Assembly (NCBI GenBank): GCA_964247055.1
Contig: OZ176054.1
Location: 10,168,001-10,232,000, forward strand
Length of the DNA stretch: 64,000 nucleotides
Direction: 5' to 3'
Origin: Paragordius varius
Lineage: Eukaryota; Animalia; Nematomorpha
In this document: piece by piece, positions 1 through 64,000 of the stretch
How positions within the stretch are numbered: position 1 is the stretch's first letter
Layout of the letters: each line of letters begins with the position of its first letter
Translations under genes and position numbers: made by a program
The notes under the pieces: generated by a model
The model's input: the letters and a program-made list of their open reading frames with translations, nothing else
What the model was told of the DNA's origin: nothing
Databases searched by the model: none

Positions 1-3000
1 CAAATATAGTGCCTAAAAATATTTTAGTACTCCCAACAATCCACCATATTTTTCAACAATCAAAATATATTAACATTCATATTATATCAACCAATAATAT
101 TTTAGTATTCGCACAATCAACAATATTTTTTCAACCATCAAATAATATTTCCAATAATTAAAATATATTACCCAAAAATATTTTTGTATTCCCAACAATC
201 AACCATATTTGTTCAACAATCAAATAATATTTCAAATAATCAAAATATACCCGATAAAAATTTAGTACTCCTAACAATCCACCATATTTTTCAACAATCA
301 AAATATATTAACATTCATATTATATAAACCAATAATATTTTAGTATTCCCACTATCAACCATATTTTTTCAACAATCAAATAATATTTCCTTTAATTAAA
401 ATATACTACTCAATAATATTTAGTATCCCCAACAATCAACCATATTTTTTTAACAACTAAATAATATTTCCAATAATTAAAATATATTACCCAAAAATAT
501 TTTTGTATTCCCAACAATCAACCATATTTTTCAACAATCGAATAATATTTCCCTCAATCAAAATATACCCAATAATATTTTAGTATTCCCAAAAATCAAC
601 CATATTTTTTTAACAGTGAAATTATATTTCCCACAATCAATATATATTACGTAAAAAACTTTTTAGTATTCCCAAAAATCAACCATATTTTTTCAACAAT
701 CAAATAATATTTACAATAATTAAAATATATTACCCAAAAATATTTTTGCATTCCCAACAATCAACCATATTTTATCAACAATCAAATAATATTTCAAATA
801 ATCAAAATATAGTGCCTAAAAATATTTTAGTACTCCTAACAATCCACCATATTTTTCAACAATCAAAATATATTAACATTCATATTATATAAACCAATAA
901 TATTTTAGTATTCCCACAATCAACCATATTTTTTCAACAATCAAATAATATTTCCTATAATTAAAATATACTACCCAATAATATTTAGTATTCCCAACAA
1001 TCAACCATATTTTTTTAACAACTTAATAATATTTCCAATAATTAAAATATATTACCCAATAAAATTTTAGTACTCCCAACAATCCACCATATTTTTCAAC
1101 AATTAAATAATACTTCCAATAATAAAAATATATTACCCAATAATATTAATTTCCAACAATCAACCATATTTTTTCAACTATCAAATAATATTTAAAATAA
1201 TCAAAATATATTACCCAAAAATATTTTAGTCCAACAATCAACCATATTTTTCAACAATCAAATAATATTTCCCACAATCAAAATATACCCAATAATATTT
1301 TAGTATTCCCATCAATCAACCATATTTTTTCAACAATCAAATAATATTTCCAATAATTAAAATATATTACCCAAAAATATTTTTGTATTCCCACAATCAA
1401 CCATATTTTTTCAACAATCGAATAATATTTCCTATAATTAAAATAGAATACCCAATAATATATAGTATTCCCAACAATCAACCATATTTTATCAACAATC
1501 AAATAATATTTCAAATAATCAAAATATAGTGCCTAAAAATATTTTAGTACTCCCAACAATCCATAATATTTTTCAACAATCAAAATATATTAACATTCAT
1601 ATTATATAAACCAATAATATTTTATTTTAGTATTCGCACAATCAACCATATTTTTTTCAACCATCAAATAATATTTCAAATAATCAAAATAGGGTGCCTA
1701 AAAATATTTATTATACCCAACAATCCACCATATTTTTCAACAATCGAATAATATTTCCCACAATCAAAATATACCCAATAATATTTTAGTATTCCCAAAA
1801 ATCAACCATATTTTTTCAACAATCAAATAATATTTACAATAATTAAAATATATTACCCAAAAATATTTTTGTATTCCCAACAATCAACCATATTTTATCA
1901 ACTATCAAATAATATTTCAAATAATCATAATATAGTGCCTAAAAATATTTTAGTATTCCCAACAATCCACCATATTTTTCAACAATCAAAATATATTAAC
2001 ATTCATATTATATAAACCAATAATATTTTAGTATTCCCACAATCAACCATATTTTTTCAACAATCAAATAATATTTCCTATAATTACAATATACTACCCA
2101 ATAATATTTAGTATTCCCAACAATCAACCATATTTTTTTAACAACTAAATAATATTTCCAATAATTAAAATATATTACCCAAAAATAATTTTGTATTCCC
2201 AACAATCAACCATATTTTTCAACAATCGAATAATATTTCCCACAATCAAAATATACCCAATAATATTTTAGTATTCCCAAAAATCAACCATATTTTTTTA
2301 ACAGTGAAATAATATTTCCCACAATCAAAATATATTACGTAAAAAACTTTTTAGTATTCCCAAAAATCAACCATATTTTTTCAACAATCAAATAATATTT
2401 CAAATAATCAAAATATAATGCCTAAAAATATTTTAGTATTCCCAACAATCCACCATATTTTTCAACAATCAAAATATATTAACATTTATATTATATAAAC
2501 CAATAATACAATCAACCATATTTTTATAAAATATCAAATAATATTTCAATAATTAAAATATATTACCCAAAAATATTTTTGTATTCCCAAAAATCAACCA
2601 TATTTTTTCAACTATCAAATAATATTTTAAATAATCAAAATATACCCAATAAAATTTTAGTACTCCTAACAATCCACCATATTTTTCAACAATCAAAATA
2701 TATTAACATTCATATTATATAAACCAATAATATTTTAGTATTCCCACAATCAACCATATTTTTTCAACAATCAAATAATATTTCCTATAATTAAAATATA
2801 CTACCCAATAATATTAATATTCCCAACAATCAACCATATTTTTTTAACAACTTAATAATATTTCCAATAATTAAAATATATTACCCAATAAAATTTTAGT
2901 ACTCCCAACAATCCACCATATTTTTCAACAATTAAATAATACTTCCAATAATAAAAATATATTACCCAATAATATTAATTCCCATCAATCAACCATATTT

Positions 3001-6000
3001 TTTCAACGATCAAATAATATTTCCAATAATCAAAATATATTACCCAAAAATATTTTAGTCCAACAATCAACCATATTTTTCAACAATCAAATAATATTTC
3101 CCACAATCAAAATATACTAACAATAATATATAGTATTCCCAACAATCAACCATATTTTTTAAACAACTAAATAATATTTCCAATAATTAAAATATATTAC
3201 CCCAAAATATTTTAGTATTCCCAACAATCAACCATATTATATCAACAATCAAATAATATTTCAAATAATCCAAATATAGTGCCTAAAAATATTTTAGTAC
3301 TCCCAACAATCCACCATATTTTTCAACAATCAAAATATATTAACATTCATATTATATCAACCAATAATATTTTAGTATTCGCACAATCAACAATATTTTT
3401 TCAACCATCAAATAATATTTCCAATAATTAAAATATATTACCCAAAAATATTTTTGTATTCCCAACAATCAACCATATTTGTTCAACAATCAAATAATAT
3501 TTCAAATAATCAAAATATACCCGATAAAAATTTAGTACTCCTAACAATCCACCATATTTTTCAACAATCAAAATATATTAACATTCATATTATATAAACC
3601 AATAATATTTTAGTATTCCCACAATCAACCATATTTTTTCAACAATCAAATAATATTTCCTTTAATTAAAATATATTACCCAAAAATATTTTTGTATTCC
3701 CAACAATCAACCATATTTTTTCAACAATCAAATAATATTTCCTATAATTACAATATACTACCCAATAATATTTAGTATCCCCAACAATCAACCATATTTT
3801 TTTAACAACTAAATAATATTTCCAATAATTAAAATATATTACCCAAAAATTTTTTGTATTCCCAACAATCAACCATATTTTTCAACAATCGAATAATATT
3901 TCCCTCAATCAAAATATACCCAATAATATTTTATTATTCCCAAAAATCAACCATATTTTTTTAACAGTGAAATTATATTTCCCACAATCAATATATATTA
4001 CGTAAAAAACTTTTTAGTATTCCCAAAAATCAACCATATTTTTTCAACAATAAAATAATATTTACAATAATTAAAATATATTACCCAAAAATATTTTTGC
4101 ATTCCCAACAATCAACCATATTTTATCAACAATCAAATAATATTTCAAATAATCAAAATATAGTGCCTAAAAATATTTTAGTACTCCCAACAATCCACCA
4201 TATTTTTCAACAATCAAAATATATTAACATTCATATTATATAAACCAATAATATTTTAGTATTCGCACAATCAACTATATTTTTTCAACCATCAAATAAT
4301 ATTTACAATAATTAAAATATATTACCCAAAAATATTTTTGTATTCCCACAATCAACCATATTTTTTCAACAATCAAATAATATTTCCTATAATTATACTA
4401 CCCAATAATATTTTTGTATTCCCAACAATCAACCATATTTTTCAACAATCGAATAATATTTCCCACAATCAAAATATACCCAAAAATATTTTAGTCCAAC
4501 AATCAACCATATTTTTCAACAATCAAATAATATTTCCCACAATCAAAATATACCCAATAATATTTTAGTATTCCCATCAATCAACCATATTTTTTCAACA
4601 ATCAAATAATATTTACAATAATTAAAATATATTACCCAAAAATATTTTTGTATTCCCAACAATCAACCATATTTTATCAACTATCAAATAATAAATCAAA
4701 TAATCAATATATACCCAATAATATTTTAGTATTCCCAACAATCAACCATATTTTTCAACAATCAAATAATATTTCCCACAATCAAAATATACCCAATAAT
4801 ATTTTAGTATTCCCAAAAATCAACTATATTTTTTCAACAATCAAATAATATTTACAATAATTAAAATATATTACCCAAAAATATTTTTGTATTCCCAACA
4901 ATCAACCATATTTTTTCAACTATCAAATAATATTTCCAATAATCAAAATATATTACCCAAAAATATTTTAGTCCAACAATCAACCATATTTTTCAACAAT
5001 CAAATAATATTTCCCACAATCAAAATATACCCAATAATATTTTATAATTCCCATCAATCAACCATATTTTTCCAACGATCAAATAATATTTAAAATAATT
5101 AAAATATATTACCCAAAAATATTTTTGTATTCCCACAATCAACCATATTTTTTCAACAATCAAATAATATTTCCTATAATTAAAATATACTACCCAATAA
5201 TATATAGTATTCCCAACAATCAACCATATTTTTTAAACAACTAAATAATATTTCCAATAATTAAAATATATTACCCCAAAATATTTTAGTATTCCCAACA
5301 ATCAACCATATTTTATCAACAATCAAATAATATTTTAAATAATCTAAATATAGTGCCTAAAAATATTTTAGTACTCCCAACAATCCACCATATTTTTCAA
5401 CAATCAAAATATAATAACATTCATATTATATCAACCAATAATATTTTAGTATTCGCACAATCAACCATATTTTTTCAACCATCAAATAATATTTCAATAA
5501 TTAAAATATATTACCCAAAAATATTTTTGTATTCACAAAAATCAACCATATTTTTTCAACTATCAAATAATATTTCAAATAATCAAAATATACCCAATAA
5601 AATTTTAGTACTTATAACAATCCACCATATTTTTCAACAATCAAAATATATTAACATTCATATTATATAAACCAATAATATTTTAGTATTCCCACAATCA
5701 ACCATATTTTTTCAACAATCAAATAATATTTCCAATAATTAAAATATATTACACAAAAATATTTTTGTATTGAAACAAACCATATTTTTCAACAATCGAA
5801 TAATATTTACAATAATTAAAATATATTACCCAAAAATATTTTTGTATTCACAAAAATCAACCATATTTTTTCAACTATCAAATAATATTTCAAATAATCA
5901 AAATATACCCAATAAAATTTTAGTACTTATAACAATCCACCATATTTTTCAACCAAAATATATTAACATTCAAATTATATAAACCAATAATATTTTAGTA

Positions 6001-9000
6001 TTCCCACAATCAACCATATTTTTTCAACCATCAAATAATATTTCAATAATTAAAATATATTACCAAAAATATTTTTGTATTCATAAAAATCAACCATATT
6101 TTTTCAACAATCAAATAATATTTCCCACAATCAAAATATACCCAATAATATTTTAGTATTCCCAACAATCAACCATATTTTTTCAACAATAAAATAATAT
6201 TTTCCACAATCAAAATATATTACGCAAAAAATATTTTATTCCCAAAAATCAACTATATTTTTTCAACAAACAAATAATATTTACAATAATTAAAATATAT
6301 TACCCAAAAATATTTTTGTATTCCCAACAAACAACCATATTTTTTCAACTATCAAATAATATTTCAAATAATCAAAATATACCCAATAAAATTTTAGTAC
6401 TCCCAACAATCCACCATATTTTTCAACAATTAAATAATACTTCCAATAATAAAAATATATTACCCAATAATATTAATTTCCAACAATCAACCATATTTTT
6501 TCAACTATCAAATAATATTTAAAATAATCAAAATATATTACCCAAAAATATTTTAGTCCAACAATCAACCATATTTTTCAACAATCAAATAATATTTCCC
6601 ACAATCAAAATATACCCAATAATATTTTAGTATTCCCATCAATCAACCATATTTTTTCAACAATCAAATAATATTTCCAATAATTAAAATATATTACCCA
6701 AAAATATTTTTGTATTCCCACAATCAACCATATTTTTTCAACAATCAAATAATATTTCCTATAATTAAAATATAATACCCAATAATATATAGTATTCCCA
6801 ACAATCAACCATATTTTATCAACAATCAAATAATATTTCAAATAATCAAAATATAGTGCCTAAAAATATTTTAGTACTCCCAACAATCCATAATATTTTT
6901 CAACAATCAAAATATATTAACATTCATATTATATAAACCAATAATATTTTAGTATTCGCACAATCAACCATATTTTTTTCAACCATCAAATAATATTTCA
7001 AATAATCAAAATATAGTGCCGAAAAATATTTATTATACCCAACAATCCACCATATTTTTCAACAATCGAATAATATTTCCCACAATCAAAATATACCCAA
7101 TAATATTTTAGTATTCCCAAAAATCAACCATATTTTTTCAACAATCAAATAATATTTTATATAATTAAAATATACTACCCAATAATATTTAGTATTCCCA
7201 ACAATCAACCATATTTTTTCAACGATCAAATAATATTTAAAATAATTAAAATATATTACCCAAAAATATTTTTGTATTCCCACAATCAACCATATTTTTT
7301 CAACAATCAAATAATATTTCCTATAATTAAAATATACTACCCAATAATATATAGTATTCCCAACAATCAACCATATTTTTTAAACAACTAAATAATATTT
7401 CCAATAATTAAAATATATTACCCCAAAATATTTTAGTATTCCCAACAATCAACCATATTTTATCAACAATCAAATAATATTTCAAATAATCAAAATATAG
7501 TGCCTAAAAATATTTTAGTACTCCCAACAATCCACCATATTTTTCAACAATCAAAATATATTAACATTCATATTATATCAACCAATAATATTTTAGTATT
7601 CGCACAATCAACCATATTTTTTCAACCATCAAATAATATTTCAATAATTAAAATATATTACCCAAAAATATTTTTGTATTCACAAAAATCAACCATATTT
7701 TTTCAACTATCAAATAATATTTCAAATAATCAAAATATACCCAATAAAGTTTTAGTACTTATAACAATCCAACATATTTTTTAACAATCAAAATATATTA
7801 ACATTCATATTATATAAACCAATAATATTTTAGTATTCCCACAATCAACCATATTTTTTCAACAATCAAATAATATTTCCAATAATTAAAATATATTACC
7901 CAAAAATATTTTTGTATTCCCACAATCAACCATATTTTTCAACAATCGAATAATATTTACAATAATTAAAATATATTACCCAAAAATATTTTTGTATTCA
8001 CAAAAATCAACCATATTTTTTCAACTATCAAATAATATTTCAAATAATCAAAATATACCCAATAAAATTTTAGTACTTATAACAATCCACGATATTTTTC
8101 AACAATCAAAATATATTAACATTCATATTATATAAACCAATAATATTTTAGTATTCCCACAATCAACCATATTTTTTCAACCATCAAATAATATTTCAAT
8201 AATTAAAATATATTACCCAAAATATTTTTGTATTCCCACAATCAACCATATTTTTTCAACAATCAAATAATATTTCCTATAATTAAAATATAATACCCAA
8301 TAATATATAGTATTCCCAACAATCAACCATATTTTTTCAACAATCAAATAATATTTCCCACAATCAAAATATACCCAATAATATTTTAGTATTCCCAACA
8401 ATCAACCATATTTTTTCAACAATGAAATAATATTTTCCACAATCCAAATATATTACGCAAAAAATATTTTATTCCCAAAAATCAACTATATTTTTTCAAC
8501 AATCAAATAATATTTACAATAATTAAAATATATTACCCAAAAATATTTTTGTATTCCCAACAATCAACCATATTTTTTCAACAATCAAATAATATTTCCT
8601 ATAATTAAAATATACTACCCAATAATATATAGTATTCCCAACAATCAACCATATTTTTTAAACAACTAAATAATATTTCCAATAATTAAAATATATTACC
8701 CCAAAATATTTTAGTATTCCCAACAATCAACCATATTTTATCAACAATCAAATAATATTTACAATAATTAAAATATATTACCCAAAAATATTTTTGTATT
8801 CACAAAAATCAACCATATTTTTTCAACTATCAAATAATATTTCAAATAATCAAAATATACCCAATAAAATTTTAGTACTTATAACAATCCACGATATTTT
8901 TCAACAATCAAAATATATTAACATTCATATTATATAAACCAATAATATTTTAGTATTCCCACAATCAACCATATTTTTTCAACCATCAAATAATATTTCA

Positions 9001-12000
9001 ATAATTAAAATATATTACCCAAAAATATTTTTGTATTCCCACAATCAACCATATTTTTTCAACAATCAAATAATATTTCCTATAATTAAAATATAATACC
9101 CAATAATATATAGTATTCCCAACAATCAACCATATTTTTTCAACAATCAAATAATATTTCCCACAATCAAAATATACCCAATAATATTTTAGTATTCCCA
9201 ACAATCAACCATATTTTTTCAACAATGAAATAATATTTTCCACAATCAAAATATATTACGCAAAAAATATTTTATTCCCAAAAATCAACTATATTTTTTC
9301 AACAATCAAATAATATTTACAATAATTAAAATATATTACCCAAAAATATTTTTGTATTCCCAACAATCAACCATATTTTTTCAACTATCAAATAATATTT
9401 CAAATAATCAAAATATACCCAATAAAATTTTAGTACTCCCAACAATCCACCATATTTTTCAACAATTAAATAATACTTCCAATAATAAAAATATATTACC
9501 CAATAATATTAATTTCCAACAATCAACCATATTTTTTCAACTATCAAATAATATTTAAAATAATCAAAATATATTACCCAAAAATATTTTAGTCCAACAA
9601 TCAACCATATTTTTCAACAATCAAATAATATTTCCCACAATCAAAATATACCCAATAATATTTTAGTATTCCCATCAATCAACCATATTTTTTCAACAAT
9701 CAAATAATATTTCCAATAATTAAAATATATTACCCAAAAATATTTTTGTATTCCCACAATCAACCATATTTTTTCAACAATCAAATAATATTTCCTATAA
9801 TTAAAATATAATACCCAATAATATATAGTATTCCCAACAATCAACCATATTTTTTTAACAACTAAATAATATTTTCCACAATCAAAATATATTACGCAAA
9901 AAATATTTTAGTATTCCCAAAAATCAACCATATTTTTTCAACAATCAAATAATATTTACAATAATTAAAATATATTACCCAAAAATATTTTTGTATTCCC
10001 AACAATCAACCATATTTTATCTCCTATCAAATAATAAATCAAATAATCAATATATACCCAATAATATTTTAGTATTCCCAACAATCAACCATATTTTTTC
10101 AACAATGAAATAATATTTTCCACAATCAAAATATATTACGCAAAAAATATTTTAGTATTCCCAAAAATCAACCATATTTTTTCAACAATCAAATAATATT
10201 TACAATAATTAAAATATATTACCCAAAAATATTTTTGTATTCCCAACAATCAACCATATTTTATCTCCTCTCAAATAATAAATCAAATAATCAATATATA
10301 CCCAATAATATTTTAGTATTCCCAACAATCAACCATATTTTTTCAACAATGAAATAATATTTCCCACAATCAAAATATATTACGCAAAAAATATTTTAGT
10401 ATTCCCAAAAATCAACTATATTTTTTCAACAAACAAATAATATTTACAATAATTAAAATATATTACCCAAAAATATTTTTGTATTCCCAACAATCAACCA
10501 TATTTTTTCAACTATCAAATAATATTTCAAATAATCAAAATATATTACCCAAAAATATTTTTGTATTCCCAACAATCAACCATATTTTTTTAACAACTAA
10601 ATAATATTTCCAATAATTAAAATATATTACCCAAAAATATTTTTGTATTCCCAACAATCAACCATATTTTTCAACAATCGAATAATATTTCCCACAATCA
10701 AAATATACCCAATAATATTTTAGTATTCCCAACAATCAACCATATTTTTTCAACAATGAAATAATATTTTCCACAATCAAAATATATTACGCAAAAAATA
10801 TTTTAGTAATCCCCAAAATCAACCATATTTTTTCAACAATCAAATAATATTTACAATAATTAAAATATATTACCCAAAAATATTTTTGTATTCCCAACAA
10901 TCAACCATAGTTTATCAACTATCAAATAATAAATCAAATAATCAATATATACCCAATAATATTTTAGTATTCCCAACAATCAACCATATTTTTTCAACAA
11001 TGAAATAATATTTCCTAGAATCAAAATATATTACGCAAAATTCTAGTATTCCCAAAAATCAACTATATTTTTTCAACGATCAAATAATATTTACAATAAT
11101 TAAAATATATTACCCAAAAATGTTTTAGTATTCCCAAAAATCAACCATATTTTTTCAACTATCAAATAATATTTCAAATAATCAAAATATATTACCCAAA
11201 AATATTTTTGTATTCCCAACAATCAACCATATTTTTTTAACAACTAAATAATATTTCCAATAATTAAAATATATTACCCAAAAATATTTTTCTATTCCCA
11301 ACAATCAACCATATTTTTCAACAATCGAATAATATTTCCCACAATAAAATATACCCAATAATATTTTAGTATTCCCAACAATCAACCATATTTTTTCAAC
11401 AATGAAATAATATTTTCCACAATCAAAATATATTACGCAAAAAATATTTTAGTATTCCCAAAAATCAACCATATTTTTTCAACTATCAAATAATATTTCA
11501 AATAATCAAAATATATTACCCAAAAATATTTTTGTATTCCCAACAATCAACCATATTTTTTTAACAACTAAATAATATTTCCAATAATTAAAATATATTA
11601 CCCAAAAATATTTTTGTATTCCCAACAATCAACCATATTTTTCAACAATCGAATAATATTTCCCACAATCAAAATATACCCAATAATATTTTAGTATTCC
11701 CAACAATCAACCATATTTTTTAACAATGAAATAATATTTTCCACAATCAAAATATATTACGCAAAAAATATTTTAGTACCCCAAAATCAACCATATTTTT
11801 TCAACAATCAAATAATATTTACAATAATTAAAATATATTACCCAAAAATATTTTTGTATTCCCAACAATCAACCATATTTTATCAACTATCAAATAATAA
11901 ATCAAATAATCAATATATACCCAATAATATTTTAGTATTCCCAACAATCAACCATATTTTTTCAACAATGAAATAATATTTCCCACAATCAAAATATATT

Positions 12001-15000
12001 ACGCAAAAAATATTCTGGTATTCCCAAAAATCAACTATATTTTTTCAACGATCAAATAATATTTACAATAATTAAAATATATTAACCAAAAATATTTTTG
12101 TATTCCCAACAATCAACCATATTTTTTTAACTATCAAATAATATTTCAAATAATCAAAATATATTACCCAAAAATATTTTTGTATTCCAACAATCAACCA
12201 TATTTTTTCAACAATCAAATAATATTTCCTATAATTAAAATATACTACCCAATAATATTTAGTATTCCCAACAATCCACCATATTTTTTCAACAATCAAA
12301 TAAAATTTCCCACAATCAAAATATAATTACCCAAAAATATTTTAGTATTCCCAAAAATCAACCATATTTTTTCAACAATCAAATAATATTTACAATAATT
12401 AAAATATATTACCCAAAAATATTTTTTGTATTCCCAACAATCAACCATATTTTTCAAGAATTAAATAATATTTTCCACAATCAAAATATATTACGCAAAA
12501 AATATTTTAGTATTCTTAAAAATCAACCATATTTTTTCAACAATCAAATATTTACAATAATTAAAATATATTACCCAAAAATATTTTTGTATTCCCAACA
12601 ATCAACCATATTTTATCAACTATCAAATAATATTTCAAATAATCAATATATACCCAATAATATTTTAGTATTCCCAACAATCAACCATATTTTTTCAACA
12701 ATGAAATAATATTTTCCACAATCAAAATATATTACGCAAAAAATATTTTAGTATTCCCAAAAATCAACTATATTTTTTCAACAATCAAATAATATTTACA
12801 ATAATTAAAATATATTACCCAAAAATATTTTTGTATTCCCAACAATCAACCATATTTTTTCAACTATGAAATAATATTTCAAATAATCAAAATATACCCA
12901 ATAAAATTTTAGTACTCCCAAAAATCCTCCATATTTTTCAACAATTAAATAATACTTCCAATAATAAAAATATATTACCCAATAATATTAATTTGCAACA
13001 ATCAACCTTATTTTATCAACTATCAAATAATATTTCCAATAATCAAAATATATTACCCAAAAATATTTTAGTCCAACAATCAACCATATTTTTCAACAAT
13101 CAAATAATATTTCCCACAATCAAAATATACCCAATAATATTTTAGTATTCCCATCAATCAACCATATTTTTTCAACAATCAAATAATATTTCCAATAATT
13201 AAAATATACTACCCAATAATATTTAGTATTCCCAACAATCCACCATATTTTTTTAACAATCAAATAATATTTCAATAATTAACATATATTACCCAAAAAT
13301 ATTTTTGTATTCCCAACAATCAACCATATTTTTCAACAATCGAATAATATTTCCCACAATCAAAATATACCCAATAATATTTTAGTATTCCCAACAATCA
13401 ACCATATTTTTTCAACAATGAAATAATATTTTCCACAATCAAAATATACCCAAAAATATTTTTGTATTCCCACAATCAACCATATTTTTTCAACAATCAA
13501 ATAATATTTCCAATAATTAAAATATACTACCCAATAATATTTAGTATTCCCAACAATCCACCATATTTTTTCAACAATCAAATAATATTTCAATAATTAA
13601 CATATATTACCCAAAAATATTTTTGTATTCCCAACAATCAACCATATTTTTCAACAATCGAATAATATTTCCCACAATCAAAATATACCCAATAATATTT
13701 TAGTATTCCCAACAATCAACCATATTTTTTCAACAATGAAATAATATTTTCCACAATCAAAATATATTACGCAAAAAATATTTTAGTATTCCCCAAAATC
13801 AACCATATTTTTTCAACAATCAAATAATATTTACAATAATTAAAATATATTACCCAAAAATATTTTTGTATTCCCAACAATCAACCATATTTTATCAACT
13901 ATCAAATAATAAATCAAATAATCAATATATACCCAATAATATTTTAGTATTCCCAACAATCAACCATATTTTTTCAACAATGAAATAATATTTCCCACAA
14001 TCAAAATATATTACGCAAAAAATATTCTAGTATTCCCAAAAATCAACTATATTTTTTCAACAATCAAATAATATTTACAATAATTAAAATATATTACCCA
14101 AAAATATTTTTGTATTCCCAACAATCAACCATATTTTTTCAACAATCAAATAATATTTACAATAATTAAAATATATTACCCAAAAATATTTTTGTATTCC
14201 CAACAATCAACCATATTTTATCAACTATCAAATAATAAATCAAATAATCAATATATACCCAATAATATTTTAGTATTCCCAACAATCAACCATATTTTTT
14301 CAACAATGAAATAATATTTCCCACAATCAAAATATATTACGCAAAAAATATTCTGGTATTCCCAAAAATCAACTATATTTTTTCAACGATCAAATAATAT
14401 TTACAATAATTAAAATATATTAACCAAAAATATTTTTGTATTCCCAACAATCAACCATATTTTTTTAACTATCAAATAATATTTCAAATAATCAAAATAT
14501 ATTAACCAAAAATATTTTTGTATTCCCAACAATCAACCATATTTTTTTAACTATCAAATAATATTTCAAATAATCAAAATATATTACCCAAAAATATTTT
14601 TGTATTCCAACAATCAACCATATTTTTTCAACAATCAAATAATATTTCCTATAATTAAAATATACTACCCAATAATATTTAGTATTCCCAACAATCCACC
14701 ATATTTTTTCAACAATCAAATAAAATTTCCCACAATCAAAATATAATTACCCAAAAATATTTTAGTATTCCCAAAAATCAACCATATTTTTTCAACAATC
14801 AAATAATATTTACAATAATTAAAATATATTACCCAAAAATATTTTTTGTATTCCCAACAATCAACCATATTTTTCAAGAATTAAATAATATTTTCCACAA
14901 TCAAAATATATTACGCAAAAAATATTTTAGTATTCTTAAAAATCAACCATATTTTTTCAACAATCAAATATTTACAATAATTAAAATATATTACCCAAAA

Positions 15001-18000
15001 ATATTTTTGTATTCCCAACAATCAACCATATTTTATCAACTATCAAATAATATTTCAAATAATCAATATATACCCAATAATATTTTAGTATTCCCAACAA
15101 TCAACCATATTTTTTCAACAATGAAATAATATTTTCCACAATCAAAATATATTACGCAAAAAATATTTTAGTATTCCCAAAAATCAACTATATTTTTTCA
15201 ACAATCAAATAATATTTACAATAATTAAAATATATTACCCAAAAATATTTTTGTATTCCCAACAATCAACCATATTTTTTCAACTATGAAATAATATTTC
15301 AAATAATCAAAATATACCCAATAAAATTTTAGTACTCCCAAAAATCCTCCATATTTTTCAACAATTAAATAATACTTCCAATAATAAAAATATATTACCC
15401 AATAATATTAATTTCCAACAATCAACCATATTTTATCAACTATCAAATAATATTTCCAATAATCAAAATATATTACCCAAAAATATTTTAGTCCAACAAT
15501 CAACCATATTTTTCAACAATCAAATAATATTTCCCACAATCAAAATATACCCAATAATATTTTAGTATTCCCATCAATCAACCATATTTTTTCAACAATC
15601 AAATAATATTTCCAATAATTAAAATATACTACCCAATAATATTTAGTATTCCCAACAATCCACCATATTTTTTTAACAATCAAATAATATTTCAATAATT
15701 AACATATATTACCCAAAAATATTTTTGTATTCCCAACAATCAACCATATTTTTCAACAATCGAATAATATTTCCCACAATCAAAATATACCCAATAATAT
15801 TTTAGTATTCCCAACAATCAACCATATTTTTTCAACAATGAAATAATATTTTCCACAATCAAAATATACCCAAAAATATTTTTGTATTCCCACAATCAAC
15901 CATATTTTTTCAACAATCAAATAATATTTCCAATAATTAAAATATACTACCCAATAATATTTAGTATTCCCTACAATCCACCATATTTTTTCAACAATCA
16001 AATAATATTTCAATAATTAACATATATTACCCAAAAATATTTTTGTATTCCCAACAATCAACCATATTTTTCAACAATCGAATAATATTTCCCACAATCA
16101 AAATATACCCAATAATATTTTAGTATTCCCAACAATCAACCATATTTTTTCAACAATGAAATAATATTTTCCACAATCAAAATATATTACGCAAAAAATA
16201 TTTTAGTATTCCCCAAAATCAACCATATTTTTTCAACAATCAAATAATATTTACAATAATTAAAATATATTACCCAAAAATATTTTTGTATTCCCAACAA
16301 TCAACCATATTTTATCAACTATCAAATAATAAATCAAATAATCAATATATACCCAATAATATTTTAGTATTCCCAACAATCAACCATATTTTTTCAACAA
16401 TGAAATAATATTTCCCACAATCAAAATATATTACGCAAAAAATATTCTAGTATTCCCAAAAATCAACTATATTTTTTCAACAATCAAATAATATTTACAA
16501 TAATTAAAATATATTACCCAAAAATATTTTTGTATTCCCAACAATCAACCATATTTTTTTAACTATCAAATAATGTTTCAAATAATCAAAATATATTACC
16601 CAAAGATATTTTTGTATTCCAACAATCAACCATATTTTTACAACAATAAAATAATATTTCCTATAATTAAAATATACTACCCAATAATATTTAGTATTCC
16701 AAACAATCAACCATATTTTTTTAACAACTAAATAATATTTCCAATAATTAAAATATATTACCCAAAAATATTTTTGTATTCCCAACAATCAACCATATTT
16801 TTCAACAATCGAATAATATTTCCCACAATCAAAATATACCCAATAATATTTTAGTATTCCCAACAATCAACCATATTTTTTAACAATGAAATAATATTTT
16901 CCACAATCAAAATATATTACGCAAAAAATATTTTAGTACCCCAAAATCAACCATATTTTTTCAACAATCAAATAATATTTACAATAATTAAAATATATTA
17001 CCCAAAAATATTTTTGTATTCCCAACAATCAACCATATTTTATCAACTATCAAATAATAAATCAAATAATCAATATATACCCAATAATATTTTAGTATTC
17101 CCAACAATCAACCATATTTTTTCAACAATGAAATAATATTTCCCACAATCAAAATATATTACGCAAAAAATATTCTGGTATTCCCAAAAATCAACTATAT
17201 TTTTTCAACGATCAAATAATATTTACAATAATTAAAATATATTAACCAAAAATATTTTTGTATTCCCAACAATCAACCATATTTTTTTAACTATCAAATA
17301 ATATTTCAAATAATCAAAATATATTACCCAAAAATATTTTTGTATTCCAACAATCAACCATATTTTTTCAACAATCAAATAATATTTCCTATAATTAAAA
17401 TATACTACCCAATAATATTTAGTATTCCCAACAATCCACCATATTTTTTCAACAATCAAATAAAATTTCCCACAATCAAAATATAATTACCCAAAAATAT
17501 TTTAGTATTCCCAAAAATCAACCATATTTTTTCAACAATCAAATAATATTTACAATAATTAAAATATATTACCCAAAAATATTTTTTGTATTCCCAACAA
17601 TCAACCATATTTTTCAAGAATTAAATAATATTTTCCACAATCAAAATATATTACGCAAAAAATATTTTAGTATTCTTAAAAATCAACCATATTTTTTCAA
17701 CAATCAAATATTTACAATAATTAAAATATATTACCCAAAAATATTTTTGTATTCCCAACAATCAACCATATTTTATCAACTATTAAATAATATTTCAAAT
17801 AATCAATATATACCCAATAATATTTTAGTATTCCCAACAATCAACCATATTTTTTCAACAATGAAATAATATTTTCCACAATCAAAATATATTACGCAAA
17901 AAATATTTTAGTATTCCCAAAAATCAACTATATTTTTTCAACAATCAAATAATATTTACAATAATTAAAATATATTACCCAAAAATATTTTTGTATTCCC

Positions 18001-21000
18001 AACAATCAACCATATTTTTTCAACTATGAAATAATATTTCAAATAATCAAAATATACCCAATAAAATTTTAGTACTCCCAAAAATCCTCCATATTTTTCA
18101 ACAATTAAATAATACTTCCAATAATAAAAATATATTACCCAATAATATTAATTTCCAACAATCAACCATATTTTATCAACTATCAAATAATATTTCCAAT
18201 AATCAAAATATATTACCCAAAAATATTTTAGTCCAACAATCAACCATATTTTTCAACAATCAAATAATATTTCCCACAATCAAAATATACCCAATAATAT
18301 TTTAGTATTCCCATCAATCAACCATATTTTTTCAACAATCAAATAATATTTCCAATAATTAAAATATACTACCCAATAATATTTAGTATTCCCAACAATC
18401 CACCATATTTTTTTAACAATCAAATAATATTTCAATAATTAACATATATTACCCAAAAATATTTTTGTATTCCCAACAATCAACCATATTTTTCAACAAT
18501 CGAATAATATTTCCCACAATCAAAATATACCCAATAATATTTTAGTATTCCCAACAATCAACCATATTTTTTCAACAATGAAATAATATTTTCCACAATC
18601 AAAATATACCCAAAAATATTTTTGTATTCCCACAATCAACCATATTTTTTCAACAATCAAATAATATTTCCAATAATTAAAATATACTACCCAATAATAT
18701 TTAGTATTCCCAACAATCCACCATATTTTTTCAACAATCAAATAATATTTCAATAATTAACATATATTACCCAAAAATATTTTTGTATTCCCAACAATCA
18801 ACCATATTTTTCAACAATCGAATAATATTTCCCACAATCAAAATATACCCAATAATATTTTAGTATTCCCAACAATCAACCATATTTTTTCAACAATGAA
18901 ATAATATTTTCCACAATCAAAATATATTACGCAAAAAATATTTTAGTATTCCCCAAAATCAACCATATTTTTTCAACAATCAAATAATATTTACAATAAT
19001 TAAAATATATTACCCAAAAATATTTTTGTATTCCCAACAATCAACCATATTTTATCAACTATCAAATAATAAATCAAATAATCAATATATACCCAATAAT
19101 ATTTTAGTATTCCCAACAATCAACCATATTTTTTCAACAATGAAATAATATTTCCCACAATCAAAATATATTACGCAAAAAATATTCTAGTATTCCCAAA
19201 AATCAACTATATTTTTTCAACAATCAAATAATATTTACAATAATTAAAATATATTACCCAAAAATATTTTTGTATTCCCAACAATCAACCATATTTTTTT
19301 AACTATCAAATAATGTTTCAAATAATCAAAATATATTACCCAAAGATATTTTTGTATTCCAACAATCAACCATATTTTTACAACAATAAAATAATATTTC
19401 CTATAATTAAAATATACTACCCAATAATATTTAGTATTCCCAACAATCAACCATATTTTTTTAACAACTAAATAATATTTCCAATAATTAAAATATATTA
19501 CCCAAAAATATTTTTGTATTCCCAACAATCAACCATATTTTTCAACAATCGAATAATATTTCCCACAATCAAAATATACCCAATAATATTTTAGTATTCC
19601 CAACAATCAACCATATTTTTCAACAATGAAATAATATTTTCCACAATCAAAATATATTACGCAAAAAATATTTTAGTATTCCCAAAAATCAACCATATTT
19701 TTTCAACAATCAAATAATATTTACAATAATTAAAATATACAAAAATATTTTTGTATTCCCAACAATCAACCATATTTTATCAACTATCAAATAATATTTC
19801 AAATAATCAATATATACCCAATAATATTTTAGTATTCCCAACAATCAACCATATTTTTTCAACTATGAAATAATATTTTCCACAATCAAAATATATTACG
19901 CAAAAAATATTTTAGTATTCCCAAAAATCAACTATATTTTTTCAACAATCAAATAATATTTACAATAATTAAAATATATTACCCAAAAATATTTTTGTAT
20001 TCCCAACAATCAACCATATTTTTTCAACTATGAAATAATATTTCAAATAATCAAAATATACCCAATAAAATTTTAGTACTCCCAACAATCCTCCATATTT
20101 TTCAACAATTAAATAATACTTCCAATAATAAAAATATATTACCCAATAATATTAATTTCCAACAATCAACCATATTTTTCAACAATCGAATAATATTTCC
20201 CACAATCAAAATATACCCAATAATATTTTAGTATTCCCAACAATCAACCATATTTTTTCAACAATGAAATAATATTTTCCACAATCAAAATATATTACGC
20301 AAAAAATATTTTAGTACCCCAAAATCAACCATATTTTTTCAACAATCAAATAATATTTACAATAATTAAAATATATTACCCAAAAATATTTTTGTATTCC
20401 CAACAATCAACCATATTTTATCAACTATCAAATAATAAATCAAATAATCAATATATACCCAATAATATTTTAGTATTCCCAACAATCAACCATATTTTTT
20501 CAACAATGAAATAATATTTCCCACAATCAAAATATATTACGCAAAAAATATTCTGGTATTCCCAAAAATCAACTATATTTTTTCAACGATCAAATAATAT
20601 TTACAATAATTAAAATATATTACCCAAAAATATTTTTGTATTCCCAACAATCAACCATATTTTTTTAACTATCAAATAATATTTCAAATAATCAAAATAT
20701 ATTACCCAAAAATATTTTTGTATTCCAACAATCAACCATATTTTTTCAACAATCAAATAATATTTCCTATAATTAAAATATACTACTCAATAATATTTAG
20801 TATTCCCAACAATCCACCATATTTTTTCAACAATCAAATAAAATTTCCCACAATCAAAATATAATTACCCAAAAATATTTTAGTATTCCCAAAAATCAAC
20901 CATATTTTTTCAACAATCAAATAATATTTACAATAATTAAAATATATTACCCAAAAATATTTTTTGTATTCCCAACAATCAACCATATTTTTCAAGAACG

Positions 21001-24000
21001 AAATAATATTTTCCACAATCAAAATATATTACGCAAAAAATATTTTAGTATTCTCAAAAATCAACCATATTTTTTCAACAATCAAATAATATTTACAATA
21101 ATTAAAATATATTACCCAAAAATATTTTTGTATTCCCAACAATCAACCATATTTTATCAACTATCAAATAATATTTCAAATAATCAATATATACCCAATA
21201 ATATTTTAGTATTCCCAACAATCAACCATATTTTTTCAACAATGAAATAATATTTTCCACAATCAAAATATATTACGCAAAAAATATTTTAGTATTCCCA
21301 AAAATCAACTATATTTTTTCAACAATCAAATAATATTTACAATAATTAAAATATATTACCCAAAAATATTTTTGTATTCCCAACAATCAACCCAATTTTT
21401 TCAACTATGAAATAATATTTCAAATAATCAACATATACCCAATAAAATTTTAGTACTCCCAAAAATCCTCCATATTTTTCAACAATTAAATAATACTTCC
21501 AATAATAAAAATATATTACCCAATAATATTAATTTCCAACAATCAACCATATTTTATCAACTATCAAATAATATTTCCAATAATCAAAATATATTACCCA
21601 AAAATATTTTAGTCCAACAATCAACCATATTTTTCAACAATCAAATAATATTTCCCACAATCAAAATATACCCAATAATATTTTAGTATTCCCATCAATC
21701 AACCATATTTTTTCAACAATCAAATAATATTTCCAATAATTAAAATATACTACCCAATAATATTTAGTATTCCCAACAATCCACCATATTTTTTCAACAA
21801 TTAAATAATATTTCAATAATTAACATATATTACCCAAAAATATTTTTGTATTCCCAACAATCAACCATATTTTTCAACAATCGAATAATATTTCCCACAA
21901 TCAAAATATACCCAATAATATTTTAGTATTCCCAACAATCAACCATATTTTTTCAACAATGAAATAATATTTTCCACAATCAAAATATACCCAAAAATAT
22001 TTTTGTATTCCCACAATCAACCATATTTTTTCAACAATCAAATAATATTTCCAATAATTAAAATATACTACCCAATAATATTTAGTATTCCCAACAATCC
22101 ACCATATTTTTTCAACAATCAAATAATATTTCAATAATTAACATATATTACCCAAAAATATTTTTGTATTCCCAACAATCAACCATATTTTTCAACAATC
22201 GAATAATATTTCCCACAATCAAAATATACCCAATAATATTTTAGTATTCCCAACAATCAACCATATTTTTTCAACAATGAAATAATATTTTCCACAATCA
22301 AAATATATTACGCAAAAAATATTTTAGTATTCCCCAAAATCAACCATATTTTTTCAACAATCAAATAATATTTACAATAATTAAAATATATTACCCAAAA
22401 ATATTTTTGTATTCCCAACAATCAACCATATTTTATCAACTATCAAATAATAAATCAAATAATCAATATATACCCAATAATATTTTAGTATTCCCAACAA
22501 TCAACCATATTTTTTCAACAATGAAATAATATTTTCCACAATCAAAATATATTACGCAAAAAATATTTTAGTATTCCCAAAAATCAACTATATTTTTTCA
22601 ACAATCAAATAATATTTACAATAATTAAAATATATTACCCAAAAATATTTTTGTATTCCCAACAATCAACCCAATTTTTTCAACTATGAAATAATATTTC
22701 AAATAATCAACATATACCCAATAAAATTTTAGTACTCCCAAAAATCCTCCATATTTTTCAACAATTAAATAATACTTCCAATAATAAAAATATATTACCC
22801 AATAATATTAATTTCCAACAATCAACCATATTTTATCAACTATCAAATAATATTTCCAATAATCAAAATATATTACCCAAAAATATTTTAGTCCAACAAT
22901 CAACCATATTTTTCAACAATCAAATAATATTTCCCACAATCAAAATATACCCAATAATATTTTAGTATTCCCATCAATCAACCATATTTTTTCAACAATC
23001 AAATAATATTTCCAATAATTAAAATATACTACCCAATAATATTTAGTATTCCCAACAATCCACCATATTTTTTCAACAATTAAATAATATTTCAATAATT
23101 AACATATATTACCCAAAAATATTTTTGTATTCCCAACAATCAACCATATTTTTCAACAATCGAATAATATTTCCCACAATCAAAATATACCCAATAATAT
23201 TTTAGTATTCCCAACAATCAACCATATTTTTTCAACAATGAAATAATATTTTCCACAATCAAAATATACCCAAAAATATTTTTGTATTCCCACAATCAAC
23301 CATATTTTTTCAACAATCAAATAATATTTCCAATAATTAAAATATACTACCCAATAATATTTAGTATTCCCAACAATCAACCATATTTTTTTAACAACTA
23401 AATAATATTTCCAATAATTAAAATATATTACCCAAAAATATTTTTGTATTCCCAACAATCAACCATATTTTTCAACAATCGAATAATATTTCCCACAATC
23501 AAAATATACCCAATAATATTTTAGTATTCCCAACAATCAACCATATTTTTCAACAATGAAATAATATTTTCCACAATCAAAATATATTACGCAAAAAATA
23601 TTTTAGTATTCCCAAAAATCAACCATATTTTTTCAACAATCAAATAATATTTACAATAATTAAAATATACAAAAATATTTTTGTATTCCCAACAATCAAC
23701 CATATTTTATCAACTATCAAATAATATTTCAAATAATCAATATATACCCAATAATATTTTAGTATTCCCAACAATCAACCATATTTTTTCAACTATGAAA
23801 TAATATTTTCCACAATCAAAATATATTACGCAAAAAATATTTTAGTATTCCCAAAAATCAACTATATTTTTTCAACAATCAAATAATATTTACAATAATT
23901 AAAATATATTACCCAAAAATATTTTTGTATTCCCAACAATCAACCATATTTTTTCAACTATGAAATAATATTTCAAATAATCAAAATATACCCAATAAAA

Positions 24001-27000
24001 TTTTAGTACTCCCAACAATCCTCCATATTTTTCAACAATTAAATAATACTTCCAATAATAAAAATATATTACCCAATAATATTAATTTCCAACAATCAAC
24101 CATATTTTTTCAACTATCAAATAATATTTCCAATAATCAAAATATATTACCCAAAAATATTTTAGTCCAACAATCAACCATATTTTTTCAACTATGAAAT
24201 ATTATTTCAAATAGTCAAAATATACCCAATAAAATTTTAGTACTCCCAACAATCCTCCATATTTTTCAACAATTAAATAATACTTCCAATAATAAAAATA
24301 TATTACCCAATAATATTAATTTCCAACAATCAACCATATTTTTTCAACTATCAAATAATATTTCCAATAATCAAAATATATTACCCAAAAATATTTTAGT
24401 CCAACAATCAACCATATTTTTCAACAATCAAATAATATTTCCCACAATCAAAATATACCCAATAATATTTTAGTATTCCCATCAATCAACCATATTTTTT
24501 CAACAATCAAATAATATTTCCAATAATTAAAATGTATTACCCAAAAATATTTTTGTATTCCTATAATCAACCATATTTTTTCAACAATCAAATAATATTT
24601 CCAATAATTAAAATATACTACCCAATAATATTTAGTATTCCCAACAATCCACCATATTTTTTCAACAATCAAATAATATTTCAATAATTAACATATATTA
24701 CCCAAAAATATTTTTGTATTCCCGAAAATCAACCATATTTTTTCAACTATCAAATAATATTTCAAATAATCAAAATATACCCAATAAAATTTTAGTACTC
24801 CTAACAATCCACCATATTTTTCAACAATCAAAATATATTAACATTCATATTATATAAACCAATAATATTTTAGTATTCCCACAATCAACCATATTTTTTC
24901 AACAATCAAAAAATATTTCCTATAATTAAAATATACTACCCAATAATATTTAGTATTCCCAACAATCCACCATATTTTTTCAACAATCAAATAAAATTTC
25001 CCACAATCAAAATATAATTACCCAAAAATATTTTAGTATTCCCAAAAATCAACCATATTTTTTCAACAATCAAATAATATTTACAATAATTAAAATATAT
25101 TACCCAAAAATATTTTTTGTATTCCCAACAATCAACCATATTTTATCAACTATCAAATAATATTTCCCACAATCAAAATATATTACGCAAAAAATATTTT
25201 AGTATTCCCAAAAATCAACTATATTTTTTCAACAATCAAATAATATTTCCAATAATTAAAATATATTACCCAAAAATATTTTTGTATTCCCAACAATCAA
25301 CCATATTTTTCAAAAATTAAATAATATTTCCAATAATTAAAATATATTACCCAATAATATTTTAGTATTCCCATCAATCAACCATATTTTTTCAACAATC
25401 GAATAATATTTCCCACAATCAAAATATACCCAATAAAATTTTAGTATTCCCAACAATCAACCATATTTTTTCAACAATGAAATAATATTTTCCACAATCA
25501 AAATATATTACGCAAAAAATATTTTAGTATTCCCAAAAATCAACCATATTTTTTCAACAATCAAATAATATTTGCAATAATTAAAATATAAAAATATTTT
25601 TGTATTCCCAACAATAAACCATATTTTATCAACTATCAAATAATAAATCAAATAATCAATATATACCCAATAATATTTTAGTATTCCCAACAATCAACCA
25701 TATTTTTTCAACAAGGAAATAATATTTCCCACAATCAAAATATATTACGCAAAAAATATTTTTAGTATTCCCAAAAATCAACTATATTTTTTCAACAATC
25801 AAATAATATTTCCAATAATTAAAATATATTACTCAAAAATATTTTTGTATTCCCAACAATCAACCATATTTTTTCAACTATCAAATAATATTTCAAATAA
25901 TCAAAATATATTACCCAAAAATATTTTTGTATTCCCAACAATCAACCATATTTTTTTAACAACTAAATAATATTTCCAATAATTAAAATATATTACCCAA
26001 AAATATTTTTGTATTCCCAACAATCAACCATATTTTTCAACAATCGAATAATATTTCCCACAATCAAAATATACCCAATAATATTTTAGTATTCCCAACA
26101 ATCAACCATATTTTTTCAACAATGAAATAAAATTTTCCACAATCAAAATATATTACGCAAAAAATATTTTAGTATTCCCAAAAATCAACCATATTTTTTC
26201 AACAATCAAATAATATTTACGATAATTAAAATATATTACCCAAAAATATTTTTGTATTCCCAACAATCAACCATATTTTGTCAACTATCAAATAATATTT
26301 CAAATAATCAAAATATATTACCCAAAAATATTTTTGTATTCCAACAATCAACCATATTTTTTCAACAATCAAATAATATTTCCTATAATTAAAATATACT
26401 ACCCAATAATATTTAGTATTCCCAACAATCAACCATATTTTTTTAACAACTAAATAATATTTCCAATAATTAAAATATATTACCCAAAAATATTTTTGTA
26501 TTCCCAACAATCAACCATTATTTTCAACAATCGAATAATATTTCCCACAATCAAAATATACCCAATAATATTTTAGTATTCCCAACAATCAACCATATTT
26601 TTCAACAATGAAATAATATTTTCCACAATCAAAATATATTACGCAAAAAATATTTTAGTATTCCCAAAAATCAACCATATTTTATCAACAATCAAATAAT
26701 ATTTACAATAATTAAAATATATTACCCAAAAATATTTTTGTATTCCCAACAATCAACCATATTTTTTCAACTATCAAATAATATTTCAAATAATCAAAAT
26801 ATACCCAATAAAATTTTAGTATTTCCAACAATCCACCATATTTTTCAACAATTAAATAATACTTCCAATAAAAAAAATATATTACCCAGTAATATTAATT
26901 TCCAACAATCAACCATATTTTTTCAACTATCAAATAATATTTCCAATCCAAAAATATTTTAGTCCAACAATCAACCATATTTTTCCACAATCAAATAACA

Positions 27001-27720
27001 GTTCCCACAATCAAAATATACCCAATAATATTTTATTCTTCCCATCAATCAACCATATTTTTTCAACAATCAAATAATATTTCCAATAATTAAAATATAT
27101 TACCCAAAAATATTTTTGTATTCCCACAATCAACCATATTTTTTCAACAAAAAATAATATTTCCTATAATTAAAATATACTACCAAATAATATATAGTAT
27201 TCCCAACAATCAACCATATTTTATAAACAATTAAATAATATTTCCAATAATTAAAATATAATACCCCAAAATATTTTAGTATTCCTAATCAACCATATTT
27301 TATTAACAATCAAATAATATTTCAAATAATCAAAATATAGTGCCTAAAAATATTTTAGTACTCCCAACAATCCACCATATTTTTCAACAATCAAAATATA
27401 TTAACATTCATATTATATAAACCAATAATATTTTAGTATTCGCACAATCAACCATATTTTTTCAACCATCAAATAATATTTCCAATAATTAAAATATACT
27501 ACCCAATAATATATAGTATTCCCAACAATCAACCATATTTTTTAAACAACTAAATAATATTTCCAATAATTAAAATATATTACCCCAAAATATTTTAGTA
27601 TTCCCAACAATCAACCATATTTTATCAACAATCAAATAATATTTCAAATATCAAAATATACCCAATAAAATTTTAGTACTCCTAACAATCCACCATAATT
27701 TTTCAACAATCAAATAATAT
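1..27720 (+). repeat. Satellite array I: ~79-82 bp monomer (consensus close to TTCCCAACAATCAACCATATTTTTTCAACAATCAAATAATATTTCCAATAATTAAAATATATTACCCAAAAATATTTTTGTA), starts before the window
   Basis: Continuous tandem repetition, e.g. GTATTCCC at 10563 and 10645 (82 bp apart); variants with AAAATATACCC are ~79 bp. The + strand is almost G-free. The array ends abruptly at ...CAAATAATAT|TATAAAAATATGG (27720/27721). Confidence 0.97.
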
Positions 27721-27872
27721 TATAAAAATATGGAAATTTATTTAAAACGTATCATAGAATAAATAAAATTCGAACGGTTTCGGACATTTTAACGTGTGTC
27801 CGTCCTCAGCGTAAAAAAAAATAAAAATTAGGATGGATAAAATGGTGCTTTATATACAATTTTTAAAAACGT
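27721..27872 (-). repeat. PLE pseudo-LTR copy 1 (3' end of the full unit)
   Basis: 152 bp, near-identical to 30635-30788 (direct) and 31520-31672 (inverted). Confidence 0.93.
27769..27814 (-). ncRNA. Minimal type I hammerhead ribozyme motif (pLTR copy 1)
   Basis: The minus strand reads TTACG-CTGAGGA-C-GGACA-cacgttaaaa-TGTCC-GAAA-CC-GTT-CGAA: CUGANGA and GAAA core, 5-bp stem II, GUU triplet. Predicted cut between 27773 and 27772. Hammerheads in PLE pLTRs are established. Confidence 0.8.
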
Positions 27873-28039
27873 TTATTGTTGTTTCTTTTCTCTTAACAAA
27901 TGATAATTTAAAACCATTTGTCATTGAGAGTGGTTTAAACCATGTCAACAAACAATCATAACCAAATACTAAAAAAAAGACACAAAGAATAAATAATGGA
28001 GAACAACTTTGAGTGGAAAACAAAAGAGTCCATATGGGA

Positions 28040-28678
28040 TCAATCATCAAGAATGACTTTCCATATATCACTCATCTTTTGTCCCTCCTCTCGGTTAAAG
28101 TTGTTTCCTTTGAGAATCTCTAATGATTCCCGCGTAAGCCTTTGATTATTATTGAAAATTGTAATGCAACTGACATTGTCAAAGGAAACATTATGATTTT
28201 CCTTCCAACAATGTTCCGCAATACAACTCTTAAAATCTTTATGTTATACTTGTGTTCATTCAGGCGTGTTTTAACTTTCCTTGCGGTTTGGCCGATATAT
28301 ACCCTGCCACACTCGCATGGAACTTTATACACCCCTGGATAATTTAATTTGGATTTATTATTATTTGATAAAAAAGTTTTTAATTTAAGACCTGGTTTAA
28401 ACCCCACACCAATGTCAAATTGCTTTAAAGTGTGAGCTATGCGATTGGTGATGAAACTTATAATTTTTTGTGTTTTCTTTGGTATTATTTAGTGATAAAA
28501 TTGCTCGATGGATATCGTTTGCAGAATATCCATTTTTTAAAAAGGTTTCCACAAAACGCTCTGTTATAATATTCTTATTTGCATTATCTGTCAGTTTAAG
28601 CCGGCGAAAGATTTGATTTTTCAAAACATTCTTTTTTTGTAACGAGTTATGGTAAGAACTTTTATGTAAATATGTATT
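28040..28678 (-). pseudogene. Disrupted C-terminal part of the PLE ORF (thumb, linker, GIY-YIG endonuclease), left arm
   Basis: In-frame continuation after the TAA, then a frameshift near 28460 where the usual LPY..G linker is missing, then GVYKVPCECGRVYIGQTARKVKTRLNEHK, then a 7-nt deletion relative to the right arm. Confidence 0.88.
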
Positions 28679-30586
28679 TTAATGAGTGGGTTTTTGATAA
28701 AAACTGTATGACAATGTTGTGTCATTTCGAGTAATTAAAACATCTAAAAATGGTAGTGATCGGTTAGCCTCAAATTCGACGGTTAACCGTATGTTAAAAG
28801 GATTCGAATTTATATAATCTAAAAATAAGGAGAGATCAGTTCTTGTATGTGGCCAAATGATAAACATATCGTCCACATACCGGGTATAAAATTTTGGTTT
28901 TAAAAAATAATTTAATATAAATTGATTTTCAAATGTTTCCATAAAAAGATCAGCTAGAATGTGGGAAATTGGGGAACCCATCGGTACCTCGTCTTTCTGC
29001 AAGTAAAAATTATCATTGAATTCAAAAAAATTATTATTTATACAAAATTCAATCAGGGAAATATATTTCGCATCCACCTTTAAATCTTTTAGAAGATGGG
29101 TTAACTCCTTGAGGGGTACACTGGTAAAGAGGCTTTCCACATCTAAACTTATTAATAAATCGGTTTCAGCTACTTGTATATCCCTTATTCTATCTAAAAA
29201 TTCAAACGAATTTTTTAATTTGTTTTTTAAGAAGGGTTGCAAATATTCTGATAAATGCTGTGCCAAAATATATAAAGATGAATTTTTGGTGGATACAATT
29301 GGACGCAGTGGAACATCCGTTTTATGCGTTTTTGGGACACCATACATACTGGGATTAATAGGGCATTGAGGAATTAACGAATTGTGTAAATGTGAGGGAA
29401 TGGGAGATGATTTTATCATTTTTTTAACATTTATGTGTAATGTGTTAAAAGGGCATCGTGTGATCTTTTTATATTTGGATGTATCTTCTAAAATATGTTG
29501 CATTTTTTGATTATAGTCTAACAAGTTCATTATAACTACTTGGTTTCCTTTGTCAGAGTTTGAAATAAAAATATCATTATTATTTTTCAACTCTTTTAAT
29601 GCTATATATTGTTCACGTGATATGTTTGATCGCCTTCTTTCATCTTTGTTGTTCTTAAGGATAGATACGACTTGCATTCTGATGATGTCAGCTATTTTTG
29701 GATCTATACGAGAGAGACCTGCTTCAACGTTTGAAATAATTTGTTCTACTGGCACAACTGAGGGAGAAATAGCAAATTTTAGGCCTTTATTTAAAATTGA
29801 GCTCATATGGTCATTAAGCACCATGTTTGACATGTTTACGATCAGGTTTTCGTTGTTATTATTAACTTTGTTTGTCACTTGATTTGTTTTTATTGATTCA
29901 TGTAAATTATTTTTATTGATGGGGTTTTTTTCCTTATTGTTATTTCCTTCAATGTAGTATTTTGAGCAGGTAGGTTGGTCATCTATAGAAAGGTGTTTAA
30001 ACTGTTGGTGAAGTGTTTTAGACATCAATACGTCTGTTTCTTTTTTATCTAAATGAGTAGGTTCCAATTTTATGTCATTATTATACGACTTTTGGTTGTT
30101 TTTAATTTTGTTAACATTTAGGGTATCTAACCGTTTTTTAACATTAGCTATTAATCTCTCTTCATTTCTAACTTTATTGTTTCTTTCTTTTTCAAAAAGG
30201 TTGTTAAATTTTTTAATATGTATAGCTTTATATTTGTTAAAAATGTTTTCACTTTTAAAAAACAAAAACGTGTCTAGTTTAATCCAAGATTCGCTTGAAA
30301 GATTATTTGATAAAAATATGTGTAATTTGAGTAACTCACTAGAAGTCTTATTCAGAATATAATATTTTTCTTGAATGTATTTACGTAATATCACTGATTC
30401 GCATGCTCGAATTTTTTGTATGTACCAATGATAATGAAATTTGTGTTTTATTTTTAAAAAATTCGGAATTAATTTAGCGTGGTAACATCTTTTTAAAAAA
30501 ATTAACTCATTTAAAAGATGAGATCTTTTTGTTCGTAATTTAATAAATTCATTACGAAGAGATTTGAATTGAAGATCATAAACCAT
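28679..30586 (-). CDS. Penelope-like reverse transcriptase ORF (635 aa, truncated by a premature TAA)
   Basis: PLE-type motifs: N-terminal ELIFLKRC..LIPNFLK, SDKGNQVVIMN..DY, MYGVPKTHKTDVPLRPIVS, LDVESLFTSVP, QKDEVPMGSP (G->E in motif B) and RYVDDMFII. It ends at YQKPTH*, and the same frame continues NTYLHKSSYH... Confidence 0.92.
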   Translation of the reverse strand: MVYDLQFKSLRNEFIKLRTKRSHLLNELIFLKRCYHAKLIPNFLKIKHKFHYHWYIQKIRACESVILRKYIQEKYYILNKTSSELLKLHIFLSNNLSSESWIKLDTFLFFKSENIFNKYKAIHIKKFNNLFEKERNNKVRNEERLIANVKKRLDTLNVNKIKNNQKSYNNDIKLEPTHLDKKETDVLMSKTLHQQFKHLSIDDQPTCSKYYIEGNNNKEKNPINKNNLHESIKTNQVTNKVNNNNENLIVNMSNMVLNDHMSSILNKGLKFAISPSVVPVEQIISNVEAGLSRIDPKIADIIRMQVVSILKNNKDERRRSNISREQYIALKELKNNNDIFISNSDKGNQVVIMNLLDYNQKMQHILEDTSKYKKITRCPFNTLHINVKKMIKSSPIPSHLHNSLIPQCPINPSMYGVPKTHKTDVPLRPIVSTKNSSLYILAQHLSEYLQPFLKNKLKNSFEFLDRIRDIQVAETDLLISLDVESLFTSVPLKELTHLLKDLKVDAKYISLIEFCINNNFFEFNDNFYLQKDEVPMGSPISHILADLFMETFENQFILNYFLKPKFYTRYVDDMFIIWPHTRTDLSLFLDYINSNPFNIRLTVEFEANRSLPFLDVLITRNDTTLSYSFYQKPTH

Positions 30587-30634
30587 ATTGGTATATAAAT
30601 TGAAGAATATAAATTATTTTCGACACGTGAATAG

Positions 30635-30788
30635 TATAAAAATATGGAAATTTATTTAAAACGTATCATAGAATAAATAAAATTCGAACGGTTTCGGACA
30701 TTTTAACGTGTGTCCGTCCTCAGCGTAAAAAAAAATATAAAAATTAGGATGGATAAAATGGTGCTTTATATACAATTTTTAAAAACGT
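30635..30788 (-). repeat. PLE pseudo-LTR copy 2 (5' end of the full unit, upstream of the ORF ATG at 30586)
   Basis: Direct repeat of 27721-27872. It joins the inverted copy at ...AAAACGT|AAACTGAC with 1 nt (T) of microhomology. Confidence 0.93.
30683..30728 (-). ncRNA. Minimal type I hammerhead ribozyme motif (pLTR copy 2)
   Basis: Identical 46-nt motif. Predicted cut between 30687 and 30686. Confidence 0.8.
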
Positions 30789-30978
30789 AAACTGACAGAT
30801 AATGCAAATAAGAATATTATAACAGAGCGTTTTGTGGAAACCTTTTTAAAAAATGGATATTCTGCAAACGATATCCATCGAGCAATTTTATCACTAAATA
30901 ATACCAAAGAAAACACAAAAAATTATAAGTTTCATCACCGATCGCATAGCTCACACTTTAAAGCAATTTGACATTGGT

Positions 30979-31353
30979 GTGGGGTTTAAACCAGGTCTTA
31001 AATTAAAAACTTTTTTATCAAATAATAATAAATCCAAATTAAATTATCCAGGGGTGTATAAAGTTCCATGCGAGTGTGGCAGGGTATATATCGGCCAAAC
31101 CGCAAGGAAAGTTAAAACACGCCTGAATGAACACAAGTATAACATAAAGAATGGAGATTTTAAGAGTTGTATTGCGGAACATTGTTGGAAGGAAAATCAT
31201 AATGTTTCCTTTGACAATGTCAGTTGCATTACAATTTTCAATAATAATCAAAGGCTTACGCGGGAATCATTAGAGATTCTCAAAGGAAACAACTTTAACC
31301 GAGAGGAGGGACAAAAGATGAGTGATATATGGAAAGTCATTCTTGATGATTGA
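30979..31353 (+). CDS. GIY-YIG endonuclease domain of the inverted, 5'-truncated PLE copy
   Basis: PGVYKVPCECGRVYIGQTARKVKTRLNEHK...IAEHC...NREEG (GIY-YIG with the PLE CCHH residues) is intact to its natural stop. It shares the upstream linker frameshift with the left arm, so it is probably not expressed as a full ORF. Confidence 0.85.
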   Translation: MGFKPGLKLKTFLSNNNKSKLNYPGVYKVPCECGRVYIGQTARKVKTRLNEHKYNIKNGDFKSCIAEHCWKENHNVSFDNVSCITIFNNNQRLTRESLEILKGNNFNREEGQKMSDIWKVILDD

Positions 31354-31519
31354 TCCCATATGGACTCTTTTGTTTTCCACTCAAAGTTGTTGTCCATTAT
31401 TTATTCTTTGTGTCTTTTTTTAGTATATGGTTATGATTGTTTGTTGACATGGTTTAAACCACTCTCAATGACAAATGGTTTTAAATTATCATTTGTTAAG
31501 AGAAAAGAAACAACAATAA

Positions 31520-31672
31520 ACGTTTTTAAAAATTGTATATAAAGCACCATTTTATCCATCCTAATTATTATATTTTTTTTACGCTGAGGACGGACACACG
31601 TTAAAATGTCCGAAACCGTTCGAATTTTATTTATTCTATGATACGTTTTAAATAAATTTCCATATTTTTATA
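31520..31672 (+). repeat. PLE pseudo-LTR copy 3 (3' end of the inverted copy)
   Basis: Reverse complement of 27721-27872, ending at the same nucleotide (...CCATATTTTTATA). Confidence 0.93.
31579..31624 (+). ncRNA. Minimal type I hammerhead ribozyme motif (pLTR copy 3)
   Basis: CTGAGGA at 31584-31590, stem II GGACA 31592-31596 / TGTCC 31607-31611, GAAA 31612-31615, GTT 31618-31620. Confidence 0.8.
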
Positions 31673-34600
31673 ATATTATTTGATTGTTGAAAAAATATGG
31701 TGGATTGTTAGGAGTACTAAAATTTTATTGGGTATATTTTGATATTTGAAATATTATTTGATTGTTGATAAAATATGGTTGATTGTTGGGAATACTAAAA
31801 TATTTTGGGGTAATATATTTTAATTATTGGAAATATTATTTAGTTGTTTAAAAAATATGGTTGATTGTTGGGAATACTATATATTATTGGGTAGTATATT
31901 TTAATTATTGGAAATATTATTTGATGGTTGAAAAAATATGGTTGATTGTGCGAATACTAAAATATTATTGGTTTATATAATATGAATGTTAATATATTTT
32001 GATTGTTGAAAAATATGGTGGATTGTTGGGAGTACTAAAATATTTTTAGGCACTATATTTTGATTATTTGAAATATTATTTGATGGTTGATAAAATATGG
32101 TTGATTAGGAATACTAAAATATTTTGGGGTATTATATTTTAATTATTGGAAATATTATTTAGTTGTTTAAAAAATATGGTTGATTGTTGGGAATACTATA
32201 TATTATTTGGTAGTATATTTTAATTATAGGAAATATTATTTGATTGTTGAAAAAATATGGTTGATTGTGGGAATACAAAAATATTTTTGGGTAATATATT
32301 TTAATTATTGGGAATATTATTTGATTGTTGAAAAAATATGGTTGATTGATGGGAAGACTAAAATATTATTGGGTATATTTTGATTGTGGGAAATGTTATT
32401 TGATTGTTGAAAAATATGGTTGATTGTTGGACTAAAATATTTTTGGATTGGAAATATTATTTGATAGTTGAAAAAATATGGTTGATTGTTGGAAATTAAT
32501 ATTATTGGGTAATATATTTTTATTATTGGAAGTATTATTTAATTGTTGAAAAATATGGTGGATTGTTGGAAATACTAAAATTTTATTGGGTATATTTTGA
32601 TTATTTGAAATATTATTTGATAGTTGAAAAAATATGGTTGATTGTTGGGAATACAAAAATATTTTTGGGTAATATATTTTAATTATTGTAAATATTATTT
32701 GATTGTTGAAAAGATATAGTTGATTTTCGGGAATACTAAAATATTTTTTGCGTAATATATTTTGATTGTGTGAAATATTATTTCATAGTTGAAAAAATAT
32801 GGTTGATTGTTGGGAATAAAATATTATTGGGTATATATTGATTATTTGAAATATTATTTGATAGTTGATAAAATATGGTTGATTGTTGGGAATACAAAAA
32901 TATTTTTGTATATTTTAATTATTGTAAATATTATTTGATTGTTGAAAAAATATGGTTGATTTTTGGGAATACTAAAATATTTTTTGCGTAATATATTTTG
33001 ATTGTGGAAAATATTATTTCATTGTTGAAAAATATGGTTGATTGTTGGGAATACTAAAATATTATTGGGTATATTTTGATTGTGGGAAATATTATTCGAT
33101 TGTTGAAAAATATGGTTGATTGTTGGGAATACAAAAATATTTTTGGGTAATATATTTTAATTATTGGAAATATTATTTAGTTGTTAAAAAAATATGGTTG
33201 ATTGTTGGGAATACTAAATATTATTGGGTAGTATATTTTAATTATAGGAAATATTATTTGATTGTTGAAAAAATATGGTTGATTGTTGGAATACAAAAAT
33301 ATTTTTGGGTAATATATTTTGATTATTTGAAATATTATTTGATAGTTGACAAAATATGGTTGATTGTTGGGAATACAAAAATATTTTTGGGTAATATATT
33401 TTAATTATTGTAAATATTATTTGATTGTTGAAAAAATATGGTTGATTTTTGGGAATACTAAAATATTTTTTGCGTAATATATTTTGATTGTGGGAAATAT
33501 TATTTCATTGTTGAAAAAATATGGTTGATTGTTGGGAATACTAAAATAGTATTGGGTATATATTGATTATTTGATTTATTATTTGATAGTTGATAAAATA
33601 TGGTTGATTGTTGGGAATACAAAAATATTTTTGGGTAATATATTTTAATTATTGCAAATATTATTTGATTGTTGAAAAAATATGGTTGATTTTTGGGCTA
33701 AAATATTTTTTGCGTATATTTTGATTGTGGAAAATATTATTTCATTGTTGAAAAAATATGGTTGATTGTTGGGAATACTAAAATTTTATTGGGTATATTT
33801 TGATTGTGGGAAATATTATTCGATTGTTGAAAAAATATGGTTGATTGATGGGAATACTAAAATATTATTGGGTAATATATTTTAATTATTGGAAATATTA
33901 TTTAATTTTTGAAAAATATGGTTGATTGTTGGGAATACAAAAATATTTTTGGGTAATATATTTTAATTATTGGAAATATTATTTGATTGTTGAAAAAATA
34001 TAGTTGATTTTTGGGAATACTAAAATATTTTTTGCGTAATATATTTTGATTGTGGGAAATATTATTTGATAGTTGATAAAATATGGTTGATTGTTGGGAA
34101 TACAAAAAATATTTTTGGGTAATATATTTTAATTATTGTAAATATTATTTGATTGTTGAAAAAATATGGTTGATTTTTGGGAATACTAAAATATTTTTGG
34201 GTAATTATATTTTGATTGTGGGAAATTTTATTTGATTGTTGAAAAAATATGGTGGATTGTTGGGAATACTAAATATTATTGGGTAGTATATTTTAATTAT
34301 AGGAAATATTTTTTGATTGTTGAAAAAATATGGTTGATTGTGGGAATACTAAAATATTATTGGTTTATATAATATGAATGTTAATATATTTTGATTGTTG
34401 AAAAATATGGTGGATTGTTAGGAGTACTAAAATTTTATTGGGTATATTTTGATTATTTGAAATATTATTTGATAGTTGAAAAAATATGGTTGATTTTCGG
34501 GAATACAAAAATATTTTTGGGTAATATATGTTAATTATTGAAATATTATTTGATTGTTGAAAAAATATGGTGGATTGTTGGGAATACTAAATATTATTGG

Positions 34601-37600
34601 GTAGTATATTTTAATTATTGGAAATATTATTTGATTGTTGAAAAAATATGGTTGATTGTAGGAATACAAAAATATTTTTGGGTAATACATTTTAATTATT
34701 GGAAATATTATTTGATTGTTGAAAAAATATGGTTGATTGATGGGAATACTAAAATATTATTGGGTATATTTTGATTGTGGGAAATATTATTTGATTGTTG
34801 AAAAATATGGTTGATTGTTGGACTAAAATATTTTTGGGTAATATATTTTGATTATTGGAAATATTATTTGATAGTTGAAAAAATATGGTTGATTGTTGGA
34901 AATTAATATTATTGGGTAATATATTTTTATTATTGGAAGTATTATTTAATTGTTGAAAAATATGGAGGATTGTTGGGAGTACTAAAATTTTATTGGGTAT
35001 ATTTTGACTATTTGAAATATTATTTCATAGTTGAAAAAATATGGTTGATTGTTGGGAATACAAAAATATTTTTGGGTAATATATTTTAATTATTGTAAAT
35101 ATTATTTGATTGTTGAAAAAATATAGTTGATTTTTGGGAATACTAAAATATTTTTTGCGTAATATATTTTGATTGTGGAAAATATATTTCATAGTTGAAA
35201 AAATATGGTTGATTGTTGGGAATACTAAAATATTATTGGGTATATATTGATTATTTGAAATATTATTTGATAGTTGATAAAATATGGTTGATTGTTGGGA
35301 ATGCAAAAATATTTTTGTATATTTTAATTATTGTAAATATTATTTGATTGTTGAAAAAATATGGTTGATTTTTGGGAATACTAAAATATTTTTTGCGTAA
35401 TATATTTTGATTGTGGAAAATATTATTTCATTGTTGAAAAATATGGTTGATTGTTGGGAATACTAAAATATTATTGGGTATATTTTGATTGTGGGAAATA
35501 TTATTCGATTGTTGAAAAATATGGTTGATTGTTGGGAATACAAAAATATTTTTAGATAATATATTTTAATTGTGGAAATATTATTTACTTGTTAAAAAAA
35601 TATGGTTGATTGTAGGGAATACTAAATATTATTGGGTAGTATATTTTAATTATAGAAAATATTATTTTATTGTTGAAAAAATATGGTTGATTGTTGGAAT
35701 ACAAAAATATTTTTGGGTAATATATTTTGATTATTTGAAACATTATTTGATAGTTAAAAAAATATGGTTGATTGTTGGGAATACAAAAATATTTTTTGGG
35801 TAATATATTTTAATTATTGTAAATATTATTTTATTGTTGAAAAAATATAGTTGATTTTTGGGAATACTAGAATATTTTTTGCGTAATATATTTTGATTGT
35901 GGGAAATATTATTTCATTGTTGAAAAAATATGGTTGATTGTTGGGAATACTAAAATATTATTGGGTATATATTGATTATTTGATTTATTATTTGATAGTT
36001 GATAAAATATGGTTGATTGTTGGGAATACAAAAATATTTTTGGGTAATATATTTTAATTATTGTAAATATTATTTGATTGTTGAAAAAATATGGTTGATT
36101 TTGGGGAATACTAAAATATTTTTTGCGTAATATATTTTGATTGTGGAAAATATTATTTCATTGTTGAAAAAATATGGTTGATTGTTGGGAATACTAAAAT
36201 ATTATTGGGTATATTTTGATTGTGGGAAATATTATTCGATTGTTGAAAAATATGGTTGATTGTTGGGAATACAAAAATATTTTTGGGTAATATATGTTAA
36301 TTATTGAAATATTATTTGATTGTTGAAAAAATATGGTGGATTGTTGGGAATACTAAATATTATTGGGTAGTATATTTTAATTATTGGTAATATTATTTGA
36401 TTGTTGAAAAAATATGGTTGATTGTGGGAATACAAAAATATTTTTGGGTATATTTTGATTGTGGAAAATATTATTTCATTGTTGAAAAAATATGGTTGAT
36501 TGTTGGGAATACTAAAATATTATTGGGTATATTTTGATTGTGGGAAATATTATTCGATTGTTGAAAAATATGGTTGATTGTTGGGAATACAAAAATATTT
36601 TTGGGTAATATATGTTAATTATTGAAATATTATTTGATTGTTGAAAAAATATGGTGGATTGTTGGGAATACTAAATATTATTGGGTAGTATATTTTAATT
36701 ATTGGAAATATTATTTGATTGTTGAAAAAATATGGTTGATTTTTGGGAATACTAAAATATTTTTTGCGTAATATATTTTGATTGTGGAAAATATTATTTC
36801 ATTGTTGAAAAATATGGTTGATTGTTGGGAATACTAAAATATTATTGGGTATATTTTGATTGTGGAAAATATTATTCGATTGTTGAAAAATATGGTTGAT
36901 TGTTGGGAACACAAAAATATTTTTGGGTAATATATTTTAATTATTGGAAATATTATTTAGTTGTTAAAAAAAATATGGTTGATTGTTGGGAATACTAAAT
37001 ATTATTGGGTAGTATATTTTAATTATAGTAAATATTATTTTATTGTTGAAAAAATATGGTTGATTGTTGGAATACAAAAATATTTTTGGGTAATATATTT
37101 TGATTATTTGAAACATTATTTGATAGTTAAAAAAATATGGTTGATTGTTAGGAATACAAAAATATTTTTGGGTAATATATTTTAATTATTGTAAATATTA
37201 TTTTATTGTTGAAAAAATATAGTTGATTTTTGGGAATACTAGAATATTTTTTGCGTAATATATTTTGATTGTGGGAAATATTATTTCATTGTTGAAAAAA
37301 TATGGTTGATTGTTGGGAATACTAAAATATTATTGGGTATATATTGATTATTTGATTTATTATTTGATAGTTGATAAAATATGGTTGATTGTTGGGAATA
37401 CAAAAATATTTTTGGGTAATATATTTTAATTATTGTAAATATTATTTGATTGTTGAAAAAATATGGTTGATTTTGGGGAATACTAAAATATTTTTTGCGT
37501 AATATATTTTGATTGTGGAAAATATTATTTCATTGTTGAAAAAATATGGTTGATTGTTGGGAATACTAAAATATTATTGGGTATATTTTGATTGTGGGAA

Positions 37601-40600
37601 ATATTATTCGATTGTTGAAAAATATGGTTGATTGTTGGGAATACAAAAATATTTTTGGGTAATATATGTTAATTATTGAAATATTATTTGATTGTTGAAA
37701 AAATATGGTGGATTGTTGGGAATACTAAATATTATTGGGTAGTATATTTTAATTATTGGAAATATTATTTGATTGTTGAAAAAATATGGTTGATTGATGG
37801 GAATACTAAAATATTATTGGGTATATTTTGATTGTGGGAAATATTATTTGATTGTTGAAAAATATGGTTGATTGTTGGGAATACAAAAATATTTTTGGGT
37901 AATATATTTTGATTATTGTAAATATTATTTGATTGTTGAAAAAATATGGTTGATTTTTGGGAATACTAAAATATTTTTTGCGTAATATATTTTGATTGTG
38001 GAAAATATTATTTCATTGTTGAAAAATATGGTTGATTGTTGGGAATACTAAAATTTTATTGGGTATATTTTGATTGTGGGAAATATTATTCGATTGTTGA
38101 AAAAATATGGTTGATTGATGGGAATACTAAAATATTATTGGGTAATATATTTTAATTATTGGAAATATTATTTAATTTTTGAAAAATATGGTTGATTGTT
38201 GGGAATACAAAAATATTTTTGGGTAATATATTTTAATTATTGGAAATATTATTTGATTGTTGAAAAAATATAGTTGATTTTTGGGAATACTAAAATATTT
38301 TTTGCGTAATATATTTTGATTGTGGGAAATATTATTTGATAGTTGATAAAATATGGTTGATTGTTGGGAATACAAAAAATATTTTTGGGTAATATATTTT
38401 AATTATTGTAAATATTATTTGATTGTTGAAAAAATATTGTTGATTTTTGGGAATACTAAAATATTTTTGGGTAATTATATTTTGATTGTGGGAAATTTTA
38501 TTTGATTGTTGAAAAAATATGGTGGATTGTTGGGAATACTAAATATTATTGGGTAGTATATTTTAATTATAGGAACTATTTTTTGATTGTTGAAAAAATA
38601 TGGTTGATTGTGGGAATACTAAAATATTATTGGTTTATATAATATGAATGTTAATATATTTTGATTGTTGAAAAATATGGTGGATTGTTAGGAGTACTAA
38701 AATTTTATTGGGTATATTTTGATTATTTGAAATATTATTTGATAGTTGAAAAAATATGGTTGATTTTCGGGAATACAAAAATATTTTTGGGTAATATATG
38801 TTAATTATTGAAATATTATTTGATTGTTGAAAAAATATGGTGGATTGTTGGGAATACTAAATATTATTGGGTAGTATATTTTAATTATTGGAAATATTAT
38901 TTGATTGTTGAAAAAATATGGTTGATTGTAGGAATACAAAAATATTTTTGGGTAATACATTTTAATTATTGGAAATATTATTTGATTGTTGAAAAAATAT
39001 GGTTGATTGATGGGAATACTAAAATATTATTGGGTATATTTTGATTGTGGGAAATATTATTTGATTGTTGAAAAATATGGTTGATTGTTGGACTAAAATA
39101 TTTTTGGGTAATATATTTTGATTATTGGAAATATTATTTGATAGTTGAAAAAATATGGTTGATTGTTGGAAATTAATATTATTGGGTAATATATTTTTAT
39201 TATTGGAAGTATTATTTAATTGTTGAAAAATATGGAGGATTGTTGGGAGTACTAAAATTTTATTGGGTATATTTTGATTATTTGAAATATTATTTCATAG
39301 TTGAAAAAATATGGTTGATTGTTGGGAATACAAAAATATTTTTGGGTAATATATTTTAATTATTGTAAATATTATTTGATTGTTGAAAAAATATAGTTGA
39401 TTTTTGGGAATACTAAAATATTTTTTGCGTAATATATTTTGATTGTGGAAAATATTATTTCATAGTTGAAAAAATATGGTTGATTGTTGGGAATACTAAA
39501 ATATTATTGGGTATATATTGATTATTTGAAATATTATTTGATAGTTGATAAAATATGGTTGATTGTTGGGAATGCAAAAATATTTTTGTATATTTTAATT
39601 ATTGTAAATATTATTTGATTGTTGAAAAAATATGGTTGATTTTTGGGAATACTAAAATATTTTTTGCGTAATATATTTTGATTGTGGAAAATATTATTTC
39701 ATTGTTGAAAAATATGGTTGATTGTTGGGAATACTAAAATATTATTGGGTATATTTTGATTGTGGGAAATATTATTCGATTGTTGAAAAATATGGTTGAT
39801 TGTTGGGAATACAAAAATATTTTTAGATAATATATTTTAATTGTGGAAATATTATTTACTTGTTAAAAAAATATGGTTGATTGTTGGGAATACTAAATAT
39901 TATTGGGTAGTATATTTTAATTATAGGAAATATTATTTTATTGTTGAAAAAATATGGTTGATTGTTGGAATACAAAAATATTTTTGGGTAATATATTTTG
40001 ATTATTTGAAACATTATTTGATAGTTAAAAAAATATGGTTGATTGTTGGGAATACAAAAATATTTTTGGGTAATATATTTTAATTATTGTAAATATTATT
40101 TTATTGTTGAAAAAATATAGTTGATTTTTGGGAATACTAGAATATTTTTTGCGTAATATATTTTGATTGTGGGAAATATTATTTCATTGTTGAAAAAATA
40201 TGGTTGATTGTTGGGAATACTAAAATATTATTGGGTATATATTGATTATTTGATTTATTATTTGATAGTTGATAAAATATGGTTGATTGTTGGGAATACA
40301 AAAATATTTTTGGGTAATATATTTTAATTATTGTAAATATTATTTGATTGTTGAAAAAATATGGTTGATTTTGGGGAATACTAAAATATTTTTTGCGTAA
40401 TATATTTTGATTGTGGAAAATATTATTTCATTGTTGAAAAAATATGGTTGATTGTTGGGAATACTAAAATATTATTGGGTATATTTTGATTGTGGGAAAT
40501 ATTATTCGATTGTTGAAAAATATGGTTGATTGTTGGGAATACAAAAATATTTTTGGGTAATATATGTTAATTATTGAAATATTATTTGATTGTTGAAAAA

Positions 40601-41296
40601 ATATGGTGGATTGTTGGGAATACTAAATATTATTGGGTAGTATATTTTAATTATTGGTAATATTATTTGATTGTTGAAAAAATATGGTTGATTGTGGGAA
40701 TACAAAAATATTTTTGGGTATATTTTGATTGTGGAAAATATTATTTCATTGTTGAAAAAATATGGTTGATTGTTGGGAATACTAAAATATTATTGGGTAT
40801 ATTTTGATTGTGGGAAATATTATTCGATTGTTGAAAAATATGGTTGATTGTTGGGAATACAAAAATATTTTTGGGTAATATATGTTAATTATTGAAATAT
40901 TATTTGATTGTTGAAAAAATATGGTGGATTGTTGGGAATACTAAATATTATTGGGTAGTATATTTTAATTATTGGAAATATTATTTGATTGTTGAAAAAA
41001 TATGGTTGATTTTTGGGAATACTAAAATATTTTTTGCGTAATATATTTTGATTGTGGAAAATATTATTTCATTGTTGAAAAATATGGTTGATTGTTGGGA
41101 ATACTAAAATTTTATTGGGTATATTTTGATTGTGGAAAATATTATTCGATTGTTGAAAAATATGGTTGATTGTTGGGAATACAAAAATATTTTTGGGTAA
41201 TATATTTTAATTATTGGAAATATTATTTAGTTGTTAAAAAAAATATGGTTGATTGTTGGGAATACTAAATATTATTGGGTAGTATATTTTAATTAT
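31673..41296 (-). repeat. Satellite array II: same family in inverted orientation
   Basis: Reverse-complement monomers (..AAAAATATGGTTGATTGTTGGGAATAC..). The proximal ~4 kb mirrors array I. It contains a 4270-bp internal duplication and ends at AATTAT|GGTATTG (~41296). Confidence 0.97.
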
Positions 41297-41719
41297 GGTA
41301 TTGATTTTTCATGCATGAAACCATGTGATTGAAAGCGGGAGGATATTCAAGGATAGTATTTTTTATTATATACTATAAATATATTTAAAAAATAGGTTTC
41401 CTTTTAGTAATTATTAATCTTTTTCTTTGTTTTGTAGAGTTTTTATTTTATTTGTATGCTAAGTATGTAATTTAAAGAGTAACATAATTCTTAAGTCATC
41501 AAAAATCATTGTTATACAGATCTCTCTCTTTTTTTTTTCTCTACTCCTTGGTGCCTAATTATTTTATTTTTACTAGCCTAGCCATAATTTCTTTATATTT
41601 TTCCTTTATGATTGCCAGACAGAGCAAAATATCAATATTTATAATTTATCCAAATTAATTTATAAAGATTACTCTTTAATTTTAATTATTCTAGATATTT
41701 ATTTTTTGTAAAGAGGGTA
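41297..41719. other. Unassigned AT-rich non-satellite segment between array II and the RTE
   Basis: Not satellite, no ORF, T-rich. It could be the RTE 5' UTR or captured unique DNA. Confidence 0.5.
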
Positions 41720-44598
41720 AGTGAGAGGGAAGGCAATGGCAAACCACCCTCGTTTATTACTGCCAAAAAATAGTTTTACTAAATGAACTTAACAAGAATT
41801 TTCAAAGTTGGATGCTGGAATGTACGTTCCTTAACATCAACCAAACAGGTGATAATTGAAAAGGAAATGGAAAGATTGAACATAGATATACTGGGTCTAA
41901 CGGAAACCAAGCAAAAAGGTAGCGCGAAAGTACAAAACGAAAATTATACATTGTTAAGATCGGGGAGAGATGACCAGAAATCTGAAGGCGTTGCAGTATT
42001 AATAAAAAACAAATTAAATAAAAGTCTCATTAGTTATACACCATATACACCCAGAATCATGAGTATTAGGCTGAATGCCAAGCCACTTGAATTTACATAC
42101 ATAGTAGTCTATGCTCCTACGTCAAACGCTCCCAAAGAAGACATAGAGGACTTTTATGCAACGTTGCAAATAGTTTTGGATGAAACGAAGAAAGGAGATA
42201 TGATTATCATAGGAGGGGATTGGAACAGCAAAGTTGGTAGAGGTAGAGTAGATCAAATAGTCGGGCCATATGGATTGGGAGAACGAAACGAGGCCGGGGA
42301 AGCACTGATCAATTTTTGTCAAGAAAATGAGATGATGATAACCAACACATGGTTTCCACAACACAATAGGAGGTTATACAAATGGACCTCACCATGTGGT
42401 AAATATAAGAATCAAATTGATTACATAATGTGTCCTCAAAAATGGAAAAGCTCTATAATCGATACCAAAACAAGCAAAAGCAGCGATTGCTCTAGCGATC
42501 ATGAGCTTTTAATAACCAAAATCAAACTTAAAATAATTAAAAATAAGGTTAAACAGATATACAGATATGACACTCGGAACATTCCAAATAGTTTTAGAAC
42601 AGAAACCAAAGATAGATTAGGAAGATTGGACAATGGATAGCTCAGAACAATTATGGGGAACGATAAAAAATGTTGTTAATGAAGTGGCAAAAGAAAAAGT
42701 GCAGAGAGTAAAGAGGAAAGATAACAAATGGATATCAGAAAAGAGTATAGAGATAGCAGAAAAGAGGAGAAAAGCTAAATCAAGAGGTGATAATAAAATG
42801 GTAAAATTATATAACAAAGAATTTCAACGACAAACAAGGAAGGATTACGAAGATTTTCTTAATAAACAATGTCTGGAAGTGGAATTAAATAACAAAAAAG
42901 GATTAATGCAACCAATGTTCCAGAAACTGAAGCAAATGACTCATAAACCTTTTATATCATCACAAAAGATTAAAAAAGAGAATGGCACCATATTGTGCAA
43001 ACAAACAGAAGTACGAGAAAGATGGAAGGAATACACCCAAAAACTCTATCAGGCTCCTCAAACAAAGGTGTTGCAATTAAAAGAAGAAGAACGTGATCCA
43101 GATATATTAAGAGAGGAGGTTGAATAAGCCTTAAGACAAATTCCTAACAACAAAGCGATGGGATTAGACAATATCCCAATAGAGTTCATAAAAGCTATTC
43201 CCGTTGAAAAGTTACACCAGTTATGTCAAAAGGTGTGGGAAACATGTGAGTGGCCAAACGATTGGGCATCATCTGTATATCTCCCAATATATAAAAAAGG
43301 AGATGTACTCCAATGCGAGAATTATCGGAACATATCTCTTATTAGCCACGCTAGTAAGGTCTTACTAAAAGTAATACAAAACAGAATGTACAGTATCATA
43401 CAGACAGAAATACCAGAAAATCAAGCCGGATTTATGAAGGGAAAAAGCACAAACCATATCTCAAACATGAGAAGGATAATGGAAACATCAAAAGAGTTCC
43501 AGAAAGAATTATACATGTGTTTTATTGATTACAGACAAGCATTCGATTCAATTAACTATGACAACTTGTGGGAAACATTAAAGTTAGTAGGGGTATCGTC
43601 TCACTTAATAAGATTGATTAGCTCTCTGTATGTAAAACAAAGAGCGATTATTAGAACACCAGCGGGGGACACAGACGAAATACCAATCTTGAAAGGAGTC
43701 AGACAAGGGTGTTGCTTATCCCCTTATCTGTTCAATATGTGCACAGAAATGATAATGAGGAAGTTGGATGGTAAAAATATTGGAGTAAGAATAGGAGGGA
43801 GAACAATCAATAATTTAAGGTTTGCAGACGATACCACTCTTATAGCTGAAAGTGCAAATGATTTGAAGGAATTGATTGAAGAGATTCGAAAGGAAAGTTT
43901 GAGGTATGGTCTTAGGCTTAATCCTAACAAAACCAAAATATTATGTACAGGAAAAAAGCCTACAATTATAATAGAAGGAGTAGAAATAGAAATAGTTAAA
44001 CAGTTAACGTTTTTGGGCGCAATAATTTCAGAGGATGGGTCTTCAACTCCTGACATCAGAAAGAGAATAGGATTGGGTAAAGAAGCGATGACCAAATTAA
44101 TAAAGATTTGGAAAAACAAAAGAGTAGGAGTTGAAACCAAAAAAAGATTACTCTACTGTTTCGTTCTCCCGGTCACCACATATGGATGTGAGAGTTGGAC
44201 TCTCAGAAAAAGGGACAAAGAAAGGCTCATGGCTTTTGAAAGGAGCTGCTGGCGTAGGATGCTAGGATACACCTGGAAGGATAAAATTAAGAATGAAAGT
44301 CTAACTACAGAAATAAAACCTAAAACAAACATCATGGAGATAATTCTAAAAAGAAAGTTAACATATTTTGGTCATGTCATGCGATCGAATTCTCTGGAGA
44401 AAGATACAATGTTTGGGAAGGTAGAAGGGCAAAGGAAACGAGGCCGACCACCGATGAGGTGGTTGGATATGATAAAAGAAGAGACCAAAATGACACTGAA
44501 AGAGCTCAATATAGCGGTTAAAGATAGAAAAAAATGGAAAGAAATAGTTAAAACTATATCCAAAAAGTCGTTTACGACTTAGGAAAAACCAACCAACC
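41720..44598 (+). mobile_element. RTE-clade (BovB-like) non-LTR retrotransposon, near full length, disrupted
   Basis: BovB-type 5' motif GGAAGGCAATGGCAAACCAC (41728-41747), APE and RT ORF pieces, 3' stem-loop AAGTCG-ttta-CGACTT (44565-44580) and an (AACC)3 tail (44587-44598). The 5' boundary is approximate and no TSD was found. Confidence 0.9.
41783..44582 (+). pseudogene. RTE ORF (APE endonuclease plus reverse transcriptase) in three pieces: 41783-42640, 42633-43127, 43158-44582
   Basis: APE motifs GCWNVRSL, DILGLTETK, VYAPT, GDWNSKVG, NQIDYI and SDH. Frameshift near 42635. In-frame TAA at 43125-43127 (EEVE*ALRQIPNNKAMGLDNIP). RT motifs GVRQGCCLSPYLF and LRFADD. BovB-like C-terminus YFGHVMR...LEK..MFGKVEGQRKRGRPPMRWLD. 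Confidence 0.92.
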
Positions 44599-47500
44599 AT
44601 GATATAAACCAATAATATTTTATTATTTCCAAATCAACCATTATTTTTCAACAATCAAATAATATTTCCCACAAACAATATATATTACCCAATAATATTT
44701 AAGTATTCCTACAATCAACCATATTTTTTCAACAATCAAATAATATTTCAAATAATCAAAATATAGTGCCCAAAAATATTTTAGTACTCCCAACAATCCA
44801 CCACATTTTTCAACAATCAAAATATATTTCAAATAATCAAAATATATAACCCAAAAATATTTTAGTATTCCCAACAATCAACCATATTTTTTCAACAATC
44901 AAATAATTTTTCCCACAAACAATATATATTACCCAATAATATTTAAGTATTCCTACAATCAACCATATTTTTTCAACAATCAAATAATATTTCACACAAT
45001 CAAAATATATTACCCAATAATATTTAAGTATTCCCAACAATCCACCATATTTTTCAATAATCAAATTATATTAACATTCAAATTATATAAATCAATAATA
45101 TTTTAGTATTCCCACAATCAACCATATTTTTTTAACAATCAAATAATATTTCCAACAATCAAAATATATTACCCAAAAATATTTTTGTATTTCCAACAAT
45201 CAACCATATTTTTTCAACAATCAAATAATATTTCACACAATCAAAATATATTACCCAATAATATTTAAGTATTCTCAACAATCCACCATATTTTTCAATA
45301 ATCAAATTATATTAACATTCAAATTATATAAACCAATAATATTTTAGTATTCCCACAATCAACCATATTTTTTCAACAATCAAATAATATTTCCCACAAT
45401 CAAAATATATTACCCAATAATATTTAAGTATTCCCAACAATCAACCATATTTTTTCAACAATTAAATAATATTTATAATCAAAATATACTACCCAATAAT
45501 ATTTTAGTACTCCCAACAATCCACCATATTTTTCAACAATCAAATTATATTAAAATTCAAATTATATAAACCAATAAATTTTTAATATTCCCACAATCAA
45601 CCTTATTTTTTCAACAATCAAATTATATTTTCAACATTCAAATTATATTAACGATTAATATTTTACTATTCCCACAATCAACCATATTTTTCAACAAAAT
45701 AATATTTCCAATAATCAATAATATTTTGGTTATCCCGACAATCAACCATATTTTTCAACAATCAAATAATATTTCCCACAAAAAAAATATATTAACCATT
45801 AATATTTTAGTATTTCCAACAATCAACCATTATTTTTCAACAATCAAATTGTATTTTCAACAATTAAAATATATTACCCAAAAACTTAGTCCAAACAATC
45901 AAATAAAATTTCCAATAATCAATAATATTTTAGTATTCCCACCAATCTACCATATTTTTCAACAATCAAAAAATATTTCCAACAATCCAAATATATTACC
46001 GAATAATATTTTAGTATTAATTTTAACAATCAAATAAAAAAATAATTAAAATATATTACCCAAATATATTTTAGTATTCACAACAATCAACCATTTTTTT
46101 TCAACATTCAAATAATATTCCATAAATTAAATATTACCCAAAAATTTAGTAATCCTAACAATACCATATTTTTTCACAATAAATTATAATTTCAACAATC
46201 AAATTATATTAAATAATAATATTATACGATTTCCCACAATCAACCATATTAGAATATTTTAATATTAGCAACAATCAAACACATTTTTTCAGCAATCTAA
46301 TATTATTTCCACCAATCAAATAATTTTAACCAATAATATTTTACTATTTGCAACAATCAACCATATTTTTTCAACAATCAAATTATATTTTTACAGTCAA
46401 ATAATATTAACCAATAATATTTTAGTATTTTCAACAATCAATCAATTTTTTAAAATTTAATTAAATTTTCAACAATTAAAATATAATACCCAAAAATGTT
46501 TTAGTTTTTTCAACAATCAACCATATTATTTTAACAATTTAATACTTCCAACAATCAAAATATATAATCCAATAATATTTTAGTATTCCCAACAATTAAA
46601 CATTTTATTCAACAAAAATAATATTCCAACAATCAAAATATATTACCCAAATATATTTTAGTATTTCCAATCAATAGTATTTTTAAACATTCAAAGAATA
46701 ATTATAACTATCTTAATATATTAGCCAATAATATATTAGAATATCCAACAATCAACCATGATTTTTCATTAATCAAATAATATTTTCTACAATCAAAATA
46801 TAATCACCCAATAATATTTTAGTATTTCCAACTATCAACCATATTTTTTCAACAATTAAATAATACTTCCAATAATCAAAATATATTACCTAATAATATT
46901 TATTTCCAACAATCAACCATATTTTTTCAAGAATCAAATAATATTTCCACCAATCAACATATATTACCCATAAATATTTTAATATTTCCAATCAACCATA
47001 TTTTTTCAACAATTAAATTATATTTTCAGCAATCAAATTATATTAACCAATAATATTATACTATCCACAATCAATCATATTTTTTTAACAATCAAATAAT
47101 ATTTCCAATAATTTAAATATATTACCAAAAATATTTTAGTATTACCAACAATCAATTATATTTTTTAAGCAATCTAATAATATTTCCAACAATCAAATTA
47201 TTTTAACCAATAATATTATACTATTTCGAACGATCATTTATATTTTTAAACAATTAAATTATATTTTCATCAATTAATATTAGCTAAAAATATTTTGGTA
47301 TTTCCAACAATCATCCATATAATTTTAACAATCAAATAATATTTCGAATAATTAAAATATATAACGCTATAATATTTTAGTATTTCCAACAATCAACCAT
47401 ATTTTTTCAACAATTATAATTTCAACAGTCAAATTATATTAACCAAAAATATTTTAGTATTTCCAACAATCAAACATATTTTTTCAACAATCAAATTATA

Positions 47501-50160
47501 ATTTCAACAGTCAAATTATACTAACCAATAATATTTTAGTATTGGAACAATCAACCATTTTTATTCAACAATCAAATAACGTTTCAAATAATCAAAATAA
47601 ATTACCCACCAATATTTTAGTATTCCCAACAATAAACCATATTTTTTCAACAATCAAATATTATTTTCAATAATTAAAATATATTACCCGAAAATATTTT
47701 AGTATTTCCAACAATCAAACTTATTTTTTCAACAATCAAATTATAATTTCAACAGTCAGATTATACTAACCAATAATATTTTAGTATTTGAACAATCAAC
47801 CATTTTTTTCAACAATCAAATATTATTTCCCACAATCTAAATATATTACCCAATAATATTTTAGTATTCCCACAATAAACCATATTTTTCAACAATCGAA
47901 TTCCGATAATTTAAATATATTACCTAATAATATTTTAGTATTTCCAACAATCTATCTTATAGTTTTAACAATCAAATAATATTTCCAACAATCAAAATAT
48001 ATAACCCAATAATATTTTGGTATTTAAAACAAACAATCATCTAGTTTCAAAATCAAATAATATTTCCAACAATCAAAATATAGTACCCAATAATAATTTA
48101 GTATTTCCAACAATCAAATATAAAAACAATCATTATATTTCCAATAATTAAAATATATTACCTAATAATATTTTAGTATTTCCAACAGTCAATCATACAG
48201 TTTCAACAAAAAATTATATTTCGAAATCAAAATATATTATAACTAATAATATTTTCATCAATCAAATAATATTACCAGCAATTAAATTGTATTGCCCAAT
48301 TATATTTTAGTATTTCCAACAATCAATTACAAATCAGATCATATTTCCAATAATTAAAATATATTACCTAATAATATTTTAGTATTTCCAACAATCAATC
48401 ATGTAGTTTCAACAATCAAATAATCTTTCCAATAATCAAAATATATTAACCAATAATATTTTAGTATTCCCAATAATCAATCATATATTTAGAACAATCA
48501 AATTATATTACCAATAATTGAAATAAATTGCCTAATAATATTTTAGTATTTCCAACAATCAACCATATAATTTCAACAATCAAATAATATTTTATACAAT
48601 CAAAATATATTACCCAAAAATATTTTAGTATTCACAACAATCAACCATTTTTTTTCAACATTCAAATGATATTCCATAAATTAAATATTAGCCAAAAATT
48701 TAGTAATCCTAACAATACCATGTTTTTTCACAATAAATTATAATTTCAACAATCAAATTATATTAAATAATAATATTATACGATTTCCCACAATCAACCA
48801 TATTAGAATATTTTAGTATTAGCAACAATCAAACACATTTTTTCAGCAATCTAATATTATTTCCACCAATCAAATAATTTTAACCAATAATATTTTACTA
48901 TTTGCAACAATCAACCATATTTTTTCAACAATCAAATTATATTTTCAAAGTCAAATAATATTAACCAATAATATTAGTATTTTCAACAATCAATCATTTT
49001 TTTAAACTTTAATTAAATTTTCAACAATCAAAATATATTACCCAAAAATATTTTAGTTTTTTCAACAATCAACCATATTTTTTAACAATTTAATACTTCC
49101 AACAATCAAAATATATAATCCAATAATATTTTAGTATTCCCAACAATTAAACATTTTATTCAACAAAAATAATATTCCAACAACCAAAATATATTACCCA
49201 AATATATTTTAGTATTTCCAATAATCAATAGTATTTTTAACAAAGAATAATTATAACTATCTTAATATATTAGCCAATAATATATTAGAATATCCAACAA
49301 TCAACCATAATTTTTCATTAATCAAATAATATTTTCTACAATCAAAATATAATCACCCAATAATATTTTAGTATTTCCAACAATCAACCATATAATTTCA
49401 ACAATCAAATAATATTTCCAACAATCAAAATATATTATCCAATAATATTTTAGTATTTAACAATCAACCATATAATTTTAACAATCAAATAATATTTCTA
49501 ACATTAATATATTACCCAATAATATTTTAGTATTCCCAACAATCAACCATATAATTTCAACAATCAAATAATATTTCCAAAAATCAAAATATATAACCCA
49601 AATATTTATTTCCAACAATCACCCATATAAGTTTAACTATCAAATTATATTAAAATATATTTCCTAATCATATATGAATATTTCCAACAATCATTCATAT
49701 AGTTTCAACAAACAAATAATATGTTAACAATCAAAATATATAACCCAATAATGTTTTAGTATTCCTAATTTTTATTCATATATTTTCAAATTTCAAATCA
49801 TTCCAACAATCAAAATATATTCTCCAATAATTTAGTATTTCCAACAATTAAAATATATTATTTAATAATATTATAGTATTTCCAATCAATAATACATTTT
49901 CAACAATCAATTAATATTTCCCACAATGAAAATATATTACCCATAAATATTTCAGTATATCCAACAATCAATCATATAATTTCAACAATATTATATGTCC
50001 AACAATCAAAATATATTACCTAATAATATTTTGAATAATCAATAATATATTTTCACCAATCAAATAATATTTCCAACAATCAAAATATATTACTCAATAA
50101 CATTTTAGTATTCCAAAAATCAATCATAGAATTTCAACAATACATTTATATTTCCAATAA
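44599..50160 (+). repeat. Satellite array III: forward orientation, progressively more diverged towards the array edge
   Basis: Recognisable monomers with ~240-bp local repeats at 44.6-45.5 kb. Increasingly degenerate CAACAATCAA-based units to ~50160, then unique sequence. Confidence 0.93.
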
Positions 50161-50490
50161 TTATAATAAGAAGCTAGTCCCCGGACAACTCTTAGCCTTC
50201 TCATAAATTGATCGAATCGTAAAATGTCACGTAGATAAAATAATTGTAATACACATAAAACTAGAACATTTTAACACAATTTTTATTTTGAGACTAAAGT
50301 TAACTTCAAATATACATTGATAAACATTTCGAATTTTGTAGATTTTATAATTTATATCATCAATACTATTATATATATACACTATATGCACAAAAATTTT
50401 AACAAAATAATTTTATTTCATGAGATAGCTTATGACCAGCATATTTATTTTCCGTAAAAAATTTTATTTGTTTACGACTTAGTTTTTGAA

Positions 50491-51380
50491 ATTATTATTA
50501 TTAGATTACAGGTTTTCACTCGTGAGAGCCGTCATGTTATACAACCTGTCTCACCGAAGAACACTATATATGGCATCTTCTGCATTAAGCTCGTATTCTG
50601 CTAGCTCTCTTTTTAATAAGTCTGTTTTCTTTAACTATATGACTATCTATTATTTTGTATATAATTAGAATCTTTTCTTTCAATGTGCCCGAACCAACGT
50701 AGCCTATTTTTACATTCTTTCCACTAGTTGTTTAACATTTGTGCTCCCACAAATAAATTCTTAACTCTGTCTTTTCTTGTACCCCACACATCATTCTAAG
50801 CATTTTCATTTCCGTGAGCTAAAATGTCTTTCTTCGGATTTTTTGACGCCCCAGGTCTGTGAATTATACATTATTGTGGGTTAAGCAACTGAACTGTATA
50901 TCTTACCTTTCACTCTAACATCAATATTTCGATCACCTAACACGCTTGAAAATTTCTTCACCCAACTGCTCTTTATTCTTAAATTAATATCATCGGTCAA
51001 CGATCCATCGGAACTTAACATTGCCCCCAAATATTTGCACCTTTCTTTACCCTTCAGAACCCAACTATCATCAACTTCCATTTGATGTTGTGGAACCCCA
51101 AAAGTAATAAATTCAGTGTTTGCTTTGTTTACTTTCAGACCGTATTGATTCAGTATATTAACCCATCTGTTTACCTTTCGCTTTAATTCAGCCAATGAAT
51201 CAGGTAAGATGATTATGTCTTCTGCATACATTAAGTACCAATCAGACCTTACATTAACGACCTTGGCTACCTCGTACATACAAATTATAAACAATAAGGG
51301 GCTGAGTGATGTGCCTTGCTACACTCCATGCCTTATTGAAAAGGGCTCTTATAAACCTTTTGGAGTTTTGATCCTGGAGG
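50491..51380 (-). pseudogene. 5'-truncated, degenerate RTE-clade LINE fragment (a different family from the 41.7-44.6 kb copy)
   Basis: The minus strand encodes GV*QGTSLSPLLF, LMYAED (YADD-like), YGLKVNKANTE, KYLGAML and EMKMLRMMCG with stops and frameshifts. A (TAA)n-like tail lies at 50491-50502. Confidence 0.8.
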
Positions 51381-51383
51381 TTT

Positions 51384-52352
51384 ATTGAGAGAAAAATCGG
51401 GAAAAACGTGATAAGGATAATTTAAAAAATAATGATGAAAGTTGAAATATTATGGGTTAGGAGATATTATTAATATATAAATAGCCTAATCATATAGTTA
51501 AGATTTCTTTAAAATCTCACACACTTAAAAGACAAAATATTTTTTATGAAACTATATTAAAATAATTTTTTTAATTATTTGCTACAACTCTCTATTAAAA
51601 TCGTATTCAATATTTTATTCAGTAAAAAAACTTATATCAAAATTAAACTAAAAAAGAGTGTTTTTTTAATTTTTTCAACTGGTTTATGAAATGTTTATAC
51701 TGTTTTATTTTGGAATCTTACATGAGTGGAAGCTATATAATTTATGCAAAATAGGATTTAAAAGTAGTGGAATATCAAAAATCCTTACAAATCCCTGTAA
51801 ACACAAATTAATATTTTTACTGAAATAAGCACGGATTTTTGGTTGATTTTACACTACTTGTAAATTTTATTTTGTACTAATTTATATACTTTATAATTTA
51901 CGCTCGTGTGAAATGCCAAAATAAAATAGTTTTTTTTTTAAATAATAAACGCATTTTTACAACTGTGGAATAAAAATTATGATTCGGAATATGTATACTT
52001 CAAATAAAACGAGAAATAGAAAAATTATAAAAAAAAATATTATAAAGGTAATTTCGCGCATTTTTTGAGGAATTACTTGTAAATTTTATTTTGTATTAAT
52101 TTATATACTTTATAATTTACGCTCGTGTGAAATGCCAAAAAACAGTAAGTTTTTTATAACGTCATAAACCGAAATGAAAAACGCCATCTTTTGAACTGAG
52201 ATTTTATAGAAATCCTAACTATATTTTAGGCTATTTATACATTGAAAATATCTCCTAAAATGATAATAAACCATAATATCCCAACTTTTATCATTATTTT
52301 TTGAATTATCCTTAATTTCCAATTTTTGCCCGATATCGATTTTCTCTTAATA
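51384..52352. mobile_element. Degenerate foldback/MITE-like element with ~135-155 bp imperfect terminal inverted repeats
   Basis: 51384-51519 is an imperfect inverted repeat of 52197-52352 (shared blocks TAAGGATAATT-AAAAAATAATGAT, TTAGGAGATATT, TATAAATAGCCTAA, AAAATCTCA). A 67-bp direct repeat lies inside (51855-51921 / 52074-52140). No TSD identified. Confidence 0.6.
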
Positions 52353-52633
52353 TTTCAAAAACTAAAAAATCAACAAATTAAAATTTTTGCGGCAAATGAA
52401 TTCGCTGGTAGCTATCTCATGAAAAAAAATTTTTGTTAAAAAAAATTAACCCTCCTTTTTGCACACAGTATATATATTTTACCGAATGTCTTCTGAAACT
52501 GTTGACACATACTTAAGGAAAAACAACGTATCCAATTATATTTCATAAAATATATTATGTCAAAATCAAATAAACCCCAAAATTTATTTGTTTTTACCCG
52601 TTATTTAATGATTGAATTTAATTTATATTTTTA

Positions 52634-55600
52634 TCACATAAAAGAAAAAGCCAATTTTCCATAAGTTAAACCAATGTTTGGTTTGGGCTTATAAACTAAA
52701 AAGTATTCGTCTTCTTCAAATGTTATTCCATTCAACTCATATATAAAACAATTTCCATCCTAAACAATAATTAAAATATATTAAGGAAAAATTAATATAA
52801 CCTTAAGAGTTACATTATTCATAATTTTTAATATAAAATATGAGTAATTTTGGTTAATTCCACATCATTTTGCTTGTTAATTAGAAAGAGTTTTTTTGCG
52901 ACGAATTCTAACTGAAATCCAGTGTTTTAAAAAATATCCCAATATAAACTACTGCAAAATTTTTATCATATTATATCAATCATAATAACTTACTCGTTTA
53001 ACTTTAATAGCCGCCTCCATGAGCGTTTTACTTTTTGATTCTATGAATAGGTTATAGATGTTGGTTGGGCTTAATTCCAAAAATTTTGTACAGATTTTTA
53101 AGGTATCATTGTTTATACAACCATAATCATCTTGGAGTATATTTACTTTTTCTATGTATGTTGTATTATAAATAAATGTTTCAATATAATAATCAAAAGA
53201 GATTCTTATAAAAACATGTCAAATGCAGATAAGCTTAGTTTCTACTATATTTATTAAAATAGGAATAAGACGGACACTGTTTTCTATAGTGTGTTGGTAA
53301 AAACTATGTCATGTAAAAATATTTATAGTGTTCTTTTTTAATCAATATAGCTAGCTAGCTATTTTAATAAAAAAATAAATTACCAGTAACCGTGTCGCCA
53401 TCGTCTATTATATAGATATATATATATATAACTAGTAATACAAGGGTATTAATTTTTTTTATACATATATACAAATAAATAAAATTGAAATTTTAACATA
53501 AGCCAAAAATTTAATAAGCATTAAAATGGAGTTGTTTTTAATATACAGATGTCGAGCTTTTTTTACAGCCCATATAAAAAATTGTGGGCCCCATTATAAA
53601 TAAAATGTTTGGATATGCTAAATATCTCATCCCAAATTTTTATCCTAATATGTTTTTAAATTTGGAGGTATGAAAATTATAACTTTCCTAGGGCTTTCAA
53701 GTAATTTAAAAGCATAATTAGTTAAATGAAATGCTTAACCTATATGCAGTGGCGTACCGAGCATTTGCGGCGCCCGGGGCATAAAACTTTTATGGCGCCC
53801 CCCCCCCCCCCCCCCCCCCCCTCCCCCCTTTTTTTAAAACCCAATAAAACAATTTAGTAAAAAAATACAAACGTTGTAACCTAAACACCATAGATAAGAC
53901 AGCAGAGTCATATAAATTTTAAATCTATTAAATGTATATATTTATATGATACTAAATTTATTCAATGGTACTAATTAGGTGAATAATAGAGTATATATTA
54001 TAGGGATTATTACCTAAATTGCTGAAAAATCTCAGTTGAAAGTTCTTATTATTTTTGCATAATTACAATCTAATTTTAAATAATCATTTAGGCGCCTCTA
54101 AATAACGGCGCCCGGGGCATGATGCACCCCCTTGCCCCCCCATCGGTACGCCCCTGCCTAAATGGGCATCAAATATGAAAATAAATGTAAAGATGGCACT
54201 TAAAACGTTTCAATTAAATTCCGTTAAAATGTAACGGCGTATATAAAATCTTACAAATTTTTTTTATAAAGTTCGGGTAGCAACGATTCCCTAAAGTTTT
54301 TTAAATTTGGCGGACCATGTAAAAAGGGATAACGCTATTTTCATTTATAAAATATAAGAAAAGTAATTTTCGTAAATTTGCATTTCCCACAAAATATATT
54401 CAACATAATGTGTGCGATCTTTGTATAATTTTGTTTGAATATACAAAATGTTTACAACAATGAGCTGGATCCTAGATAAAAACACCATGACGCAATCCTA
54501 TAATACCCTATTTTATATTTAAAATGTAAAACCATATTACCAAAATCTAAAAAAACGGTATATATTCCAATTTTAAATGGTATATATTTTAAGTGTATAA
54601 AATGAATAATTGTTAGGCAAATAGTCAGACTTTTTTAATTAAGATGAGGAGGGGACTAAAAAAACTGTCAAAATATAACATTTTAAATATCGCCCGTGTT
54701 TAGCTAAGAGGATTTATCCCGTTATCACTGCTATTATGATATTAAATGTCAACATCATACATAAAATCATCTATCTATATAATATAAATAGATATTTAAG
54801 CAATTATTACACTTACAGGTAATATCTGTTAAAATTTGACGGGATATATCTTTTTCTCTACCGAATGTAGTTTGTATCATTATAGAATAATCTCCAGGCT
54901 CCAGATTTTCAACAATGAATGTTGAACTTTCATTCTAATGATGTGCAAAAATTAATAACTCATATGCCAACCCAGATTAGAAAAAAGTAAATTCTTTCTC
55001 TAATCTCTTAACCAAAAGGCTCTCAAATGATTTTTAAGAAAAGTATATATTGGTAGGTAAAACTTTTAAAAAAATCGGAGCTTTAATTTCAATGGCATTT
55101 TTTAAATGGTTAGTGATAACTAATTTTTTTAAATATCGTATAAAATTCATTAAAAACACTCTTAATTTTTATTTATTTAAGATTATTAATTTGAATAATA
55201 TGTATTTTACTATATAATTTTTGCGAAATTATATTCATAAAAGAGTTCATTTAAAGATTTTCTGCGGCCTAGAATGTTTTTTATAATCGATCGGAGGTAA
55301 ATTTATAGATATAGGAAGAAATAATGCAAACCAAATTTACATAGTATGGTTAAAAATTTACATGTTATTTAATATTTACAGTAGGCATTTTAATGGATCC
55401 TATTTCACACTATAGTAGGGCAATTTGTAACACAGTAGTGTATGGAAAAAAAGAAAGGAAAAGATTGTTTACTCAATATTTTGGTGTTTATTCCATATAC
55501 TACCGGTATTGCAAATTGCCCAATTATAGTGTCAAACAAGCAACCATTCAAATGCATACTGTAAAATTAAGTAGGGAAAATGCATTTTTAAGCAGGGGTG

Positions 55601-56312
55601 TTCAACACACATGGCTTAGCGGGCCGTATTTTCGACTCAACCAAACAAGCAGACTTTTAAATATATATGAGGAAAGTCGTAAATCTTTTATTTAGTTTTA
55701 AACGAAAACTGTTTAGCAAACAACACACTATAATAATTTTTTCCATTTCGCTGCCAATCGAATAGACTTATTTACAAATTTTCTTTGAGAATTATCAAGT
55801 TCGTTAAAATCACATATTTTTGCAAATTCGAGGGCCGCACATAAATTCTTGGCACCCCCTGATCTAAAGTCTATAATATATTTCATAAACTTTATATTTA
55901 TATTTATATACCATGTGCACTTCTATAGTGTCGATGAATACTTCAAGTTTCTTGAACATTTAGGGTTAGCCTTTAAACATTTCATATTGGCCCTTTAACA
56001 TTTTAATGTTTATAACTTTTATTGATCAAACCATGTAACATTCATTATCCTATGATATTTATATCTTATTTATCCTAAACTATTAAAAGATTAACAACTT
56101 TTTTCATTCAAAAACCGTATCTCTTTAATATTTGTTAAAAAATATTTTTTTAATATAACTACGGTTTTTAACTAAAAAGTATATAAGTTTTGTGGGTTAT
56201 AGATTATAATTTTAGTTAAAAAACATTTTGATTAAAATATTGATGAATTGGAGAAAATTAGTTAAAAACAAAAAAGTTTTTAGTTGAAAAAATGTTAATT
56301 TTATTAAAATAC

Positions 56313-56363
<51 letters not shown>

Positions 56364-58819
56364 GTGCAAAAATTATGGTTATACACAAACTTTCAAAAAA
56401 TAAAGAACTTCAAGTCGTTAGAACTTGAAGTGTTCAACACTAACTCGAAGTGTTTAAGGACCAACTTAAAAGTTCAAGGAGCAACAACCTGAAGTATTCA
56501 TGGACATTCAAATGCAAATTGTAAATATAAACCATAAAATTTGTTAGAGTTATCCTTTTCTTGCCAAATATGTTAAAAACAACCAAGCCATTTTTGTCAG
56601 ATACTGGAGACAATTCATATTCTAATATTAAATTCTTTGTATTTTCCCCATCTTCGATCCACATTTCATAACTCTGAATTCCATAGATTGATGATTTACG
56701 ATCAAAGCAGTTACTTTCCTCCAAAACTGAATATTGTAATATAATGTAAAATTAGTTAGTTTATAATAAATGTAATCGAAATATTTGAGTTTGGTGCATC
56801 CTCTTTATGTAAATCATATCTAGTTAAAAATGAGTGTAAATTCAACCTATATATCTTAGAGAATATGTTAACATAATAAAATTTTTCAATAGCATAATAC
56901 TTGTTTTTACTCGCGATCTTATTAGGTGACGAAAATTTAAGATTCTTAAAAAAATATATATTGAAAAAATCAGAAACCGTTGTAAAACCGTAACAACCAT
57001 TAGCCTAATGTGACCAGATAGGCTGTTTTTTGCAGTACAGTACTGGGTTTTCAGAAAAAAACTGCGCCCTTACTGCGCCCACTTTTGTACTTTTTGAAAT
57101 TAAAATTTTTTTTATAAATATATATTAATTACCTTTTATTTATTTAAAAAAAAATTATTTTAGATTCAATATAGCCCTGCGTAAAAATAACCATAATTTG
57201 TAGAGAATCGGTTCATTTTGCTGTAAAAAACTAGGATTGACCTATTTTAAATTGGTTGATATTTTATTTTCTGCTACATAAAACTTAGGATTGCAGCCTT
57301 TCACGCAGTGGCGAAACTATAAATCTCGAACTCCACACCATAAGATTCTGGCTAATGGCTCTTTCACTCAGGGCTTCAGCAAAAAGAGGTGCCTCAAAAT
57401 TTAAAATTAACAAAATTAATATATGATATTGTAATAAATGTTTGATTAAGTTTAGAAAGGTAATTTTGTTATAATTATCAAACGGAAAATTATATAGAAA
57501 ATTGTTATTCCCGTAACATAATGTATAAAATTTATTATTTATGGCATATGATTTCGAAATAACCTTTTCGAATATTAAGAGTTTTTACGTTTTCTATTCT
57601 TATTAGGTGGGAGGTATAATATTACTTAATTTTTTTCCTAAACTTTAATTTTTATTAGTTTTCATATTTTTTTGCATAAACAAATTTGAGATATTTTGTT
57701 GAAGCGTACTTCTAACGATTTTAAAGCGTTGGAAACGGTATAACGCTTTAAGATATAATAAATCCCTTTTTCTAAATAATTCGATGATGTTGAACATTAC
57801 TATAGGTTCAGAATTTTAATTTAAAAGTTTGTTTGCTTGAAAATTTTGGTGAATTTTTGTAAAAAAAACACAATATATATTTAACATAAATTTGAAAACG
57901 AACTAATATTTTAGTCAAATTTTTGATTAATTAACATTTTCGAATTACATATAATTTTATAACATCTCAACCGTTTATATCGTTTCCATCATGGTCAAAA
58001 TAATAATACGCTTTACAAAATTTTGCTAAAAAATGAAAGTGTGATTTTTAAAAATTATATTTAGTTGATATCAAAATTTAGTATATTTAAAATTATTGCA
58101 CAATGTCGGAATTTGTGTTTATTTTAAGAAAACAGTCCATTTTAAAAGAGTCCACATGTAAATTAGCTTTCACCACCAAAAAATATTTGAAAAAATTGGG
58201 CACCTTTTGCAATTTTAAACGGAGCACCTACCACAAAAGTACCTTTCTCTAATAACTCGTAAAGGTTAAAACAAAAAGCTCCATAATAATCCTGATATTT
58301 TCCTATCAGAATATATATATTTCATCAGGATGTTTTGTGGAAACTGTGCAATATACCACATGATGGTCCAAAAACAGGCAAACTATGTTTAAATCTGCGT
58401 CTAAATTCAAAATATCTGGTCACATTAGCTTGTCTATGTTTTTTTTAAATAGATCTAGATTCTGTCTATTTAAACGGAAATTAGTCATGTTTTGGGGGCG
58501 CAATAAAAGATTAAATAATAACTTAAATTTGTCAATATACCTGAATTTGGTACATCAATTTTGATAGAAATACAATCATCGTTTTGTGATAAGATAGTTG
58601 ATGTCATATTGATATCATGAAAATACATCTCATTTCCAGTATCTTATTATTTATATTACTATGATTTACTGTTATAAGGCTCTAGTGTCGTACCTTTTAA
58701 ATGATTACAATAAAAATTACCTCCTCCGATGTGTGAGGAGTTTAATGGAACTTGGATAATAAAACTAGTGCCTTGGAATTTTAAGTAAAATATTTACCAA
58801 TATTCGTCCCTGTATATAG

Positions 58820-58854
<35 letters not shown>

Positions 58855-59500
58855 GGAAATTAATTTTGGAATATAATTAATTAATTGGAAAATATGTAGC
58901 GGAATCGTGAATAGATACTTTCTGTATTAAGAATCGACACATTTTGGTTAGTATCTAATGAAACAAAAAATTAGTTGGGTATAGTAACTGAAAATATTGT
59001 AATTTAGCGATGCCAATTTAGGAGTAATAACTCTTTATAATGAGAAAAAATGTTTTTTAGTATAAAAGGGTTTTCGAACAAAACTTTCCTATAATAGATT
59101 GTTATATCAAATTTATTGGATAGTTTCGGTCAGAATAATTTTTTGGCAGAAAAACGTACTCCTCGGGATATAATTTTAATTAATCCTATAACTGACTTTT
59201 TAAGGAGATATAAACTATAATCACCTGGAATAGATAATCCTTTTGATTCCACGAGGCCTCCAATTAAACCTGAAAGTATAAATTTTGTATACCTCCAATT
59301 GCAGTCGCTAAAATACCTAAATTTTGATTTTTAATTAAAATTCAACCTCCAACTAAGAGCCCCTCTGCGTGTTTTAATTAAAAAAATGTTAAAAATAGAT
59401 GTTACCTTTTCCAACTATAGAAATTTATCAAAACAAGATTAACATTTAACTTATAATTATTTTCATATATAATTAAATATCATACTGAGGGCTAATTTTG
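52634..59500 (-). CDS. Multi-exon host gene model (manual), possibly extracellular with FN3-like segments; product unidentified
   Basis: Phase-compatible GT-AG exons, 5'->3': 59500-59486, 59414-59406, 59364-59347, 59316-59293, 59269-59225, 58954-58919, 58771-58721, 58642-58541, 56726-56533, 54934-54817, 53404-53384, 53151-52994, (52911-52814 unresolved), 52759-52634 (ends in TGA). GTAAGT donors at 54816 and 52993. The peptide includes STFIVENLEPGDYSIMIQT (FN3-like). The larger exons are better supported than the smallest. No start codon found. Confidence 0.55.
53747..54156. mobile_element. hAT-type MITE (410 bp)
   Basis: 14-bp TIRs CAGTGGCGTACCGA / TCGGTACGCCCCTG (1 mismatch) and an 8-bp TSD CCTATATG / CCTAAATG (7/8). 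Internal direct repeat GGCGCCCGGGGCAT and a 24-nt poly-C run (53798-53821). Confidence 0.85.
55593..55861. mobile_element. Old hAT (Charlie-like) MITE
   Basis: Termini CAGGGGTGTTCAA ... TTGGCACCCCCTG with subterminal GCGGGCCG / GAGGGCCGCA motifs. The right flank ATCTAAAG fits an nTCTAnAn target, but the putative TSD matches only 5/8. Confidence 0.55.
56316..56362. repeat. (TA)n microsatellite
   Basis: Uninterrupted TA run of ~47 nt. Confidence 0.95.
58826..58852. repeat. (TA)n microsatellite
   Basis: TA run of ~27 nt. Confidence 0.9.
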
Positions 59501-60920
59501 CTAAATATAATATTATATATATATTATATAGGTTGGATAATCATATAATTTAATCAAAATAGAAATTATTGTCAAAAAGTTGTTATTTTATTTTCGTTGG
59601 AGAGATTTTCCAGTAATAATACAAAAAATGGGTATCACATCACATATAAATAAAATAAACTAGTAAGGTTGTTTTTTAATTTTCGTTATAATGAAATTCA
59701 AATTTAATAAAACAATTTATATAACTAAGCCTTAATAACTTTCGACATTTATAATATAAATCGTCCACAAAGCAAAAAATTTATATTTGAATTAAAATTA
59801 AATTAAAGATATTTTATAGTAAAAATTTATATATGGGGATTTTAAATGAATTAACTGTTTTGTTTGCCAACTCTTGCTCATTAGCCTTCACTTTTTATTG
59901 TAAAAACATATGACTCTGTTCGATTTCCTCAGAGGTAGAAAGAAAAACACGTCGTAAAAGTTATAGCTATCATTTATATTTTAAAATAAGCTTTAAAATT
60001 AAAATAATTTGTAAATTTGATAAAACATCATGTATGAAATACACTGATGCTTTAATTAGATTTTATCGGATGACAAATTCAATATACATATTTTTTAAAT
60101 TATAATAGAATATTGATTTTATATGATTTTCACACTTTAGCCGCGTGAATTATTAAATGTAGCATATTATAAATCTTAATTTATGTATTTTAATTTAATC
60201 CATTGATATGAGATAAAAAATTAAAAATTGACTTTTTAAAGTTTATTTTTCTTATGTAAAACGTGATCCCAATATTGGGTTATGAAACCAAGTAAGTTTC
60301 TCTAACCAAAAATTATAACAACCCTAAATTTGGCATGCTATTTATTATGTATATATATTATACCTTTTAAGGCGGATAAAAGAGTAGTCTTAACAGCATT
60401 TGGAATTTTTGGAAGCGATTTCGGTACTAAATAAAATAATTATTCTCTAGATATTTTGCTTAAACAATTTATTGCCACCGAATAATACACTAACTGTTTG
60501 CAATTATTGCATTCACACTAATTGTTTCTCTAATGGCAAAAACAAAATTAAATTTAAAAATATCAAGTTAAAGATCAAACATATTATGAAGATTATTGGC
60601 CTACCATTGCGATTTCAAGTAATAGTATTTCCCATTAAGCAATCATAACTCACAGTTACGCGCGTTGATTATATACTAATTAGTGCACAGAGACGAAACG
60701 CGTCTCGCACTATGACACGCGATAAACTGTCCGTAAAATGTGTGGTTTCATATAGTAACCTTTTGCTGGATAGAATGTATTATTACTTTATATTCCAATG
60801 GTAGGCCAAGAAAATTAATTTCCAATTTGCAGAAAAAAATGTGAATTTGTAATCAAGTTAAGTTGGGAAAATATATTTGAATTATCCAGGCTTTTGTTTA
60901 TCATAATTATGATGCATGAA

Positions 60921-61189
60921 TATACCATTTACAATTCAAATCCCTTAAACAATTCAAATTCACCCTCGAACAATTCAAATTCACCCTCGGACATTCAAAT
61001 CAAGAAAATTATGTTTTTTCGGGATAATAAAACTCTACATTAATATAAAATATATTTTTACGACATAGTTTATTGTTTTTTTCAGCAAAATAACAATTTT
61101 AAACAGAATTTCATTTTTTTTGAAAATACATAATTTATTTTAAGGTGAATTTAAATTGTTCGAGGGTGAATTGGATCTGTAAATGTATA
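60921..61189. mobile_element. Small MITE-like element with inverted termini and 21-bp subterminal repeats
   Basis: AACAATTCAAATTCACCCTCG occurs twice in tandem (60948-60989) and inverted at 61143-61172. Outer ends TATACCATTTACA / TGTAAATGTATA. Confidence 0.55.
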
Positions 61190-61773
61190 ACATTGGGGGA
61201 CTCAAAAAATATAATTAAATAAAACGAAAAGTAATTAAATGTTTATGGGATAAATGAGCTCGCCATAAAGAATAATATGTCTTCGGAATAGTATTTTTAC
61301 CATCTTTGTAGTTAAAAAAATTAAATAACTTTAAATAAAATTTTTCAAGGTTCGAAAACTTTAATCTTTTAGAATTTCCATAAATAAAAAGCTAAATAGT
61401 TACGATTGTTTAATATCGATTGCGAATACAAGATATATTAGCTAAATTAAAAATGTTTAAGGATTTTAAACATAAAAATTGAAATGCCAAGGTGTACATA
61501 TGATATATCGAAGGTAGAGTCTTTCGATGGGTACAAAAAACAAGTTTGTATAAATTTTTTTAAATAAATAACTACATTTCAAAAAAAATGGGATAATATA
61601 AAATTATTATATTTAATAAATGTATGGGAACTATATATATATTAAATATGCCTTTTTAGATATACCCGTTTGGAACAAAATAATTCCGAATTTGCATTTC
61701 ACTTCTCATTTATAATATTTAAATTAACTTAAGTAATATATACCTATGTTATTTCGCTTGATAAATCAATTAC

Positions 61774-62263
61774 AAATATTTTTTGTTTCTTTTGGTCGAT
61801 ATGAAAAACTTTTGCAGCCTAATATTGAGAGCGAAGTAGTAACAATCAATGGTCAATATATTTCTTTACGTAGCTATATTAAATTAAATGCTTGGAAAAA
61901 ACCTTTCTTGTTTTTTATCGAGGTCATAATTTTAAAAATTAGTTAAAAATATTGATGATATAATCACAGCGAGTATTTACTTGGGTTTCTTCCATTCCAT
62001 CTATTCTCCCTTCCATTGTATTTAGCTTTATTTAAAACAAATCAATATTGAGAATTATCAACCATAAAATATAAATAAATATATTTACGCGGCTTCGGTG
62101 GTTTAATGTGTTTATCCTTTCTTCTGTTTTTTGAGCCCTGTTTGTTATCTACATATTCATATTACGTCCGTCAATAAAAGTGATAATTTATATTTAGATA
62201 TTTGTAAAAAAATACCCTCTTCCTTAAGAACGTTTTCATTAGGTTGATTTTCCGAAATTTTAA
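61774..62263 (-). CDS. Chain of four symmetric phase-1 small exons (manual model), basic low-complexity peptide
   Basis: Exons 62263-62216 (48 nt), 62148-62089 (60), 62025-61981 (45) and 61818-61774 (45), with GT-AG introns of 67, 63 and 162 nt. Spliced: KISENQPNENVLKEEDNKQGSKNRRKDKHIKPPKPPKYNGRENRWNGRNPSCKSFSYRPKETKNI, with no stop. Confidence 0.5.
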
Positions 62264-63854
62264 CTAATAAATAAAAATAAAATTAAATTGTACTCAAAAA
62301 TATTATAAGCGACTTCTATGACCGCCAAAATATTAACGATTAAACTTTTTTGAAGTTATTGCATAAAATGAGAATATATTATTCACAGAATTCTCCTGTT
62401 GCGTTTGGCAAATGTTTCTATAACCATTTTAATAACTTAATAAAAACTGTAAAAACGTTCACAATGCTCACGGTGGGTTTAAAATAAACGCATATTCTAA
62501 TAGAAAACATATCGAAATTCTCAAATTTTGGAGTTTGCGAGTTGAAGATTGAGATTTCCTTTTTTAATAATTCCTGTGTATCATATAAACTAGCTCACAT
62601 TAAAAATTAATTTTGATGGAGTCAAATGCTTTATTCATAAAACAAAAATTATAAAATTAATTTAAAAATATCCTCATTTTTGATTGTGGGCTCCCAAACT
62701 TTTACTTTTAAAATTTCCTAAAACACGTTACTTTTATTAATAATGTCCGAAATGTCTAGAAGAATTTTGTATTAATTTTTTACATCGTAGTATTATACCC
62801 CAGAGGCATAAATTAGAATATCATATTTTAAGTAATGAGCCAAATTCAAAAACATGCTTTCTTTGGCCTTTTGCAACTAAAATATTTAAAAATAAAAAAA
62901 TGTTCGCAAGCTTGTGACCGTTATTTCTTTTGGATTTTTAAGCTTCTTTGGTCTGGAAAATGAATGTATATTATGGTTAAAAATGTTAATATGTAACTTT
63001 GGAAAGCTATAATATTCTAACACTGAATTTTTGATGATAAATTTTAATATATGCTGTTTGCTTTAATCGTGTTTTTACGCTGTCCGAAAAATCCGGGACT
63101 ATAGAAGTCAATAAACTTTAAAAATTTTAGGCTTTTATTACGAAATATAAGAAAAGAGGGTATGACAATTATATTTTGATTATAAATTTCCAACAAATCG
63201 TTAACGACTTAGAGTTTCAGCATAGAAAACTCTCTTTTTTAAATGTACACGAATATAAAAATGTAATGAAGTGTTAAAACAAAATTTTTTGCCATCTGTT
63301 ATAAATTTCTTTTTTAAATAATTTGAAGAGCAATTAAGACGCTTATAATTAATGTTAGATCCTTTTTTAATTAAATACTTATACTTAAAGGCTAACAAAT
63401 CCCTTAATTAGTACTTAATTGTTAGAAATAGCCCATAATTATTAAAAGTTTCCAACATCGTTTCCATCATGTTACCATTAAATACGCTTCAAAAAAGCGC
63501 AATTTACAAAAAATTATAATGTCATGGATCCAGTATACAATTCAAAATTCTTATCCTCATACTCTGCCCGTGTGTCATCATTTTTAAAAACAACTATTTT
63601 TGCGGCGTCCAAAAAGGTGATATTTAAAAAGACCGTCTTTTTTTAAATAAATGTAAATACTTTTTTTTAATTACTTTATCATATGTATTATTTTTTGTTT
63701 TAAAGCCTCAACTCTTTTATGATACATGTAGTCTTTGCAATTTTACGATATGGAAATACCATTAAAGTGGATTGATAATGTCTAAAATAATAAGAGCTAT
63801 GAAATTACTACATTAAACTTAAATAAAAGTATATTTTCATTTGAATTGATTTAC

Positions 63855-64000
63855 TTCGTTTTTCATCAGGCTCCTCATCAGAAGAATCAGGGTCGGGATG
63901 TGGTCGTCTATCTCGATTAGATGGTCCTAAATTTTTTAATGCAAAATCTACCAGCCTCCTCTTCAGGGTTCGTACTTTCTGCTTCTATTTCAGACACTTC
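63855..64000 (-). CDS. Two exons of an acidic low-complexity protein running in from beyond the window, separated by a 25-nt intron (63951-63927)
   Basis: Spliced reading EVSEIEAESTNPEEEAG|PSNRDRRPHPDPDSSDEEPDEKR, followed by a GTAAAT donor at 63854. The unspliced reading hits TAA. Confidence 0.6.

Follow-up and report, generated by a model that had tools for sequence, protein, structure and literature searches.

In a 64,000-nt stretch of the Paragordius varius genome (contig OZ176054.1; here called the window), a Penelope-like element (PLE) forms the centre of a mirror that includes the satellite DNA of the host. The mirror is real and locus-specific and measures about 3.4-3.6 kb per arm. 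The layout of the PLE is canonical, and only the mirrored host flank is unusual. Our best reading, which we hold tentatively, is a fold-back or copy-back at the DNA level that ran through the inverted arms of the PLE itself and was followed by satellite turnover.

Mirrored satellite flanks

The window contains about 450 satellite monomers. A C-rich satellite of forward 81/82-bp monomers (array I, 1-27720, + strand) is followed by PLE-related DNA (27721-31672), by a G-rich inverted satellite (array II, 31673-41296, - strand) and, beyond a second orientation switch, by a diverged C-rich satellite (array III, 44602-50168). Gapped BLAST of the whole arrays showed about 88-89% identity on every diagonal, and whole-array identity therefore cannot test for a mirror. 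In its place we used reciprocal best-hit windows and private 21-mers, defined as 21-mers with just two occurrences in the window, a forward one in array I and an inverted one in array II. One collinear mirrored chain, running from 27669 to 24203 on the left and from 31724 to 35019 on the right, holds 180 of the 193 private 21-mers, and the reciprocal best-hit windows agree with it. The 21-mer chain, the best hits and block identities of 97.8-99.85% delimit a left satellite arm in proximal array I (24167-27720, + strand); the right satellite arm (31673-35055, - strand) is the inverted copy of this flank. Alignment of the inverted arms 27002-28598 and 32392-30788 showed 98.6% identity over 1606 nt, against 80-88% for out-of-register monomers.

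Identity of the flank arms along the mirror is patchy (99.8%, 97.8%, 99.2% and 99.85%), and the indels are whole monomers, with about 237 extra bp on the right at 32771-32946 and about 410 extra bp on the left within 25591-26081. The flank arms differ by 23 substitutions in about 3117 bp (0.74%) and the PLE arms by 4 in 877 bp (0.46%), a difference that is not significant; the substitutions total 27, with private alleles on both arms, and one arm-specific variant is A at 27698 against T at 31695. Because the divergence is patchy, dating of the arms is unreliable.

A first-pass annotation of this DNA had based the mirror on shared rare variants and on collinearity over about 4 kb. Three of these variants, placed at 27652/31745, 27281/32105 and 26941/32440, indeed occur once per arm, the first two at slightly different coordinates (27642/31738 and 27281/32103), and AATAGTC occurs once per array. 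The variant placed at 23663/35310 is not private and has two forward and three reverse copies. The collinearity and its interruption by whole-monomer indels were confirmed, but a mirror is demonstrable over about 3.4-3.6 kb per arm and not over the flank of up to 9.6 kb whose copy-back had been suggested.

Beyond about 35.05 kb the mirror is not demonstrable, because the blocks in the remainder of array II (35056-41296, - strand) are multi-copy in both arrays; a mirror origin of this remainder is possible. The resemblance reported between 35.0-36.7 kb and 18.4-20.1 kb was confirmed (99.15% identity) but, involving such multi-copy blocks, is no evidence for a locus-specific mirror. The length of array II comes mostly from satellite-internal segmental duplication, for example a 4.27-kb direct repeat (33.7-36.9 and 38.0-41.2 kb), and to say that the PLE amplified a satellite block was thus an overstatement.

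The Penelope-like element and its inverted arms

The full PLE unit (2914 bp, 27721-30634, - strand) has its 3' end at 27721, adjoining the satellite, and its length equals the direct-repeat offset between 27721 and 30635. An upstream partial direct copy (pLTR; 30635-30788, - strand) repeats the 3'-terminal 154 bp (27721-27872). It abuts an inverted, 5'-truncated copy of 885 bp (right arm; 30788-31672, + strand), which is the inverse of the unit's 3'-terminal 878 bp (left arm; 27721-28598, - strand). At the head-to-head joint (30788-30789), the equivalent of 27872 in the pLTR meets the equivalent of 28598 in the inverted copy with a 1-base (T) microhomology. The terminal word TATAAAAATATGG, which begins at 27721 and again at 30635, is found inverted at 31660-31672; these placements bear out the earlier observation that the two outer PLE ends join the satellite at an identical base, one T being ambiguous. 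The two PLE arms are 99.5% identical, with 4 substitutions (per 877 bp) and 3 indels, and enclose a unique, asymmetric spacer of 2.19 kb (28599-30787).

An inverted 5'-truncated copy abutting an upstream pLTR (partial tandem copy) is the published standard for PLEs, normally with a flanking direct target duplication (PMC8557442, PMC3846280). Both the partial tandem pLTR and the abutting inverted copy are present here, in the layout of Fig. 2 of PMC8557442. The element is a dead Penelope-like retrotransposon with the usual head-to-head structure, and the turn at 30788/28598, for which a template switch had been put forward, calls for no special event. No other PLE copy was found in the window, and exact-protein look-ups revealed no other genomic copies on record of this PLE or of the LINE described below.

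The reverse transcriptase (RT) ORF (635 aa, 28679-30586, - strand) matches Pfam RVT_1 (E 6e-14) and has 121 homologues, down to E 2e-94, nearly all of them animal proteins with RT and PF28514/PF26215; these matches identify a PLE-type reverse transcriptase. Several of the homologues carry GIY-YIG PF01541. In the present element, a deletion of about 26 nt cuts the RT ORF off from the endonuclease (EN) part. This stretch of the RT-EN linker is missing from both PLE arms and is present in contigs of other runs (loose ends at 28454 and 30932-30933). The shared lesion, which does affect both arms, had been taken to date the duplication, but the two PLE arms would share it through one template RNA, and it therefore leaves the flank duplication undated. 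A comparison of the three 3'-terminal PLE copies for the order of events was star-like and uninformative.

An uninterrupted GIY-YIG-like ORF of 124 aa lies within the right PLE arm (30979-31353, + strand). The motif GVY...YIGQT...R...EH is visible in this ORF and in ORF 28120-28407 (- strand); the 124-aa piece gave no significant Pfam GIY-YIG match. In the left arm, a private 7-bp deletion at 28236 breaks the GIY-YIG frame. A hammerhead-like core (CUGAnGA ... GAAA) in the 3'-terminal region is present in three exact copies (27776-27809, - strand; 30690-30723, - strand; 31584-31617, + strand), and a search of 27.0-45.5 kb revealed no Rfam family at E<=0.1, hammerhead included.

Tandem and inverted PLE structures are known to trouble assemblies (PMC8557442), and the locus could be an artefact in which a fold-back chimeric read or a wrong repeat path joined two separate PLE-satellite junctions. 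The bin holding the joint (30702-30842) has no depth in two of four runs, satellite blocks of 1.3 kb that are near-identical at three places could reflect polishing with multi-mapped reads, and none of the listed Logan contigs, each a few hundred bases long, bridges 30788 or both arms. A chimera would have arms identical bar read errors and no asymmetric centre, but the arms here carry 27 substitutions and a 7-bp indel around a unique, asymmetric centre of about 2.2 kb (2.19 kb). The private substitutions on both arms, together with the 7-bp indel, argue for real, aged copies. The joint is of the type expected of a PLE, its overlap of only 1 nt offers no shared repeat to mislead an assembler, and the window contains no Ns. 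We consider an artefact quite improbable.

Origin of the mirrored flank

The hexamer AATATT is the last of the left flank and the first of the right flank and, being self-complementary, is both mirrored and direct. It is the only formally direct sequence at the two junctions; the flanks are mirror images and not continuous host DNA with a direct target-site duplication, and no original right flank carrying such a duplication was found.

In the fold-back reading, the PLE would have inserted into the satellite in ordinary form. Its full copy, the short pLTR upstream and the inverted copy truncated at the 5' end would have formed an inverted repeat with 885-bp arms separated by a 2.2-kb spacer. 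Shortly after the insertion, or at some later time, DNA synthesis or repair by the host may have folded back through the PLE arms, by intrastrand annealing after resection, a replication-fork U-turn or sister-strand fusion, and copied one flank in inverted form, starting exactly at the outer end of the PLE. A copy of this kind would explain why both ends meet the satellite at one and the same base and why private variants are mirrored. Turnover of the satellite would then have blurred the outer mirror through whole-monomer indels, multi-kb tandem duplications and arm-to-arm conversion, and the inverted block would end at the non-mirrored junction that now holds a LINE. The architecture, the mirror with its extent and the arm divergence are observed; we infer this order of events, a host polymerase and the joining of the far end.

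Because the PLE part matches the canonical layout (PMC8557442, PMC3846280), the inverted repeat needs no extra event, and from this layout we infer that it is older than the flank mirror. In yeast, fold-back of inverted repeats that lie 1.5-5 kb apart produces inverted duplications of adjoining DNA with breakpoints near retrotransposons, and the same paper cites replication U-turns at nearby inverted repeats (PMC10164571). The locus has the corresponding parts, namely an inverted repeat with a central spacer (885-bp arms, 99.5% identity, 2.19 kb) and an inverted flank copy that begins exactly at the outer end of the repeat. The roughly equal divergence of PLE arms and flank arms is expected if both were copied together or close in time. 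Against fold-back stand the patchy arm divergence, a second junction that is not pinned down and the missing target-duplicated right flank; moreover, AATATT at both junctions serves equally well as the target duplication of an insertion into the centre of a pre-existing palindrome.

The second orientation switch (tail-to-tail, 41.3-44.6 kb) also lies at a retroelement, a LINE with an apurinic/apyrimidinic-type endonuclease (APE) and RT (~41297-44600, + strand, 5' limit uncertain; ORFs 41783-44582 with two interruptions). The orientation returns only at 41297-44601, across the LINE, and because the outer blocks are multi-copy, the point at which the copied tract ends cannot be fixed. No symmetry was found about the LINE itself; array III is diverged, and none of the array II windows has its best match in it. 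The far end of the inverted block is non-mirrored and at a retroelement, which would fit a second, non-homologous junction. The monomer phase at which array II ends distally agrees with that of the PLE junction to within about 2 nt; we do not rely on this observation, as 41297-41360 may be a degenerate monomer.

Retroelements at both orientation switches of the window would also fit capture at fragile inverted junctions. In that case, the PLE would have inserted into the centre of an existing satellite palindrome, folded at the AATATT of one monomer, with both strands primed and AATATT, which closes the left flank and opens the right in mirrored and direct form, as the target duplication. Long palindromes without a spacer are unstable, and survivors with a central insert would be enriched. 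PLE protein in purified form cleaves and extends both strands of AT-rich targets (PMC11167929). This course of events nevertheless appears somewhat unlikely: the insertion would have had to hit a single specific hexamer in a window of about 450 monomers, a spacer remnant is absent, and the substitutions (0.46% in the PLE arms, 0.74% in the flanks) do not clearly mark the PLE arms as the younger.

Copying of the flank may instead have been coupled to the insertion, an idea close to that of the first-pass annotation. Possible routes are that synthesis of the inverted copy did not stop at the 3' end of the element but went on into the flank attached to it, that a read-through transcript with flank was reverse-transcribed beside its source, or that two cDNAs from same-site priming on sister chromatids were joined head to head. 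A single event would account for the lesion common to both PLE arms, for the junctions at the same base and for PLE arms and flanks being equally diverged; the flank copy is contiguous with the element's 3' end, as in transduction or run-on, and capture of host DNA, self-priming and the use of read-through transcripts have all been reported for PLEs (PMC3846280). However, at least 3.4 kb of strand-displacing synthesis or transduction would be needed, far more than the 0.9-1.5 kb of reported host spacers, and canonical insertions stop at the element end, with direct target duplications (PMC3846280). The distal end of the copy (41296 or ~35055) has no recognisable RNA-type end or priming signature, a weak point since PLE ends need no poly(A). 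At this single locus, the product is indistinguishable from that of DNA-level fold-back. We regard insertion-coupled copying as unlikely, and hold it equally doubtful that PLE integration itself directly gave rise to the mirror, with both strands or sister chromatids primed at the palindromic AATATT or with copy-back running into the flank. If it were true, one PLE insertion could flip and duplicate kilobases of host DNA and so seed satellite orientation switches. Nothing here identifies the PLE reverse transcriptase, rather than host replication or repair, as the source of the flank copy; an identical product results from fold-back at inverted repeats (PMC10164571).

Three forms of inversion were rejected. 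A simple inversion between two breakpoints would not leave 885 bp of PLE and about 3.4 kb of flank present twice. Recombination between two PLE copies would not duplicate the flanks, and the window has no other PLE. A staggered-break inversion with end duplications would separate the duplicates, one at each end of the inverted segment, instead of placing them head to head.

Related systems and implications

Human Y palindromes are large, with multi-kb arms around a unique spacer and arm-to-arm gene conversion. The present locus resembles them in its multi-kb arms, unique spacer and near-perfect patches beside diverged ones, but its arms are tandem satellite, its centre is a retroelement and it is much smaller. 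In LINE-1 twin priming, a second cDNA starts on the opposite strand, and the resulting head-to-head copies are inverted in element sequence only, and in LINE-1 3' transduction, read-through transcripts carry the 3' flank to a new locus with normal flanks. Head-to-head copies and a copied flank are also seen here, whereas the mirror lies beside its source.

Canonical EN+ PLEs (Craig et al. 2021, PMC8557442; Arkhipova et al. 2013, PMC3846280) share with this element the RT and putative GIY-YIG-type coding capacity, the AT-rich target, the 154-bp pLTR, the head-to-head inverted 5'-truncated copy and a hammerhead-like motif per terminal copy. The published insertions have direct target duplications in uninterrupted host DNA, whereas here the host flank is mirrored over about 3.5 kb or more. 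Pen1_Av of Adineta vaga (PMC3846280) is likewise a PLE structure with captured host DNA, but its spacers are 0.9-1.5 kb of unique DNA between element body and 3' pLTR and not inverted flank copies. Alu inverted-repeat fold-back in yeast (PMC10164571) is similar in its sub-kb, highly similar inverted repeat, its spacer of about 2 kb, the one-sided inverted duplication starting at the repeat and the far breakpoint at a retroelement. In contrast to yeast, the present case is natural, fixed and interstitial in an animal satellite, the repeat is supplied by a PLE, and no dicentric intermediate or terminal deletion is visible.

PLE integration is poorly understood, and the origin of the tandem and inverted pLTR layout is an open question in the papers cited here. 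One locus without read support is a lead for a genome-wide survey and not a result. An inverted arm extending into the host DNA is informative about the choice of the copied strand and the point at which synthesis ends, and the standard PLE layout would be shown as a possible built-in source of host palindromes. The locus also bears on how satellite arrays gain strand switches, as both switches in the window lie at retroelements.

Satellite arrays and their orientation switches

The window contains three arrays of an 81/82-bp AT-rich satellite. Array I (1-27720) runs forward, its C-rich strand being the upper one; array II (31673-41296) is inverted; in array III (44602-50168) the forward orientation returns and divergence is greater (74-83% matches). 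Array III grades into unique DNA from ~50.2 kb and looks like an old edge of the satellite array. A minus-strand retroelement, a Penelope-like element (PLE), separates array I from array II. The second switch, from inverted to forward, is occupied by a plus-strand LINE (41297-44601) with APE and reverse transcriptase (RT) domains and two ORF interruptions; no mirrored flanks were found around it. Both retroelement insertions in the ~43 kb of satellite sit exactly at the two orientation switches, a coincidence that insertion at random would be unlikely to produce and that suggests a causal connection one way or the other. The first ~60 bp past array II (41297-41360) align at ~64% to an inverted satellite monomer; they may be a decayed monomer from the edge of the array, or may resemble one by chance, both being AT-rich. 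The sequence preceding the LINE ORF (41360-41780) matched nothing else in the window.

Array I displays repeat periods near 2.7, 3.4 and 3.9 kb, and array II contains one direct duplication of 4.27 kb (33.7-36.9 / 38.0-41.2 kb). Both arrays include multi-kb direct repeats of very recent origin, 99-100% identical (33700-36900 / 38000-41200; 18293-19335 / 21674-22716; 19500-20179 / 23434-24117), and a 1.3-kb block is near-identical at three sites in the satellite left (L, array I) and right (R, array II) of the PLE (L 24167-25507, R 33715-35055, R 38022-39325). These observations suggest that segments have recently turned over or been exchanged between the two oppositely oriented arrays.

The mirrored flanks

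The mirror around the PLE is real and locus-specific. Alignment of 27002-28598 with 32392-30788 showed 98.6% identity over 1606 nt, compared with 80-88% for out-of-register monomers. Three-monomer windows along array II found their single best match at the mirrored array I site for 31673-32650, 33026-33520 and 33641-35019, and the reverse search starting from array I agreed. Private 21-mers, defined by exactly two occurrences in the 64 kb (one forward in array I, one inverted in array II), fall almost entirely (180 of 193) on one collinear chain, whose ends lie at L 27669 / R 31724 and at L 24203 / R 35019. Four of the five mirrored variants named in the first-pass annotation are indeed private to the pair, but the fifth has five copies. 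Identity is 99.5% for the PLE arms (27721-28598 and its inverted counterpart 30788-31672), 99.8% for the first 411 bp of flank, 97.8% for the next 687 bp, 99.2% for L 26082-26683 / R 32947-33548 and 99.85% for L 24167-25507 / R 33715-35055. Interruptions of the mirror are monomer multiples, with ~237 bp of extra DNA in the R arm and ~410 bp in the L arm, the latter best matching L 10394-10786.

The analysis confirmed a mirror of ~3.5 kb per arm. If a 3.9-kb indel is allowed, it may reach R 36764 / L 18293 (99.15%); however, past 35.05 kb on the R side and 24.15 kb on the L side each block is matched as well or better at other places in both arrays, and the previously proposed extent of up to ~9.6 kb is therefore not established.

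An assembly artefact, either a molecule read twice or a repeat-guided misjoin, is improbable. None of the Logan contigs listed (a few hundred bases each) bridges the joint at 30788, and we therefore retain a small probability for an artefact. Against both forms of artefact argue the 18 satellite differences checked, which are all single-base changes with a window-unique allele at most sites, on both arms, a 7-bp deletion private to the left PLE arm, the 2.19 kb of asymmetric sequence at the centre, and a joint that has no repeat overlap able to mislead an assembler.

Structure of the PLE

An ORF of 635 aa in the PLE encodes an RT domain, and homologues of this ORF are animal proteins combining RT and GIY-YIG-type domains; a GIY-YIG-like motif lies downstream of this ORF. 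The terminal word of the element has two direct copies, beginning at 27721 and 30635 (offset 2914), and one inverted copy at 31660-31672. Read on its own strand, the element consists of an inverted 5'-truncated copy (31672-30788), an upstream partial tandem copy or pLTR of 154 bp (30788-30635) and a full unit of 2914 bp (30634-27721). At the head-to-head joint at 30788 one base is common to both sides. Each terminal copy contains one hammerhead-like core, and the three are identical (27776-27809, 30690-30723, 31584-31617); no Rfam hammerhead family matched them at E<=0.1. About 26 nt at 28454/30933 are present in other family copies among the Logan contigs and absent from both arms here; this is the linker lesion that the two arms have in common.

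A full PLE copy preceded by a pLTR, often with an adjacent inverted 5'-truncated copy, was described by Craig et al. 2021 (PMC8557442), and Arkhipova et al. 2013 (PMC3846280) reported insertions of this structure lying between direct target duplications of 8-10 bp. A PLE protein, once purified, cuts both strands of its target and extends them (PMC11167929). Given this published layout and activity, the joint 30788/28598 and the lesion of both arms follow from ordinary insertion. The first-pass annotation had proposed a template switch at this joint, with PLE synthesis copying back the flank; its locus-specific mirror including host satellite holds, but the special switch is unneeded. The PLE part is ordinary, and the sole unusual feature is the mirrored host DNA beside its two 3' ends.

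Another head-to-head joint of the family, within the RT region (29632/29824), occurs in Logan contigs of runs X2 and X5. Contigs from these runs also join the PLE 3' end to the same satellite at other monomer phases (31671 to 31794-31800), with 12-15 extra letters between, possibly a PLE 'tail'. The family has inserted in the 81/82-bp satellite more than once.

Origin of the mirrored satellite

Plain inversion is ruled out since the mirrored material is duplicated, which requires fold-back copying of some kind. Our tentative preference, held at less than an even chance, is that the PLE inserted first and that its 885-bp arms, with the 2.2-kb spacer between them, would then have mediated a fold-back at the DNA level. 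The same geometry in yeast yields inverted duplications beside inverted repeats, with breakpoints near retrotransposons (PMC10164571). Fold-back through the PLE arms would account for the same-base junctions without further assumptions. It also agrees with PLE arms and flanks having diverged to a similar degree, and with the lack of mirroring at the far junction, where the LINE lies.

At both PLE junctions (27715-27720 and 31673-31678) the satellite word is AATATT, a self-complementary hexamer present in every monomer, which reads both as a mirror and, formally, as a direct target duplication of 6 bp. Being self-complementary, it could have served as spacer-less turning point of a fold-back and as target duplication, if a satellite palindrome arose first and the PLE later entered its exact centre. 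Perfect palindromes are unstable and a central insert would favour their survival; the insertion must, however, have struck one hexamer in ~450, and we consider this order of events rather unlikely. Somewhat less likely still is copying coupled to the insertion itself, whether by run-on copy-back, by transduction to a site beside its origin or by priming on each of the two sister chromatids: a single event would suffice, but it needs synthesis of at least 3.4 kb or sister fusion and is without precedent in the literature consulted. Readings other than these three and an artefact are very improbable. The canonical PLE layout and fold-back duplication at inverted repeats are both known; new would be their proposed combination at this single locus.
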